A DNA stretch of 64,000 bases from Vicinamibacterales bacterium (GCA_040081715.1 JBEBFY010000015.1:14505-78504); one strand, 5' to 3'. Positions 1 through 64,000 are shown, counted from the first letter of the stretch. Made by a program: numbers and translations. The notes: generated by a model not told the origin, from the letters alone.

Positions 1-2
1 TG

Positions 3-800
3 GTGAACCTCTTCTTCGAGCCGAGCACGCGGACGCGGACCTCGTTCGAGATTGCCGAGAAGCGGCTGAGCGCCGACACGCTCAACATCGCCATCGCGTC
101 GTCCAGCGTGGTGAAGGGCGAAACGCTTGCGGACACCGCGCTCACGCTCGAAGCGATGAACCCAGACATGATCGTGCTGCGGCACTCGTCCTCCGGGGCC
201 GGGCATCTGCTTTCACGCATCTGCAAGTCGTCCATCATCAACGCGGGCGACGGCACGCACGAGCATCCGACACAGGCGCTGCTCGATGCCTACACGATTC
301 GCGGCAGGAAGGGCCGGATTGCGGGCCTGAAGGTGGCGATCGTCGGCGACTTGCTGCACAGCCGCGTGCTCCGCTCCAACGTGCACTTGCTGACGCGCCT
401 CGGCGCGGAGGTGTGGGTGTGCGGCCCGCCCACACTGATTCCCGTGGGTATCGCGAGCCTCGGCGTGAAGGTGACGCACCGCGTGGATGAAGCGGTGGAG
501 GGCGCGGACGTCATCATGCTGCTCCGCATCCAGCTCGAGCGGATGCAGGGCGCCTACTTTCCGTCGCTGCGCGAGTACTTTTCCGTGTTCGGCATGACCG
601 AGGCCCGCGTGCGTCTCGCAAAGGACGACGTGATCATCATGCACCCCGGGCCGATGAACCGCGGCGTGGAGATCGCGTCGGAAGTGGCCGACGGCCCGTT
701 CTCGGTGATTCTCGATCAGGTGGCCAACGGCGTTGCCGTCCGGATGGCCGTGCTGTACCTGCTGGCCGGCGGAGTGGAGCAGCATGAAGAGGCTTCTTAG
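3..800 (+). CDS. pyrB: aspartate carbamoyltransferase catalytic subunit (5' end outside window)
   Basis: ORF open to the window edge. [12 protein letters not shown] (STRTR carbamoyl-phosphate motif) and HPTQALLD motifs are present. It is followed by an overlapping pyrC. Confidence 0.95.
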
Positions 801-2091
801 GGGTGGGCGCGTGGTGGACCCGGCCACGGGCATCGACGGGCACTTCGATGTGCTGATCGACGGCGACCGCATCGCGAAGGTGGGCAAGGATCTGCCGGTC
901 GATGGCGCCGAGGTTCTGGAGATTCCCGCAGGCTTCATCATCAGCCCCGGGCTCATCGACATGCACGTGCATCTGCGTGAACCCGGGCAGGAACACAAGG
1001 AGACAGTGGCCACGGGCACCAGCGCGGCCATCGCCGGTGGCTTCACCGCTGTGGCCTGCATGCCGAATACGACGCCGATCAACGACAACGCCAATGTGAC
1101 GTCCTACATCCTCGCGAAGGCGCGCGAGGCGAACCTGGCGCGAGTCTACCCGATTGGCGCCGTATCCCGCGGGTCCAAAGGCGAGTTTCTGGCCGACATC
1201 GCGGACATGCGCGGGGCCGGGTGCGTGGCGCTCTCCGACGACGGCTGGCCCGTGCGGACGGCACTGATGATGCGCCGGGCGCTGGAATATGCCGGCATGT
1301 TCGGCATGCCCGTGATCGACCACTGCGAGGATCCCTCGCTCAGGGCCGATGGCGTGGCACATGAAGGGTGCTGCGCCGGGATTCTTGGCCTCAAGGGCAT
1401 TCCCGCCGCGGCCGAATCGATCATGGCCGCGCGCGACATCCTCCTGTCGGAAGTGACCGGCTCCGCGGTGCACATCGCGCACATGAGCGCGCGGACGTCG
1501 CTGCGTGAAGTGCGGAAGGGGAAGGAGGTGGGCATCAGGGTGACTTGTGAGGTGACGCCACATCACTTCACCCTCACGGACGACGCCCTGGCCGCGCCGG
1601 TTCCCTACGACACCAACACCAAGATGAACCCGCCGCTGCGTGAAGTAGCCGACCGCGACTCGATGATCGCCGGCATTGCCGACGGCAGCATCGACGCGAT
1701 TGCCACCGACCACGCGCCGCACCACTACGACGAGAAGAAGGTGGAGTTCGACCAGGCGCCCTTCGGCATCGTGGGCCTGGAGACCGCCGTGTCGCTTACC
1801 TTCGACCGGCTCGTGCACGCGGGCGTGATCGGCCTGAGTCGCATGGTGGCGCTGCTCTCCACCAATCCCGCGCGCATCCTGAGCATTCCCGGAGGGACGC
1901 TGGCCGAAGGGTCGCTCGCGGACATCACCATCCTTGCGCCGGACCTGAAGGTGCGCGTGGCTGCAGCCAGCATGCGCACGCGGTCGAAGAACATGCCGTT
2001 CGAGGGCTGGGAGCTGCGCGGCGGCGTGGCGGCAACGATCGTCGGCGGGCGGACGCTCTACGCCAACCCCGATGCGGGGCTGCGCATCTGA
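784..2091 (+). CDS. pyrC: dihydroorotase
   Basis: Track ORF 733..2091 trimmed to ATG 784 ([13 protein letters not shown]). It has the [10 protein letters not shown] HxH metal motif and is amidohydrolase-like throughout. It overlaps the pyrB stop, as in pyrBC operons. Confidence 0.92.
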
Positions 2092-2124
2092 CGCGGCCGC
2101 GGCCCTCGGCGATCTGAGAGGGCC

Positions 2125-3030
2125 ATGGCGGTAAGGGCGTCACGTCCAGGGCGTACGCGGCGGGCGAGTCTGGACGCGGCCACCCTGGGACCCAGGCTCC
2201 ACGCGCTTTACACCGGCTTCGACCACGTCGAGTCCGCCACCGATCCGGTCCACATCGTCCGGCGCTACTCGCGGCCTGAGGATCAGGAGATCGTCGGCTT
2301 CTGCGCCGCTGGCCTCGCGTTCGGCCGGGTGGCGAGCGTCCTGCAGTCTGTCGAAGCCCTGCTGGCGCTGATGGGACCGTCCCCTGCCGCCTATGTCCGC
2401 AGCTTTGACGTGGAGCGCGAGCGCCCTCGACTGAAACCGCTCGTGCACCGCTGGATCCGCGGCGACGACCTGACCGCGCTCATGCTGGTGCTCCAGCGCA
2501 TGCTGCGGGAGCACGGATCCATTGAGGGCTTCTTCCTGGCCGGAGACGACGACACCGCGCCCGACCTGGCGCCCGGTTTCAATTCCTTCTCGGAGCGGGC
2601 GCTGGCAATGGACCTGCGGCCCGCCTATGGACGCGTGCCGAAGCGACCCGGCGCGGCGTACTTCTTCCCGCGTCCGTCAGCCGGCAGCGCCTGCAAGCGG
2701 CTCAACCTCTTCCTGCGCTGGATGGTTCGGAAGGATGCGATCGACCTCGGCGTGTGGACGCGCGTATCCCCCTCGCGCCTCATCGTGCCGCTCGACACGC
2801 ACATCATCCGCCTCGGCCGCTGCCTGAGACTCACACGCCTGACCAGCCCAGGCTGGAAGATGGCCGCTCAGGTGACGGCATCGCTCCGGGAGATCGATCC
2901 CGCCGACCCGGTCCGCTTCGATTTCTCGCTCTGCCACATCGGCATGAACGGCGCGTGCGGCTTTGGCACGCGCGGCGGCGACGAGGCCTGTCCCCTCAAG
3001 GGCCACTGTCACCCGGAACAGATCCCCTAG
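2125..3030 (+). CDS. TIGR02757/DUF2400-family uncharacterised protein
   Basis: 301 aa. The N-terminal region (DPVHIVRRY...DQEIVGFCAAGLAFG) and overall layout match my recollection of the TIGR02757 family. There is a C-terminal Cys cluster, CHIGMNGAC..CPLKGHC. Confidence 0.7.
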   Translation: MAVRASRPGRTRRASLDAATLGPRLHALYTGFDHVESATDPVHIVRRYSRPEDQEIVGFCAAGLAFGRVASVLQSVEALLALMGPSPAAYVRSFDVERERPRLKPLVHRWIRGDDLTALMLVLQRMLREHGSIEGFFLAGDDDTAPDLAPGFNSFSERALAMDLRPAYGRVPKRPGAAYFFPRPSAGSACKRLNLFLRWMVRKDAIDLGVWTRVSPSRLIVPLDTHIIRLGRCLRLTRLTSPGWKMAAQVTASLREIDPADPVRFDFSLCHIGMNGACGFGTRGGDEACPLKGHCHPEQIP

Positions 3031-3046
3031 CACCACGGGTGCCAGC

Positions 3047-3496
3047 TCAGGCGACCGTCAGACATCGCAGCGCGGCCGCCACGCGCGACATGCGGGCGTG
3101 GGCGTCGTTGGCCACGTCGTGGATGGCTGGTGACAGGCCGCCGGCCGCTGAGCCGAGCAGCGCCAGCGGATCAGTCAGGCGGACGATGGATTGCCCTGGT
3201 GCGGCCTCCTCCACCGTGACGTTGCAGGGAAGCAGCAGGCCGACGTTCGGGTCCGACGACACCGCCGTGAAGGCCAGGGGCGGGTTGCAAGCGCCGAGGA
3301 TCGTGTAGCGCCGGAAGTCCTTGCCGAGCTTCTCTTTGAACGCGGCCTGCAGGTCAATCTCGGTGAGCACGCCGAACCCTTCCGCCTTGAGCGCGGCGCG
3401 AGTGGCATCGCCGGCGGCCTCGAATGCCAGGGGAAGCGACACTTCAAAGCCAAGGGGCGCGCGCTGATCGGTGTCTGGCGTATGCATGTCTGCCAT
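3047..3496 (-). CDS. DUF302 domain protein
   Basis: 149 aa. The segment FGVLTEIDLQAAFKEKLGKDFRRYTILGACNPPLA is typical of DUF302 (PF03625). Confidence 0.8.
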   Translation of the reverse strand: MADMHTPDTDQRAPLGFEVSLPLAFEAAGDATRAALKAEGFGVLTEIDLQAAFKEKLGKDFRRYTILGACNPPLAFTAVSSDPNVGLLLPCNVTVEEAAPGQSIVRLTDPLALLGSAAGGLSPAIHDVANDAHARMSRVAAALRCLTVA

Positions 3497-3527
3497 CGTA
3501 TCCGCGAGGCGAGGGATGCCGGCACGT

Positions 3528-4619
3528 TCAGCGGATGAGCCGCGCGTAGAGCGCGGCGGTGTCCGAGACGATCCGGTCTAGCGAGAAGAGCGACCGCGCC
3601 CGCGCACGGGCGCTGTTGCCCAGGGCCTGCCGCAGCGAGCCGTCCTCAAGCAGCCGGACGATGGCTGCGGCCATGGCCTTGTCGTCCCGCGGTGGCACGA
3701 GCAGACCCGAGATGCCGTCCTCAATCAGATCCGGAATGTGACCAACGGCCGTGGCGACGATGGGTCTCCCGGCGGCCATCGCCTCGATGATGGCCATCGA
3801 GCCGGTCGGGTGGAGCGAGGCCGAGGCATAGACATCGAAGCTCTTGGTGTGACGGGCCACGTCAGACAGAAACCCTGGCAGGAACACGTGGCGCTCGAGG
3901 TGCCGCGCGTGTACGTCTCGTGTCAGCCCTTCGTAGAGGGAACCCTCGCCGAGGAGCACGAAGCGCGCATCGGGCACGTGCCGCAGCACGAGTCCGGCGG
4001 CTGTGATCAGGTGGTGATGGCCCTTCTGTGGCTCCAGCGCCGAGACGTTTCCCACGACCGGGGCGTGGGTGGGCAGGAACAGCTCCGCGTGGATCGGCGC
4101 CGGTTCCAGGTTGTCGATGAAGTCCATGTCCACGCCGGGCGGAATCACGGTGACCTTCGCGGAGGGCACGCCTTCCGCCATCAACCGTTGCCGGACGGTG
4201 GCGTTGGTGGCGATGAACGCATCCACCTGGCTGTACTTCCATCGCGAGAACGCCGTGCGCCCTGGCCGGAACTCGGTGCGGCGGGTCACCACCAGCGGCA
4301 GGCGCGGCGTGGGTGAGAGGATCGAGATGGCCGTGGCCGCCATGGCCACGGCGTGCGAGTCGTGCGCATGCACAACGTCCGGCTTCACGGACTTGAGCAC
4401 CCGCGAGAGTCGCCACGCGGCCGCGATGTCCACGTCGCCCTTCGGGGCGAGGGCCACGACGTCCATCCCCTCCGTCATCCTGCGGAAGAGCGGACCGGCC
4501 GGATGCGCCACCAGCGTGGCGCGGTCGCCCCGCTCGCGCAGGCCGACCACGAGGTCGAACACCTGGCGTTCGCTGCCGCGCCAGAAGGGCGACGTATCGA
4601 TGTGGAGAGAGTGGATCAC
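3528..4619 (-). CDS. glycosyltransferase family 4 (GT-B, GT1/GT4 type)
   Basis: 363 aa with a GTG start. The C-terminal half has the GT4 signature region (VFLPGF...YASASLHPTGSMAIIEAMAAGRPIVAT..G.IPDLIEDG.SGLLV). Confidence 0.87.
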   Translation of the reverse strand: MIHSLHIDTSPFWRGSERQVFDLVVGLRERGDRATLVAHPAGPLFRRMTEGMDVVALAPKGDVDIAAAWRLSRVLKSVKPDVVHAHDSHAVAMAATAISILSPTPRLPLVVTRRTEFRPGRTAFSRWKYSQVDAFIATNATVRQRLMAEGVPSAKVTVIPPGVDMDFIDNLEPAPIHAELFLPTHAPVVGNVSALEPQKGHHHLITAAGLVLRHVPDARFVLLGEGSLYEGLTRDVHARHLERHVFLPGFLSDVARHTKSFDVYASASLHPTGSMAIIEAMAAGRPIVATAVGHIPDLIEDGISGLLVPPRDDKAMAAAIVRLLEDGSLRQALGNSARARARSLFSLDRIVSDTAALYARLIR

Positions 4620-4620
4620 A

Positions 4621-5370
4621 TTAGGGGCGTCGCGAGAGCTCCCAGAGCTTGGCGAACTTCAGGAACACCGAGTAGCCGCCAACAACTGATAGCGTGAATC
4701 CCGCCGTTCCGTCGAGGAACCCCCGCCGCAGGATGTAGCTGCGGAGGAACGCGGCGGGCGGCTGCAGGACCAGTTGGACGAAGCCGGACCGCCGGCCTTC
4801 CGCGTGCATCTTGCGGGCGGCGAGCGTCGTGTAGTGATTGATCCGGTCGAGCTGGTCGGCCAGGTCCCGGTAGGAGTAGTGCTCCAGCTCGCCCTTGAGG
4901 TACCCCATCGGACTGGTGATCTTGACGGACTCGTGGACGTAGTCGCCCTGCCAGGCGCCGGCCCGGCGGTCGTAGAGGCGGAGCTGATAGTCCGGGTAGT
5001 GATCCGTGGTGCGGATCCAACGGCCGAGGTGGAACAGCACGCGGGGCACCCGGTAGCCACGCCGTGGCGGCTCGGACGCCAGAAGTGCCCGGACCTCCGC
5101 GGCCAGCGCGGGCGTGACGCGCTCGTCGGCGTCGAGCGAGAAGATCCAGTCGTTGGCGGCGAGGCCGTGCGCGTAGGTCTTCTGGTCCAGGTAGCCGGTC
5201 CAGTCGCGGTGTTCCACGCGCGCCCCGTGCGCCCTTGCCAAGGCGACGGTGTCGTCTCTGCTGCCGCAGTCAACGACAACGATCTCATCCGCCCATCGAA
5301 CCGAGTCGATGGCAGGGCCGATCTGCTCGGCTTCGTCTTTCGTGATGATGGTGACCGAGACCTTCGGCAC
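4621..5370 (-). CDS. glycosyltransferase family 2 (LPS-core WaaE/KdtX-like)
   Basis: 249 aa. The N-terminal VSVTIITKDEA...VVVDCGSRDDT...SLDADE contains the GT2 DxD-type motifs. Its stop lies 1 nt from the GT4 start. Confidence 0.87.
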   Translation of the reverse strand: MPKVSVTIITKDEAEQIGPAIDSVRWADEIVVVDCGSRDDTVALARAHGARVEHRDWTGYLDQKTYAHGLAANDWIFSLDADERVTPALAAEVRALLASEPPRRGYRVPRVLFHLGRWIRTTDHYPDYQLRLYDRRAGAWQGDYVHESVKITSPMGYLKGELEHYSYRDLADQLDRINHYTTLAARKMHAEGRRSGFVQLVLQPPAAFLRSYILRRGFLDGTAGFTLSVVGGYSVFLKFAKLWELSRRP

Positions 5371-5431
5371 CCGGGCATCTTAGCCCAGGCATCGTAATCG
5401 TCCGCGGCCACGGCCGGCTAGAACGCGCGCA

Positions 5432-7078
5432 CTAAAACGCGCGCTGGGTGCTCGAACCGCTCGTGGTGGCGGCGGTCGGCGGCGTGGCGGTGCCAGTGCC
5501 CGCACTGGCACCGGAGACACCGGACACGCCCGAGAGAGGTGCCTGCTGGATGGTTTCGAAGTCCACGACGGACTTGTTGTAGTCGAGGATGGCCTTGAGC
5601 TCGTTGTTCTGTGCCAGCGCGAGGTCCCGCTGCGCCTGGAACACGAAGAAGCTGGTGGATTGCCCGGCCGCGAACTTCTTCGTCTCCGCATCCAGCCGGC
5701 GCGCGGCCAGTTCGCGGGACGCGCGCGTGCTGCCCACGCGCTTCTGGTTCGTGGTGAGCGTGCGTGCGGCGTCGCGCACCTGCGTGGCCACCTGCAACTG
5801 CTGGTTCCTGAGCTGGAGCTTGGCCTGCGACTGCTGCAGCTTCGTGCGGGCCAGGTTGGCCTGCTGCGACGTCTGGCCGAGGGGGTAGTTCACGTTCAGG
5901 GAGAGCGTCCAGCGCGGGTATTGGTTCTGGAAGATGTCGCCCAGCGCCGCGCCGTAGCTGCGCTGCGAGGTGCCGATAATCGGCCCCGGGAAGCCGGCGC
6001 CCCGGATCGCCTGCGTGCCGCCGAGGCCGGAGAGGCCGTAGTCGAGCTGGGCGTTGACTTCCGGCAGCGTCTGGTCCGTCATGAAGCGGAGGCTGATGTC
6101 GGTGGCTTCGATCGAGGTCTGGGCCTGCTTGAGATCCGTGCGCGACTCGACGGCCTTCGCCACGGCACCGTCCACGTTCACCGTCAGCGGCGTGAACGGC
6201 GGCCGGTCGCTCGGCTCGATCCGCACGGTCCAGAAGTCCGGCGAGGCCGGGTCGAGGATGAGCGCCCGCAGGGTGTCCTCGGCGCGGTCGATGGCGGCCT
6301 CCCCTACGATCACGGCTTCATCCCGCTGGGCCACTTCGGCCTCGGCTTCCACGATGTCGATGGGGGCCATGGTGCCGATCTCCACGCGTGCCTTGTTGTT
6401 GCGGAGCGACTCGCGCGCGAGGTCCAGCGACTGCCGCTGCACGGTGAGCGACTCGATCGCGTAGGCGAGGTCCCAGTAGGCGTTGCGCACGGCCCGTGAG
6501 GTGGTGGCGATGGAGGCCTGCACATCGAGGTCCGAGTTCGAGCGCGTCTTCCGGCCGATCTCGAGCTGCTGCTTGACGTTGTCGATCTTGAAGTTGCGCA
6601 GCAGCGGCTGTACCACCGAGAGGCTCATCGACGAGTTGTACTGCGGGTTGAAGTTGGTGAAGAGGTTCGTGGTGGTGGCGCGCGTGTTGTCCCAGCCGAG
6701 CGCGTAGCTGGCACCATGCCACTTTGTGGCCTGACGGATGCCCGCGTTGCCGGCGAACCGCCGGTCGTTGATTTCGTCGCCGACGCCACCCGACAGGAAG
6801 CTGGAGTTGGGCGTGGCCGTGCTGGTGGTGGAGCCGGTGCCGGTCAGCGACGGGCTCCAGGCGGTGAGCGTCTGCGCGATGTTCAGGTCCTGAAGCTGGG
6901 GCGCGAGCTTCGCCACCTGAATGCCCAGATTGTGCTCCAGCGCCTGGCGCACCGCGTCTTCGACCGACAGCCGCCGGACCTCACGAGGTACGGCCCCTGG
7001 TGTCTGGGCGCCGGCCGCGCTCCCGAGCGTGGCGACGAGCGTGGCAGCGATGGCAATTCGGTGACAGAGCGTGGACAT
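5432..7078 (-). CDS. TolC-family outer membrane efflux protein
   Basis: 548 aa with a signal peptide (ATLGSAAGAQ). Two repeated coiled-coil/beta-barrel halves are typical of the OEP family. The C-terminal tail is Ser/Gly/Thr-rich. Confidence 0.87.
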   Translation of the reverse strand: MSTLCHRIAIAATLVATLGSAAGAQTPGAVPREVRRLSVEDAVRQALEHNLGIQVAKLAPQLQDLNIAQTLTAWSPSLTGTGSTTSTATPNSSFLSGGVGDEINDRRFAGNAGIRQATKWHGASYALGWDNTRATTTNLFTNFNPQYNSSMSLSVVQPLLRNFKIDNVKQQLEIGRKTRSNSDLDVQASIATTSRAVRNAYWDLAYAIESLTVQRQSLDLARESLRNNKARVEIGTMAPIDIVEAEAEVAQRDEAVIVGEAAIDRAEDTLRALILDPASPDFWTVRIEPSDRPPFTPLTVNVDGAVAKAVESRTDLKQAQTSIEATDISLRFMTDQTLPEVNAQLDYGLSGLGGTQAIRGAGFPGPIIGTSQRSYGAALGDIFQNQYPRWTLSLNVNYPLGQTSQQANLARTKLQQSQAKLQLRNQQLQVATQVRDAARTLTTNQKRVGSTRASRELAARRLDAETKKFAAGQSTSFFVFQAQRDLALAQNNELKAILDYNKSVVDFETIQQAPLSGVSGVSGASAGTGTATPPTAATTSGSSTQRAF

Positions 7079-7167
7079 GAATAGGGGACTCCTCAGTTCG
7101 AACGCTGCAGGGGTAGACGATCAGGCCGGGCGAATGGTTTCACCGGGCAGCTATACTGGCCATTCCC

Positions 7168-7740
7168 ATGGACGTCATCGACATCTTCCGTCGCACGGGC
7201 GCGCTGCTCGACGGTCACTTTCTCCTATCGTCAGGATTGCACAGTCCGGGCTACCTGCAGTGCGCGCTGGTGCTCCAGCATCCGCCCCAGGCCGAGGCCT
7301 GCGGCGCGGCCATCGCGGACCGCGTGCGAAGCCTCAACGTGCAGACGGTGCTCTCCCCGGCGCTTGGCGGCATCGTGATCGGCCAGGAAGTGGGCCGGGC
7401 GCTGGGTGTGCGGGCGATCTTCGCGGAACGCCAGGAGGGCAGGCTGGTGCTGCGCCGCGGCTTCACCCTCGCGCCGGGCGAGCGCGTGCTCGTCGTGGAG
7501 GACGTGGTCACAACGGGCGGGTCGACGCGGGAGACGATCGACGTGGCCCGCGGCCGGGGGGCCGTGGTCATCGGGGCGGCGTCGATCGTGGACCGGAGTG
7601 GCGGCAACCCGGGCCTGGACGTGCCGTATCACGCGCTGGCCACCATGGCCTTGCCGACCTACCAGCCAGAGTCGTGCCCCCTCTGCGCGGCGGGAACGCC
7701 GGCTATCAAGCCGGGGTCTCGCACTCCGGCCACTTCGTAA
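7168..7740 (+). CDS. pyrE: orotate phosphoribosyltransferase
   Basis: 190 aa. The PRPP-binding loop VLVVEDVVTTGGS is present, and the N-terminus (FLLSSGLHSPGYLQC) resembles short-type PyrE. Confidence 0.9.
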   Translation: MDVIDIFRRTGALLDGHFLLSSGLHSPGYLQCALVLQHPPQAEACGAAIADRVRSLNVQTVLSPALGGIVIGQEVGRALGVRAIFAERQEGRLVLRRGFTLAPGERVLVVEDVVTTGGSTRETIDVARGRGAVVIGAASIVDRSGGNPGLDVPYHALATMALPTYQPESCPLCAAGTPAIKPGSRTPATS

Positions 7741-7759
7741 CGCAGCCGGGCACGGCCCG

Positions 7760-8524
7760 ATGCGCATCCTCCGCCTGACCGTGGCCTACGACGGCACGTC
7801 GTTCGTGGGCTTTCAACGCCAGGCCGCTGGTGCCTCCATTCAGGGCCTGCTCGAGGATGCGCTCGCGCCGCTCGAGGGTGGTCCCGTGACTGTGCATGGA
7901 GCCGGGCGGACCGATGCCGGCGTCCACGCCCTCGGTCAGGTGGCGAGCGTGGCCGTTTCCTTTACATACGACACCGCGACCATCCGCCGCGCACTGAACG
8001 TGAACCTGCCCGTCACGCTACGCGTGCTGGACGTGGAGGATGCCCCGGAGGGGTTCCATGCCCGCTTCAACGCGGGGCTCAAGGCGTATCGCTACCAGAT
8101 CGCCAACACACCGGTGGTGAGCCCGTTTCTCGCGCCGTTCGTGTGGCATGTGCCGGATCCCCTCAGCGTGGAGCCGATGGCCGAGGCTGCGGCGGCGCTG
8201 GTCGGCGAGCACAACTTTGCCGCTTTCCAGAGTGCCGGCACGCAGGTGACTACAACGGTGCGCACCATCACGGTGTCCACGCTGACCCGCCAGAAGGCCA
8301 TGTCGGGCGATGCGGCCCTCCAGGATCTGCTCGTCTACGAAGTGAGCGGCACGGGTTTCCTCCGGCACATGGTCCGCGCGATCGCCGGGACGCTGGTCGA
8401 GATCGGGCGCGGCCACCGCACTTCTGAATCGATGCGGCGGCTGCTGGAGGGCGGGAGCCGTCACGATGCCGGCCCGACCGCTCCCGCCGCGGGCCTCTGC
8501 CTCGTCCGCGTCGACTACACGTAG
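7760..8524 (+). CDS. truA: tRNA pseudouridine(38-40) synthase
   Basis: Track ORF trimmed to ATG 7760 (MRILRLTVAYDGTSFVGFQRQ). The catalytic region GAGRTDAGVHALGQV is present. Confidence 0.92.
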   Translation: MRILRLTVAYDGTSFVGFQRQAAGASIQGLLEDALAPLEGGPVTVHGAGRTDAGVHALGQVASVAVSFTYDTATIRRALNVNLPVTLRVLDVEDAPEGFHARFNAGLKAYRYQIANTPVVSPFLAPFVWHVPDPLSVEPMAEAAAALVGEHNFAAFQSAGTQVTTTVRTITVSTLTRQKAMSGDAALQDLLVYEVSGTGFLRHMVRAIAGTLVEIGRGHRTSESMRRLLEGGSRHDAGPTAPAAGLCLVRVDYT

Positions 8525-8768
8525 CGGCCGACCCTACCGCGAGCCTGCACTATTCACGAGTGCGCGAGTCTCTGAGCGGGGAGGCACCTCCGCGTGCCAG
8601 CGACGCTGAGGGACGGGCGCGTTCGGGCGGGGACGGCAGTCTCACGGCCGGACGGGAGGCCGCGGGATGGCCTTGGCCAGCATCGCGCCGCCGTCGGAAC
8701 TCGCGTGGGGCTAATCAAAGGTGGCGGTCAGGGGCCGATCCGCCAGGTCTGGAAAGAGAACAGCCTGC

Positions 8769-8888
8769 TCAGAACTTGCCCTTGCGGCGGCCGAGGCGGA
8801 CACGGCGGCGCATGATGTAGAGCGTCACGAGAACGAGGGCCACAAGGAGGATGATCGAGAGCAATGTCCCACTGGGAATCATGAACAT
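8769..8888 (-). CDS. hypothetical small membrane peptide (39 aa)
   Basis: MFMIPSGTLLSIILLVALVLVTLYIMRRRVRLGRRKGKF is one hydrophobic helix followed by a strongly basic tail. An AAGGA Shine-Dalgarno lies 5 nt upstream of ATG 8888. It sits alone in a 770-bp gene-poor gap. No homology is recognised. Confidence 0.3.
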   Translation of the reverse strand: MFMIPSGTLLSIILLVALVLVTLYIMRRRVRLGRRKGKF

Positions 8889-9293
8889 ACGCATCCTTTT
8901 CGGAGTCGGGGTTCGACTTTCGCCAGGATGTCCACCGTGGGCGCCCCGGATCGACACTCTTATACACCAACGGCCTTCCGCGTGGGCCAAGCTTTCAACT
9001 TAGGGACGATCAACATCGCCACCGCCGGGATGACCATCGGCAGGAGGTGAAGCCCGACAAGGGGCTATCACACCTGGTTGCCCGATCCTCGCGACGAGCC
9101 GCCGGCTTCTAGCGGCCGGGGGAACGACGTCCCCTTCACCGAAGCGTGATCGACGGCGAAGGGATCGCCAACCTGCGCGAACGGAGGCGGGCCGTTGCCA
9201 ATGATGGGAAAGCTGGATGCGCGGTGCCGCTCGAGCAGGAGCCTGCTGGGAGTCCGGAACTCGATCAGCAGCGGAATGTCCGCCGGGGCATCG

Positions 9294-9644
9294 CTAGTAG
9301 CGTGGGACAGACGGATCGACCTCGCGTGACCACGCCTCGATGCCGCCCGCCAGGTTCTGGAGGTTGCGGAATCCCCGCTCCCTGAAATAGTCGGCCGCCC
9401 CCTGGCTGCGTATGCCGTGGTGGCACTGAAACACCATGGGTGTCTCGCGGTCGAGTTCGAGCAGGGCGTCGTGGTACGCCTGGTCGAGCAACCGCGATCC
9501 GTCGATGCTGGCGATCGCGCGTTCGTGCTCCGTGCGCACGTCCACCAACTCGAACGCCGTTCCGCCATCCAGGAGTGCTTTCAACGCAGAGGGGGAGATC
9601 TGACGCACTGGTGGCACAGCCGGACTGGTGACGCTGGGGTCCAT
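9294..9644 (-). CDS. rhodanese-like sulfurtransferase domain protein
   Basis: 116 aa. It has the active-site loop CHHGIRS (CxxxxR) and a GGIEAW motif. Confidence 0.85.
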   Translation of the reverse strand: MDPSVTSPAVPPVRQISPSALKALLDGGTAFELVDVRTEHERAIASIDGSRLLDQAYHDALLELDRETPMVFQCHHGIRSQGAADYFRERGFRNLQNLAGGIEAWSREVDPSVPRY

Positions 9645-9712
9645 GACTTCCGATTGTGCTGTGCCCTCCGGGGCGGGTCAATTGCGGGGACCGCGGCATA
9701 TGATCAGGGCGC

Positions 9713-10498
<786 letters not shown>

Positions 10499-10501
10499 TC
10501 G

Positions 10502-11275
10502 GTGACTCGCCTGATTTCTGGCCTGGTGCTGGCGCTCGCGGCGCTGGTAGCCATCTGGTTCCTGCCGACGTTCGCGTTGAGACTGCTCGTGGCAGCCGTC
10601 GCGGCGCTGGGTGCGCGCGAGGTGCTGACGATCCTGCGGGCCGGAGACCTTCGGCCCGCGCCGTGGCTGGCCATGGCGTTCACCGCCGGCTCCAGCCTGG
10701 CGATGGGGGATGTGGCCGCACGCTACAACATCGTCGTCCTAGCCGGGCTGGGCGTGATGCTCATCGAGGTGCTGGCGCGCGGCAACGGACTGGCGGCCGC
10801 AGGCGCTGTGGTTGGCGGCGCGATCTGGGTGGGCGTGCCGCTGGGGCTCCTGGCGCGTGTGCACGACATCGGCGGACCCAGCGCCGTGCTCCTCCTGCTG
10901 GGCACAGTGGTCGTGAGCGACTCCTCGCAGTACTACACGGGGCGTCTCCTGGGCCGTCATCTGCTGGCCCCGACCGTGAGCCCGAAGAAGACGATCGAGG
11001 GCGCCCTCGGTGGCGTGGTGTTCGGCACTGCCGCCATGGTGCTGGGCGGGCGATGGGTGCTGCCGTATGTCGGGGTCCCGCTGCTGGTCGGGACCGGACT
11101 GGCGGTGGTGCTGCTGGGCATCTGCGGTGACCTGTTCGAGTCGCGACTCAAGCGCCTGGCGGGGCTGAAGGACAGCTCCTCACTGATCCCCGGTCACGGT
11201 GGCGTGCTGGACCGCATCGACGCGCTCCTGTTCGCGGCTCCGGCGTTCTACCTGCTGCTGGGGTCATCGCTCTGA
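10502..11275 (+). CDS. cdsA: phosphatidate cytidylyltransferase
   Basis: GTG start, polytopic membrane protein. It has SPKKTIEG and GHGGVLDRIDA signature motifs. Confidence 0.9.
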   Translation: MTRLISGLVLALAALVAIWFLPTFALRLLVAAVAALGAREVLTILRAGDLRPAPWLAMAFTAGSSLAMGDVAARYNIVVLAGLGVMLIEVLARGNGLAAAGAVVGGAIWVGVPLGLLARVHDIGGPSAVLLLLGTVVVSDSSQYYTGRLLGRHLLAPTVSPKKTIEGALGGVVFGTAAMVLGGRWVLPYVGVPLLVGTGLAVVLLGICGDLFESRLKRLAGLKDSSSLIPGHGGVLDRIDALLFAAPAFYLLLGSSL

Positions 11276-11283
11276 GCGCGGCC

Positions 11284-12450
11284 ATGAAGGGGATCGCCAT
11301 CCTCGGCTCCACGGGATCCATCGGGCAGAGCGCGCTCCGCGTCGTGGACGCGCACCCCGACCGGCTGCGGGTGGTGGGTTTGGCCGCCGGTGACAACGTC
11401 GAACGGTTCGCCGCGCAGGTGCGCCGCTACCAGCCTGTGGTGGCCGCGCTCGCCACGCCGGCTGGCGTGGACCGTCTGCGCCAGAGCGGAGTGCCACTGC
11501 CGTCGAGGCTCGCGTGCGGCACGGACGGGCTGATCGAGGTGGCCACCCACCCCGACGCCGACATCGTGATCTGTGCGTCCTCCGGCAGCGCGGGGCTCGA
11601 GGCGGTGCTGGCGGCCGTGGCGGCAGGCAAAACGGCGGCCGTGGCCAACAAGGAAGTGCTCGTCATGGCCGGTGAACTGGTGACGCGCACCGCGGCGGCG
11701 CACGGCGCGGTCATTCTGCCCGTGGACAGCGAGCACAACGCGATTCACCAGTGCCTCGACGGCCGCAGGCCCGGCGACATCCGCCGACTGATTCTCACGG
11801 CGTCCGGCGGCCCCTTCCGGCGGCACACCGCGCAGCAGATGGCCGGCGTTACGGTGCAGGCCGCCCTCCAGCACCCGACCTGGCAGATGGGCCGCAAGAT
11901 CACCATCGACTCGGCCACGCTCATGAACAAGGGCTTGGAGGTGATCGAAGCCCGGTGGCTCTTCGGCATCGAGGCGGACCGCATCGACGTGGTCGTGCAC
12001 CCGCAGTCGGTCGTGCACTCGATGGTCGAGTTCGTGGACGGGTCCGTCCTGGCGCAACTGGGCGTCACCGACATGCGCCTGCCTATCCAGTACGCCTGCT
12101 CGTACCCGGAGCGATGGACAGCGGCCCTGCCGCCGCTCGACCTGACGAAGACCGGGCCGCTGGAGTTCGAGGCGCCGGACCAGGACCGGTTCCCGTGCCT
12201 GGGCCTGGCGTATCAGGCGCTTCGGGCCGGAGGGAGCCTGCCGTGCGTGCTCAATGCCGCCAATGAAGTGGCCGTCGAGGCCTTCCTGCAGGGAGTCCTG
12301 AACTTTCCGGGCATTGCAGACGTCATACGCTCCACCATGGAGGCCCACGTGCCGGCACTGGTGGATTCCCTGCCCGCCGTGCGGGCAGTGGACGCCTGGG
12401 CCCGCCAGCAGGCGGCCGCGCTTATCCCAACGGCTACAATGAAGGCTTGA
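11284..12450 (+). CDS. dxr: 1-deoxy-D-xylulose-5-phosphate reductoisomerase
   Basis: ILGSTGSIGQSAL NADPH loop, LANKE-like VANKE, and PVDSEHNAI are present. Confidence 0.95.
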   Translation: MKGIAILGSTGSIGQSALRVVDAHPDRLRVVGLAAGDNVERFAAQVRRYQPVVAALATPAGVDRLRQSGVPLPSRLACGTDGLIEVATHPDADIVICASSGSAGLEAVLAAVAAGKTAAVANKEVLVMAGELVTRTAAAHGAVILPVDSEHNAIHQCLDGRRPGDIRRLILTASGGPFRRHTAQQMAGVTVQAALQHPTWQMGRKITIDSATLMNKGLEVIEARWLFGIEADRIDVVVHPQSVVHSMVEFVDGSVLAQLGVTDMRLPIQYACSYPERWTAALPPLDLTKTGPLEFEAPDQDRFPCLGLAYQALRAGGSLPCVLNAANEVAVEAFLQGVLNFPGIADVIRSTMEAHVPALVDSLPAVRAVDAWARQQAAALIPTATMKA

Positions 12451-12457
12451 GGTTCCT

Positions 12458-13777
12458 GTGACCACTCTGCTGTCATTTCTCTTCGTCCTGGGCGTGCTGA
12501 TCTTTGTGCACGAACTCGGGCATTTCCTGGCCGCTCGCCGCCTCGGTGTGCGCGTGCTGACCTTCTCGCTCGGTTTCGGGCCGAAGCTCTTCACTGTGAA
12601 GCGCGGCGACACCGACTACTGCATAAGCCTCATCCCGCTCGGCGGCTACGTGAAGATGGCCGGCGATACCGTCGAGGACTCGCTGGCCGGAAAGCCGGAC
12701 GAGTTCATGTCCAAGACGAAGTGGGAGCGCTTCCAGATCCTGATCGCCGGGCCTGTGATGAACATCCTCCTGGCCTTCGTCGTGACCACCGTGGTGCTGC
12801 TGCAGGGCACCGAGGTGCCCGCGTTCGAGGAAGAGACGCCGGTGCTCGGCGGCGTGATCGCCGGCTCGCCAGCCGCCAAGGCTGGTCTCCAGCGTGGGGA
12901 CACGATCCTGACGGCGGCCGGTGAGAAGGTGGCCACCTGGAACGCCCTCAACCTGGCGATCGCCATCCGTCCCGCGAAGAACGTGACGCTGACCGTCGAT
13001 CGCGCCGGCCAGCCCGTGACCGTGACGCTCCAGACCACGGCGGAGACAAAGTACCAGATAGGGTCGATTGGCGTGCTGCCGGACATCAATCCGATTATCC
13101 GGTCCGCCATCCCGGGCGATCCTGCAGACAAGGCCGGGCTGAAGGCAGGCGACGCCGTGGTCGCCGTCGACGGCGAGCGCGTGGTCCTCTCGAGCGACCT
13201 CGTGAGAGAAGTGTCGAAGCGCGGGGGCAAGACGATCGCGATCACGATCCGCCGCGATGGCCAGGAGCTCCAGATTCCCGTCACGCCCGTGTTTCGCGAC
13301 AACCGCGGCATGATCGGCGTCACGACATCCGAGGCCACGCGGTCATTCCAGCCCGGGCCACTGCAGGCGATTTCGCTGAGCGCCCAGCGTACGGTCGAGG
13401 GCAGCGGCCTCATCTTCAAGACCATTGGAATGTTGCTCTCGGGCGACGCCTCGCCCAAACAGCTCATGGGGCCGGTGGCCATCGCGCAGCTCTCGGGAGA
13501 ATCCGCGCAGGCCGGCTGGGTGGCGCTCTTCGCGCTGATGTCGATGGTCAGCCTCAACCTCGGCGTGTTGAACCTGATGCCCATCCCAGTGCTCGACGGC
13601 GGGCACATCCTCATTCTTCTGCTCGAAGGCGTGGCCCGGCGCGACTTCAGCGCGCGGGTCAAGGAGCGGATGTTGACGGCCGGCTTCGTCGTGCTGATGA
13701 CGCTGATGGTGACGGTGATCTACAACGACCTCGCCCGCATCAGTTGGATCGAGGGCCTGATGCCCTGGCGCAACTAG
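12458..13777 (+). CDS. rseP: RIP (site-2) metalloprotease
   Basis: GTG start. It has the HELGHF zinc motif, internal PDZ-like segments and a C-terminal NLMPIPVLDGGH motif. This is the conserved uppS-cdsA-dxr-rseP order. Confidence 0.93.
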   Translation: MTTLLSFLFVLGVLIFVHELGHFLAARRLGVRVLTFSLGFGPKLFTVKRGDTDYCISLIPLGGYVKMAGDTVEDSLAGKPDEFMSKTKWERFQILIAGPVMNILLAFVVTTVVLLQGTEVPAFEEETPVLGGVIAGSPAAKAGLQRGDTILTAAGEKVATWNALNLAIAIRPAKNVTLTVDRAGQPVTVTLQTTAETKYQIGSIGVLPDINPIIRSAIPGDPADKAGLKAGDAVVAVDGERVVLSSDLVREVSKRGGKTIAITIRRDGQELQIPVTPVFRDNRGMIGVTTSEATRSFQPGPLQAISLSAQRTVEGSGLIFKTIGMLLSGDASPKQLMGPVAIAQLSGESAQAGWVALFALMSMVSLNLGVLNLMPIPVLDGGHILILLLEGVARRDFSARVKERMLTAGFVVLMTLMVTVIYNDLARISWIEGLMPWRN

Positions 13778-14370
13778 CGTGCAGGCTGCGGCCGACCTGT
13801 AAACCAGCCGCGGTCCCTGGCAGCAGCGAGTTGCGCGTCCAGATACGCCCACAGGGCCGGGCAGCCGGCTTCCACCTGCGGGCCCACGCGTGTCACCACC
13901 TGTTCGTAGCGGATGCCGTTCTCGCGCCAGCTCTGGCCGTTATTGGCCAGGTTCAGCAGCACCGGCATGGCGCGGTCCACGGCATTCGCGAAGCGTGACT
14001 CCGGCGTCTCACTGCGCTCGAACTCCTCCCACAACCCGGTGAAGTGCGAGCGCTGGGGCTCGGGCAGCAGGCCCAGGACCCGCATGGCCCCGGCCCGTTC
14101 GGCGGCCTGACGCTCGGCGAGACCTTCGGTGGCGTAGACGATCGTGTCGCCGGCGTCGATCTCGCCCACGTCGTGCACCAGCAGCATCTGCACCACCCGG
14201 TTGACGTCGACGGGTGAGGCCGCCAGGTGGGCGAGCGACATCGCCAGCATCGCGATCTGCCAACTGTGCTCGGCCGAATTCTCGTAGCGATCAAGCCCCA
14301 ACGGACGCGTCTTGCGCGTCACGCCCTTGAGCTTGTCGAGTTCCAGGATGAAGTTGACGGTCGGCTGCAT
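13774..14370 (-). CDS. HD-domain phosphohydrolase (YfbR-like 5'-nucleotidase family)
   Basis: Track ORF 13774..14736 trimmed to ATG 14370 (MQPTVNFILELDKLK). ENSAEHSWQ...LVHDVGEIDAGD carries the HD motif. Its ATG overlaps the hemL stop by 1 nt. Confidence 0.83.
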   Translation of the reverse strand: MQPTVNFILELDKLKGVTRKTRPLGLDRYENSAEHSWQIAMLAMSLAHLAASPVDVNRVVQMLLVHDVGEIDAGDTIVYATEGLAERQAAERAGAMRVLGLLPEPQRSHFTGLWEEFERSETPESRFANAVDRAMPVLLNLANNGQSWRENGIRYEQVVTRVGPQVEAGCPALWAYLDAQLAAARDRGWFTGRPQPAR

Positions 14371-15677
14371 CACGCCCGTCGTGAGCGGGCCACGTCCTTC
14401 ATGGCGGCCTCGGCAGTTTCGATGGTTTTCGCCACGTCCCGTTCGGTATGCGCGGCCGAGAGGAACCACGCCTCGAACTGGGAGGGCGGGGGATAGACGC
14501 CCCGTTTCAGCATGCCCCGGAAGAACACGCCGTACGCCGTCGCGTCCGCCTGCATGGCGGACGTGCAATCGGTCACAGGCTGGTCCGTGAAGAACGGCGT
14601 CACGAGTGATCCGAACGCGTTGACCTGCAGCGGCACTCCGGCGGCCCGTGCCGCGTCGGCGAAGCCGGAGGCCAGCATGGCGCCCAGGTACGCCAGGTTG
14701 GCGTAGAGCTTCGGCGTAAGCCTGCCGAGCGCCCACAGGCCCGCGGTCATGGCGAGGGGGTTACCGGAAAGCGTGCCGGCCTGATACACGGGCCCGGCCG
14801 GTGAGACAAGCGACATCAGGTCCGCGCGTCCGCCATACGCGCCCACCGGCAGGCCTCCACCGATGATCTTGCCGAGGCAGGTGAGGTCGGGCGTGATGCC
14901 GAACAGGCCCTGCGCACCGCCGGCCGACGCCCGGAAGCCCGAGATCACTTCGTCGAACACGAGCAGCGCGCCGTGCTTCGTGCAGAGGTCTCGCAGGCCC
15001 TGCAGGAACCCTGGTGCGGGCGGTACCACGCCGATGTTGCCGGCGATGGGCTCGACGATCACAGCCGCGATGCTCTTCCTGTGTGCCTTGAAGAGGCGCT
15101 GAACGGATGCGAGGTCGTTGTAGGTAGCCAGGAGCGTGTCCGCGGCCACGGCCTTCGCCACGCCCGGGCTTGTGGGCACGCCGAGCGTGAGGGCGCCAGA
15201 CCCGGCCTTCACCAGGAACGCGTCGCTGTGGCCGTGATAGCAGCCCTCGAACTTGATGATGCGGTCGCGTTTCGTGGCGGCCCTGGCCACGCGCACGGCG
15301 CTCATCGCGGCCTCTGTGCCCGAGCTGACGAAGCGGACGCGCTCCAGCGACGGCATCAGCTCGCGGACACGCTCACCGAGCTGGTGTTCGAGCGGGCTGG
15401 GTGCGCCGAAGCTGGTGCCCGACTTCGCGGCCGTCGTGAGCGCCCGGGTGAGGCCCGGCGGGGCGTGGCCGTGAATGAGCGGCCCCCACGACATGACGTA
15501 GTCGATGAAGACGTTGCCGTCCACATCGTGCAGGCGGGCGCCCGCCCCCTTCTTTACGAAGAGGGGCGAGGCTCCGACGGACCTGAACGCACGAACGGGA
15601 CTATCGACACCGCCGGGAAGGATCTGCTGGGCGCGGGCGAAGAGCTTCTGACTCTGAACGGGACGTTTCATGTACAC
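14370..15677 (-). CDS. hemL: glutamate-1-semialdehyde 2,1-aminomutase
   Basis: 435 aa class-III aminotransferase. GGVDSPVRAF and the FDEVISGFR..LGKIIGGG region are diagnostic. Confidence 0.95.
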   Translation of the reverse strand: MYMKRPVQSQKLFARAQQILPGGVDSPVRAFRSVGASPLFVKKGAGARLHDVDGNVFIDYVMSWGPLIHGHAPPGLTRALTTAAKSGTSFGAPSPLEHQLGERVRELMPSLERVRFVSSGTEAAMSAVRVARAATKRDRIIKFEGCYHGHSDAFLVKAGSGALTLGVPTSPGVAKAVAADTLLATYNDLASVQRLFKAHRKSIAAVIVEPIAGNIGVVPPAPGFLQGLRDLCTKHGALLVFDEVISGFRASAGGAQGLFGITPDLTCLGKIIGGGLPVGAYGGRADLMSLVSPAGPVYQAGTLSGNPLAMTAGLWALGRLTPKLYANLAYLGAMLASGFADAARAAGVPLQVNAFGSLVTPFFTDQPVTDCTSAMQADATAYGVFFRGMLKRGVYPPPSQFEAWFLSAAHTERDVAKTIETAEAAMKDVARSRRA

Positions 15678-15725
15678 AAAGTCTAGTGCCGGCGGCCGGC
15701 GCCGGAAGATCGTGCCCGAGGAACG

Positions 15726-16736
15726 CTACAACGCCCGGGCGGCTTCGCGGGCGTAGTAAGTGATGATGATGTCCGCGCCGGCCCGCGCAATGGAGGTCAG
15801 CGTTTCCAGCATCGCCCGCCGCTCGTCCAGCCAGCCATTCCGCGCGGCGGCCTTGAGCATCGCGTACTCGCCGCTCACGTGGTACGCCGCCGTCGGCACA
15901 TTGAACTGCTGCTTGACGCGCGAGATCACGTCCAGGTACGTGAGCGCGGGCTTGACCATCACGATGTCCGCGCCTTCCGCCAGGTCCAGCTCCACTTCCC
16001 GAAGCGCTTCTTCGACGTTGGCCGGGTCCATCTGGTGGCTGCGGCGATCACCGAACTGGGGGGCGGAGTCCGCGGCGTCGCGGAACGGGCCGTAGAAGGC
16101 GGAGCAGTACTTCGCCGCATAGGACATCAGGCCGACCCGGTCGTGCCCGGCTGCATCGAGAGCCGAACGGATGGCGCCGACGCGGCCGTCCATCATGTCG
16201 GAGGGCGCCACGAAGTCCGCGCCCGCCTCGGCGTGAGAGAGCGCCGCCTTCACCAGTTCCGCCACCGTGGCGTCGTTCACAATCTCCTCGCCGCACATCA
16301 GGCCGCAATGGCCATGCGACGTGTACTCGCACAGACAGACGTCGGTGAAGACCACGGTGTCCTTCACCTCGCGCTTGATCGCGCGGACAGCAGACTGCAC
16401 GGGCGCGTTCGGGTCCGAAGCCAGTGAGCCCGTCTCATCCTTGGAGGCCGGGAGCCCGAAAAGCAGCACACCGGGAACACCGTCCGCCCTTGCCGCCGCG
16501 GCTTCCTTGACCGCCTCGTCCACGGAGAGCTGAAACACACCGGGCATCGAGCCTACTTCCCGGCGCACGCCCTCGCCCTCGCAGACAAACATCGGGTAGA
16601 CGAGGCGGTCCGCGGTCAGGCGCGTTTCGCGAACGTAGCCACGGATGGCCTCGGTCCGGCGGAGCCGGCGGGGGCGGTGGGTGAGGGGCAGCAACATGGA
16701 GGTCATTCTAGTAGCTCGGTGCAAACCACTGCCCAC
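15726..16736 (-). CDS. hemB: porphobilinogen synthase
   Basis: HRPRRLRR N-terminal motif, active-site region [14 protein letters not shown], and PSDMMDGRV. The start is ambiguous: GTG 16736 or ATG 16706. Confidence 0.92.
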
Positions 16737-16741
16737 CCGTG

Positions 16742-18283
16742 TCAGGTCCGGCTGGCCCGGGTGAAGTGCGCGGCGATCGCGTCGGCCAGTGCCGGAGTCG
16801 TGTGCTGCGCGGGCTGGATGCTGACGGCGATGCCGAGCGAGGCGGCCACGTCCGTCGTCGCAGGGCCGACCGAGGCTACCGCGGTGCGACGCAGCAGGTC
16901 GGCTGAGGCGTCCTCCCCGAACAGCTTCACGAACGTCCGGACGGCCGACCCGCTGGTGAAGGTCACGCAGTCCAGAGCGCCGTCCAGCAGCATCCGGTAG
17001 ACGTCGGGTTCGTCGTCGCCGAGCGCGTCGCGGGCGACCGTGCGGTACGCGGTGACCTCGGTCACCACCGCGCCCGCCTGGCCGAGTTTCTCGGCGAGCA
17101 CGTCGCGGCCGAGGTCGCCCCTGGGCAGTAGCACCTTCCGCCCGGCCAGGGGGCCCTGGGCCTCAAGGGCCGCGAAGGCGCCCTCCGCGTGGAATTCCTG
17201 GGGCACGAGGTCCGCCAGCAGGTGGTAGCTCGCCAGCCGGGCCGCGGTCGCCGGGCCAACCGCGCAGAGGCGCACGCCACCGAGCGCACGGGCGTCCTGG
17301 CGGAGCGCGGCGAGCGCGCCCATGTACGCGTCCACGGCGTTGACGCTGGTGAACACCACCCAGTCGTACTGCCCGGAACTGGCCGCCGCCAGTTCCAGCG
17401 CGCCTGGGTCCAGCGCCGGACGAATCTCGATGAGGGGCAGTTCGATTACCCGGGCACCGAGCGCGGTGAGGCGTGCGCTGAACTCCGCGGCCTGATCCTT
17501 CGGACGGGTGACCAGTACGCTCCGGCCGAAGAGCGGCCGGGCGTCGAACCATCGCAGGTGCTCCCGGAAGCGGACCACGCGTCCAACGATCAGCAGGCCG
17601 CCTTCGCGCCGCGTCTGCCCACCGAGGGCCTCGGCCAGGGCGCCGACGGTGGACACCTCCGTCGTCTGCGACGGAAGCGTGCCGTTCCGGACAATGGCAG
17701 CCGGCATGTCAGGTGGGCAGCCGTGGGTCACCAGCGCCTGCAGCATCCGCGGCAGTTGATGCGCGCTGGCGCATGAGAGCACCGTGCCGTTCAGCCCGGC
17801 CACGGCCTTCCAGTCCACGTCCGGCATCGTGGTGCCGGTGTCGTCCTGGCCGCGGATGATGGTCAGCGTGTCGCCCGCGCCAGGGTAGGTCACCGGGATG
17901 CCGGCAAAAGCCGACGCCGCGACGGCAATCGGCACACCAGGCACGATCTCGAGGTCGACACCCTGCCCCCGCAAAAACAGGGCTTCCTCACCGCCGCGGT
18001 CGAAGAGGAACGGGTCGCCCCACTTCAGCCGGGCCACGCGCTTGCCTTCGTTGGCTTTCTCGACGATGAGGTAGCTGATCGCCTCTTCCGCCAGGGCGCC
18101 AGGCCCCGCATGCCCCACATCGATCCGCTCGGCGTCCGGCCGGGCCAGGGCCAGGATGCGCGGGTCCACCTCGTGGTCGTGCACCACGACGTCCGCCTGT
18201 TCCAGCAGGGCACGTCCGCGAACGGTGATGAGGTCCGGGTCGCCGGGACCCGCGCCGATGAGATACGCCGTCCGGCTGCTCAT
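16742..18283 (-). CDS. bifunctional uroporphyrinogen-III C-methyltransferase / uroporphyrinogen-III synthase
   Basis: Track ORF trimmed to ATG 18283 ([23 protein letters not shown] = SUMT N-terminus). The C-terminal half ([13 protein letters not shown]...) is HemD-like. The start overlaps the hemC stop by 4 nt. Confidence 0.87.
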
Positions 18284-19245
18284 CGCGGACCGGCCTGGGG
18301 CACCTGCGCCGCCTCCGCGAGAATCGCCGCTGCGCCCTGCCTGAGCAGGTCTGCGGCAACGGCCGTGCCGAGCCGCAGGCCGTCGGTGGCTGCGCCGGAC
18401 GCAGTGCCGCGCACGACCCGCGTGCCGTCGAGCGAGGTGACGATGGCGCCGAGCGTCATGGCGTCGCCGCTCACGGTGGCAAAGGCGCCAATCGGCATCT
18501 GGCACCCGCCGCCCAGGGCACGCACGACCTCCCGCTCGGCTGCGAGCGCCTGCGTGGTCGGGGTGTCGTCCAGCGCAGCCAGCAGTGCCCGCGTCCGCGC
18601 GTCGTCGCTGCGGATCTCGAGGGCGATGATGCCCTGTCCTGGCGCCGGCACGCAGTCGGCCGTGTCGATGGCGTTCGAGATGCGCGCCTCGAAACCGAGC
18701 CGGCGGAGGCCCGCGGCGGCCAGCACGATGGCGTCGAAGTCGCCACTATCCAGCTTGCGCAGGCGCGTATCGAGGTTGCCGCGGATGGGGAGGTACCTGG
18801 CGCCCGGAAACAGCCGCGTCAACTGCGCGATGCGGCGCACGCTGCTCGTACCGATGCGGGGCGAGGTACCAAGGCGCGCGCGAATGGCCTCGAGCGTCGC
18901 GGGCCCCGGCACGGCCCCGGCAGGCAGCACGATGGCGTCCCGCGGATCCTCGCGCGGGAGGACCGCCGCGATGTCGAGGCCGTCCGGCAGCACGGCCGGC
19001 ATGTCCTTGCTGCTGTGGACGGCGAGGTCCACGCTGCCAGCGAGCAGCGCATCCTCGATTTCCTTCACGAAGAGGCGTTTGCCGCCGATCTCCGACAGCG
19101 AGGCTTCGGCCAGCCGGTCGCCGGAGGTCCTGATGACGACGATTTCGGTGGGCGTGCCCGTCCGTTCACGGAGAAGCGCCGCGGTGGTGTTGGCCTGATA
19201 GAGCGCGAGCTGGCTGCCGCGCGTGCCGATCCGGAGTGTGGTCAT
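18280..19245 (-). CDS. hemC: hydroxymethylbilane synthase
   Basis: LRIGTRGSQLALYQA N-terminus, GNLDTRL motif, and the cofactor Cys region GGCQMPIGA. Confidence 0.93.
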   Translation of the reverse strand: MTTLRIGTRGSQLALYQANTTAALLRERTGTPTEIVVIRTSGDRLAEASLSEIGGKRLFVKEIEDALLAGSVDLAVHSSKDMPAVLPDGLDIAAVLPREDPRDAIVLPAGAVPGPATLEAIRARLGTSPRIGTSSVRRIAQLTRLFPGARYLPIRGNLDTRLRKLDSGDFDAIVLAAAGLRRLGFEARISNAIDTADCVPAPGQGIIALEIRSDDARTRALLAALDDTPTTQALAAEREVVRALGGGCQMPIGAFATVSGDAMTLGAIVTSLDGTRVVRGTASGAATDGLRLGTAVAADLLRQGAAAILAEAAQVPQAGPR

Positions 19246-19271
19246 GGGACGTGAAGCGAACGGCTGGAAAA

Positions 19272-20600
19272 TCAGCGGGGGTCTTCCGTGGACGGGCGCT
19301 TCGCCGCGCCGGCCTCACGAGCGGTTACCGGGGCGCCGTCATCCGCACGCAGCCCGAACAGCCGTCGGACGGCGTCGGCGTAGGCCACCTGCGTTTCCTC
19401 GTCCGGCAACGCCTTCAGTTGTTCGGTCGGCTCGAGCAGGAGCTTCTCTACGATGAGCCGGGTGATCTCGTCCACGCGCGCACGGGTGTCGGCATCAAGG
19501 CCGGAGAGCTTGGAGTCAAGGCGCTGCAGCTCCGCGCGGCGAATCGTGTCGAACTGCTGGCGGAGCGCCACCACCGTCGGCACAACTGTGCGGGACCTCC
19601 GCCACGCCATGAAGCGGCCCACTTCCTCGGCGACGATCTCTTCAGCACGCTGAATCTCGGCGGATCGGCGGGAGAGGTTCTCCTGGACGATGGTCTGGAG
19701 GTCGTCCACGTTGTAGAGGAACACCTGCTCGATGTCGCCGGCTCCGGGCTCCACGTCCCGCGGGATGGCGATGTCGATGATGAAGAGCGGCTCGCGGCGG
19801 TCCATGACCGCCGCGACGTTGGCCTTCGTGATGATGGGGAGCTGTGAGCCGGTGGCGGTGATCACGATGTCGGCATTGCCGAGCGCGGGCAGCAGTTCGC
19901 TCCACGGCACGGCCCGGCCATCGACGGCCACGGCGATCTCCACGGCACGGGCCTGCGTCCGTCCGGTGATGACGATGTCGCCCACGCCCTGCGTCCGCAG
20001 ATGCTGGGCCGTGAGCTTGCCCATCTCCCCGGCCCCGATCACGAGCACGCGGCGGCCGGCCAGCTTGCCGAAGATCTTGCGCGCGAGCTGCACGGCGGCA
20101 AAGCTCACGGACACGGCGCCTTCGCCGAGGGCCGTTTCGGTGCGCACGCGCTTGCCGACGGCGAACGACGACGTGAAGAGCTTGTTCAGGAAGGGGCCCG
20201 CGCAGCGCCGCTCGGAGGCCACGCCGAAGGCATCCTTGACCTGCCCCAGCACCTGGGGTTCTCCCACCACCAGCGAGTCGAGTCCGGCCGCCACCCGAAA
20301 CAGATGGTGCGCTACCTGGTCGTCCTCGCGGGCGAACAGGTGCGGCACGAACTGGTCGGCCGGCAACTGGTGATACTCCGCGAGGAACCGCACCAGTTCC
20401 TGTTTCGTCTGCGCGACGTCCTCGCTGGCCACGTACATCTCGGACCGGTTGCAGGTCGAGAGCACCACGGTTTCGGCCGCACCGGTCCGTGCGCACAGCG
20501 CCTCCACTGCGGCGCCGACGTCACGGCTGGAAAAATCCAGCCGCTCCCGCAGCTCCACGGGGGCCGTGCGATGGCTGACGCCAAGAAGGAACAGATGCAC
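19272..20600 (-). CDS. hemA: glutamyl-tRNA reductase
   Basis: The 651-aa track ORF is trimmed to GTG 20600 (VHLFLLGVSHRTAPVELRE). It has the catalytic TCNRSE motif and the NADPH loop VIGAGEMG. The upstream part of the track ORF is the out-of-frame shadow of the neighbouring gene. Confidence 0.92.
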   Translation of the reverse strand: MHLFLLGVSHRTAPVELRERLDFSSRDVGAAVEALCARTGAAETVVLSTCNRSEMYVASEDVAQTKQELVRFLAEYHQLPADQFVPHLFAREDDQVAHHLFRVAAGLDSLVVGEPQVLGQVKDAFGVASERRCAGPFLNKLFTSSFAVGKRVRTETALGEGAVSVSFAAVQLARKIFGKLAGRRVLVIGAGEMGKLTAQHLRTQGVGDIVITGRTQARAVEIAVAVDGRAVPWSELLPALGNADIVITATGSQLPIITKANVAAVMDRREPLFIIDIAIPRDVEPGAGDIEQVFLYNVDDLQTIVQENLSRRSAEIQRAEEIVAEEVGRFMAWRRSRTVVPTVVALRQQFDTIRRAELQRLDSKLSGLDADTRARVDEITRLIVEKLLLEPTEQLKALPDEETQVAYADAVRRLFGLRADDGAPVTAREAGAAKRPSTEDPR

Positions 20601-20608
20601 GCGCGGAC

Positions 20609-21433
20609 CTAGAAGCTGTGAGAGGTCGTGACGAGATAGTTGATGGGCAGGAAGCTGAGCATGACGATCGCGAAGCCCGCCGCCGACAGCCACGCGGCCT
20701 TGCGTCCGCTCCAGCCCATGGTCCGCCGCGCCACGAGCGCGAAGGAGTAGACGACCCAGGTCAGCATGGTCACCAGAATCTTCGGGTCCCCGATGGAGAA
20801 GGCCTGCGCCTGTGGGTCCAGCGGGGAGGCCGCCTGCGCCTGTGTGGCCCAGATGACGCCCACCACGACGCCCACGGTCAGCAGAATCCAGCCGACCGTC
20901 ACCGTCCTGGCGTTCATCACGTCGAGCACCTGGAGCGAGGGCAGGCGTGTGTAGAAGAAGCCGAGGCTCTTCTTCTTGATCTCCTTGAACTGCAGCACGT
21001 AGGTGAGGCCGAGCACACCGGCCAGGGCGAAGCTGGCGTAGGCAAAGAGTAGCGACAGCATATGCACCCAGAACCACGGGCTGTCGAGCAGGGGGTTGGG
21101 CTGCGTGCCCGACGGTGCGACCGTGGAGATCACCTGCAGGACGACGATGATGGGCAGGATGAACACGCCCATGGCGCGTTCCTCGGTCGTCAACTCCGTG
21201 TAGAGATACGACAGGGCAAGCAGCCACGCGAAGGTGGAGGCTGCCCGCGACGCACTCGCGAACGCGGCGTTCCAGACCTCCATGGTCTGCATCCCAATCA
21301 CGAACGTATGGACGAAGGCACCGGCCACCAGCACGGTTGTCGCAGCTCGGCCGACCCCGGCGTCGCGTCGGGCGAAGTGCACCGCATACAAGGCGGCGGC
21401 CACGAGGTAGATGGCGAGGGGGATGGCGTTCAC
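20609..21433 (-). CDS. CcsA-family (HemX-like) cytochrome c assembly-type membrane protein
   Basis: Trimmed to GTG 21433 (VNAIPLAIYL). It is polytopic and ends with a CcsA-like segment ...GDPKILVTMLTWVVY. The Trp-rich WWD motif appears degenerate (WATQAQAASPLDPQAQAFSIGDPK). Its position next to hemA resembles Bacillus hemX. Confidence 0.78.
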   Translation of the reverse strand: MNAIPLAIYLVAAALYAVHFARRDAGVGRAATTVLVAGAFVHTFVIGMQTMEVWNAAFASASRAASTFAWLLALSYLYTELTTEERAMGVFILPIIVVLQVISTVAPSGTQPNPLLDSPWFWVHMLSLLFAYASFALAGVLGLTYVLQFKEIKKKSLGFFYTRLPSLQVLDVMNARTVTVGWILLTVGVVVGVIWATQAQAASPLDPQAQAFSIGDPKILVTMLTWVVYSFALVARRTMGWSGRKAAWLSAAGFAIVMLSFLPINYLVTTSHSF

Positions 21434-21434
21434 G

Positions 21435-22361
21435 TCACTTCCCGGCGGCGGCGTAGTAGCCCTTCTTGGTCCGCGGCACGGCATTGGCCCGGGCCACCTG
21501 CACGACGATCCGGCGCCAGGCACCGTTCCTGATCTGGTTCCTGGAGGTGTAGCCCAGCACGTACTGGCTCGCCAACTCGTTGGCGATCTCCGCATACGCG
21601 CCGCTCAGGTCCTCGATTCGCTTGGCGAAGAAGGCCTTGCCCCCGGTTTCCTGGGCGAGCTGCCGCATCACAAATTCCGCCTCCTGGAACCCCCGGCTCG
21701 GGATGGCAGTCTCTGCCTGGAGGCTGATGGTGTAGATCGCCGTCTCGGACCGTTTGGCGAGGTCGAGGACCTCCTCGAAGGAGACGAGGCTGGAGGTGTC
21801 CTCGCCGTCGCTGAACACCACGAGTGCCTGGCGCCGGATATCCTCATCCGCCTTGGCCTGGATCTTCTTAAGCTCCTTGAGCGCGATGTAGATGGCGTTG
21901 TGGAGCGAGGTGGACCCGCCCGCCGCTGTCTGCCGGATGGCGGCTTCAAGTTCGGCATGGTTCGCCGTGAATGCCTGGCGGATCTCCACCCGGCTGTCGA
22001 AGTCGATGACCTGCGCGAGGTCACCGGGCTGCAGGCGTTTCACGAAGTTGGTGGCGGCCGCCTGAAGCGTGCCCAGCTTGCTGTCCATGCTGGCGCTGCT
22101 GTCGAGCAGGAGCGAGAGCGCAATGGGCTGCTGTTTCCGGTTGAAGTAGGTCAGATCCTGCTTGACCCCGTCTTCAAACACGCTGAAGTCTCTCTGTTCG
22201 AGGTCGACGACGTAGCGGCTGGCCGGGTCGACCACGGTGACGTTCAGGGACACGATGTCGACGCCGGCGCGGAATGTACGCTCGGGGTCCTGCGCCGCCA
22301 GAGGGACTGCGGCCGAGACGGCCAGCACGATGGCCAGAAGCGCTCGGTGTCGAATCGCCAC
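21435..22361 (-). CDS. VWA domain protein (TIGR03436 acidobacterial VWFA-related type)
   Basis: Trimmed to GTG 22361, which gives a signal peptide (ALLAIVLAVSAAVPLAAQ). FRAGVDIVSLNVTV..RDFSVFEDGV.Q is the N-terminal TIGR03436 pattern. The MIDAS-like DSSASM is present. Confidence 0.8.
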   Translation of the reverse strand: MAIRHRALLAIVLAVSAAVPLAAQDPERTFRAGVDIVSLNVTVVDPASRYVVDLEQRDFSVFEDGVKQDLTYFNRKQQPIALSLLLDSSASMDSKLGTLQAAATNFVKRLQPGDLAQVIDFDSRVEIRQAFTANHAELEAAIRQTAAGGSTSLHNAIYIALKELKKIQAKADEDIRRQALVVFSDGEDTSSLVSFEEVLDLAKRSETAIYTISLQAETAIPSRGFQEAEFVMRQLAQETGGKAFFAKRIEDLSGAYAEIANELASQYVLGYTSRNQIRNGAWRRIVVQVARANAVPRTKKGYYAAAGK

Positions 22362-22379
22362 GAAAGGACAGTATAGCTT

Positions 22380-22408
22380 TTGACCTCTGAGGGTCTGCGT
22401 GTTATAAA
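22380..22408 (+). promoter_or_regulatory. sigma70-like promoter upstream of nuoA (TTGACC-N17-TATAAA)
   Basis: Read directly: TTGACC at 22380-22385, an exactly 17-nt spacer, and TATAAA at 22403-22408. This leaves a leader of about 100 nt containing a perfect hairpin CCCGAC-cta-GTCGGG and a GGGAGG SD before ATG 22516. Confidence 0.4.
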
Positions 22409-22515
22409 CACGCGACTTTTCGCGGGCTTTCATTCGTGCATTCCGCGAGCCAGCAGCTTCAGGTTTTCGTCGTCGGACCCCCGACCTAGTCGGGCCGACG
22501 GGAGGTCGGCGTCCG

Positions 22516-22872
22516 ATGCCCCAGGAATTCGTGCCGGTTGTGCTATTCCTGCTGGTGGCGATCGGCTTTGCGTTCGTCACGCTCGTCCCGTCCCGGCTCC
22601 TCCAGACCAACAAGTACAACAAGGTTAAGCTCGACCCGTACGAGTGCGGCATCGAACCCATCACCGATGCCCGCGACCGCTACAGCATCCGCTACTACCT
22701 GGTGGCCATGCTCTTCGTGATCTTCGATGTGGAAACGGTGTTCATGTTTCCGTGGGCCGTCATTCTCGAGAAGCTCGGCATCTTCGGGCTGATCGAGATG
22801 GGGGTGTTCCTCTTTATTCTCGTGGTCGGCTTCGTCTACGCCTGGAAGAAGGGCGCGCTCGAATGGACCTAA
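22516..22872 (+). CDS. nuoA: NADH-quinone oxidoreductase subunit A
   Basis: 118 aa with three TM segments. YECG(I)EP and FDVE..F(M)FPW motifs are present. Confidence 0.93.
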   Translation: MPQEFVPVVLFLLVAIGFAFVTLVPSRLLQTNKYNKVKLDPYECGIEPITDARDRYSIRYYLVAMLFVIFDVETVFMFPWAVILEKLGIFGLIEMGVFLFILVVGFVYAWKKGALEWT

Positions 22873-22890
22873 CGGCCTGCCAGGCTCTCC

Positions 22891-23535
22891 ATGTCTGACG
22901 AGACTCCGACTCCCGCGCCGCCCGTCGCTGCCAAACCGGCGTCCAAGCCGGCCGAGCACAAGCCCGCGGCCCCGGCCGCGCCGGCTGGTCCGCCTGATCC
23001 GCCTCCGCCGGACGGCACCGCGCTGCCCGCGTACATCGTGGCGCTGCAGGCCGCGCTGCCGGACGCCGTGACCCAGCTCAGTCTGTTCGTCGGTGACTGG
23101 ACGGTGATCGTGCCCGTGACCCGGCTGCTCGAGGTGGCCCTGCAGCTTCGCGCGCAGGGGTTCGATACCTGTTCGGATGTCACGGCGTCGGACTGGCCCC
23201 AGCGGCCACAGCGTTTCGACATGATTTACGCGCTCTACTCCATCAAGGACCGGACACGCGTGCGCGTGAAGGTCCGGGCCGCGGAAGGGGAGGCGGTGCC
23301 GTCGGTCTCCAGCGTGTGGCCCGCGGCCAATTGGCTGGAGCGTGAGGTGTACGACATGTTCGGGGTGACGATCACGGGTCACCCGGACCTGCGCCGGATC
23401 CTGATGCCGGACGACTGGCAGGGCCATCCGCAGCGCAAGGACTACCCGCTTGAAGGGCCGGGGGAACTCCTCATGGAGAACCCGCTCGACTGGCTCAGGT
23501 TGAAACAGACGGCCAACGAGGCCGAGATCGAATAG
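22891..23535 (+). CDS. nuoC: NADH-quinone oxidoreductase subunit C (with Pro/Ala-rich N-terminal extension)
   Basis: WPAANWLEREVYDMFGVTITGHPDLRRILMPDDW..HPQRKDYPL is the NuoC signature. It starts 18 nt after the nuoA stop, so no nuoB lies between them. Confidence 0.92.
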   Translation: MSDETPTPAPPVAAKPASKPAEHKPAAPAAPAGPPDPPPPDGTALPAYIVALQAALPDAVTQLSLFVGDWTVIVPVTRLLEVALQLRAQGFDTCSDVTASDWPQRPQRFDMIYALYSIKDRTRVRVKVRAAEGEAVPSVSSVWPAANWLEREVYDMFGVTITGHPDLRRILMPDDWQGHPQRKDYPLEGPGELLMENPLDWLRLKQTANEAEIE

Positions 23536-23555
23536 CGACGGGCAGATCCCACCAC

Positions 23556-24677
23556 ATGGCACCCGAAACCCAGGCAATGTTCGATACCGACGAGCTGGTC
23601 ATCAATATGGGACCCCAGCACCCCAGCACGCACGGCGTGCTGCGTGTGGTGCTGCGCCTGGACGGTGAGCGGGTCGTGGGCAGCGACGTCGTCATCGGAT
23701 ACCTGCACCGGGGCATCGAGAAGCTCTGCGAGAACCGGGACTACGCGCAGATCGTGCTCATCACGGATCGCATGGACTACGTGGCGGCCGCGACCAGCAA
23801 CCTCGGGTACTGCGAAACCGTCGAGAAGCTGATGTCGATCGAGGTCCCGCGCCGGGCCCGGTACCTGCGCACGGTGCTGTCCGAGTTGCAGCGGATCGCG
23901 AGCCACTGCCTGTGGCTCGGCACGCACGCGATGGACATCGGGGCGATGACGGTGTTCCTCTACGCGTTCCGCGAACGGGAACTGATCCTCGACCTCTTCG
24001 AGGAGTTCTGCGGCGCGCGCCTGACCTACAACTCGATGCGCGTCGGCGGGCTTCCGCAGGACATTCCGCCGGGTTGGGACAGGAAGGTGCTGGCCTTCTG
24101 CGACATCATGGACGCCAAACTGCCCGAGTACGAGCAGTTGCTCACCAACAACCGCATCTGGCTCGAGCGTACCAAGGGAATCGGCGTCATCTCCGCCGAA
24201 GACGCGGTCGCGATCGGGCTCTCGGGGCCGCCCCTGCGTGGCTCGGGCGTGAAGCGCGACATCCGCAAGGACGAACCGTACGCCGCCTACGACGAGATGC
24301 AGTTCGAGGTGCCGGTGGGCGTGGCCGGCGATACCTACGACCGGTATCTCGTGCGCATCGAGGAGTTCCGTCAGTCCGTGAAGATCATCCGGCAGGCTGT
24401 CGCCGGCCTGCCCGAAGGTCCCATCGTCGGAAAAGTCCCACGCCTCATCAAGCCGCCGGCCGGCGAGACGTATCACGCCATCGAGTCGCCGAAGGGCGAG
24501 ATCGGCTACTTCATCGTGGCCGACGGCAAGTCCGTGGCGCCGTACCGGTTCCGCGTCCGGCCGCCATCCTTCTGCAACCTGCAGGCGCTGTCGCAGTTGA
24601 TCAAGGGCCACATGGTCGCCGACGTGGTGGCGCTCATCGGTTCGATTGACGTCGTGCTCGGGGAGGTGGACCGGTAA
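23556..24677 (+). CDS. nuoD: NADH-quinone oxidoreductase subunit D
   Basis: NMGPQHPSTHGVLR, DRMDYV and ESPKGE motifs are present. Confidence 0.94.
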   Translation: MAPETQAMFDTDELVINMGPQHPSTHGVLRVVLRLDGERVVGSDVVIGYLHRGIEKLCENRDYAQIVLITDRMDYVAAATSNLGYCETVEKLMSIEVPRRARYLRTVLSELQRIASHCLWLGTHAMDIGAMTVFLYAFRERELILDLFEEFCGARLTYNSMRVGGLPQDIPPGWDRKVLAFCDIMDAKLPEYEQLLTNNRIWLERTKGIGVISAEDAVAIGLSGPPLRGSGVKRDIRKDEPYAAYDEMQFEVPVGVAGDTYDRYLVRIEEFRQSVKIIRQAVAGLPEGPIVGKVPRLIKPPAGETYHAIESPKGEIGYFIVADGKSVAPYRFRVRPPSFCNLQALSQLIKGHMVADVVALIGSIDVVLGEVDR

Positions 24678-25696
24678 TGGTCGACCAGATCGTCATCCCC
24701 CTTCTCAAGATCCTGATCACGCTCAACGCCACGCTCGTGGCGGTCACCTTCATGGTGCTGCTCGAGCGCAAGGTGATCGCGTGGGTGCAGAACCGGCTGG
24801 GCCCGATGCGCGTAGGTCCCCACGGGATGCTGCAGCCGATCGCGGATGTCATCAAGCTGATGACGAAGGAGGACATCACGCCGGTGAAGGCCGACCGGTA
24901 CGTGTTCACCCTCGCGCCTTTTCTGGCGCTCATCCCCGCGCTCATCGTCTTCGCCGTGATTCCCTTCGGACCCGAGGTGTCGCTGTTCGGCCGCCGCGTG
25001 GTGCTCCAGATCACGGACCTGAACGTCGGCCTGCTCTACATCGTGTCGGTGGCCTCGATCGGCGTCTACGGCATCATCCTGGCGGGCTGGGCCTCCAACA
25101 GCAAGTTCCCGCTGCTTGCCAGCCTGCGCGCCTCCGCCCAGCTCATCAGCTACGAAGTGGCGGTCACGATGGCGCTGGTCAGCATGGTCGTCAGCGCGGG
25201 CACGCTGAGCATGGCGGGTATCATTAACGCCCAGTTCGAGCAGGGCGTCTGGTACGCCTTCGTCCAGCCGTTGGCCTTCTTCATCTTCTTCGTCGGTGGC
25301 CTGGCGGAAACCAACCGCGCGCCATTTGACCTGGCGGAAGCGGAGCAGGAGCTGACGGGTGGTTTCCACACCGAGTACAGCGGCATGCGCTTCGCGCTGT
25401 TCTTCCTGGCCGAGTACGCCAACATGATCGTCGTCTCGGCCGTCGCCACGACGCTCTTCCTCGGCGGCTGGTTGCGTCCCTTTCCGAACGTGGAGTTCCT
25501 CGGCTTCCTGGGCTTCATCCCGGGCTGGTGCTGGTTTCTCGCCAAGACCTTTGTGTTTCTCTACGTCTTCCTGTGGGTGCGCGCCACGCTGCCGCGGTAT
25601 CGCTACGACCAGCTCATGCGCCTCGGGTGGAAGGTCCTGATTCCCCTCGCGATCGCGAATGTGGTGGTCAGCGGCATTCTGAAGGTGCTGCTGTAG
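24677..25696 (+). CDS. nuoH: NADH-quinone oxidoreductase subunit H
   Basis: TAATG overlap with nuoD. LLERKVIAWVQNRLGP, AETNRAPFDL.EAE.EL and YRYDQLM motifs are present. Confidence 0.94.
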   Translation: MVDQIVIPLLKILITLNATLVAVTFMVLLERKVIAWVQNRLGPMRVGPHGMLQPIADVIKLMTKEDITPVKADRYVFTLAPFLALIPALIVFAVIPFGPEVSLFGRRVVLQITDLNVGLLYIVSVASIGVYGIILAGWASNSKFPLLASLRASAQLISYEVAVTMALVSMVVSAGTLSMAGIINAQFEQGVWYAFVQPLAFFIFFVGGLAETNRAPFDLAEAEQELTGGFHTEYSGMRFALFFLAEYANMIVVSAVATTLFLGGWLRPFPNVEFLGFLGFIPGWCWFLAKTFVFLYVFLWVRATLPRYRYDQLMRLGWKVLIPLAIANVVVSGILKVLL

Positions 25697-25704
25697 GAGC
25701 CGCC

Positions 25705-26217
25705 ATGCTGACCACACTGACGTTCTACACGCTGGCCTTCCTCATCCTGGTGTTTGCCGCCCTGGTGGTGACGGCCAGGAACACGGTCTACAGCATCCTC
25801 TTCCTGGTGGGGGACTTCCTCGCCGTGGCGCTGCTCTACGCCGCGATGAACAGCATGTTCGTGGCGGCGATCCAGGTGCTGGTCTACGCGGGCGGCATTG
25901 TCGTCCTCTACCTGTTCGTGGTGATGCTCGTGAACCTCAAGCGGCCAGCGGAAGAGGCCATCGCGCCGCAGCGGCATAACCTGCTCGGCTGGTTGCTGAG
26001 TGCCGCGGTGCTGGGCGAACTGGTGTTTCTCGGGGTCTACAACGCGTTCCGGTCCGCAGCCGGGCCAAACCTGGGTCCGGCCGGTGGCACGGTCGGCTTC
26101 GTGGAGAACGTGGGCGTCGCGCTCTATGCCGACTACCTGATTCCGTTCGAACTCGCGTCGATGCTGCTGCTGGTGGCCATGGTGGGGGCGATCATCCTCG
26201 CCCGCCGGGAGCTCTGA
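25705..26217 (+). CDS. nuoJ: NADH-quinone oxidoreductase subunit J
   Basis: Track ORF trimmed to ATG 25705 ([12 protein letters not shown]). It is NuoJ-like ([16 protein letters not shown]). It starts 8 nt after the nuoH stop, so no nuoI lies between them. Confidence 0.9.
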
Positions 26218-26225
26218 GGCGACTG

Positions 26226-26528
26226 ATGATTACCACCACCCACTACATGGTGCTGTCCGCCGCGCTCTTCATGATCGGCGTGCTCGGCGTCGTGACGCGC
26301 CGGAACATCATCATCATCTTCATGTCGATCGAGCTCATCCTCAACGCCGTCAACATCAACCTGATGGCGTTCTCGATGCGATGGGGCAACCCGGTCGGAC
26401 AGGTCTTCACGTTGTTCGTGATTGCGGTAGCCGCGGCCGAGGCGGCCGTGGGCCTCGGCATCATCCTGGCGCTCTATCGCAACAAGGACACGATCAACAT
26501 CGACGAAATGAACATCATGCGGTCCTGA
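26226..26528 (+). CDS. nuoK: NADH-quinone oxidoreductase subunit K
   Basis: 100 aa. [10 protein letters not shown] and AAAEAAVGL motifs are present. Confidence 0.93.
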
Positions 26529-26544
26529 CCTCGACACGATTCCT

Positions 26545-28860
<2,316 letters not shown>

Positions 28861-28889
28861 GTTAGTCGGGAACCAGAGAACAAGAGGCC

Positions 28890-30626
28890 ATGGATAACGC
28901 CGCACATTTCCCGCTGCTGTCGCTGATCCTGTTCACCCCGCTGGTCGGCGCCGCCATTCTGATGCTGGTGCCGAAGACGGCGGAGAACGCCATCCGCTGG
29001 ATCGCGAACCTGTTTACTTTTGCCGGCTTCCTGGTATCGCTGCCGCTCTGGTTCCAGTACGACCAGACCAACGCGGACTACCAGTTTGTCGAGCGGCTGC
29101 CGTGGATCCCCTCCATCGGCGCGGAGTACTTCATCGGCATCGACGGGTTCAGCTCGCTGCTCATCCTGCTCACCACGATGATGGGCTTCATCGCCGTGCT
29201 CTCCTCGTGGACGGCGATCACGGAGCGCGTGAAGGAGTACTACATCTTTCTGCTCTTCCTGCAGACGGGCATGATCGGCGCGTTCATCTCGCTCGACTTC
29301 CTGCTCTTCTTCCTGTTCTGGGAAGTCATGCTCGTGCCGATGTATTTCCTGATCGGCATCTGGGGCAGCGCCAACCGACTCTACTCCGCGATCAAGTTCT
29401 TCCTGTACACCTTGGTCGGCAGCGTGGTGATGCTGCTGGGCATCCTGGCGCTCTACTTCGCGTTCCACGAGGCCACGGGGGTCTACTCCTTCGACATCAC
29501 CCGCTACCAGGCGTTTAACTTCGCGCCGAACCTGCAGTGGTGGGTATTTCTGGCGTTCTTCCTGGGCTTTGCCATCAAGGTGCCGATGTTCCCGTTCCAC
29601 ACCTGGCTGCCTGATGCGCACACGGACGCGCCGACGGCCGGCTCGGTGATTCTGGCGGCGGTGCTCCTGAAGATGGGCACCTACGGATTCATCCGCTTCA
29701 GCCTGCCGATCCTGCCCGAGGCGACTCGCGAACTTGCGTGGATGGTCGTGACGCTGTCGATCATCGGCATCATCTATGGCGCGCTCATCGCGATGGCGCA
29801 GAAGGACTGGAAGCGCCTGGTGGCCTACTCGTCGGTGAGCCACATGGCCATGGTGATGCTGGGGATGTTCGCGCTCAACCCGGTGGGGATCACCGGCAGC
29901 ATCGTGCAGCAGCTCAACCACGGCATTTCGACCGGCGCCCTCTTCCTGCTGGTAGGCGTGGTCTACGAGCGGCGGCACACCCGCGAGATCTCCGAGTACG
30001 GCGGCCTCTCGAAGGTGATGCCGGTCTACGCGGCGATCTTCCTCTTCATGACGATGTCGTCCATCGGTCTGCCGGCGCTGAACGGCTTCATCGGTGAGAT
30101 CCTCATCATGCAGGGCATCTTCGCGGTCAACAAGGTCTGGGCGGGCGTAGGCGCCGCCGGCATCGTGCTGGGTGCGGCGTACATGCTGTGGCTCTACCAG
30201 CGCACGATGTTCGGCAAGATCGAAAACCCGAAGAACGAGAACCTGCCCGATGTCGGCCTCCGCGAGTTCGCGACGTTCGTGCCGCTCATCATCCTGGCGC
30301 TCTGGATCGGCCTCTATCCGGCGCCCTTCATCAACCGGCTGAACACCTCGGTGGCGAGGGTGGTGGCCCGCGTCAGTCCGCAGTACACGGCGGCGCTGAA
30401 GGCCGCAGGCATTGATTGCGGCGCGGAGACCGCTGGGCCGGCAGCAGCGGCGCAGGTGACGGCGGCTCAGGTCATGTCGGCACCCGCCACGGCCACAGCG
30501 CCCACGGCCACACTGACGCTGGCGATCCCCGGGGGTGCGGCGGCGTCCGCGGCACCGGCCGGGATGCAGGCTTTCGGCGCGGCTCCGTGCAGCGACCTGG
30601 CCGGCAAGCCCGAGGCCCACCGGTGA
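28890..30626 (+). CDS. nuoM: NADH-quinone oxidoreductase subunit M (Ala-rich C-terminal tail)
   Basis: FFLFWEVMLVPMYFLIG and KVPMFPFHTWLPDAH motifs are present. The last ~80 aa are an Ala/Thr/Pro-rich tail. Confidence 0.93.
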   Translation: MDNAAHFPLLSLILFTPLVGAAILMLVPKTAENAIRWIANLFTFAGFLVSLPLWFQYDQTNADYQFVERLPWIPSIGAEYFIGIDGFSSLLILLTTMMGFIAVLSSWTAITERVKEYYIFLLFLQTGMIGAFISLDFLLFFLFWEVMLVPMYFLIGIWGSANRLYSAIKFFLYTLVGSVVMLLGILALYFAFHEATGVYSFDITRYQAFNFAPNLQWWVFLAFFLGFAIKVPMFPFHTWLPDAHTDAPTAGSVILAAVLLKMGTYGFIRFSLPILPEATRELAWMVVTLSIIGIIYGALIAMAQKDWKRLVAYSSVSHMAMVMLGMFALNPVGITGSIVQQLNHGISTGALFLLVGVVYERRHTREISEYGGLSKVMPVYAAIFLFMTMSSIGLPALNGFIGEILIMQGIFAVNKVWAGVGAAGIVLGAAYMLWLYQRTMFGKIENPKNENLPDVGLREFATFVPLIILALWIGLYPAPFINRLNTSVARVVARVSPQYTAALKAAGIDCGAETAGPAAAAQVTAAQVMSAPATATAPTATLTLAIPGGAAASAAPAGMQAFGAAPCSDLAGKPEAHR

Positions 30627-32101
30627 TGCCGATGGGGCTCTCCGCGGCGGATTTCTACTACATCCTGCCCGAGATGGTGCTGACCTTCGGCGCCATGCTC
30701 GTGCTCATGGCGGACCTGTACTTCACGCGGGAGCAGCGGGGCGCCATTACGGGCCTGTCGGTGGGCGTACTCGTGGCCACCTTCATCGCACTGGTCGTCG
30801 TCGGCAGCCCCCAGATCGCGATTTCGCGCGGGCTGCTGTCGATCGACGCCTTCGGCTTCTACTTCAAGGTCATCTTCCTGGCCTCGGCGGCGCTGACGCT
30901 GCTGATGTCCGGCCCGTACCTCAAGGTGGAGGGGATGCCGGCCGGCGCGTACTGCTTCCTGGTGCTCGCCGCCACGCTCGGCATGATGTTCATGGCCAGC
31001 GGCATTGAGCTCATCACGATCTTCATCGGCCTCGAAACGATGGCCATCGCGTTCTACATCCTGGCCGCCTTCATCAAGCCCAACGCCCGCTCGAACGAAG
31101 CGGGTGTGAAGTACTTCCTGCTCGGCGCCTTCTCGCTCGGGATTCTGCTCTACGGGATGTCGCTGCTGTACGGCCTGACCGGATCCACGAGCCTGGCGGG
31201 CATCGCGACGGCGATCGCCGATCCGGACGCCGTCGGGCGCCCGATGCTGCTGCTGGCCGTCGTGCTCGTCGTCGCTGGCGTGGCCTTCAAGATTGCGGCG
31301 GTACCGTTCCATATGTGGGCGCCTGATGTGTACGAGGGCGCACCCACGCCGATCACCGCGTTCCTGTCGGTGGGCTCCAAGGCCGCGTCCTTCGCGATGC
31401 TCCTCCGCATCTTTGTCGAGGGCCTGCCCTCGATGAGCGAGGAGTGGCGGACGCTCTTCTATGCGCTGGCCGTGATGACGATGACGGTGGGCAACTTCGC
31501 CGCCATCACGCAGACCAACATCAAGCGCATGCTGGCCTACTCGTCGATTGCCCACGCCGGATACCTGCTGATGGGCGTGGTGGCCGGGACACCGCGCGGC
31601 ATCACCGCGATGCTGATCTACCTGTTCGTCTACGGGCTGATGCAGATGGGTGCGTTCGGCATCGTGGTACTGATGCGCCGCACGGACACGGTCGGCGACG
31701 ATATCCAGGACCTCAACGGCCTCTACTTCCGGAACCCCATGGCGGCGATCGCCATGCTGATCTTCATGCTCTCGCTCGGCGGCATTCCCCCGACGGCGGG
31801 CTTCATGGGCAAGTTCTGGCTCTTCAGCGCGGCCATTGAGTCCGGCTACGTCTGGCTGGCCGTCATCGGCGTGCTGAACAGTGCCGTGTCCCTCTACTAC
31901 TACCTGCGCGTCGTGGTCTTCATGTGGCTCAAGAACGAGCCGACCGGCTCGGAGCCCCGCATGCAGCCGGCGCTGGCCCTGACACTGGCCGTGGCCCTGG
32001 CCGGGACCATCGTGCTGGGCATCTTCCCGCGCCCGCTGTTCGAAATGGCCGAGGCTTCGGCACGCGCCCTCGGCGCCGCTCCAGTCGCCGCCGTCCGCTA
32101 G
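30626..32101 (+). CDS. nuoN: NADH-quinone oxidoreductase subunit N
   Basis: Trimmed to ATG 30626 (GTGATG overlap with the nuoM stop). FKIAAVPFHMWAPDVYEGAPTP and KRMLAYSSIAHAG motifs are present. Confidence 0.92.
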   Translation: MPMGLSAADFYYILPEMVLTFGAMLVLMADLYFTREQRGAITGLSVGVLVATFIALVVVGSPQIAISRGLLSIDAFGFYFKVIFLASAALTLLMSGPYLKVEGMPAGAYCFLVLAATLGMMFMASGIELITIFIGLETMAIAFYILAAFIKPNARSNEAGVKYFLLGAFSLGILLYGMSLLYGLTGSTSLAGIATAIADPDAVGRPMLLLAVVLVVAGVAFKIAAVPFHMWAPDVYEGAPTPITAFLSVGSKAASFAMLLRIFVEGLPSMSEEWRTLFYALAVMTMTVGNFAAITQTNIKRMLAYSSIAHAGYLLMGVVAGTPRGITAMLIYLFVYGLMQMGAFGIVVLMRRTDTVGDDIQDLNGLYFRNPMAAIAMLIFMLSLGGIPPTAGFMGKFWLFSAAIESGYVWLAVIGVLNSAVSLYYYLRVVVFMWLKNEPTGSEPRMQPALALTLAVALAGTIVLGIFPRPLFEMAEASARALGAAPVAAVR

Positions 32102-32102
32102 T

Positions 32103-32124
32103 GGCGACGAGTTACCCCGTCGCC
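32103..32124 (+). other. perfect 7-bp stem-loop between nuoN and the atp cluster (no U-tract)
   Basis: GGCGACG-agttaccc-CGTCGCC starts 2 nt after the nuoN stop. It is not followed by a T-run, so it is more likely an RNA processing or stability element than a terminator. Confidence 0.35.
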
Positions 32125-32195
32125 AACCGCGCCGTCGTTTGTTGGTATCATTAGACGTTTGCGCGGGCGCTGATACCGCATGCCGACACCACTGC

Positions 32196-32528
32196 ATGGC
32201 CTCCGGCACGAAGTTTCCCTCCTGGATTCGGCACTCGGGTGCCGGCCTGGAACTGGCCGGGGCCACCGCAGGGCTTGCCCTGACCGGCTACTGGGTCGAC
32301 GGTAAGTTCGGCACACGGCCGTGGGGCCTGCTGGTGGGTGTGTTTATCGGGATCGTGGGCGGCCTCTATAACCTGGTCCGGGATTCCATGCTGGCGGCGC
32401 GGGAAGCGCAGCGCGAGGACGCGTCGTCCGGAGCGTCGTCTGGAGCGCAGTCCGGAGCGCAGTCCGGACTGCCGGAAAGCGGGCAAGGGCCGGCCGTAAA
32501 GGCCGTGAAGAGTCAGGTAGGGAAGTGA
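32196..32528 (+). CDS. AtpZ/AtpI-family small membrane protein (ATPase_gene1-like)
   Basis: Trimmed to ATG 32196. AGLELAGATAGLALTGYWVDGKFGTRPWGLLVGVFIGIVGGLYNL matches the two-helix PF09527 pattern. Its position immediately upstream of atpB fits this call. Confidence 0.7.
   Translation: MASGTKFPSWIRHSGAGLELAGATAGLALTGYWVDGKFGTRPWGLLVGVFIGIVGGLYNLVRDSMLAAREAQREDASSGASSGAQSGAQSGLPESGQGPAVKAVKSQVGK
32424..32471 (+). repeat. in-frame 12-nt tandem repeat x4 (SSGA/SSGA/QSGA/QSGL) in the AtpZ-like tail
   Basis: The four units are tcgtccggagcg, tcgtctggagcg, cagtccggagcg and cagtccggactg, read directly. Confidence 0.85.
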
Positions 32529-32902
32529 CACCGCAGGGTACGCGGTTCGCCTGGTTTCTCGGAATGGCTGCGGCGCTCTCGCTGGTGATGTGCGCCGTCG
32601 GGTGGGTGCCGACCAGCAGGCTTGCCGGGCCGGATGGCATCCTCGCGATGGTGCTGGGATGCGGGATCGGATTGGCGGCCGCCGCTGCGGCCGGGGCGTT
32701 TCTGGCCACGATGGCCGCGGAAACGCCCGAAGCCAGGATGCAGCGGGCATTTCTGGCGATGTTCGTGCGGCTCGTGGTGGCGCTCCTGCTGGGGACGGCA
32801 GCCGTCCTCAGTGGTGAGGTGGCACGACAGCCCCTCCTGGTCTGGATCGCGGTGGCCTATGTGGTGCTGCTGCCGCTGGAAGTGAGACTCGCAATCGTAT
32901 GA
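32525..32902 (+). CDS. hypothetical 4-TM membrane protein in the AtpI position
   Basis: GTG start overlapping the upstream stop (GTGA), and its stop overlaps the atpB ATG (ATGA). It is hydrophobic throughout. No motif is recognised. Confidence 0.55.
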   Translation: MTPQGTRFAWFLGMAAALSLVMCAVGWVPTSRLAGPDGILAMVLGCGIGLAAAAAAGAFLATMAAETPEARMQRAFLAMFVRLVVALLLGTAAVLSGEVARQPLLVWIAVAYVVLLPLEVRLAIV

Positions 32903-33984
32903 GACAGGAACCGACGGGACACGAGGAAGCCGGACACGGCGCGGAGGCCCATGAGGGCGCAGTGCCGGCGGCGACCGGTCACGTGGACGCCGCCCAGGAT
33001 GCGGCGGATCACGCGGCGCAGGGGCACGACGACGCAGCCCATGCTGGTGCGCCGCATGCCGACACACACGATGCCGCCCACGACGCTGCGGCCTCGCACG
33101 GCGGCGGTGGCGGTCATGCCGAGAGCCCGCTCTCGCACGTGGTGCAGCACCCACTCATCCAGCAGACGGCCGACTACGGCATCCTGACGCCCGAAGGAAA
33201 GATCACCGTCTTCTCCGACCAGATCGCCATGATCGCGCTGGCCGGCGTGCTCCTCGTTGCGCTGGTGCCGATGATCGCGAAACGCCGTCGGAAGGCCGCC
33301 GGCGTGGACGCGATGGTGCCCACAGGGTCGCTGAACGGCCTGGAGTTCCTCTGCCAGTACATCCGCGAGGAAATGGTGAAACCGGCCCTCGGCGAGCACA
33401 CGGACCGCTTCATCAAGTACATCTGGAGCCTCTTCTTCTTCCTGCTGACGGTGAACATCCTGGGCCTGCTCCCGATTCCCGTCATCTCGGCCCTCTTCGG
33501 TACGCACCTGGGCGGCGCCGCCACTGGCAATATCTGGATGACCGGCACCCTCGCCGTCGTCACGATGGGAATGATGGTCGTCAACGGGCTTCGGCTCGGT
33601 GGCAAGTCCTACCTCGCGCACTTCTGTCCGGGCCCGATTGCGATGGCGCCTCTGCTGGTGCCGGTCGAGATCATCGGTCTGGTGGCGAAGGTGTTCGCAC
33701 TGGCCGTACGTCTGTTCGCCAACATGATTGCCGGCCACATCCTCCTGGCCGTGCTGCTCTCGTTCATCATGATGGCCGGCGCACAGAGCGCGGGCCTGGG
33801 GTACGGCGTGGGTGTGCTGGTGGTAGCCGGCAGCGTGGCGATTAACCTCCTGGAACTGTTCGTGGCGTTCCTGCAGGCCTTCATCTTCACGTTCCTGACC
33901 ACGCTCTTTATCGGGATGTCGGTCGTCTTCCACCACGACGACCACGGTGGCGAACAGGGCCACCACGAAGCTGCGGCGCACTAG
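32899..33984 (+). CDS. atpB: F0F1 ATP synthase subunit a (His/Ala/Asp-rich N-terminal extension)
   Basis: The region LAVRLFANMIAGH carries the essential Arg. The first 84 aa are low complexity and contain 14 His. Confidence 0.92.
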   Translation: MRQEPTGHEEAGHGAEAHEGAVPAATGHVDAAQDAADHAAQGHDDAAHAGAPHADTHDAAHDAAASHGGGGGHAESPLSHVVQHPLIQQTADYGILTPEGKITVFSDQIAMIALAGVLLVALVPMIAKRRRKAAGVDAMVPTGSLNGLEFLCQYIREEMVKPALGEHTDRFIKYIWSLFFFLLTVNILGLLPIPVISALFGTHLGGAATGNIWMTGTLAVVTMGMMVVNGLRLGGKSYLAHFCPGPIAMAPLLVPVEIIGLVAKVFALAVRLFANMIAGHILLAVLLSFIMMAGAQSAGLGYGVGVLVVAGSVAINLLELFVAFLQAFIFTFLTTLFIGMSVVFHHDDHGGEQGHHEAAAH

Positions 33985-34116
33985 GAGCGTTGGCTCCAGG
34001 CGCCGGGTTGCCATGCCCGCAAGGTTCGGGGCGAATGCGGGCCGTGAGGCGTGACTGCGATGGCGAGTAACAAGCGCTGCTCCCCGGGCGGCGACAACAG
34101 AGGAAGGACAGTGCAC

Positions 34117-34461
34117 ATGGATCGCAAGCAGGTTGTTCGTACGGTGTTCGGGTTTGCCGCGGTGGGTCTTGCCGTGATGGCGATGCCGTCGGTGGCGTTT
34201 GCGCAGGAAGCGGCCGAGAATGGCACGTTCCTGACCAGCAACGGCGCGGCGTGGATGGGCGGGGCGATTGGCGCCGGCCTGGCCATCATGGGCGGCGCGG
34301 CCGGCATCGGCCGTATCGGCGGCTCGGCGGTGGAGTCGATGGCGCGGCAGCCCGGTGCGGCCGGTCAGATCTCCACGGCCATGATCATCACCGCGGCCAT
34401 GATCGAAGGCGCGACGCTGTTTGCGGTCGTCGTCGGCATGCTCGCCGTACTGAAGGCGTAA
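34117..34461 (+). CDS. atpE: F0F1 ATP synthase subunit c (N-terminally extended)
   Basis: ARQPGAAGQISTAMIITAAMIEGATLFAVVVGML is the c-ring hairpin with the carboxylate Glu. I chose ATG 34117 (MDRKQ...); an alternative start is 34051. The extension resembles a signal peptide ending AFA-QE. Confidence 0.86.
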   Translation: MDRKQVVRTVFGFAAVGLAVMAMPSVAFAQEAAENGTFLTSNGAAWMGGAIGAGLAIMGGAAGIGRIGGSAVESMARQPGAAGQISTAMIITAAMIEGATLFAVVVGMLAVLKA

Positions 34462-34468
34462 GAGCCTT

Positions 34469-35047
34469 ATGAAACAGCGAGTGCTGGCGGCGCTGCTCGT
34501 CCTGAGCGCGCTCCCGGCGTACGCCTCAGAGGCGGCGCCGGAAGCTGGCCTCAGCCCGTTTGCCGGCGACCTCGGGAATGCCATCTGGACCCTCGGTATC
34601 TTCCTGATCGTCGTGCTGGTGCTCGGGAAGTTCGCGTGGGGTCCCGTACTCGGCATGCTCAAGGAGCGCGAGGACTTCATCCGGAAGTCCCTGCACGACG
34701 CCAAGCGGGACCGCGATGAGGCGGAAGCCAGGCTGAAGGAGTACACGGCCCAACTGCAGGCTGCCCGGTCGGAGGCCGCCTCGCTCGTCGAGGATGCCCG
34801 CCGCGATTCCGAGCGCCTGCGCGAGGAACTGCGGTCCAAGGCGAAGGCCGAGGCCGACACCATCCTGAAGAACGCCGAACGGCAGATTCAACTGGAGACC
34901 GGCCGGGCGCTGGCGCAGATCCGCACCGAGGCGGTTGACCTCTCGGTGATGATCGCCTCGAAGCTCATCGGCCGTAACCTGACCAAGGCGGACAACGAGC
35001 GGTTGATCGAGGACGCGCTCAAACAGGTCGAGGCCAGGCATCAGTAA
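34469..35047 (+). CDS. atpF: F0F1 ATP synthase subunit b
   Basis: 192 aa with an N-terminal TM segment and a long charged coiled coil (ERQIQLETGRALAQIRTEAVDLSV). It directly follows atpE. Confidence 0.87.
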   Translation: MKQRVLAALLVLSALPAYASEAAPEAGLSPFAGDLGNAIWTLGIFLIVVLVLGKFAWGPVLGMLKEREDFIRKSLHDAKRDRDEAEARLKEYTAQLQAARSEAASLVEDARRDSERLREELRSKAKAEADTILKNAERQIQLETGRALAQIRTEAVDLSVMIASKLIGRNLTKADNERLIEDALKQVEARHQ

Positions 35048-35302
35048 GGAACACCTCTCGACGGTCTGCTGGAGTTCTCCAGGGCTCTGAATTCAAGGTT
35101 CTGGATACCTGGCAGCCGGCGAGGGGGATCTCCACACGGACCATCCGAAAGTCAGGGGTTTTTGATGGGCCGGTTCGAAGGATGAACGGGCATGCCGTTT
35201 GCTCACAGGAAGGCGTGCCGCGCCGGTCCCACGGGCGGCGGCAGACACTTCAGTGGGGATGAGCGTTGAGGAACTGACTAGGCCCCCAACGCAATGATTG
35301 AA

Positions 35303-35330
35303 GGCCCGGCGCGTGCGTCGGGCCGTTTTT
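35303..35330 (+). terminator. rho-independent terminator (9-bp GC stem, tetraloop, T5)
   Basis: GGCCCGGCG-cgtg-CGTCGGGCC followed by GTTTTT. The T-run overlaps the stop codon of the convergent minus-strand gene. The U-tract is good only in the + direction. Confidence 0.6.
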
Positions 35331-36309
35331 AGAATCCCAGTTCCTTCAGGTAGCCACGCGCCTCGGTAGCTTCCGGGCTCTCGGCGTCCGCCGCGGATAC
35401 CGCCTGGAAGTACGCCGCCGCTCCTGCCTTGTCGCCCTTCCGGAACGCAATCAGCCCGAGTTGCAAGCGTGGGCGCAGCCAGACCGGATCCATCGCCGCC
35501 GCACGCTTGAAGAGGTCCTCCGCGCCGGCGGTGTCGCCCTTGCTGAAGCGCACCTCGGCGAGGGCATAGACCATCTCGCGGCTGGCGCCCGCGACGGCGC
35601 CGCCCGCCACCATCCGCTCTGCGTCGTCGTGGTTGCCCTTCACTAGCTGGGTGAGTGCCAACTCGATTCGGGCACGTTCGTTTCCCGGATCCGCCTGCAG
35701 CACGACCTCGAACGTGGCTAGCGCCCGGTCGAGGCTCGCCACGCGGGAAGGTCCGGCCTCCTTCGCGCCACGCTGACGCCAGGCGTCACCGATCACCAAC
35801 TGCACGGACGTCAGCGTCGGGTTCTTCGTGGCGATCTCCTGATACGCGGCAATCGCCTGATCGAACTTGCCCTCGGCCCGAAGAGCGCCGGCGGCGGCCA
35901 GTTCGTTCTCGATCTGCCGGCTGACTGCCGTGGGCGCCGGGGCCACTACCCGCGTCATCACGAATTCGAGCGGCGCATTGCCCGTTACCGAGCTACGAAC
36001 CATGGACCGACCCTGCTGCGGCATGAAGCCGGGGGCCTCTGCCACGAACGACCAGGCCCCGCCCACGAGGCCAATCATCGCGAAACGGCCCTTGCCGTCG
36101 CTTGTGGACGTGATCTGCGTTGGCCGGCCGTTCGGGTTGGCGGCCTTGATGACCGCGCCCTTGATGGGCTGACCCTCGCTGTCGACGACAATGCCGCGCA
36201 CGGCGCCGCTCTGGGCAGAGGAGGTGGTTGCCACCCCGACCACCAGACACACGGCCCGAAGCCAGCCAATCCACGCCGGCCCCCGGTCACCGATTCGACG
36301 CGTTCCCAT
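35329..36309 (-). CDS. secreted CarboxypepD_reg-like domain + TPR-repeat protein
   Basis: Only the 326 codons after ATG 36309 of the 975-aa track ORF are coding. Features are a signal peptide, a RGIVVDSEGQPIKGAVIKA...DGKGRF Ig-like domain, and TPR-like helices (GKFDQAIAAYQEIA..., GDTAGAEDLFKRAAAMDP). Confidence 0.78.
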   Translation of the reverse strand: MGTRRIGDRGPAWIGWLRAVCLVVGVATTSSAQSGAVRGIVVDSEGQPIKGAVIKAANPNGRPTQITSTSDGKGRFAMIGLVGGAWSFVAEAPGFMPQQGRSMVRSSVTGNAPLEFVMTRVVAPAPTAVSRQIENELAAAGALRAEGKFDQAIAAYQEIATKNPTLTSVQLVIGDAWRQRGAKEAGPSRVASLDRALATFEVVLQADPGNERARIELALTQLVKGNHDDAERMVAGGAVAGASREMVYALAEVRFSKGDTAGAEDLFKRAAAMDPVWLRPRLQLGLIAFRKGDKAGAAAYFQAVSAADAESPEATEARGYLKELGF

Positions 36310-36399
36310 AGCGGCAAGTTCTAACACGACCCCGGCTCCTGTGCCATGGCAGGACGGTCGGGAGGAGTAATATCCGCCCGTTCCTGACGGGAGGCGCTG

Positions 36400-38088
36400 A
36401 TGGTGAGATTCCGATGGATGGTGGCGTGGGTGTCCGTGGTCGTCGCGCTGACCGTCGGGGCCGCGCAGGAACGTCCATTCCGTCCCGTGACGGATCAGAC
36501 GCTGGCCAGCCCCGATCCGGCCGACTGGCTGGCCTGGCGCGGGACCACGCGCTCCCAGGGCTACAGCGCCCTTGACCAGGTCAACCGCGGCAACGTGAAG
36601 CAGCTCCAGCTTGCGTGGTCCTGGGTGATGGAGCCCGGCACGCAGGAGGCCGCCCCGTTGGTCCACGACGGCGTGATGTACCTCGGCCACCCGGGCGCGA
36701 TCGTGCAGGCGCTCGATGGCGCCACAGGCGATCTGATCTGGGAGTACCGCCCGCCGGCCGGGGCTTCCGGCAAGCCTCCGCAAGGTACCGTGCGCGGCAT
36801 CGCTCTCTATCAGGACCGCGTCTTCGTGAACATACCGGACGGCCGTGTTGTGGCCCTCGACGCGCGGACTGGCCGGCAGGTCTGGTCCACGCAGGTGCCC
36901 AACGCCCCGCCCGGCATGCGCTTCGGCACCGCACCACTCGTGGTGCGCGGCAAGGTCATCTCCGCCATGCAGGGCTGTGCGATCTACACCGAGCAGAAGT
37001 GCGGCATCGTGGCGCACGACGCCGTGACGGGCAAGGAGGCCTGGCGGACGCTCACCGTGCCCAGGCCCGGCGACGCCGGGTCGGACTCGTGGGGGGACCT
37101 GCCATATCTCTATCGTGCCGGCACCGAGATGTGGATTCCCGGCAGCTACGATCCCGCCCTCAACCTTGTTTACTGGTCCACAGCGCAGGCCAAGCCGTGG
37201 ACGCGCGCGGCGCGAGGCACCGACGGCGACGCGCTCTACTCCAACTCCACCCTCGCACTCGACCCCGACACCGGGAAAATCGTCTGGTATCGCCAGTTTG
37301 TACCAGGGGAGTCCCACGACCTCGATGAAGCGTTCGAGAACGTACTGGTCGATGCTGGCCAGGAGCAGTTGCTCTTCAAGATGGGCAAGCTCGGCATTCT
37401 GTGGAAGGTGGACCGCCGCACCGGAAAGATTCTGCGCGCCACGGACATGGGCTATCAGGACCTCGTGACCGTCAACGCCGACTCCGGCGCCGTGGCGTAC
37501 AAACCCGGCAAGCTGACCAAAGCCGACGACATCCTTGACCAGTGCCCCAGCCACCTGGGCATCAAGAACTGGCCGTCGATGGCGTGGTCGCCCGAAACAC
37601 ACGCCCTCTACATCCCCATGGTGGCCAACTGCGGCAAGCAGGGCTACATCGACGTGGAGAAGAAGCCGAATGGCGGCGGGCTCGGCCGCGGCAACGTCAT
37701 GGACCCGTACCCACATCCGTCGTCGGGAGGTAATACCGGCGTGCTGGCCGCCTTCGACGTGAACGGCACGTCGCTCTGGCAGCACCGTCAGCGTGTGCCG
37801 TTTGTCTCGGCCGCCCTGGCGACGGCTGGCGGCCTTGTGTTCATCGCGGACCACAACCGGTATGTCCACGCGTTCGACAGCAAGTCCGGGAAGGTGTTGT
37901 GGCAGACACGCACTGCTACCACGGGGCACGGGTTCCCTATGACCTACATGGCCGGAGGCCGCCAGTTCGTGGCGATGCCGATCGGCATCGGCGCACCCTT
38001 CATCGAGATGTTCGGGCCGCAGTTGGTGCCCGAGGCGACGCCGCCGCGGGCAGGGAACGCGCTCATGGTGTTCGCCTTGCCGCGCTGA
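36400..38088 (+). CDS. PQQ-dependent dehydrogenase, methanol/ethanol-family beta-propeller (no vicinal Cys-Cys)
   Basis: 562 aa with a GGGAGG SD 5 nt upstream and a signal peptide. It can be aligned by eye with MxaF-type enzymes (NVKQLQLAWSW, PLVHDGVMY, DPALNLVYW, DPDTGKIVWYRQ..HDLD, W-motif repeats). Confidence 0.87.
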   Translation: MVRFRWMVAWVSVVVALTVGAAQERPFRPVTDQTLASPDPADWLAWRGTTRSQGYSALDQVNRGNVKQLQLAWSWVMEPGTQEAAPLVHDGVMYLGHPGAIVQALDGATGDLIWEYRPPAGASGKPPQGTVRGIALYQDRVFVNIPDGRVVALDARTGRQVWSTQVPNAPPGMRFGTAPLVVRGKVISAMQGCAIYTEQKCGIVAHDAVTGKEAWRTLTVPRPGDAGSDSWGDLPYLYRAGTEMWIPGSYDPALNLVYWSTAQAKPWTRAARGTDGDALYSNSTLALDPDTGKIVWYRQFVPGESHDLDEAFENVLVDAGQEQLLFKMGKLGILWKVDRRTGKILRATDMGYQDLVTVNADSGAVAYKPGKLTKADDILDQCPSHLGIKNWPSMAWSPETHALYIPMVANCGKQGYIDVEKKPNGGGLGRGNVMDPYPHPSSGGNTGVLAAFDVNGTSLWQHRQRVPFVSAALATAGGLVFIADHNRYVHAFDSKSGKVLWQTRTATTGHGFPMTYMAGGRQFVAMPIGIGAPFIEMFGPQLVPEATPPRAGNALMVFALPR

Positions 38089-38206
38089 GGCCCCCATGCG
38101 TACCCCGTTTGGGCCTTTACAACTCCACTCCCCCTGGAAGACACTCAGCCCCCGAGGTCGCCGTTCGTACCTCATCCGGGAAGACTTTGTTCGAAAGGGG
38201 AGGCTA

Positions 38207-41185
38207 ATGAGACTTGTGAAGGTCCGGTGGTTCCTGGCGCTCGCGTTGCTGCTCACGCCGCTGTGTGCCTACGCACAGACATCGGGTTCGATTGCGGGTG
38301 AAGTCAAGGACGCTACGGGCGGCGTGCTCCCTGGCGTTACGGTGGAAGTTGCCAGCCCGGCGCTGATTGAGAAGGTGAGAAGCGCCGTTTCCGACGGTTC
38401 GGGCCTGTACAAGATCACCGACCTCAGGCCGGGCACCTACAGCGTCACGTTCAGTCTGGCGGGTTTTTCCACGGTCAAGCGCGAGGGCATCGATCTGTCC
38501 GCCGGCTTCACCGCGAACATCACGGCGGAGATGAAGGTCGGCTCGATGGAGGAGACGATCGTCGTCTCTGGCCAGGCGCCGGTCGTGGACGTGCAGAACG
38601 TCCGCGAGCAGCGCGTACTCACGCGCGACATCATCGACGCGATCCCCACGGCGAAGTCCATCGCCAACCTCGCCGTCCTCATCCCCGGCATGAACGTGCT
38701 GGGTGCGACGACGGCGGGACAGGACGTCGGCGGTAGCTCGGGCGAGGGTTTCCAGGGCCTGACCATCCACGGCGGGCGCCGCAACGACCAGCAGACGCTG
38801 CTCGATGGCATGTCGGTCGCGATGGTGCAGGCCTTCGCGGGCAGCATCGGGGCCACCACCCTGGGCGACCAGACGATCGAGCAGACGATTCTCTCGGTCA
38901 GCGGGCACTCGGCCGAGTGGGAGACCGGCGGCGTCGTGGCCAACATGCTGCCGAAGCAGGGCGGCAACAAGTTCGGCGGCGGCTTCTTCGCCAACATCGC
39001 CAACGAGTCGACGCAGTCGAACAACTACACCGATGAGCTGAAGGCCCGCGGGCTGACGGCGGCCCTGCCCACGAAGGAAATCCGCGACATCAACCCGTCG
39101 TTCGGCGGTCCCTTGAAGAAGGACAAGCTCTGGTTCTTCACCGCCTACCGCGACGTGCGGGTCGCCAACTATACGAACCAGAGCACCCGGGCGCCGAACC
39201 TCAACCCCACCGGCTTCACCTACGTGCCCGACCTCTCTGTGCGTCCGTACCAGGACCAGATCACCAAGGACGGGGTCGGACGCGTGACGTGGCAGTTGAC
39301 CCCGAAGAACAAGCTGGCGGTGATGTTCGACTGGAACGACAAGATGGAGTACCGGACGCTCTCCGGCCAGCTCGCCGACGAGGCCAACTACATCCAGAAC
39401 TTCCACAGCAACATCATTCAGACGACCTACTCTGCCCCGCTGACCAACCGGTTTCTCGTGGAGGCCGGGATGTCGCTGACCGACGTGCTGCACACCATCG
39501 TGCCGAGGCCTGGCGCCATCGGACCGACGGCGCTCGAGAGCACGACCGGCCAGCGTATCCGCGCCGTTGTCTACGGCGCCGCGCAGAGCCCGCAGGTGTA
39601 TCGCGATGAGGATCAGCGTAACGACGTCTACCGCGTTGCGCTGTCCTACGTGACGGGCTCCCATGGCTTCAAGTTCGGGTTCCAGCAACAGAACGCCTTC
39701 CTGAGCCCCTTGTACGAGGCTCCGGCGGACTACGAGCTGACCCTGGTGCGCGGCGTGCCCAATTCGGTCACCTTCCTCCCGACCCCGTTCCGGCTGACCA
39801 ACTACGCCTACAAGTCCAGCGCCTTCGCGCAGGACCAGTGGAGCGTGAACCGGGTGACCATGAACCTGGGCGTCCGGTGGGACCGGCTCGGGACGCGGTA
39901 TCCGGACTACGACCTCAAGGCGACGAACCTGCTGCCCGCCCGCCAGTTCTCTGGCGCGCACGTGTTCAAGTGGAACGACTTCTCACCGCGCCTCGGTGCT
40001 TCCTGGGACGTGTTCGGCAACGGCAAGACGGCCGTGAAGGTGGCCATGTCCCGGTACGTGCTGCAGGAGACGATGGACCTGACCCGCGTCGTGGACCCGA
40101 CCACCTCATCGGCTGGCACGCTTACCCGCACCTTCGCCGACGCGAACGGTGACTTCGTGCCGCAGGGCGACCCGCTGAACCCCGCCGCGAACGGCGAACT
40201 GGGCCCGAGCCCGAACCAGAACTTCGGCAGACTGGTCCGGACGCTGACCTACGACCCGAAGTGGGCCGAGGGGGTCGGGGTCCGGACCTACAACTGGGAG
40301 TTCTCCACCGGCATCCAGCAGGAGGTGCGGTCCGGGATGTCGGCCAACGTTGCCTTTTACCGCCGGCACTACGGAAACTTCACGGTGACAGACAACACGC
40401 TGGTCTCCGCCGAGAACTTCGACCCGTTCTGCATCACCGCCCCCAGCAACTCGCGGCTGCCGAATGGCGGCGGGCAGCAGATCTGCGGAATGCGCGACCT
40501 GAATCCGTCCAGCCTTGGCCGTCTGCAGAACCTGGGCACACTTGCGAACGACTACGGCAAGCAGGTTGAAACGTGGCAGGGCGTGGACATGGCTCTGAAC
40601 ACCCGCCTGAAGAACAAGGCGACGCTGCAGGGTGGCTTCAGCTTCGGGCGGTCGCTCACGGACAACTGTGAGATCTTTAAGGCCGTGCCCGAAGCGGGCA
40701 CGACCGGAATCGCTTCGCCCCTGGGCGGACCCTACTGCCGCCAACTGCAGCCGTACCAGAAGCAGGTAAAGGTCCTCGGGTCGTATAACCTTCCGTGGGC
40801 ACTGGTGGTCTCCGGCACCTTCCAGAGCGTGCCAGGCGCCGTGGTTTCGGCGAACGCGGTCGCGAATAATACGCAGATCGCGCCCTCGCTCGGGCGGAAC
40901 CTCTCCGCCGGCGCTACGGCGACGACGACCATCAATCTGATCTCACCCAACACGGTGTATGGGGACCGGATCAATCAGATCGACATGCGCTTCACCCGCG
41001 TATTCAAGATCCGGACGGCCTCGATCCGGACGATGCTGGACCTGTATAACTTGGCCAACCGGAGCACGGTCGTGTCGTGGAACAACACCTACGGCGCGCT
41101 CGCCGGTGGCGGCGCGACCTGGTTGACCCCGCTCGGGATCCTCCCGGCGCGCCTCATTAAACTTGGAGTGCAGCTCGACTTCTAG
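38207..41185 (+). CDS. TonB-dependent receptor with N-terminal CarboxypepD_reg-like domain
   Basis: Trimmed to ATG 38207 (AAGGGGAGG SD). Features are a signal peptide (CAYAQ), GSIAGEVKDATGGVLPGVTVEV...SDGSGLYKITDLRPGTYSVTFSLAGF, a long beta-barrel, and a terminal ...LGVQLDF aromatic residue. Confidence 0.87.
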   Translation: MRLVKVRWFLALALLLTPLCAYAQTSGSIAGEVKDATGGVLPGVTVEVASPALIEKVRSAVSDGSGLYKITDLRPGTYSVTFSLAGFSTVKREGIDLSAGFTANITAEMKVGSMEETIVVSGQAPVVDVQNVREQRVLTRDIIDAIPTAKSIANLAVLIPGMNVLGATTAGQDVGGSSGEGFQGLTIHGGRRNDQQTLLDGMSVAMVQAFAGSIGATTLGDQTIEQTILSVSGHSAEWETGGVVANMLPKQGGNKFGGGFFANIANESTQSNNYTDELKARGLTAALPTKEIRDINPSFGGPLKKDKLWFFTAYRDVRVANYTNQSTRAPNLNPTGFTYVPDLSVRPYQDQITKDGVGRVTWQLTPKNKLAVMFDWNDKMEYRTLSGQLADEANYIQNFHSNIIQTTYSAPLTNRFLVEAGMSLTDVLHTIVPRPGAIGPTALESTTGQRIRAVVYGAAQSPQVYRDEDQRNDVYRVALSYVTGSHGFKFGFQQQNAFLSPLYEAPADYELTLVRGVPNSVTFLPTPFRLTNYAYKSSAFAQDQWSVNRVTMNLGVRWDRLGTRYPDYDLKATNLLPARQFSGAHVFKWNDFSPRLGASWDVFGNGKTAVKVAMSRYVLQETMDLTRVVDPTTSSAGTLTRTFADANGDFVPQGDPLNPAANGELGPSPNQNFGRLVRTLTYDPKWAEGVGVRTYNWEFSTGIQQEVRSGMSANVAFYRRHYGNFTVTDNTLVSAENFDPFCITAPSNSRLPNGGGQQICGMRDLNPSSLGRLQNLGTLANDYGKQVETWQGVDMALNTRLKNKATLQGGFSFGRSLTDNCEIFKAVPEAGTTGIASPLGGPYCRQLQPYQKQVKVLGSYNLPWALVVSGTFQSVPGAVVSANAVANNTQIAPSLGRNLSAGATATTTINLISPNTVYGDRINQIDMRFTRVFKIRTASIRTMLDLYNLANRSTVVSWNNTYGALAGGGATWLTPLGILPARLIKLGVQLDF

Positions 41186-41195
41186 GATCCACACC

Positions 41196-41639
41196 GTGTC
41201 ATCCTGCCGCCAGGTTCTGGCCGCCCTCGCGCTCGCGATCGGGTGCGTGCTGGGCTTGGCGGCGCAATCTCCGAAGTCGCAGTTCCCCAAGTCACAATGG
41301 GCCGGCGTCTACACCGACGCGCAAGCCATGCGGGGCGAGCCGCTGTATGTCGAGAACTGCTCGATGTGCCACGGTCTGAAGCTGGCCGGAACCGTTCTGG
41401 CCCCGCCGCTGGCTGGGCCCACCTTCAACGCCAAGTGGAACCGGCGCGCTCTGTCGCTGGTCTTCAACATCCTGCAGACGCAGATGCCGCTGAATCTCAG
41501 CGGCCATCTCAGTCCCCAGCAGAACGCCGAGGTGCTGGCGTACATGCTCCGGGCCGGTGACCACCCGTCTGGTGCGGTGGATCTGCCTGCCGGAGCGGAT
41601 GCCCTGAAGGCGATCACCATTCTCGAGCAGAAGCCGTGA
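41196..41639 (+). CDS. monohaem c-type cytochrome
   Basis: GTG 41196 gives a signal peptide (alternative ATG 41163). One CSMCH haem site is present, with distal MPLN. Confidence 0.84.
   Translation: MSSCRQVLAALALAIGCVLGLAAQSPKSQFPKSQWAGVYTDAQAMRGEPLYVENCSMCHGLKLAGTVLAPPLAGPTFNAKWNRRALSLVFNILQTQMPLNLSGHLSPQQNAEVLAYMLRAGDHPSGAVDLPAGADALKAITILEQKP
41271..41300 (+). repeat. imperfect in-frame 15-nt tandem duplication (PKSQF/PKSQW)
   Basis: The two units ccgaagtcgcagttc and cccaagtcacaatgg lie just after the predicted signal peptide of the cytochrome c. Confidence 0.7.
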
Positions 41640-42805
41640 GCCAGATGCAGAGCGCCCCTGGGAGCATGGTCGTCCGCGGCTGTCTCGTGCTGGCGTGCGC
41701 CGCGGTCCTCGCGTGGAACACCCCGCACTCCGTCGTGGGGCAGGCACAGGTCGTGGGGCAGGCACAGCCGCTCGGACTGAAGCCCAATACCGTGGCGGGG
41801 CTCGGTGATCCTGTGGCGCCGCCGGTTGGTGACCCCGTCTCCCAGTACTACACGGAGGAGCAGGCCACACGTGGCCGCGCCCAGTTCCTGCGTAATTGCG
41901 GCGTGTGTCATACGGCCGCGCCGCTCATCACCCGCGACATGCTGCCGCCCGAGGCCGGCTTCTACCGCACGGAGCACACCTTCATTCCGCTCGGCGGTGC
42001 CTTCCCGCGGAAGTACCCGACGATGTACCACCTGTTCCGGCGCATCCGCGACACGATGCCGGCGGGCAACTCTGCCGCGGTCAGCCCGGCTGCGAAGCTG
42101 GACATCATCGCGTTCCTGCTGAAGGCAGGCGGGTTTCCGGCAGGCAAGACGCCGCTGACGCTCGACATCGCGGCGATGAAGCGGATGCCTCTCAATGAGC
42201 AGGGCTTTGATGTCGTGTTTGACGGGAAGGATCTGTCGGGCCTCGGCGTCGTCCTGGGGTTCATGTGCAAGCCGGCGCCGCTCGGCTGCGGCACGACCGA
42301 CCCTGGCACCGTCGTTCGCGTTGATGCCGCGAAGCAGGAGCTCGTCTATGTGGGCCAACCCGAGGGCTACTGGCACACGAAGAAGCAGTACCGCAACTTC
42401 GACATCCGGTTCGACATGCTGTTCGAGAAGCCGCCGGACTCCGATCCCGACGACACCTTCTTTGACGGCAACGGCGGCGTGCTCTTCCCCGTCACCGAGC
42501 ACTTCGTCTATCCCCCGACCGGGTCACGAATCGAGGTGCAGGGTCACAACAGGAACCTGATGGCCGTGCTGGGCTCCCAGGGGTCGCTCCTGGACGCGGA
42601 CACACGTGACCGCGTGCAGCGCCCGGTGGGGCAGTGGAACTCCGTCCGTGTCGTCAACGTGAACGGGACCGTCACGACCTACATCAACGGGGCGCTCATC
42701 GGCCGGGGCACGCACCCCTACACGGCGGCTGGCTATGTGATCTTCCAGCTTGAAGGCGTGGCGATGCGCTTCAGGAACATCCGCATCAAAGATTTGAAGG
42801 ACTAG
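41636..42805 (+). CDS. cytochrome c domain fused to DUF1080 (3-keto-disaccharide-hydrolase-like) domain
   Basis: GTGA overlap with the upstream cytochrome gene. One CGVCH haem site is present. The C-terminal ~200 aa (GFDVVFDGKDLSGL...W..KKQYRNFDIRFDM...WNSVRVV..G..TTYINGA...G.V.FQ.EG..MRFRNIRIKDL) match the DUF1080/PF06439 pattern. Confidence 0.82.
   Translation: MSQMQSAPGSMVVRGCLVLACAAVLAWNTPHSVVGQAQVVGQAQPLGLKPNTVAGLGDPVAPPVGDPVSQYYTEEQATRGRAQFLRNCGVCHTAAPLITRDMLPPEAGFYRTEHTFIPLGGAFPRKYPTMYHLFRRIRDTMPAGNSAAVSPAAKLDIIAFLLKAGGFPAGKTPLTLDIAAMKRMPLNEQGFDVVFDGKDLSGLGVVLGFMCKPAPLGCGTTDPGTVVRVDAAKQELVYVGQPEGYWHTKKQYRNFDIRFDMLFEKPPDSDPDDTFFDGNGGVLFPVTEHFVYPPTGSRIEVQGHNRNLMAVLGSQGSLLDADTRDRVQRPVGQWNSVRVVNVNGTVTTYINGALIGRGTHPYTAAGYVIFQLEGVAMRFRNIRIKDLKD
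41732..41767 (+). repeat. perfect in-frame 18-nt tandem duplication (VVGQAQ x2)
   Basis: gtcgtggggcaggcacag occurs twice back to back at 41732-41749 and 41750-41767. Confidence 0.9.
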
Positions 42806-42806
42806 G

Positions 42807-44273
42807 TCAGTCGATCGTCAGGCGGACCACCAGCCCGTACTTCCCGGTGTTCGACAGGCTGTCGCGCTGATTGCCATCAACCGGCCAGATGCCTGAGACC
42901 TGCGGAAAGGGGTTGTCGTCGAACGTCTTGTAGATGCCGACCCGCGTGTGCTTCCACAGGTCCACGAACACGCGCACGGCCGTCATCCGATCCTTCTCGC
43001 CTTCGGTGACGCCGTACAGGCCCTGGGCCGAGAGCCACGAGATGAGGCTGTCGGCCCGATCGATCTCCTCGTGCGTGACGCTGCCACCGATCGAGACCGC
43101 CGGGGTGAGCGGCACGTGGCCCTGCGCGCTGAACCAGTAGCCCTGCTTGGTGATCGACGACCAGTTCACGCCGACCATCTCGGCTGAACTCTCCGTGGGG
43201 CCCCACGTGTAGCGGGCCCACTCGCCCATCAGTTGGAGGTTGGGCAGGGGTGTGAACGACGCGCTGGCCACGACGGCGTTGTCATAGCGTTTCGACGCCC
43301 AGTAGGTGGGAAGCCGCTCGACCTTGCTGCCGGTAAAGCCCCGCTTGACGGACGCACGGACCTCGATGGCGTCCAACGGCGAGAACGACGCGGAGGCCAT
43401 GGCCGTCAGCGCCGAATTGGCGTCGAGCGTGTCGTCCTCGAAGTAGAAGTAGTCGTAGTCGAACCACCGATTGCCGTCCCCAAGGAAGCCGGCGAGGTTG
43501 CCGGAGAAGAGCGGTTTCTTGCGTCCCGCCACCGGCCTGGCATAGCCGAACATCAGGCCGAAGTTGCCCTCGGCATTGATGCGCTGAATCCGGGGCGTGT
43601 CCTTGGCGGTCATTGAGCCCGCTGCCTGCCAGTCAAGACCGAGTGGCAGCAGCATCCGGCCGAAGCGGACCGAGAAGTTGTCCGTGGCACGCAGTTCGGC
43701 GAAGGCCTCGCGAATGGCACCCTGTTGGGATGGCACATCGAGCGCGATGCCGCGATAGGCGTCCACGCGCCGGTTGCCGTTCTTCGGCGCACAGGGAACG
43801 TTGGGTCCGCCCACGCCCGCGTAGAGACGCACGGGGTCGTTGGGGAAGAAGAAACCCGGTGCGCCACACGCGGGCAGCGGGTCGCGTTCATTCACCGGGT
43901 TCATCGCGACCCGGTAGAACACACGGTCGTTGGGCCGGCCCTCGATCGTGACGATGGCGTAGCCGACGCGCCCCTGGTTCTCGAAGCCCAGCGTCGCGTT
44001 GGCGCCGTCCTTTCCCCAGCCGGCCATGAACGCGGCCTTGACCCACAGCTTGGACGAGTTGGGGAGGGGGATGCCAGGGTCCTGGGCGCCGGCGGCCGGA
44101 CCGCCTTCTGGCTCCTGCGTGCTGGAGTCGGTAAGGGCAGCCACCGCGGTGCCCATCCGTAGGGTCTCCTGGGCTCCTGCGGTACCGGCGACGAACGCGC
44201 CAACGGCGCAGAGCGTGAGCGCGCGGCGGAGCCGGACGAGACACGCGTGAGAACGGGACAAAGGGCGCATCAA
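42807..44273 (-). CDS. hypothetical outer-membrane beta-barrel (porin-like) protein
   Basis: 488 aa with a signal peptide (AVGAFVAGTAGAQ). It is rich in alternating Y/G/N beta-strand patterns and has a terminal strand YGLVVRLTID. No named family is recognised. Confidence 0.6.
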   Translation of the reverse strand: MMRPLSRSHACLVRLRRALTLCAVGAFVAGTAGAQETLRMGTAVAALTDSSTQEPEGGPAAGAQDPGIPLPNSSKLWVKAAFMAGWGKDGANATLGFENQGRVGYAIVTIEGRPNDRVFYRVAMNPVNERDPLPACGAPGFFFPNDPVRLYAGVGGPNVPCAPKNGNRRVDAYRGIALDVPSQQGAIREAFAELRATDNFSVRFGRMLLPLGLDWQAAGSMTAKDTPRIQRINAEGNFGLMFGYARPVAGRKKPLFSGNLAGFLGDGNRWFDYDYFYFEDDTLDANSALTAMASASFSPLDAIEVRASVKRGFTGSKVERLPTYWASKRYDNAVVASASFTPLPNLQLMGEWARYTWGPTESSAEMVGVNWSSITKQGYWFSAQGHVPLTPAVSIGGSVTHEEIDRADSLISWLSAQGLYGVTEGEKDRMTAVRVFVDLWKHTRVGIYKTFDDNPFPQVSGIWPVDGNQRDSLSNTGKYGLVVRLTID

Positions 44274-44286
44274 TGGGGACAGTGCC

Positions 44287-44703
44287 TCAGTACATCTGGT
44301 AGAGCATTACGTAGATCACGACACCGGTGACGGAGACGTACATCCACAGCGGGAAGGTGACCTTCGCGATCCTGCGGTGACGCGCGAAGTCGCTGCGCAA
44401 GCCGCGGAGCGTAGTCGTAATGACCAGCGGCACGATGACGATCGCCAGGATGACGTGGGTGATGAGAATCGTGTAGTAGACGTAGCGGATCGGGCCCTGC
44501 CCAGGGAACGGCTTCGAGAGCACGTTCAGGTGGTAGATCACGTAGGAGATCAGGAACAGCGTGGAGGAGCCGAGCGCGGCGAGCATCGTACGCTTGTGCG
44601 CCTCACGCTTGCCCTGCTTGATCAAGGTGACGCCAAGTGAGAGCAGGATGAACGACAGGCCGTTGAGCGTGGCGTTCAGGGCTGGCAGGTCTGACACGGA
44701 CAT
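44287..44703 (-). CDS. DUF420 membrane protein (CtaM-like, haem-copper oxidase associated)
   Basis: 138 aa. LPALNATLNGLSFILL...GKREAHKRTMLAA...FARHRRIAK..FPLWMYVS is typical of DUF420/PF04238. Confidence 0.84.
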   Translation of the reverse strand: MSVSDLPALNATLNGLSFILLSLGVTLIKQGKREAHKRTMLAALGSSTLFLISYVIYHLNVLSKPFPGQGPIRYVYYTILITHVILAIVIVPLVITTTLRGLRSDFARHRRIAKVTFPLWMYVSVTGVVIYVMLYQMY

Positions 44704-44721
44704 GGCTATCCCTTCTTCAGC

Positions 44722-45654
44722 CTACTGGAGCCACAGGCGATCGATGACCAGCGCGCCCCACAGCACAGGCAGGTAGATGATCGACGCCAGAAAGAGGCGG
44801 CGGGCGGACGCATGCGTCAACGCCTGGGCGAAGGCGACGGCGATGCCGATGAGCGCCACACCAAGGGCCGCCGCCACAACCAGGTAGGGCGTGCCGGCGA
44901 GGCCGACGTAGGCGGGCGTCTCACTGGCCACGACCAGCGCCACGGCGTAGAGCCACGCCTGCCGGCCGGTGCTCCGCCCGTCCGGCTCGACCACCGGCAG
45001 CATCTGCAGCCCGGCGCGCGCGTAGTCCTCGCGGTACATCCATGCGATGGCGAAGAAGTGCGGCATCTGCCACAGGAATACGATGGCGAACAGGGACACG
45101 GCACCCCAGCCGATGTCGCCGGTGGCCGCGGCCCAGCCAATAACTGGTGGGAGCGCGCCGGGGAACGCCCCGACCAGTGTGGAGTGCCAGGTGCGGCTCT
45201 TGAGTGGCGTATACACCACGACATAGCTGACCAGGGTGACCAGCGCCACGGCGGCGGCCATCAGATTCACACCGAGCGTCAGCTCTCCCAGGCCCAACAC
45301 GGAGAGGAGCAGGCCGAAGGCGGCGGACTCGGCCATGCTCAATCGACCCTGCGGGAGGGGGCGCCTGCGCGTGCGGTGCATCAGGCCGTCGGTGTCCCGC
45401 TCCCACACCTGGTTGAGGGCCGAGGCGCCGCCAGCGACCAGCCCGGTGCCGATGAGCGTATGCGCGAGCAAGGCCAGGGGCACGCCATCTGGCGAGGCGA
45501 TGTAGAGCCCAGCCAGTGTCGTGAAGAGGACGAGCAGATTCAGCCGCGGCTTGGTGAGCGTGACGAAGTCTGACGGCCTGCCAGGCCGGACGACCGGATC
45601 CGCCTCGGCTATCCGCTCCGGCGACGCCACACCCGCTGCGGGGGCGGTCGTCAC
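44722..45654 (-). CDS. ctaB: protohaem IX farnesyltransferase (haem O synthase)
   Basis: Only the last 310 codons of the 557-aa track ORF are coding. GTG 45654 overlaps the ctaA stop (GTGA); an alternative start is GTG 45630. UbiA motifs TLTKPRLNLLV and NQVWERDTDGLMHRTRRRPLP are present. Confidence 0.88.
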   Translation of the reverse strand: MTTAPAAGVASPERIAEADPVVRPGRPSDFVTLTKPRLNLLVLFTTLAGLYIASPDGVPLALLAHTLIGTGLVAGGASALNQVWERDTDGLMHRTRRRPLPQGRLSMAESAAFGLLLSVLGLGELTLGVNLMAAAVALVTLVSYVVVYTPLKSRTWHSTLVGAFPGALPPVIGWAAATGDIGWGAVSLFAIVFLWQMPHFFAIAWMYREDYARAGLQMLPVVEPDGRSTGRQAWLYAVALVVASETPAYVGLAGTPYLVVAAALGVALIGIAVAFAQALTHASARRLFLASIIYLPVLWGALVIDRLWLQ

Positions 45655-46631
45655 GCCCGGGCTCCAGCCCTGGCCGAGGAACCTGTCGTCGTAGCCCTCG
45701 TGGCCCCGGTCGCGCTCGCGTGGCGGCCGAACAGCCGGTGTGTGCGGAGGGCGAGCACCAGCGTCGTGCCCAGTACCAGGGCGCCATTGGCCACATGGGC
45801 CGAGTTGACGACGAATTGTTTGGCGGTCCACACGACGTACGCGCCGAGTGTCACCTGCGCACAGAGCAGCACGAGCAGGAGGAGCGCCGGGTTCCTGAGC
45901 GACGGTCTGCGCCAGTGGTGGGCGAAGACATGCCCGGAGGTGGCCAGCACCAGGAACGAGACGGCCACCGCACCCATCCGATGGGCGAAGTGAATCGCAA
46001 TCTTCGCGTCCCAGTGCGGCGGAATGAGGTGCCCGAACGCGAAGGGAAAGTCCGGAATGGCCAGGCCGGCCTCGGTGTGCCGCATCGTGGCGCCCAGAAT
46101 AATCTGCAAGTAGGCGGCGACAGTCGTTGCCGTGACCAACCGGGTCAGCAGCACGTCGCCTTCCCGGGCCGCGCCGGTCATGCGCTGGTACCCCTCCTGC
46201 CAGCCCCGTGAGGTGACGGTGGCGACGGTCAGCGTGAGGCAGAACACCAGTTGCGCCAGACCCGCGTGCGAAATCGAAATCGGGGCGGGCAGGAAGTAGA
46301 TCACGGTCAGCCCGCCGAGGATGCCCTGCGTGATCACGGCGCCGAGCGCCACGAAGCCGACGCGCCTGACCCATCGCCGCGGTTCCGCCTTCCACAACCA
46401 GACGGCGAGGATCACCATCAGGAATCCGACCGTGCTGGCGATCAGGCGGTGGCCGTGCTCATAGAAGATGCCGCCGACCATCTTGTCGAGCGGGAAGGAG
46501 AACATGAACCAGCCGTAGGTATTCGGCCAGTCCGGCACGGAGAGACCCGAGCCAGTGCTCGTGACGAGTCCGCCCGCAAAAATGAGGATGAGGGTGGCGG
46601 CAACGACGAGGCGGGAGAAGAGATTCAACAT
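45651..46631 (-). CDS. ctaA: haem A synthase (COX15/CtaA)
   Basis: Trimmed to ATG 46631 (MLNLFSRLVVAA). GGLVTSTGSGLSVPDWPNTYG and the His-containing helices (EHGHRL, HFAHRM) are present. Confidence 0.9.
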   Translation of the reverse strand: MLNLFSRLVVAATLILIFAGGLVTSTGSGLSVPDWPNTYGWFMFSFPLDKMVGGIFYEHGHRLIASTVGFLMVILAVWLWKAEPRRWVRRVGFVALGAVITQGILGGLTVIYFLPAPISISHAGLAQLVFCLTLTVATVTSRGWQEGYQRMTGAAREGDVLLTRLVTATTVAAYLQIILGATMRHTEAGLAIPDFPFAFGHLIPPHWDAKIAIHFAHRMGAVAVSFLVLATSGHVFAHHWRRPSLRNPALLLLVLLCAQVTLGAYVVWTAKQFVVNSAHVANGALVLGTTLVLALRTHRLFGRHASATGATRATTTGSSARAGARA

Positions 46632-46709
46632 CAAGCACCGGTGCCGCCAGGGCACCCGCATCCGACCGGATACGGGCCCCTGACAGTCCGGCTGAAAACG
46701 TGTGACCGA

Positions 46710-47495
46710 CTAGGACGCGGCCTTGAAGCTGAAGTCGGATGCCTTGGACTCGCTGGCCGCCACTTCGATGGTCGCCGTCTGAGTGCCGAGCGTCTCGTGG
46801 TGCGCCTCGATCGTGTACTTGCCCGCGGGCAGGCCCTTGATCTCGAACTTGCCGTCCGCGCCGCTGACGGCGAAGAACGGATGGTCGAGCACGGCCGCCT
46901 GCGCATTCATCCAGCCGTGGACGTCGCACTTGAAGGGCACCATCACTTCCGAGGCGGTGAAGGTGTGGTCGAACTTCATGCCCTGGATCGGCTGTCCCGT
47001 GTTGAACTCCGAGTTCGTCTTCGGAATGGCGTGGATGTTGTGCAGCGTCGGGTCGCTGTTGACGATCTGGAGCGGCTGACCCACCTGGATGCCGAACACG
47101 TGCGGGGTGTATTTGCAGCCCTTCTGGTCGAGTACGACCGGTGCGGTCGGTGCCGGGTAGGAGCCCGTGACGCCTTCCTTCAGATAGACCAGCACGTTGG
47201 CCAGGCCGCCATCGGCGCCTACCACCAGGGCCTCGGACGTCGCGCCCGCGCCCTGTTTCGCGCAGATCGGGTCCGCATTCATCTTGATGGCCTGAGCCGC
47301 CGGGGCCGTGCCATCGAACTTGATCGTGCCAGTAATGGTCGCGGCCGTGGCCGGATCCACCGTCGCGGCGGGGGCAGCCGCCGGAGCTTCAGCGGCCGGA
47401 GCCGCCGGCTCGCTCGAACCGCCGCCGCAGGCGACAGCCGTCAGAGCCAATGCGAACGAAGGCGCCCAGAGGCCCTTCAGCGTACGTGATGACAT
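46710..47495 (-). CDS. cupredoxin-like putative copper-binding lipoprotein with CarboxypepD_reg-like C-terminal domain
   Basis: Lipobox-like LTAVAC. Candidate type-1 Cu ligands are LHNIH...FKCDVHGWM (C-x2-H-x2-M, amicyanin-type loop). The C-terminal ADGKFEIKGLPAGKYTIEAHHE is an Ig-like domain. Confidence 0.68.
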   Translation of the reverse strand: MSSRTLKGLWAPSFALALTAVACGGGSSEPAAPAAEAPAAAPAATVDPATAATITGTIKFDGTAPAAQAIKMNADPICAKQGAGATSEALVVGADGGLANVLVYLKEGVTGSYPAPTAPVVLDQKGCKYTPHVFGIQVGQPLQIVNSDPTLHNIHAIPKTNSEFNTGQPIQGMKFDHTFTASEVMVPFKCDVHGWMNAQAAVLDHPFFAVSGADGKFEIKGLPAGKYTIEAHHETLGTQTATIEVAASESKASDFSFKAAS

Positions 47496-47590
47496 TCAAT
47501 CTCTCCTGAGCGAGGGGGTTAGACGGTTGCCGAGGGAACGAACCGATCACAATTATCACAGAAATCAGGGACTTGTCAGCATTTCAGCCC

Positions 47591-48973
47591 CTACCGTACC
47601 TGGGCGCCGGCTTCTGCCAGCTTCCGCAGCACCCGGTCCTGCATCCACTTGGGATCCCACCACTCCACGGGATTCACCGGGTGCCCGCCCACCAGCATCG
47701 CAAAGTGCAGATGGTCCCCGCCGGCCAGACCGGTCATCCCGCTCTTCCCGAGCACCTGGCCTCTGGTCACGGTGGCGCCGGGTTTCACGTTGATTCCCGA
47801 GAGGTGGGCGTAGAGCGATTGCACGCCCAGGCCGTGGTCGACGATGACGCAGTTGCCGTAGATGCCGAGGTAATCGGCCAGCATCACGACGCCGTCCTGC
47901 GCCGAGGCCACCGGGACGTTGGCCGTGACGGCCAGGTCGAAGCCCAGGTGCACCTGCTGGTCGATCTCCCGGCCTTTATAGACGTAGGTGCGGTGGTCCG
48001 CGAAGCCAGCCTCGACCTGCGAGTTGCCGAGCTGCCGGAACGCATCTGTCCAGCGCATCGTCTGGCCACTCCTGGCCGCGAGCGCTTCGATGGTGTTGGC
48101 GTTGGTCCGGCGCAACGGGCCGTTGATGGTGACGAAGGCGCTCACGAGGTCTCCGGTGGAGACAATCAGCCCTGGCGTGCTGGAGGCGATCGGCGGGACC
48201 ACCCGCTCCAGAAACGCGTCGGTCACGTCGATGCGGCTCCTGGCGAAGCGCGTCGGGAAGACCTCGTCCCCCAGGGGAGCCGTGGCCTCATTGCCAGCGG
48301 CGTCTCTCGAAAACACCACGATCGGCGTCTTCGTATCCTGGTCATGCAGCAGGGCGTACACGGCCACGCGCAGCGACGGGTCCGTGCTGATGCCAGCGCC
48401 GCTGGCCGGAAAGCCGCGGTAGGTGACCTGGCCCACGCGCACGCCGGAGTCCACATCGTCGGGCGTGGCGCGGTACACGACAAACTCCGAGCCGCCCCGG
48501 TTGATGTAGTGCTTCGTCGAGACCACCGCCACCCGCGGCGGTTCGAGGCGCACCTGCACGTCCCTGATTACGGTCGATTCGGCCTCGCGGAGGCCGTACA
48601 GCACCGGCCGGGCGGCGCGCACCACGATTCGGGCGGGACCGGCCTGAAGCTGTGGCACGTTGCTCTTGCCCAGGGGCCGGATCACATAGAGGCGGTCCGC
48701 CGACTCCTGTTTCGCGTCGCCGCCGCCCCCGCCGGTCAGGGAAAACACGGGGAACCGCTTGTCCCCCTGTTCAACCGCGGCATCGATCCTCGTGAAGTGG
48801 CCACCCGGTGCGTCCACCACCAGCTCCAGCGAACTCCTGAGGCCGATGAACGCGCCCGGTTGGCGCAGCTCGATGACGGGGCCTTGCGCCCTCCCGGCCC
48901 AGATCCAGAGACCGCCCAGGCTGAGGGCGCCCAGGAACACCAGGCCGAGCAGGAGCTTGAGCAGCGTGCGCAT
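47591..48973 (-). CDS. M23-family metallopeptidase
   Basis: 460 aa with an N-terminal TM anchor. The C-terminal LytM domain carries HLGFD...YAHLS...GDHLHF. Confidence 0.88.
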   Translation of the reverse strand: MRTLLKLLLGLVFLGALSLGGLWIWAGRAQGPVIELRQPGAFIGLRSSLELVVDAPGGHFTRIDAAVEQGDKRFPVFSLTGGGGGDAKQESADRLYVIRPLGKSNVPQLQAGPARIVVRAARPVLYGLREAESTVIRDVQVRLEPPRVAVVSTKHYINRGGSEFVVYRATPDDVDSGVRVGQVTYRGFPASGAGISTDPSLRVAVYALLHDQDTKTPIVVFSRDAAGNEATAPLGDEVFPTRFARSRIDVTDAFLERVVPPIASSTPGLIVSTGDLVSAFVTINGPLRRTNANTIEALAARSGQTMRWTDAFRQLGNSQVEAGFADHRTYVYKGREIDQQVHLGFDLAVTANVPVASAQDGVVMLADYLGIYGNCVIVDHGLGVQSLYAHLSGINVKPGATVTRGQVLGKSGMTGLAGGDHLHFAMLVGGHPVNPVEWWDPKWMQDRVLRKLAEAGAQVR

Positions 48974-49074
48974 GCCACAAGCCTAGCAGCCCGTCCGGAC
49001 GATAGTGGGTGCCAGATGTAACACGCTTGATACACGCGCGTAACGGTGATGCAAACACGGGTTGACAGACTGCG

Positions 49075-50529
49075 TTGGTGGCACACATCCGACTCGCGAC
49101 CCGCTTCTTCACCGGCGTCCTGACGGCGCTCTTCCTGCTGACGGCTTCCAGCGCCTTCGCAGCCAACGACGCGATGGTGAAGCTCCTCGGCCTCCTGCGC
49201 GACCGAGGGGCCATCACGGTGCAGGAGTTCAACGAACTCGTCCTGCTGGCCGACCCGGCGGCTGCACCCGCGCCAGCCTCCGCACCGGTGCCGGCGACGA
49301 CGGCCAAGCCGGCCCAGGCTCCGCCCGAGACGATCACCGCCCGCGTGCAGGCGCTGGAGAAGGCCAATCACGACGGTGACGTCGTCAAGAAGGCACTGGC
49401 CGGCAAGTGGTACGAAAAGATCAGGTTGCGGGGGTACACCCAGTTCCGCTTCAGCGAAGTCTCGCAGGGCAGCGGCGAAACTCTCGAGATTCCCGCCGAC
49501 CGGTCGGTGGCGCCGGTCGAGACGTTCGGCATCCGCCGCGGCCGGTTCATCTTCAGCGGTGACGTCTCGGACCACTTCTATCTCTACGCGCAGTCGGACT
49601 TCAACGCGTCCACCGGCGCGCCCGACTATTCGCTGCAGATGCGCGACCTCTACGCCGACATCGCACTGGACAAGAAGAAGACGTGGCGCGTGCGTGCCGG
49701 GCAGTCCAAGGTGCCGTATGGGTTCTCGAACCTGCAGTCGAGCCAGAACCGGCTCGCCCTTGAGCGTCCCGACGCGTTCAACAGCGCCGCGGAAGGCGAG
49801 CGGGACCTGGGTGTGTATCTGATGTGGGCATCCACCGAGGCGCGGCAGCGGTTCAAGGACCTGGTGGATAAGGGCCTGAAGGGCTCGGGCGACTACGGCG
49901 TGACCGCCGTCGGCCTCTACAGCGGCCAGGGGCTGAACCGGTCCGACCTCAACGGTGAGCCACACCTGCTCGGCCGCGTGGCCTATCCCTTCAAGACCAA
50001 GGGTGGGAAGTACTGGGAGGTGGGCGTGCAGGCCCACAAGGGCAAGTTCGTCACCACCACGCAGGCGATCAGCACGGGCGGCGCGACGTTTACCCCCGCG
50101 CGGCCCGATGCGGGGGTGGCGGACGACCGCATTGGCGGAAGCTTCGTGCTCTATCCCCAGCCCGTGGGCATCGAGGCCGAATGGAACGTGGGGCGGGGGC
50201 CTGAGCTATCGGCCGATCGGCGGTCCATCACCGCGCAGCGCCTCCAGGGCGGCTACCTCCAGGCGAGCTTCCGGCACATGCGCAAGCAGGCCGTCTACAC
50301 GCCCTTTGTCCGCTGGCAGTACTTCGACGGAGGCCGGAAGTTCGCGCGCAACTCGCCCTGGGATCGCGTCAACGAGGCCGACTTCGGTGTCGAGCTGACG
50401 CCGGTGTCCGAGCTGGAGTTGACGCTGCTCTACACGCGGACCATCGAACGCACGCGCACCAGCACCTTCCCCTACGCGCCCGCGCGGGGAGCGGACCGCT
50501 TCGGCGTGCAGCTCCAGTTCAACTACTGA
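49075..50529 (+). CDS. phosphate-selective porin O/P-family outer membrane protein
   Basis: TTG 49075 or GTG 49078 start with signal peptide SSAFA-AN. The N-terminal helical/Pro-Ala linker, then KIRLRGYTQFRF and the terminal ...FGVQLQFNY, are typical of PF07396. Confidence 0.75.
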   Translation: MVAHIRLATRFFTGVLTALFLLTASSAFAANDAMVKLLGLLRDRGAITVQEFNELVLLADPAAAPAPASAPVPATTAKPAQAPPETITARVQALEKANHDGDVVKKALAGKWYEKIRLRGYTQFRFSEVSQGSGETLEIPADRSVAPVETFGIRRGRFIFSGDVSDHFYLYAQSDFNASTGAPDYSLQMRDLYADIALDKKKTWRVRAGQSKVPYGFSNLQSSQNRLALERPDAFNSAAEGERDLGVYLMWASTEARQRFKDLVDKGLKGSGDYGVTAVGLYSGQGLNRSDLNGEPHLLGRVAYPFKTKGGKYWEVGVQAHKGKFVTTTQAISTGGATFTPARPDAGVADDRIGGSFVLYPQPVGIEAEWNVGRGPELSADRRSITAQRLQGGYLQASFRHMRKQAVYTPFVRWQYFDGGRKFARNSPWDRVNEADFGVELTPVSELELTLLYTRTIERTRTSTFPYAPARGADRFGVQLQFNY

Positions 50530-50535
50530 CGGGAT

Positions 50536-51855
50536 TCAGGGCTGGAGGACCCCGTACTTGTCATAGCGCCTCGCGGCCTTGCGGGTGCCCTTATAGAGGA
50601 AGCGCTGCACCCGGTTGCCCGTGAGGCTCTCGCCCACATACAGGTTGTTCTTGCTGTCGGCCGCGATGGCGTGGGCGATGGTGAATTCGCCCCCCATCTG
50701 CCCGCCATTGCCGAACTCGCCGATGACCTGCAGGTCCGCGCGCCGCAGGATCCAGACCTTGTCGTTGCGGCCGTCAGCCACGAAGAGCCACCGCTGCTCG
50801 CGATCCTTGGAAAAGTTCAGGTCCAGCACGGTGCCACGCTGCGTCGACGGACGGATAAAGGCCTCCTTCACGAAGGTGCCGTCCTTCTTGAATACCTGGA
50901 TGCGTGAATTATTCCGGTCGCCCACGTAGAGCAGGCCGTCCTTGTCGAGGCGTGCCGAGTGCGCCACCGCGAACTGGGCGGGCGGAGGATCACTGGGGCT
51001 CCAGGTGAACGGGATCTTGCGCGGCGGCACCTTGTCGTCCGGCGGCTTGCCGTAGGCGCCCCAGTAGCGCTTGAAGGCACCCGTCTCCGAGTCGAACACG
51101 ATGACGCGACGGTTGCCGTAGCCGTCGGCGACGAAGACCTCGTTCGTGCCGGTATCCACGGCCACGCCCGCGATGTTGGCGCCGCCGCCGAGCACCTTCG
51201 TGTCGTGGCTGTCCACCTTGCCGCGCCCGGGCGCGTAGCCGACCTCCATCAGGAACTTGCCCTCGCGGGTGAACTTCATCAGGTGCGACCCGCCGAGCCA
51301 GACGTTGCCTTTGGCATCAACGGTCAGGCTGTGTTCCCCGCGCACCCAGTGATACGGGCGCGGTTCGAGGTTGATCCTCGGTGGCGCCGGGGACTTCGCG
51401 CTGTAAGTGGGGTCGTATCCCTTTGGCACCTTCTGGGGAGAACCCTGGTTAGTGGCGTCCGAGGCGGCGCCGGTTCCGCCACCGGCCCACTCGAACTCGG
51501 GGCCCGGCCCGCCGAAGCCCTGGAGGACGTTGCCTGCCGAGTCGAATTCCACGACGGCCGGGGGTGGCACGCAGCACTCGGATTCAGGTTGCGCGTAGGC
51601 GGCGTCGTCCTCGTGGCCGACAAGGACCGACCGCGGCCGGTTCAGCACCCAGACGTGGTCCTGCGCGTCCACGTCGATGCCGGCGACGTTGCCGAGCACC
51701 CACTTGTTGGGCAGGGGACGCTTGGGCCAGTAGGGATCCCATTCGTAGACCGGCACCTGATCATCCTTGGCCGGGTCCGGCGCCGCGTATGTGAGCCACG
51801 CGCCGAGCACCACCCCCACCGCCACAGCCGCCAGGGTCCATGTCTTCCGCAACAT
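50536..51855 (-). CDS. secreted NHL-repeat six-bladed beta-propeller protein
   Basis: Trimmed to ATG 51855 (GGGAGG SD 7 nt upstream). Repeated blades are present, e.g. VAVDTGTNEVFVADGYGNRRVIVFD, LLYVGDRNNSRIQVFKKDG and NLYVGESLTGNRVQRF. Confidence 0.8.
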   Translation of the reverse strand: MLRKTWTLAAVAVGVVLGAWLTYAAPDPAKDDQVPVYEWDPYWPKRPLPNKWVLGNVAGIDVDAQDHVWVLNRPRSVLVGHEDDAAYAQPESECCVPPPAVVEFDSAGNVLQGFGGPGPEFEWAGGGTGAASDATNQGSPQKVPKGYDPTYSAKSPAPPRINLEPRPYHWVRGEHSLTVDAKGNVWLGGSHLMKFTREGKFLMEVGYAPGRGKVDSHDTKVLGGGANIAGVAVDTGTNEVFVADGYGNRRVIVFDSETGAFKRYWGAYGKPPDDKVPPRKIPFTWSPSDPPPAQFAVAHSARLDKDGLLYVGDRNNSRIQVFKKDGTFVKEAFIRPSTQRGTVLDLNFSKDREQRWLFVADGRNDKVWILRRADLQVIGEFGNGGQMGGEFTIAHAIAADSKNNLYVGESLTGNRVQRFLYKGTRKAARRYDKYGVLQP

Positions 51856-52016
51856 CAGCGTGCCTCCCGTGTCGCGCACCATATTGTCCAGCAGGACCTT
51901 GAGTCAAACGCCCGCGCCCGTCGTCCGGTCCGGCAGAGCTTCGGGTTCGCCCGGGCGAGCCCTTGGGATCCCGGTATGCTTGGTGCCACGGGCTGCCAGG
52001 ACCCAGGAGGCTTCAG

Positions 52017-52937
52017 ATGGTGAAATTCGCGCACGTACTCTGTCCGACCGACCTCAGTGAGGCCTCGCTGCCGGCCTTCCGATACGCAGCGGCCGTGGCC
52101 CGGTGGTACGGGGCAACCCTCACGGTCCTGCACGTCGTCCCCAGCTTCGAGCCCATGGCTGGGCCGGCGGAGTGGATCGGGGATCCCCTGCCAGTGCCGC
52201 GCGTGCCCTCAGCAGAGGATGTGCGTGCCGAGATGGCCCGCCTGCTGCCCATGGATGAGGCGGACGGGATCACGGTGACGCTCGAAGCCCGTGCCGGCCA
52301 CGCGGCGTCAGTCATCGTCGACCAGGCGGTCGAGAGGTCAGCGGACCTCATCGTGATGGGGACCCACGGCCGAACCGGCTTCAGCCGTTTGCTGATGGGC
52401 TCCGTCGCCGAGAAGGTGGTCAGGCAGGCGCCCTGCCCGGTGTTGACCATTCCCCCGGTGGCGCCGGCCTCCAGGAAGGAGCGGCCTTCGTTCTCCCGCA
52501 TCCTCTGCCCGGTGGACTTCTCGCCCGCCTCCGAACAGGCCGTGGGCTTTGCACTGGACCTTGCCCGCCAGGCCGGCGGCGCCGTGACCATGCTGAGCGT
52601 GGTGGAGTGGCTGGCCGAGGAGGAACCGATCGCCGATGGGGACTTCGATGTCAGCGCGCTGCGTGCACAGATGGCGGATCAGGCGCGTCAGCGTCTGCAC
52701 GCGCTGCTCTCAGACGAGGCGCGGACCTGGTGCGACATCGAGGAGATAGTGACCTACGGCCGGGCGCATCGCGAGGTGATCCGGCTGGCCGCGGATCGGG
52801 GAGCCGACCTCATCGTGCTCGGCGCGCAGGGCCGCGGGGGCGTGGGGCTCGCGATCTTCGGATCCACCACGCAGCAGGTGATCCGTTCGGCAACCTGTCC
52901 GGTGCTGGTGGTGCACGCCCCGGGAACGCCGGTCTGA
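52017..52937 (+). CDS. tandem universal stress protein (2 x UspA domains)
   Basis: Trimmed to ATG 52017 (AGGAGG SD 6 nt upstream). The motif G.HGR.G..RL..GS(V/T)...V.R...CPVL.V occurs twice. Confidence 0.9.
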   Translation: MVKFAHVLCPTDLSEASLPAFRYAAAVARWYGATLTVLHVVPSFEPMAGPAEWIGDPLPVPRVPSAEDVRAEMARLLPMDEADGITVTLEARAGHAASVIVDQAVERSADLIVMGTHGRTGFSRLLMGSVAEKVVRQAPCPVLTIPPVAPASRKERPSFSRILCPVDFSPASEQAVGFALDLARQAGGAVTMLSVVEWLAEEEPIADGDFDVSALRAQMADQARQRLHALLSDEARTWCDIEEIVTYGRAHREVIRLAADRGADLIVLGAQGRGGVGLAIFGSTTQQVIRSATCPVLVVHAPGTPV

Positions 52938-52966
52938 CGGCCGGCGTGTCATCCGAGGCAGGCACC

Positions 52967-54196
52967 ATGGACGCCCTTCAGACCGTCAACCGCCACGTCA
53001 CGGACGCCGCGCGCCTCCTCGGGCTCGACGATGCGTTGACGGAGTTTCTCCTGACGCCGGATCGACAGCTGCGTGTCGAAGTGCCGATCATCCGGGATAA
53101 CGGACACCTGCACAGCTTCATCGGCTACCGGGTGCAGCACAACGATGCCCGCGGGCCCTTCAAGGGCGGCCTGCGCTATCACCCGTCGGTGACCGACTCG
53201 GAGGTGACGGCGCTGGCGTCACTGATGACGTGGAAGACCGCCGTGCTCGATGTGCCGTTCGGCGGCGCGAAGGGCGGCATCCAGGTTGACGTGGCGCAGT
53301 TGTCGAAGCCGGAGCTGGAGCGGCTGACCCGCCGTTTCACCGACATCATCGACCCCATCATTGGTCCCAACATCGACATCCCTGCGCCGGACGTGGCCAC
53401 CAACGCGCAGACGATGGCGTGGATCATGGACCAGTACTCCCGCCGCCACGGCTACTCGCCGGCGTGCGTCACCGGCAAGCCGGTGGCACTGGGTGGCTCT
53501 GAAGGCCGGAGCGAGGCCACCGGACGTGGCGTTGCGATCTGCGTGCGCGAAGCCTGCCGTACCCTCGGCATCGACCTGACGGCTGCGCGCGTGGCCATCC
53601 AGGGCTTCGGCAACGTCGGCTCGAATGCGGCGACGCTGCTCGGCGCGATGGGGGCCACCATCGTGGCCCTCAGTGACAGCTCCGGTGGCCGCTTCAGCCC
53701 GGGCGGACTCGATCCGGCGGGCATGGCGCAGGCCAAGGCCGATGGCGCCTCGATTCGCGACTATCCCGCAGGCGAGGCCGTGACCAACGCAGAGCTGCTG
53801 ACGCTCGATTGCGACGTGCTGATTCCCGCCGCGATGGAGGATGTGTTCACCCCGGAGATCGCGTCCGCGGTGAAAGCCCGGATGGTCGTGGAGGCCGCCA
53901 ACGCCCCGACCGCGTTCGAGGCGGATGCCGTGTTCGCGGAGCGGGGCATCACCGTGGTGCCCGACATCCTCGCCAACGCGGGAGGCGTGACGGTCAGTTA
54001 TTTCGAGTGGGTGCAGAACCTGCAGCAGTTCCGTTGGGAACTGGCCGACGTGAATGAGAAGCTCGAGCGCCGGATAACCGCTGCCTTTCGGGCGGTGACG
54101 GACAAGGCGGCCGAGCACCACACCACCCTCCGCCAGGGCGCATTCCTGCTGGCGCTTGACCGTGTGGCCGCTGCCACGCGGCTGCGGGGGTTCTGA
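52967..54196 (+). CDS. gdhA: NAD(P)-dependent glutamate dehydrogenase
   Basis: Trimmed to ATG 52967. KGGLRYHP, PFGGAKGGI, GFGNVG Rossmann loop and ANAGGVTVSYFEWVQN motifs are present. Confidence 0.95.
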   Translation: MDALQTVNRHVTDAARLLGLDDALTEFLLTPDRQLRVEVPIIRDNGHLHSFIGYRVQHNDARGPFKGGLRYHPSVTDSEVTALASLMTWKTAVLDVPFGGAKGGIQVDVAQLSKPELERLTRRFTDIIDPIIGPNIDIPAPDVATNAQTMAWIMDQYSRRHGYSPACVTGKPVALGGSEGRSEATGRGVAICVREACRTLGIDLTAARVAIQGFGNVGSNAATLLGAMGATIVALSDSSGGRFSPGGLDPAGMAQAKADGASIRDYPAGEAVTNAELLTLDCDVLIPAAMEDVFTPEIASAVKARMVVEAANAPTAFEADAVFAERGITVVPDILANAGGVTVSYFEWVQNLQQFRWELADVNEKLERRITAAFRAVTDKAAEHHTTLRQGAFLLALDRVAAATRLRGF

Positions 54197-54203
54197 GCCG
54201 CGC

Positions 54204-55490
54204 ATGCCAGGCACGACCGCCGCCCAGGCGGTGTCGCTCGTCAAGCCCGGCGATCGGGTGTTCCTGCACGGCAGCGCCGCCACGCCCCTCACGCTGGTGC
54301 ACGCCCTCTTCGACCGCGCCAGCGAACTGCGCGACGTGGAGCTCGTCAGCGTCAGTACCATGGGCGACCTCGGCCTCGACCGGCCCGGCGTGCGCGACGC
54401 CTTCTTCGTCAACGCGCTCTTCGTGTCCGCCAACGTGCGGGCCGTCGTAGACACCGACCGCGGAGACTACGTGCCGGTCTTCCTCAGTGAGATTCCCCGG
54501 TTGTTCGAGGCCGGCATCCTGCCGGTGGACGTGGCCCTGGTGCACGTGTCACCGCCAGACCGCCACGGGTACTGTTCGCTCGGCGTGAGCGTGGACGTGG
54601 CGCGGTCGGCGGTCGTGCACGCGAAGACGGTCGTGGCGCAGGTCAATCCGCACATGCCACGGACCCATGGCGACGGACACGTGCACGTGAGCCGGTTCGC
54701 CGCGATGGTGGACGTGGACGACCCGCTGCCCGAGGTGGATTACGGCACCCGCATCGGCGCCTGCGAGCGCGCGATCGCCGAGCGGTGTGCGGGGCTCATC
54801 GAGGATGGCGCGACGCTGCAGGTGGGCATCGGCGCCATTCCCGACGCCATCCTTGGCGCCCTGGAGCATCACCGCGACCTCGGCGTACACACCGAGATGT
54901 GCTCGAACGGCATCCTGCCCCTCATTCAGAAGGGCGTCATCACCAACCGGATGAAGCGGAAGCATCCGGGCCGTGTCGTCACCAGCTTCGCGCTCGGCAC
55001 CAGGGCGCTCTACGACCTGTTTCACGACAACCCGGACTTCGCGTTTCTCGACGCGCAGTATGTGAACGACGGCAACGTGATCGCGAAGAACCCGAAGGTG
55101 GTGGCCGTCAATAGCGCCATTGAGATGGACCTCACCGGGCAGGTCTGCGCCGACAGCATCGGCACGTTTCAGTTCAGCGGCGTGGGCGGGCAGATGGACT
55201 TCATGCGCGGCGCCGCCCTCAGTGACGGCGGCAAGCCGATCATCGCGATGGCCTCGGTCACCGCGAAGGGCGCGAGCAAGATCGTGCCCTTCCTCAAGCA
55301 GGGCGCCGGCGTGGTCACCACGCGGGCGCATGTGCACTGGGTGGTGACGGAGCACGGCACGGCCTATCTCTACGGCAAGAATCTGCGGCAGCGGGCCGAG
55401 GCGCTCATTGCCGTGGCCCATCCGAATCACCGCGAGGCCCTCTCACGCGCCGCCAGGGAACGGTTCGGGTCGAAGAACGAGGGTGCCTGA
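54204..55490 (+). CDS. acetyl-CoA hydrolase/transferase family protein (4-hydroxybutyrate CoA-transferase-like)
   Basis: Trimmed to ATG 54204. The ...EMCSNG..., GTFQFSGVGGQMDFMRGA and HWVVTEHG patterns are present. Confidence 0.9.
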   Translation: MPGTTAAQAVSLVKPGDRVFLHGSAATPLTLVHALFDRASELRDVELVSVSTMGDLGLDRPGVRDAFFVNALFVSANVRAVVDTDRGDYVPVFLSEIPRLFEAGILPVDVALVHVSPPDRHGYCSLGVSVDVARSAVVHAKTVVAQVNPHMPRTHGDGHVHVSRFAAMVDVDDPLPEVDYGTRIGACERAIAERCAGLIEDGATLQVGIGAIPDAILGALEHHRDLGVHTEMCSNGILPLIQKGVITNRMKRKHPGRVVTSFALGTRALYDLFHDNPDFAFLDAQYVNDGNVIAKNPKVVAVNSAIEMDLTGQVCADSIGTFQFSGVGGQMDFMRGAALSDGGKPIIAMASVTAKGASKIVPFLKQGAGVVTTRAHVHWVVTEHGTAYLYGKNLRQRAEALIAVAHPNHREALSRAARERFGSKNEGA

Positions 55491-55503
55491 CCCCATCCAG
55501 AGC

Positions 55504-56919
55504 GTGACGACTCCCGTGGACGGCGCGCCGCTCGAACAGCAGCTTGAAGAGCAGATCGCCCAGTGGCGGATGTACCTGCGCCGCCGAAGGGTCATCCACG
55601 GCCCCGACGTGGCCGAACTGGAAGGCCACCTCCGCGACCAGTTGGCCGCCCTCACGGAGGCGGGCCTCGCGGCGGACGAAGCCTTCTTCGTCGCGGTCAA
55701 GCGCATGGGCAGCCTCGACGCGCTGTCGCGTGAGTTCGCGCGTGAGCACTCCGAACGACTGTGGAAGCAACTGGTCATCGCCCCCGATGCGGCCGATGCC
55801 GCGCCGGACACCGCACGCACCGAGGCACTCGTCGTCCTGGGCCTCGCCGTCGCCGCGGCGGTGGCGGTCAAGGTGCCGGAACTGTTCGGTGTGCACCTCG
55901 ACCCTGATGCCGAGTTGCCGCTGTTCTACTTCCGGAACGCCACGCTGTTTGTCTTCCCGCTGCTCGCCGTCTATTTCGTGTGGAAGCGGCGGCTGGACGC
56001 GGTCAGCGCCCTATGGCTGGCGCTTCCGTTCGTGGCCGGGGCGGTGTTCGCCAACGCCTACCCATGGAAGACCGTTGTCATCAACAACGCGCCGAAGGTC
56101 AGCGACACGGCGCTGCTGACCGTGCTGCATCTGCCCATCGCGCTCTGGCTGGCCGTCGGCGTCGCGTATGTCCGAGGCCGCTGGTTCGACGAGGGCGGAC
56201 GCATGAACTTCGTCCGGTTCTCGGGCGAGCTGGCCATCTACTACGTGCTCATCGCGCTCGGCGGCGGCGTCCTGGCCGGCTTCACGGCCATGCTGTTCAA
56301 GGCGATCGGGATCAACGCCGGGCCGTTCATCGGGCCCTGGCTGATGCCGTGCGGAGCGGCGGCGGCTGTCATCGTCGGATCCTGGCTGGTCGAAGCGAAG
56401 CAGAGCGTCATCGAGAACATGGCGCCGGTACTGACCCGGCTGTTCACGCCGCTGTTCACCGTGCTGCTGCTGATGTTCCTCGCCACGATGGCGTGGACGG
56501 GCAGCCCCATCGACGTGAAGCGGGAAGTGCTGATCGGCTTCGACCTGCTGCTGGCGGCCGTCGTCGGGCTGGTGCTCTACGCCGCCTCCGCACGCGACCC
56601 GCAGGCACCGCCCGACTTGTTCGATGGCCTGCAGCTGCTCCTCATCGTGAGCGCACTGGTGGTCGACGTCGTGGCGCTTGCCGCCATCGCCTCACGGCTC
56701 TCGGAGTTCGGCCTCACGCCCAACCGGGTGGCGGCGCTCGGTGAGAACCTCATTCTGCTCGTCAACCTGGGATGGTCGGCGTGGCTCTACGCAGGCTTCC
56801 TGCGCCGCCGGGGCACGTTTGCTGCGTTGGAGTGCTGGCAAGTCGCCTACCTGCCCGTGTACTCGGCATGGGCGGCGCTCGTGGTTGTCGTCTTCCCGCC
56901 AGTGTTCGGCTACCGGTGA
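55504..56919 (+). CDS. polytopic membrane protein with N-terminal 'permease-prefix'/HAAS-like helical domain
   Basis: GTG 55504 lies just after the upstream stop. The N-terminus (WRMYLRRRR...VAELEGHLRDQLAALTEAGLAADEAFFVAVKRMGS.DALSREF) is followed by about 10 hydrophobic helices. The family assignment is from memory only. Confidence 0.62.
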   Translation: MTTPVDGAPLEQQLEEQIAQWRMYLRRRRVIHGPDVAELEGHLRDQLAALTEAGLAADEAFFVAVKRMGSLDALSREFAREHSERLWKQLVIAPDAADAAPDTARTEALVVLGLAVAAAVAVKVPELFGVHLDPDAELPLFYFRNATLFVFPLLAVYFVWKRRLDAVSALWLALPFVAGAVFANAYPWKTVVINNAPKVSDTALLTVLHLPIALWLAVGVAYVRGRWFDEGGRMNFVRFSGELAIYYVLIALGGGVLAGFTAMLFKAIGINAGPFIGPWLMPCGAAAAVIVGSWLVEAKQSVIENMAPVLTRLFTPLFTVLLLMFLATMAWTGSPIDVKREVLIGFDLLLAAVVGLVLYAASARDPQAPPDLFDGLQLLLIVSALVVDVVALAAIASRLSEFGLTPNRVAALGENLILLVNLGWSAWLYAGFLRRRGTFAALECWQVAYLPVYSAWAALVVVVFPPVFGYR

Positions 56920-56961
56920 TGCCTCCAACGGGCACCGCACGGGCGCCCGGGCCTTTGGCTC

Positions 56962-56979
56962 GTCGCACTAATGTGCGAC
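56962..56979 (+). promoter_or_regulatory. perfect 7-4-7 inverted repeat, candidate antitoxin operator
   Basis: GTCGCAC-taat-GTGCGAC ends 10 nt upstream of the AbrB-type antitoxin ATG (56989). Confidence 0.4.
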
Positions 56980-56988
56980 GATGACCCT

Positions 56989-57216
56989 ATGACCAAGGCA
57001 GTCACGCTCCGTCAGGCCGGGGGCTCTGTCAGCGCCACCCTTCCCAAGGACATGGCCGACCGCCTGCGCCTGGAAGCCGGTGATCGCGTACTCGCGGTTG
57101 AAACCGACCAGGGAATCCTGCTCACGCCATACGACCCCGAAACACAGCGAGCGCTGACGGTGGCCGCAGGCGTCGCCAAGAAGTATCGCAACGCCCTCCG
57201 CGAACTGGCGAAGTAG
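56989..57216 (+). CDS. AbrB/MazE/SpoVT-family antitoxin
   Basis: 75 aa. VTLRQAGGSVSATLPKDMADRLRLEAGDRV is the swapped-hairpin SpoVT/AbrB motif. Its stop lies 2 nt before the Doc gene. Confidence 0.85.
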   Translation: MTKAVTLRQAGGSVSATLPKDMADRLRLEAGDRVLAVETDQGILLTPYDPETQRALTVAAGVAKKYRNALRELAK

Positions 57217-57218
57217 TC

Positions 57219-57623
57219 ATGGCGGCGCGTCGTCCTGAGCCGATGTGGCTCACACGCATCGTCGTGGATGCCATCCACAACGATCAGCTTCGCGAGCACG
57301 GTGGACTCCCCGGAGTCCGGGACGAGAACGTGCTGGAGTCGGCACTCGCCCGCGCGCAGCAGAAGTGGCACTACGCCGAAGATCGCGCCATCCCCAGTTT
57401 GGCGGCCGCCTACGCATTCGGCCTGGTCAGGAACCATCCCTATCGTGACGGCAACAAGCGCATCGGCCTCCTGGCCATGGCGACGTTCCTCGGATTGAAC
57501 GGCCATGAACTGACCGCCACCGAAGGCGAGGTTATCCACGCGATCGTTGCGTTGGCCTCCGGCACGACCAGCGAAGAGGCCTTTTCGAACTGGGTGACGG
57601 AACACAGCCGCAAGGCCGACTGA
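57219..57623 (+). CDS. doc: Doc (death-on-curing) Fic-domain toxin
   Basis: GG.PGVRDENVLESALARAQ and the Doc-variant Fic motif HPYRDGNKRIG are present. Confidence 0.9.
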   Translation: MAARRPEPMWLTRIVVDAIHNDQLREHGGLPGVRDENVLESALARAQQKWHYAEDRAIPSLAAAYAFGLVRNHPYRDGNKRIGLLAMATFLGLNGHELTATEGEVIHAIVALASGTTSEEAFSNWVTEHSRKAD

Positions 57624-57692
57624 GCCAAAGGCCTTCCTATCTGATTGAAACATCGCGGTCCTTGGAGCTACCCTCTCGGCACCTCCAAACAC

Positions 57693-59090
57693 ATGACCAC
57701 ACACACATTCGTTCTGAGCGGCGTGCTGGCAGCCGGGCTCGCCAGCGCGTTTGCCCTCGCCCCTCGCACCGCCGCGCAGCAAGCCGCGGCATCGACATGG
57801 AACGGCGCATTCACCGAGGCGCAGGCCACACGCGGCGATGCGCTGTTCGGCCGCTTCTGCGCCAATTGCCACAGCCGGGATCTCGCCGGCGGTGACCGCG
57901 GACCGGCAGTCGCAGGACCAGGCTTCAGCGCGAAGTGGAGCGCGAAGCCGGTCATCGAGCTGCTGGGCTACATCCAGGGCGCCATGCCGCTGAACGGCCC
58001 CGGCACGGTCGGCCGGCAGCAGAACGCCGACATCCTCGCGTTCATGTTGAAGAAGAGTGGTGCGACGGCTGGCGCCAAGGATCTCGCGCCATTCCCAGGC
58101 CCCGAGCCGCTCGAAGCGGCCGCACCGCCGCCCCCGGGACCGGTGGCGACACCGGTGACCACCCGCCTCGACGCCTACTACACCGAGAGCCAGGCGGCCC
58201 GCGGCAAGGCCGCGTTCAACAGGAACTGCCTCTACTGCCACGGCGTCGATCCGAAGCGCTCGACGCCGGCGGATCTCGTGTTCGCGCTGCCGAGCTCGTT
58301 CGCGGGCCACTTCCTCGAGCGCATCGTCAACGACAAGCGGGTGTATCCGAGCGTCTACGTGCTCTACAGCAAGTTTCAGAGCATGCCCGCCACCGACACG
58401 CGCTCGATCACCAATCAGAACCGGGTCGATATCGCGGCCTACATCCTTCAGGCGAACGGCTATCCCGCCGGTGCGACGGAGATCCCGGTTGACGCCGACG
58501 CGATGCGGCTGATGAATCTGAACGAGCCGGGTTTTGAACCGGTCTTCAACGGGAAGGACATGACCGGCCTGCGGTTCCGGTACGGCAACCTCAACGCGCC
58601 GCCGCCAGGCCAGCTCACGATCGAGAACGGCGTGATGGCCTGCGCGTGCAACGCCCACGGCGAGTGGGAAACCGTGAAGCGCTACAAGGACTTCATCCTG
58701 AAGTTCGACATGCGCTTCGAGCGTCCGGCCGACTGGTCCGGAGACGATGAGCTGTTCAGCGGCGGCAGCGGCATCTACATCCTCGGGCGGCCCACCGGCA
58801 ACGGCAGCATCGAAGTGGAAGGGCGGCACCGCGACTTCCTGCAGCTCTTCGCCATCGGCGGCAAGGCGACGTGGACGCAGGATCTCGACGCCAAGCGCCG
58901 CGCGATCCGTCCCCTGGGCGAGTGGAACTCCGTGGAGATCGTCTCCAAGGGGCAGACGGTCAAGGTGTTCCTCAATGGCACGCTGGTGACGACCGCCACC
59001 GACCATGACTACACCGCGCCGGGACACATCAGGTTCCAATCCCAGGGCGCGAAGATGTACTGGCGCAACGTTCGCGTCCGGCCGGAGTAG
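57693..59090 (+). CDS. dihaem cytochrome c fused to DUF1080 (3-keto-disaccharide-hydrolase-like) domain
   Basis: Trimmed to ATG 57693 (signal peptide). It has two haem sites (CANCH, CLYCH) separated by a Pro/Ala linker. The C-terminal GFEPVFNGKDMTGL...YKDFILKFDMRFE...WNSVEIVSKGQTVKVFLNG...G.IRFQSQGAKMYWRNVRVRP is DUF1080-like. It is a paralogue of 41196..42805. Confidence 0.83.
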   Translation: MTTHTFVLSGVLAAGLASAFALAPRTAAQQAAASTWNGAFTEAQATRGDALFGRFCANCHSRDLAGGDRGPAVAGPGFSAKWSAKPVIELLGYIQGAMPLNGPGTVGRQQNADILAFMLKKSGATAGAKDLAPFPGPEPLEAAAPPPPGPVATPVTTRLDAYYTESQAARGKAAFNRNCLYCHGVDPKRSTPADLVFALPSSFAGHFLERIVNDKRVYPSVYVLYSKFQSMPATDTRSITNQNRVDIAAYILQANGYPAGATEIPVDADAMRLMNLNEPGFEPVFNGKDMTGLRFRYGNLNAPPPGQLTIENGVMACACNAHGEWETVKRYKDFILKFDMRFERPADWSGDDELFSGGSGIYILGRPTGNGSIEVEGRHRDFLQLFAIGGKATWTQDLDAKRRAIRPLGEWNSVEIVSKGQTVKVFLNGTLVTTATDHDYTAPGHIRFQSQGAKMYWRNVRVRPE

Positions 59091-59092
59091 CC

Positions 59093-60928
59093 ATGCATGC
59101 TCGTGTGATGTGGGTCACTGTCGCCGCAGTGATCGCGGCCACGTCTTCAGCCAGGGTCCAGGCGCAGGGATTCACCGTGCCGGCGACGGCCCCGCTCGTG
59201 TACGCAGAGCGCTGCGCGTCGTGTCACGACAAGCCCGAGGCCTCCCGCGCGCCGAGCCTCGACGTGCTGCGCGCGAAAACACCGGAGGCCATCTACGCGG
59301 CCATGACCACCGGCCCGATGCAGCCGCAGTCGAAGGACATGTCGGACGCCACGAAGAAGCTCCTGGCGGAATTCCTGTCCGGCCGCACGATGGGTACGGC
59401 CGCGTCGGGTGACGCGTCGGCGATGCCGAACCGCTGCGCGCCGAAGCCGCTGGGCGATCCGCTCAAGGGCAACGGATGGAACGGCTGGGGCGTCGACCTC
59501 GCGAACACGCGCTACCAGGAGAAGCCCGGGATCACCGCCGGCAAGGTGCCGCGGTTGACGCTCAAGTGGGCGTTCGGCTTCCCGAACGCGACATCCGCGT
59601 ACGGGCAACCGGCGGTCATGGGCGGACGCGTGTATGCCGGGTCGGACGCCGGTTACGTGTACTCGCTCGACGCCGGCACCGGCTGCGTCTACTGGTCGTT
59701 CGCACCGAAGGCCGGCATGCGGACCGCGATCAGCGTGGGCCCCGTGAAGGGTCAGCGTAACAAGTACGCCGTCTACTTCGGCGACCTCAGAGCCAACGTC
59801 TACGCCATCGACGCCGAGACCGGTGCGCTGCTCTGGACGCAGACGGCCGACACGCATGCCTTCGCGCGCATCACCGGCGCACCGGTTCTGCACGACAACC
59901 GGCTCTATGTCCCGCTCGCCTCACTCGAAGAATCAGCGGGGGGCCTCCCGACCTATGAGTGCTGCACGTTCCGCGGGAGCATCGCTGCGTACGACGCGAG
60001 TACCGGGAAGCCACTCTGGAAGACGCACACCATCGCGGAGCCACCGAAGCCGACGCGGAAGACGTCGCTCGGCACACAGATGTATGGACCGTCGGGCGGC
60101 GCGATCTGGTCCGCGCCGGCGATCGACGTGAAGCGCAAGCTGCTCTATGTGACGACCGGCGATGCGTACAGCGAGCCTGCCGACATCGCCACCGACGCCG
60201 TCATGGCGATCGAGTTGGAGACGGGCGCGGTCCGATGGACCCAGCAGATGCTCGCGGGCGATGCGTGGCTCGTCGGGTGTGCGCAGGACCCTAACGCACC
60301 CGGACGATCGGAGACTTGCCCGCAGAGCCAGGGGCCGGACGCCGACTTCGGGAGCAACGCGTCGCTCGTCAAGCTGCCCGGTGGCAAGGACATCGTCGTC
60401 GCGCAGCAGAAGTCGGCCGTTGTGTGGGGCGTCGACCCCGACAAGGGCACCGTGATCTGGTCCACGAAAATTGGCCGCGGCGGCCCGGTGCAGTTTGGCC
60501 ACGCCACCGGCGACGGCCTCGGCTACTTCGCCGCGCCCGACCCGCGCGCCACCGACGAACTCGGCGGGCTGTGGGCGCTGAATCTCGCGACCGGTCAGAA
60601 GGTGTGGCGCACAGCCATCACGTGCAAGCCGGAGGACAAGGGCTGCACGTCCGCGCATCTCGGGGCGGTCAGCGCCGCGCCGGGCGTCGTCTTCGCGACC
60701 ACGTCGGACGGCAAGGTGCGGGCCTATGGATCGGCCGACGGCAAGGTGATGTGGGAGTACAACACCGCCCGCGAGTACGAAGCCGTCAACCGCATGCTGG
60801 CCAAAGGCGGCAACATCAGCGGTCCCGGCCCGGTGATCGTGGACGGGATGGTCTTCATCAGCTCGGGCTACTCCGCGATCGGCGGCCCCGGCCCTGGGAA
60901 CGTGCTGCTGGCGTTTGAAGTGAAGTAG
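59093..60928 (+). CDS. quinohaemoprotein: N-terminal cytochrome c + PQQ beta-propeller (PVA-dehydrogenase-like architecture)
   Basis: 611 aa with a signal peptide and a CASCH haem site at the N-terminus. PQQ-propeller repeats follow (VYAGSDAGYVYSLDAGTGCVYW, VYAIDAETGALLW, VMAIELETGAVRW, LWALNLATGQKVW, VRAYGSADGKVMW). Confidence 0.86.
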   Translation: MHARVMWVTVAAVIAATSSARVQAQGFTVPATAPLVYAERCASCHDKPEASRAPSLDVLRAKTPEAIYAAMTTGPMQPQSKDMSDATKKLLAEFLSGRTMGTAASGDASAMPNRCAPKPLGDPLKGNGWNGWGVDLANTRYQEKPGITAGKVPRLTLKWAFGFPNATSAYGQPAVMGGRVYAGSDAGYVYSLDAGTGCVYWSFAPKAGMRTAISVGPVKGQRNKYAVYFGDLRANVYAIDAETGALLWTQTADTHAFARITGAPVLHDNRLYVPLASLEESAGGLPTYECCTFRGSIAAYDASTGKPLWKTHTIAEPPKPTRKTSLGTQMYGPSGGAIWSAPAIDVKRKLLYVTTGDAYSEPADIATDAVMAIELETGAVRWTQQMLAGDAWLVGCAQDPNAPGRSETCPQSQGPDADFGSNASLVKLPGGKDIVVAQQKSAVVWGVDPDKGTVIWSTKIGRGGPVQFGHATGDGLGYFAAPDPRATDELGGLWALNLATGQKVWRTAITCKPEDKGCTSAHLGAVSAAPGVVFATTSDGKVRAYGSADGKVMWEYNTAREYEAVNRMLAKGGNISGPGPVIVDGMVFISSGYSAIGGPGPGNVLLAFEVK

Positions 60929-61028
60929 ATCAGCGCTTCCGTTGCTCCTTCACGCGACGCCGCGCGGTGGTCCGGAACGGCGTGGCCCTTGACATGCTGG
61001 ACAGACCTGGCGGGGATAGAATCGGCCG

Positions 61029-61418
61029 ATGTGGTCCACCGTCGAGTTGCGCTCCGCGCTTGAGGCGGTTCCCGAGTTGCAACTGGCCGTCATGTTCGGC
61101 TCGGCGGCCCGTGGCGCGCTTACCCGCGAGAGCGATCTGGACATTGGCATTCTCGGAGTCTCGCCGGCGCGCCTTCCTGACCTCGGGGTCCGCCTGGCGC
61201 GGATAGCTGGGCGGGACGCGGATCTTGTTGCGCTGGAAACCGCTCCGCCCTTGCTGCGATTCGAGATCGCTCGTGACGGCGTGCTGCTGCTGGAGCGCGA
61301 CCCGGGCCAGTGGGCTGACGTCCGGGCGCGCGCCATGGTCGATTGGTGGGAGTGGGCACCGACGGCCCACCGGTTAGCCTCCGCCGCTATGGCCCGGTTG
61401 GAGCAGAAGGCGCGCTGA
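61029..61418 (+). CDS. MntA-type nucleotidyltransferase antitoxin
   Basis: FGSAARG...ESDLDIG carries the minimal nucleotidyltransferase motifs GSxxRG and DxD. Confidence 0.85.
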   Translation: MWSTVELRSALEAVPELQLAVMFGSAARGALTRESDLDIGILGVSPARLPDLGVRLARIAGRDADLVALETAPPLLRFEIARDGVLLLERDPGQWADVRARAMVDWWEWAPTAHRLASAAMARLEQKAR

Positions 61419-61837
61419 TGGTCCGCCGCGATGTGGCGAGAACCCGCGTGACCAGGGCGGCCGCGTGGCTCACTGATGCCGAAGGGCTGTTTGGCTCGGA
61501 CGCTGAGTCGTTCGAAGCCGCGACCAAGGATCGTGACCTTGCGATCTTCTACCCCTTCCTGGCGCTCCAGGAATGCATCGATCTGGCGGCGCACTGGGTG
61601 GCGGACGCTGGGTGGGGAGCGCCAGACGACGCGGGTTCCGCGTTTGATGAATTAGCCTCCCGCGCCGCGATCTCGCGAGGGGTTGCCGACCGTATGCGCG
61701 CGGGAGTCGGTCTTCGGAACCGGATCGCACATGGCTACGCCCTCCTGGACTACGGTCGGGTGCGCTCAGAAGCTCTGGAAGACATCCCTTCGCTCAAGGC
61801 GTTTCTTGCCTCGGTCGGCCGCGAAGCCGGTCTATAG
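61418..61837 (+). CDS. HepT-type HEPN (DUF86) toxin
   Basis: ATG 61418 overlaps the MntA stop (TGATG). The HEPN motif is RNRIAHGY (Rx4H). Confidence 0.85.
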   Translation: MVRRDVARTRVTRAAAWLTDAEGLFGSDAESFEAATKDRDLAIFYPFLALQECIDLAAHWVADAGWGAPDDAGSAFDELASRAAISRGVADRMRAGVGLRNRIAHGYALLDYGRVRSEALEDIPSLKAFLASVGREAGL

Positions 61838-61870
61838 GACGAACGTGCGCGGCCAGGAGGTCGAGGGTAG

Positions 61871-61945
61871 TGGTAGCGGTACGGGGAATCGAACCCCGAT
61901 TTAATGGTTGAGAACCATCCGTCCTAACCGTTAGACGATACCGCC
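61871..61945 (-). tRNA. tRNA-Glu (anticodon CUC), CCA encoded
   Basis: Hand-folded 75-nt cloverleaf: acceptor GGCGGTA/TACCGCT, D arm GTCT-AACGGTTA-GGAC, anticodon arm GATGG-TTCTCAA-CCATT, T arm CGGGG-TTCGATT-CCCCG, then A-CCA. Confidence 0.9.
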
Positions 61946-62068
61946 AAAGGAGGGCCACCATACCGAGGCCGTCGGCATGGGTGAGAGCCTGTAAATGGTA
62001 CGCGATCCCCGCCGCCCCGTAAAGCCGCGGGCCCCGCCTGGGTAGCGTGGATGTTCGGGGGGCGTTCG

Positions 62069-63310
62069 CTACTGCGCCGGTTCGACCTTGAGAAGCGCCC
62101 CGTAGGCGGCGTCGGTCAGCAGGTACAGGTTGCCGTCCGGCCCCATCTTCACGTCGCGGATGCGCTGCTTCAGGTCCAGCAGCATCCACTCACGGTTGGT
62201 GTGCTGGCCCTTGGGGTTGAAGCTCACCCGTTCCAGGTGAGCGTAGGCCAGGGCGCCGACGAAGACATCGTTCTTCCACTTCGGGAACTTGTCGCCGGTA
62301 TAGAAGGCCATGCCCGAAAGGGAGATGGCGGGGTTCCAGAAGATCTGCGGCGCTTCGAACTCCGGCATCTCCGCGTGCGACTTGAACGGCGTGCCGCCGT
62401 AGTCGCGGCCCTGGGAGACCACCGGCCAGCCGTAGTTCTTGCCGGGCAGCAGGATGTTGATCTCATCGCCGCCTTGCGGGCCGTTCTCGTTCTCGAAGAT
62501 CGCGCCGGTCACAGGATGCACGGCGAGGCCGAGCACGTTCCGGTGGCCCATCGTGAAGATCTCGGGCTTGTAGCCGGCCTTGCCCACAAACGGGTTGTCC
62601 GCCGGCACGGTGCCGTCGTCCTTGAGGCGCAGCACCTTGCCCTGATGGTTGCCGCCGTCCTGGGCGCGGGCCGCCACGGGCACGGGCACGCCGACGGCCA
62701 TGTAGATCATGCCGTCCTTGCCGAACACGATCTTCGAGGCGAGGCCTGGCACTTCCTTCGGGGTATTCCACGGCGTGGTTACCAGCAGGTCCTTCACGTC
62801 GGTGAGCGTCATGCCGTCCAGCCGGCCGCGGGCCAGCGTGATCGCCATGGTCCGGTCGGGTCCCGGCTTCGTGTAGGTCAGGTAGATGAGCTGGTTCTTC
62901 GCGAAGTCCGGGTGGACGGCGATGTCCATCAGGCCGTCGTAGAGCTTGGCCGTCACTGCAGGCACGCCGGCAATCGGCTGCGGCACGAGCACGCCGTCCT
63001 TCACCATGCGCAGCGTCCCGCTCTTCTCCGAAACGAGCATCGCGCCATTGGGGAGAAACGCCAGGGCAAAGGGACGCGAGAGCCCGTTGACGACGGTGGT
63101 GACCGTGATCTTGTGCTGTGCGGTGTCGAAAGTGGACGGCCCCGGCGGCAGCGGCACGAAGGTGCTCGGGCCGGTCGGGTAGAAGAACTTGGTGGCCGGG
63201 GGCTGTGCCTTGGGAGCCGCCGGCAGCGCCTCAAACGGGTTCTGGGCGAGGAGCGACCCGGCGCTGGCAACAAGGGCGGTCAGCGTGAGGACAGCGGCTG
63301 TGCGTGTCAT
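62069..63310 (-). CDS. PQQ-dependent soluble sugar (glucose/sorbosone) dehydrogenase, YliI-like
   Basis: Trimmed to ATG 63310 (signal peptide). LSRPFALAFLPNG, DGLMDIAVHPDF, HQGKVLRL..DG..P.DNPF, HRN..GLAVHP and GGDEIN....G.NYGWP motifs are present. Confidence 0.9.
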   Translation of the reverse strand: MTRTAAVLTLTALVASAGSLLAQNPFEALPAAPKAQPPATKFFYPTGPSTFVPLPPGPSTFDTAQHKITVTTVVNGLSRPFALAFLPNGAMLVSEKSGTLRMVKDGVLVPQPIAGVPAVTAKLYDGLMDIAVHPDFAKNQLIYLTYTKPGPDRTMAITLARGRLDGMTLTDVKDLLVTTPWNTPKEVPGLASKIVFGKDGMIYMAVGVPVPVAARAQDGGNHQGKVLRLKDDGTVPADNPFVGKAGYKPEIFTMGHRNVLGLAVHPVTGAIFENENGPQGGDEINILLPGKNYGWPVVSQGRDYGGTPFKSHAEMPEFEAPQIFWNPAISLSGMAFYTGDKFPKWKNDVFVGALAYAHLERVSFNPKGQHTNREWMLLDLKQRIRDVKMGPDGNLYLLTDAAYGALLKVEPAQ

Positions 63311-63403
63311 GGCCGTCCATGATACGGGGTGCCGCGGACTCGCGTTCCGGATGCCGGTCTCCGCCGTCAGCGCACCGCGGCGCCGCCAGCACATCGTAGG
63401 TTG

Positions 63404-63958
63404 CTAACGTCGGGCTGACCGGGCGCCGTCGCGGTAGCCGCCCTCGTAGCCCTGCCGGAATCCATCCCGGTAGTTGCGACGGTAGGCATCTCGCGGCCCG
63501 TAGTCGCGGAAGTATCCGGCGTCCCCGTCCCGGTAGGCACCCTCTCGTGTGGGGTCGTACCGGTCGCGGTCGTTGCCGTCGTCGAATCCGCGGCGATAGC
63601 CATCCGACTGACCGCGCGCGTACGCGGGATCCGGCTGGACGGCCCTGGGCGCCAACGGGCCGCGAGGAGAGGGCGCCAGATGGGCAGCGCGCTCGCTGGT
63701 GAAACCGGCCCGATAGCCGTCGGCATAGCCGCGCCCCGCTTCTCCACGCCGGCCACGCTGCGGGCCCCGCTGATCGAGGGCCGGCGGCCGTCCCCGCCGC
63801 GCATCCCGGACGCCCTCCTGGTAGCCGCGCTCGTAACCCTGGTCGTAGGGCGCCAACCGTTGCACATCCGGCCGCCACGGCCTGGGCTGGGCAAGCGCCT
63901 CTGCCCCTCCAAGGAGGGAGAGCATCAGGGCGACGAGGATCGAAGGGAGGTATCGCAT
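63404..63958 (-). CDS. secreted Arg/Gly/Tyr/Asp-rich low-complexity repeat protein
   Basis: Trimmed to ATG 63958, with signal peptide LLGGAEALA-QP. It contains repeated G-Y-x-(R/D)-G-(Y/F) units (GYERGYQEG, GYADGYRAGF, DGYRRGFDDG, RDGFRQGYEGGYRDG). No family is recognised. Confidence 0.5.
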   Translation of the reverse strand: MRYLPSILVALMLSLLGGAEALAQPRPWRPDVQRLAPYDQGYERGYQEGVRDARRGRPPALDQRGPQRGRRGEAGRGYADGYRAGFTSERAAHLAPSPRGPLAPRAVQPDPAYARGQSDGYRRGFDDGNDRDRYDPTREGAYRDGDAGYFRDYGPRDAYRRNYRDGFRQGYEGGYRDGARSARR

Positions 63959-64000
63959 GGTCCTTCTTCGTGGTGCAACGCCCTCCATTGTGCAAGCGGC

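Follow-up and report, generated by a model that had tools for sequence, protein, structure and literature searches.

A rare, uncharacterised protein family in which c-type cytochrome domains are joined to a DUF1080 domain is encoded in a soil/water acidobacterium. The 64,000-nucleotide stretch of DNA analysed here (the window) carries this combination at two loci, as two adjacent genes at locus 1 and as one fused gene at locus 2 (Table 1). The link between this family and genes for PQQ-dependent dehydrogenases is real but facultative. We propose that these proteins could serve as periplasmic electron acceptors for PQQ dehydrogenases, wherein the DUF1080 domain would bind or convert oxidised carbohydrate, a reading to which we give an even chance.

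Table 1 Features of the two window loci and the genes beside them
Feature	Position	Strand	Description	Basis
PQQ1, PQQ dehydrogenase without haem domain	36400..38088	+	562 aa; heads tightly spaced four-gene row	Pfam PQQ E 4e-66
TonB-dependent-receptor-like outer-membrane protein	38096..41185	+	1029 aa; CarboxypepD_reg, Plug and beta-barrel; between PQQ1 and cytochromes	Pfam
Stand-alone mono-haem cytochrome c	41196..41639	+	147 aa	Orthologue of fused-protein haem domain 1
Mono-haem cytochrome c::DUF1080	41636..42805	+	389 aa; own signal peptide; 4-nt overlap with preceding gene	Pfam, alignment
Fused gene	57693..59090	+	465 aa; signal peptide, haem c domain 1, Pro-rich linker, haem c domain 2, DUF1080/PF06439 jelly-roll	ORF, Pfam, AF2
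Haem c domain 1, fused protein	57795..58082	+	Residues ~35-130; C56ANCH 57858..57872; distal M97-P98	Pfam Cytochrome_CBB3 residues 43-118
Haem c domain 2, fused protein	58167..58502	+	Residues ~159-270; C179LYCH 58227..58241; distal M231-P232	Pfam Cytochrom_C residues 168-254
DUF1080/PF06439 domain, fused protein	58524..59087	+	Residues 278-465	Pfam 90 bits
PQQ2, quinohaemoprotein-type	59093..60928	+	611 aa; signal peptide, N-terminal haem c (CASCH 59213..59227), PQQ-type beta-propeller	ORF, Pfam
GSDH-type gene (six-bladed, PQQ-dependent glucose/sorbosone dehydrogenase family)	62069..63394	-	441 aa	Pfam GSDH E 2e-113

Fused and split forms of one protein

All four open reading frames named in the original prediction are present at the coordinates in Table 1. 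It held that the fused protein aligns domain by domain with the two adjacent locus-1 genes, and pairwise alignment confirms this. Specifically, residues 1–131 of the fused protein match residues 1–130 of the 41196..41639 product (38% identity, 92 bits, E 5e-27), and residues 150–463 match residues 59–385 of the 41636..42805 product (36% identity, 200 bits, E 3e-64). This similarity is significant, which rules out the possibility that the fused and split proteins bear no resemblance. Cross-matches between haem 1 and the haem domain of the other gene are far weaker (E 4e-08 and 1e-13), and therefore the correspondence is specific, beyond general cytochrome c resemblance. Many fused members likewise have a haem domain 1 that is 43–48% identical to the 41196..41639 product.

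The 99 full-length members collected for the family divide mainly into dihaem fusions (about 71) and mono-haem proteins (about 27). Further fused members are found at 95, 92, 74 and 70% identity (P0001, L090, P0002 and P0003, respectively), and the first of these shares the length and ATG start of the window protein. Orthologues of the 41636..42805 product in 15 relatives are 352–379 residues long and 66–95% identical, representing a split form of about 373 residues. For those mono-haem genes visible in DNA context, a small haem-1-type cytochrome gene adjoins at L087, L088/89, L092, L107 and L104 (downstream in L104), and one extra paralogue is the only inspected split gene with no such gene alongside. 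Furthermore, no family member has the DUF1080 domain but lacks haem domain 2. The fused and split states had been read as ‘Rosetta stone’ evidence that the cytochromes and DUF1080 work as one unit; because each state is found in several genomes and the haem-1-type gene lies beside split genes, this reading is well supported.

That the fused or split state is an artefact of a frameshift, mis-assembly or wrong gene call, with no real fusion or fission, can be regarded as refuted. Gene calls truncated at the N-terminus could account for some ‘split’ database entries from short contigs, though no support for an artefact was otherwise found, and several observations contradict it: the fused form at the identities given above and in about 70 clusters, split proteins that carry a signal peptide of their own in the 15 relatives, adjacent cytochrome genes confirmed in the DNA of five foreign loci, and an identical public contig that spans 57400–61100 with zero differences.

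The original prediction went too far in calling locus 2 a second copy of the locus-1 module. The cytochrome::DUF1080 pair, at 36% identity, falls in different deep clades of the phylogeny, and the two PQQ enzymes of the window share only 24% identity and come from unrelated subfamilies. As judged from these comparisons, the two window copies are deep paralogues rather than a recent duplicate, and loci 1 and 2 appear to be two paralogous systems rather than a duplicated module. The tree also implies several fusion or fission events.

Predicted architecture of the fused protein

The fused protein has the sequence hallmarks of class I c-type cytochromes (His/Met), with a CxxCH motif and a distal Met in each haem domain and an export signal, and Cytochrome_CBB3/Cytochrom_C is matched twice by Pfam. 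The two CxxCH motifs and the Met-Pro ligand motif are kept in the family; in haem domain 2, C179, C182, H183 and P232 are present in 99 of 99 members and M231 in 92. The N-terminus is hydrophobic on inspection, and N-terminal signal peptides were recognized by eye. The fused product is thus predicted to be a secreted (periplasmic) c-type cytochrome.

An AF2 model of the fused protein (pLDDT 84.8) comprises two helical domains and a beta-sandwich. The linker between the haem domains is modelled with low confidence (pLDDT 64–71) and the junction between haem domain 2 and DUF1080 confidently (83–92). The model suggests that haem domain 2 and the DUF1080 jelly-roll form an invariant core with a rigid connection, to which haem 1 is flexibly tethered.

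Fold and active-site positions of the DUF1080 domain

PF06439, now named ‘3-keto-disaccharide hydrolase’, is matched at 90.1 bits in the fused protein and at 69.9 bits in the 41636..42805 product, where it accompanies one cytochrome domain; both scores exceed the gathering cut-off of 26.8. Alignment with hhalign against 32 canonical DUF1080 domains gives a probability of 100% (E 5e-56). The top 18 Foldseek matches are all DUF1080 structures (probability 1.00, E 5e-10 to 3e-08, target TM 0.47–0.61), including BT2 (8tda), AL2 (8v31) and 8rr2, and the domain has the jelly-roll fold. CBM66 carbohydrate-binding modules are also found among the structural matches.

Bacteroides DUF1080 proteins are 3-keto-glucoside lyase/hydratases, and the BT2157/AL2 active-site set consists of E103, N134, E164, Q166, Y190, K245, Q273 and H275 (bioRxiv 10.1101/2024.03.25.586180). 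BT2157 residues were mapped through profile alignment and motif position rather than superposition. Polar channel positions are strongly conserved among the 99 members (E374 in 76, E/Q/D376 in 94, Q449 in 96 and Q/E451 in 99). The equivalents of E164, Q166 and Q273 are, respectively, Glu in 76, Glu, Gln or Asp in 94, and Gln in 96, and the equivalent of H275, the His of LQxHG, is Gln in 57, Glu in 42 and His in none. At the N134 position (the Asn of NSG), Gly occurs in 45 and Asn in 37 overall, with Gly in the fused protein of the window. The finger segment carrying Lys245 is absent from the family, and Tyr190 has no conserved counterpart. By this mapping, the BT2157/AL2-type active-site set appears to be kept only in part.

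A possible though somewhat doubtful alternative is that the protein is a general periplasmic electron carrier and its DUF1080 domain a non-catalytic carbohydrate- or partner-binding module. This module would anchor the cytochrome to the cell envelope, polysaccharide or redox partners, with PQQ enzymes being some of several partners. The loss of the catalytic His and the variation at other active-site positions fit such a carrier, as do the variable neighbourhoods described below, with several loci that lack a dehydrogenase, and the CBM66 structural matches, given that annotations of DUF1080 and CBM66 overlap (PMC5673643). CcPDH (AA12), a PQQ pyranose dehydrogenase of fungi built from a cytochrome domain, a PQQ domain and CBM1 (PMC4332668), points the same way. 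It likewise brings cytochrome, PQQ sugar dehydrogenase and carbohydrate-recognising module together in one electron-transfer system, but is eukaryotic and extracellular, forms a single chain, and has haem b instead of haem c and CBM1 as its carbohydrate module. However, conservation of the polar channel residues at 374, 376, 449 and 451 is consistent with a defined site for a ligand or metal, and the constant presence of haem domain 2 together with a rigid modelled junction suggests a role more specific than that of a tether.

PQQ dehydrogenases at the two loci

The PQQ2 gene starts 2 nt past the fused-gene stop, and a GGAG 7 nt upstream of its ATG places the ribosome-binding site within the upstream gene. 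Pfam and motif agree with the claim that this enzyme has its own N-terminal haem c: Cytochrome_CBB3 covers residues 36–95, CASCH occupies residues 41–45 and PQQ/PQQ_2 matches begin at residue 129. Each of 119 close homologues has one CxxCH, and CxxCH, GPM, SlEE, Y-CC-FRGS, GPD and QKS are invariant across them. An N-terminal haem c followed by a PQQ propeller is the EC 1.1.2.6-type architecture. The putative label ‘PVA-dehydrogenase-type’ (EC 1.1.2.6) derives solely from this domain order and the automatic JGI name ‘polyvinyl alcohol dehydrogenase (cytochrome)’, carried by a family of more than 5000 clusters. No alpha/beta-hydrolase of the oxidised-PVA (beta-diketone) serine hydrolase kind adjoins PQQ2, which lies between the cytochrome::DUF1080 gene and toxin-antitoxin genes, and PVA itself is a very unlikely natural substrate. 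A stretch of 1.1 kb holding a toxin-antitoxin pair separates PQQ2 from the GSDH gene; two such pairs flank locus 2.

At locus 1, the four genes are spaced by 7, 10 and −4 nt. The best solved relatives of PQQ1 are the sugar/polyol dehydrogenases ADH-IIG, sorbose dehydrogenase 4mh1 and 4cvb (E 1e-85 to 4e-90). A PQQ gene is therefore present at each locus, as had been proposed for the partner of the cytochromes, but at locus 1 the TonB-type gene intervenes. Among the ~45 window products scanned with Pfam, none is a glycoside 3-dehydrogenase of the Gfo/Idh/MocA or FAD-GMC LacABC type, and none of the predicted window genes scanned encodes one of the known FAD or NAD types.

A facultative PQQ neighbourhood in other genomes

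A PQQ or GSDH dehydrogenase gene lies within 2 kb of a family gene at 4 of 10 independently ascertained foreign loci, a frequency with a rough binomial P of ~0.006 at a chance rate of 8%, itself a rough estimate from little DNA. A PQQ neighbour recurs at L088/89, L103, L105/106 and L107/108. At L105/106, a PQQ2 orthologue (71% identity) is 2 kb from the family gene, and at L102 the fused homologue P0022 is preceded, 200 nt upstream, by a GSDH gene (56% identical to that of the window). Outer-membrane protein, cytochrome c and cytochrome c::DUF1080 genes at L107 are syntenic with locus 1 (87, 71 and 75% identity), the outer-membrane protein gene immediately preceding the other two. Directly after this trio come a cytochrome c::PQQ gene, a further two members of the family and a second PQQ gene, within a larger cluster that holds two further PQQ genes beyond cytochrome c::PQQ. 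In a related MAG, three family genes are clustered with three PQQ genes. Furthermore, haem-1-type domains are fused N-terminally to PQQ1-type (44–45% identity) and GSDH-type (36% identity) dehydrogenases in other organisms.

In contrast, no PQQ or GSDH gene is near the family gene at P0003 and P0002, the closest homologues with context (70 and 74% identity), or at P0006, P0018, P0048 and P0069, and the ~75 kb covering these six loci contain zero PQQ genes. P0018 is surrounded by housekeeping genes, and other recurring neighbours in the family are PSCyt/PSD with HXXSHH (DUF1501) and ankyrin, DUF4440/SnoaL, and DUF5916. The argument that a recurrent pairing is functional is thus supported, in weakened form, by the close neighbours and direct fusions but not by these six loci. 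With the PQQ neighbour present in some lineages and missing from others, its absence from orthologous loci, which would speak against a functional pairing, is therefore seen only in part. The PQQ2 family outnumbers the cytochrome family by a factor of ~50, and hence most PQQ2-type members work without cytochrome::DUF1080.

We consider it improbable that the PQQ adjacency is coincidental and that the cytochrome::DUF1080 protein works in an unrelated process. On that view, these Acidobacteria would have so many PQQ-propeller genes that two co-locations in one window mean little, and a chance arrangement is also consistent with the 6 of 10 loci lacking the neighbour, the 76%-identical PQQ2 orthologue P0088 with no family gene within 8 kb, and PQQ partners that are non-orthologous between the loci. 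The two toxin-antitoxin pairs suggest that locus 2 lies in a variable region. Translational coupling at locus 2, the L107 synteny followed by cytochrome c::PQQ amid further PQQ genes, and the occurrence of this cytochrome type in one chain with PQQ1-like or GSDH-like enzymes all weigh against coincidence, and zero PQQ genes in the ~75 kb of the six loci means that the PQQ background is not high.

Relation to known systems

The window DUF1080 shares its Pfam family and jelly-roll fold with BT2157 (BT2), Alistipes AL2 (8tda, 8v31) and Caulobacter CCNA_01705. The last is a periplasmic 3'-ketolactose ‘hydrolase’ that works with LacABC, and DUF1080 proteins in Caulobacter act downstream of periplasmic glycoside 3-dehydrogenases (PMC9007349). 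Like the window protein, they are secreted or periplasmic and act, or are proposed to act, after an oxidoreductase oxidises a sugar hydroxyl; from the polar channel, E-x-[EQ] and the LQxHG Gln are also kept. They differ in that the window domain shares its polypeptide with one or two c-type cytochrome domains, that in its family the LQxHG His is always Gln or Glu, the Lys245 finger is missing and the NSG Asn is often Gly, and that its neighbours are PQQ enzymes rather than Gfo/Idh/MocA or FAD-GMC glycoside 3-dehydrogenases.

The pva operon of Sphingopyxis sp. 113P3 encodes a PQQ/haem c polyvinyl-alcohol dehydrogenase, a cytochrome c acceptor and an oxidised-PVA hydrolase (PMC11644497). It resembles locus 2 in pairing a periplasmic quinohaemoprotein carrying haem c with a dedicated c-type cytochrome of the same operon and, putatively in the window, an enzyme that cleaves beside the newly made keto group, and PQQ2 bears the automatic name noted above. 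In the window, however, cytochrome and putative product-processing domain form one polypeptide, and that domain is a DUF1080 jelly-roll instead of a serine hydrolase.

Soluble quinoproteins have dedicated cytochrome c acceptors, such as cytochrome cL for methanol dehydrogenase and cytochrome c550 for ethanol dehydrogenase; the quinohaemoprotein alcohol dehydrogenases of type II (1kv9, 1kb0) are related systems. All contain class I c-type domains (CxxCH motif, Met ligand) encoded next to a PQQ propeller or within the same chain, and hand electrons on to the respiratory chain, as proposed for the window protein. Unlike these, the window cytochrome is dihaem and carries a carbohydrate-type domain, and the PQQ–cytochrome fusion is C-terminal in type II alcohol dehydrogenases but N-terminal in relatives of the window family. 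The positions aligned with the Cys-Cys and with the WD-motif catalytic Asp of 1kv9 are not conserved in PQQ2, whose family has the different, invariant motif Y-CC-FRGS.

Proposed role

If the electron-acceptor reading is correct, the fused protein would take electrons from periplasmic PQQ-dependent dehydrogenases. Candidate donors are the co-transcribed PQQ2 enzyme and possibly the GSDH at locus 2, and the sorbose-dehydrogenase-like PQQ1 at locus 1. Electrons would pass from the dehydrogenase to haem 1, haem 2 and the respiratory chain, while DUF1080 may bind the oxidised (keto) carbohydrate or polyol product or carry out elimination or hydration on it. At locus 1, substrate (or cofactor) might enter through the TonB-type outer-membrane protein of the same row. 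The six foreign loci with no PQQ or GSDH gene nearby, the haem that PQQ2 itself carries, the far larger size of the PQQ2 family, the incomplete BT2157 set and the lack of a known-type glycoside 3-dehydrogenase among the window genes scanned count against this proposal.

Within the operon, DUF1080 is the sole relative of the 3-keto-glycoside lyase/hydratases of known function. The window is also rich in respiratory, haem-synthesis and cytochrome-assembly genes.

Fused and split forms of a cytochrome–DUF1080 protein

The fused gene of locus 2 encodes a protein in which Pfam recognizes two cytochrome c domains followed by PF06439, the family once called DUF1080 and since renamed ‘3-keto-disaccharide hydrolase’. 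Its neighbour, PQQ2, carries cytochrome c at the N terminus and then a PQQ propeller, and the cytochrome c::DUF1080 product of locus 1 combines a single cytochrome domain with PF06439. All of these open reading frames were confirmed at their predicted positions. Pairwise alignment bears out the proposed domain-by-domain match: residues 150–463 of the fused protein align with the locus 1 cytochrome c::DUF1080 product at 36% identity (E = 3e-64), and residues 1–131 align with the stand-alone cytochrome at 38% identity (E = 5e-27). Non-corresponding haem domains give far weaker matches (E = 1e-13 and 4e-08), and thus the correspondence is domain-specific.

Coordinates of features in the window
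Feature	Position	Strand	Remark
PQQ1 (locus 1)	36400..38088		
TonB-type outer-membrane protein (OMP; locus 1)	38096..41185		
Cytochrome c (locus 1)	41196..41639		147 aa
Cytochrome c::DUF1080 (locus 1)	41636..42805		389 aa
Fused gene (locus 2)	57693..59090	+	465 aa
PQQ2 (locus 2)	59093..60928		haem c::PQQ
GSDH	62069..63394	-	
Secreted protein	42807..44273	-	488 aa
Toxin–antitoxin pair	56971..57623		
Toxin–antitoxin pair	61029..61837		
Site of missing Cys loop	58575..58650		residues ~295–320 of fused protein
Dense respiration-related genes	14370..35047		
Dense respiration-related genes	44287..46661		

The fused/split observation is real and statistically solid. Homologues of the fused protein occur at 95, 92, 74 and 70% identity, and the split form of about 373 residues, with its own signal peptide, is found in 15 relatives (66–95% identity). 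A frameshift artefact was rejected because both forms recur in this way and because a public contig is identical to the window over 57400–61100. The ATG at 57693 is the likely start of the fused gene, as the 95% identical homologue P0001 is likewise 465 residues long.

HMMER, run exhaustively against 1.84 billion representatives, recovered only 60 proteins at E <= 1e-30, which indicates that the family is rare. When all searches were pooled, 99 members covered the haem-2 plus DUF1080 core; about 71 of these carry two CxxCH motifs (446–614 aa) and about 27 carry one (346–389 aa). With a single exception, a small haem-1-like cytochrome gene directly adjoins the split gene wherever the DNA could be read, either upstream (L087, L088/89, L092, L107 and locus 1 of the window) or downstream (L104). 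The exception is the second mono-haem paralogue of L107, which is followed by a dihaem paralogue. The domain-wise alignments, the abundance of both forms and this adjacency support well the Rosetta-stone argument of the original prediction, and the cytochrome(s) and DUF1080 very probably form one periplasmic functional unit. Hydrophobic N-terminal signal sequences, identified by inspection only, are present in all proteins concerned and point to a periplasmic location.

In a neighbour-joining tree of the haem-2 plus DUF1080 core, the basal clades contain only split forms and the derived clades contain mostly fused forms, among which several split forms are nested (P0038/37/41, P0048, and the locus 1 product together with P0228, P0240, P0239 and P0072). 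This distribution implies several fusion and/or fission events. The two cytochrome::DUF1080 genes of the window lie in different deep clades and are therefore old paralogues. Recent duplication was rejected on the basis of this separation and of the 36% identity between the copies, and the description of locus 2 as a second copy of the module is inaccurate.

A contig scan with the haem-2 domain retrieved 12 metagenome loci of <=3.6 kb each, of which only two were informative: L090 (92% identity), which retains the fused-gene adjacency, and L092, which carries the split form. The genome scan with the whole-protein alignment used generic DUF1080 motifs as patterns, and all 80 of its loci were ordinary DUF1080 genes from other phyla matching residues ~250–465 only; these gave no information on synteny and served solely as a canonical DUF1080 set.

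The haem 2::DUF1080 portion is the invariant core of the family; the haem 1 module is either tethered to it or encoded separately. Both haem domains of the fused protein contain CxxCH and a distal Met-Pro motif. All 99 members have C179, C182, H183 and P232, and 92 have M231. An AF2 model of the fused protein (pLDDT 84.8) assigns low confidence to the Pro-rich linker between the two haem domains (64–71) and high confidence to the haem2–DUF1080 junction (83–92), a predicted pattern that fits the fusion and fission observed. A GPNCxPAPxGCG loop, whose two Cys residues are present in at least 90% of aligned family members, is missing from the fused protein of the window and from its closest relatives, P0001–P0003. 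These proteins retain MACACNAHG, a C-x-C-x-x-H-G motif characteristic of their clade.

Association with PQQ dehydrogenases

The pairing with a PQQ enzyme, which had been put forward as functional, stands in part. Ten foreign loci ascertained through the cytochrome were scored for a PQQ or GSDH gene within 2 kb; the pairing recurs in four but is absent from six, including those of P0003 and P0002.

PQQ or GSDH genes near foreign cytochrome–DUF1080 genes
Protein	Locus	PQQ/GSDH gene within 2 kb
P0038	L088/89	yes; 585-aa PQQ at +1.3 kb
P0047	L103	yes; 599-aa PQQ at +1.5 kb, plus a second PQQ
P0022	L102	GSDH 200 nt upstream, 56% identical to window GSDH
P0357	L107/108	yes; PQQ
P0003 (70% identity)	L081-83	none
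P0002 (74% identity)	7.3-kb JGI contig	none
P0006	L084	none
P0018	L085/86	none
P0048	L087	none
P0069	L104	none

For a chance rate of 5–10%, four loci in ten corresponds to P = 0.001–0.013; this estimate is rough, as it draws on little DNA. Across about 75 kb, the six loci that lack such a neighbour contain zero PQQ genes. Seen from the enzyme, one PQQ2 orthologue (P0089, 71%) is separated by 2 kb from a family gene on the opposite strand, and another (P0088, 76%) has none within 8 kb. These data support a recurrent but facultative association. Family genes lacking a near PQQ gene often adjoin genes for PSCyt/PSD proteins (cytochrome c-containing and planctomycete-type), HXXSHH (DUF1501) proteins and ankyrin-repeat proteins (L087, L104 and L102), and DUF4440/SnoaL genes recur in L081, L084, L088 and L105. 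The PSCyt/PSD-type and DUF4440/SnoaL neighbours are a possible alternative partner set.

The most telling foreign locus is L107 (1..21128, GCA_050183355.1), a 21-kb cluster in a Vicinamibacterales MAG with three family paralogues (375, 380 and 457 aa) and three PQQ-propeller genes, as well as two TonB-type OMPs and an SGL/gluconolactonase-like gene. Its OMP, cytochrome c and cytochrome c::DUF1080 genes are syntenic with locus 1 (87, 71 and 75% identity). A 724-residue cytochrome c::PQQ gene begins 13 nt after cytochrome c::DUF1080. Next come a glyoxalase-like gene, a second mono-haem::DUF1080 gene and a dihaem::DUF1080 gene, and after these an MFS transporter gene and one more PQQ-propeller gene; there is yet another PQQ gene upstream. 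The second TonB-type OMP copy shows 39% identity.

Direct fusions are a second, independent link to the PQQ enzymes and provide the strongest argument that the cytochrome takes up electrons from such enzymes. A haem-1-type domain (37–41% identical to that of the window) is N-terminal in proteins of 704–728 residues whose remainder is 44–45% identical to PQQ1, and a haem-1-type domain is also N-terminal in a 556-residue protein that otherwise shows 36% identity to the window GSDH. Judged by this homology, the haem-1 cytochrome exists in four states: free, joined to haem 2::DUF1080, joined to a PQQ1-type enzyme and joined to a GSDH-type enzyme. We consider it fairly likely that PQQ/GSDH dehydrogenases are among the physiological electron donors of the unit.

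The best solved relatives of PQQ1 are sugar/polyol-type enzymes, namely ADH-IIG, sorbose dehydrogenase 4mh1 and the 4cvb enzyme (E = 4e-90 to 2e-85). PQQ1 has an H-D-L-D motif where ADH-IIG and sorbose dehydrogenase carry W-D-Q-E. In XoxF-type enzymes, the extra lanthanide ligand is an Asp located two residues beyond the catalytic one, and by this sequence correspondence PQQ1 might be lanthanide-dependent. Its match to the NCBIfam model ‘acido-empty-quinoprotein group A’ is sub-threshold. The PQQ2 family is very large (>5000 clusters) and is found in Vicinamibacterales and other Acidobacteriota; it is named ‘PQQ-binding-like beta-propeller repeat protein’ at NCBI, and PQQ2 itself is automatically named ‘polyvinyl alcohol dehydrogenase (cytochrome)’ at JGI. 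One N-terminal CxxCH and invariant motifs including Y-CC-FRGS occur in all 119 of 119 close PQQ2 homologues. When PQQ2 is aligned to the type II ADH 1kv9, the ADH Cys-Cys and catalytic Asp positions are not conserved.

A remodelled DUF1080 site

The DUF1080 domain aligns unambiguously with a profile of 32 canonical DUF1080 domains (probability 100%). The top Foldseek ranks hold DUF1080 structures exclusively, including BT2 (8tda), AL2 (8v31) and the 3-keto-glycoside eliminase/hydratase 8rr2/9fbe, and CBM66 modules and GH16 glucanases appear at lower ranks. The BT2157 active site comprises E103, N134, E164, Q166, Y190, K245, Q273 and H275 (bioRxiv 10.1101/2024.03.25.586180), and its residues were mapped onto the 99 members by motif and profile alignment only.

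Family equivalents of BT2157 active-site residues (99 members)
BT2157 residue	Equivalent in the family
E164	E in 76/99
Q166	E/Q/D in 94/99
Q273	Q in 96/99
H275	Q (57) or E (42); never His
N134	G (45) or N (37)
K245	segment bearing this residue absent
Y190	no conserved counterpart

This mapping indicates a polar site that is conserved but remodelled, in a domain that belongs to PF06439 and falls outside the BT2157-type enzyme class. Caulobacter CCNA_01705 is a periplasmic DUF1080 protein required, along with the lactose 3-dehydrogenase LacABC, for lactose use (PMC9007349), and one planctomycete member was reported as an endo-xanthanase/lichenase (PMC9007349, PMC5673643). That the domain is catalytic on an oxidized product, rather than a binding module, is a tentative and somewhat doubtful reading. 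A 270-residue stand-alone DUF1080 protein in a Planctomycetaceae MAG (L001, 9615..10187) is 36% identical to the cytochrome-fused domain and shares with it two family-specific features, an insertion after the FTLRFD strand and FQSEG in place of LQxHG, and therefore this DUF1080 subtype exists also without a cytochrome.

Proposed function

Acidobacteria rank among the most abundant bacteria of soil and freshwater and encode many PQQ-type dehydrogenases, for which we know of no assigned substrates or electron acceptors. A dedicated cytochrome genetically tied to PQQ enzymes is a concrete candidate acceptor, and its DUF1080 domain suggests that the substrates are sugars, glycosides or polyols. 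The full best explanation, whose chances we judge to be evenly balanced, is a periplasmic electron acceptor of PQQ dehydrogenases with a DUF1080 domain that acts on or binds oxidized carbohydrate.

We regard as unlikely a bolder proposal, in which Vicinamibacterales (Acidobacteriota) use a periplasmic, respiration-coupled ‘oxidize-then-eliminate’ route for glycosides or polyols, with acceptor and lyase fused. A PQQ dehydrogenase would make a keto-sugar, a single polypeptide would use its two haems c to remove the electrons and its remodelled DUF1080 site to cleave the keto-product or hydrate it, and the co-encoded TonB-type receptor would import the substrate, cofactor PQQ or a lanthanide. If true, this route would parallel the NAD- or FAD-dependent 3-keto-glycoside pathways but be driven by PQQ and cytochrome.

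The family is rare and uncharacterized and combines known parts in a new way; our literature search found no paper on cytochrome c::DUF1080 proteins. The closest known systems include periplasmic 3-keto-glycoside pathways, the dedicated cytochromes of quinoproteins and the pva operon, which encodes a PQQ dehydrogenase and a cytochrome c together with a hydrolase that acts on the oxidized product (PMC11644497). Fungal pyranose dehydrogenase, which unites cytochrome, PQQ and CBM (PMC4332668), is close by analogy. If DUF1080 is catalytic, non-hydrolytic glycoside cleavage through keto-intermediates would not be confined to gut Bacteroidota and Alphaproteobacteria but would also have a PQQ-dependent form linked to respiration, and the protein would offer enzyme design a natural example in which one protein couples the removal of electrons with conversion of the product. 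If it only binds, the protein would be a bacterial analogue of the cytochrome and CBM in the fungal enzymes.

Genomic setting

At locus 2, the PQQ2 ATG lies 2 nt past the fused-gene stop, and a GGAG falls within the final part of the fused gene. Locus 1 runs PQQ1, TonB-type OMP, cytochrome c and cytochrome c::DUF1080 with gaps of 7, 10 and -4 nt. A promoter scan found no promoter-like sites in 56900–61200, and the three terminator-like sites in this interval are all on the minus strand and no more than in shuffled sequence (mean 1.9). One freshwater metatranscriptome yielded only short contigs, 94–96% alike, on the PQQ2 gene, with none spanning the gene junction.

The source organism comes from drinking water, a biofilter or freshwater. 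Respiration-related genes of the window include three for haem synthesis, which encode a class-III aminotransferase (consistent with HemL), porphobilinogen deaminase (HemC-type) and a fused tetrapyrrole methylase/uroporphyrinogen-III synthase (HemD-type). Others encode a UbiA-family prenyltransferase (consistent with CtaB), a COX15/CtaA-family protein, a cytochrome c assembly protein, nuo subunits, ATP synthase F0 a/c/b and DUF420. This context is consistent with a respiratory role, and is not proof of one. The scanned predicted genes of the window included no FAD-GMC or Gfo/Idh/MocA oxidoreductase.

The TonB-type OMP, whose 87% identical L107 counterpart lies directly upstream of cytochrome c and cytochrome c::DUF1080, could import the substrate. 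TonB-dependent importers of PQQ and of lanthanides are known, and by analogy import of PQQ or a lanthanide chelate is a speculative alternative.

Two toxin–antitoxin pairs flank the fused-gene/PQQ2 operon, one a MazE-type antitoxin with a Fic/Doc toxin and the other an MNT nucleotidyltransferase with a HepT-like RNase. In the 92% identical metagenome locus L090, the 718 nt preceding the fused gene lack a MazE/Doc match; together with the flanking pairs, this difference suggests that the region varies locally. Directly downstream of locus 1, a convergent gene encodes a secreted protein that lacks a Pfam or NCBIfam match and whose composition resembles that of an outer-membrane beta-barrel.
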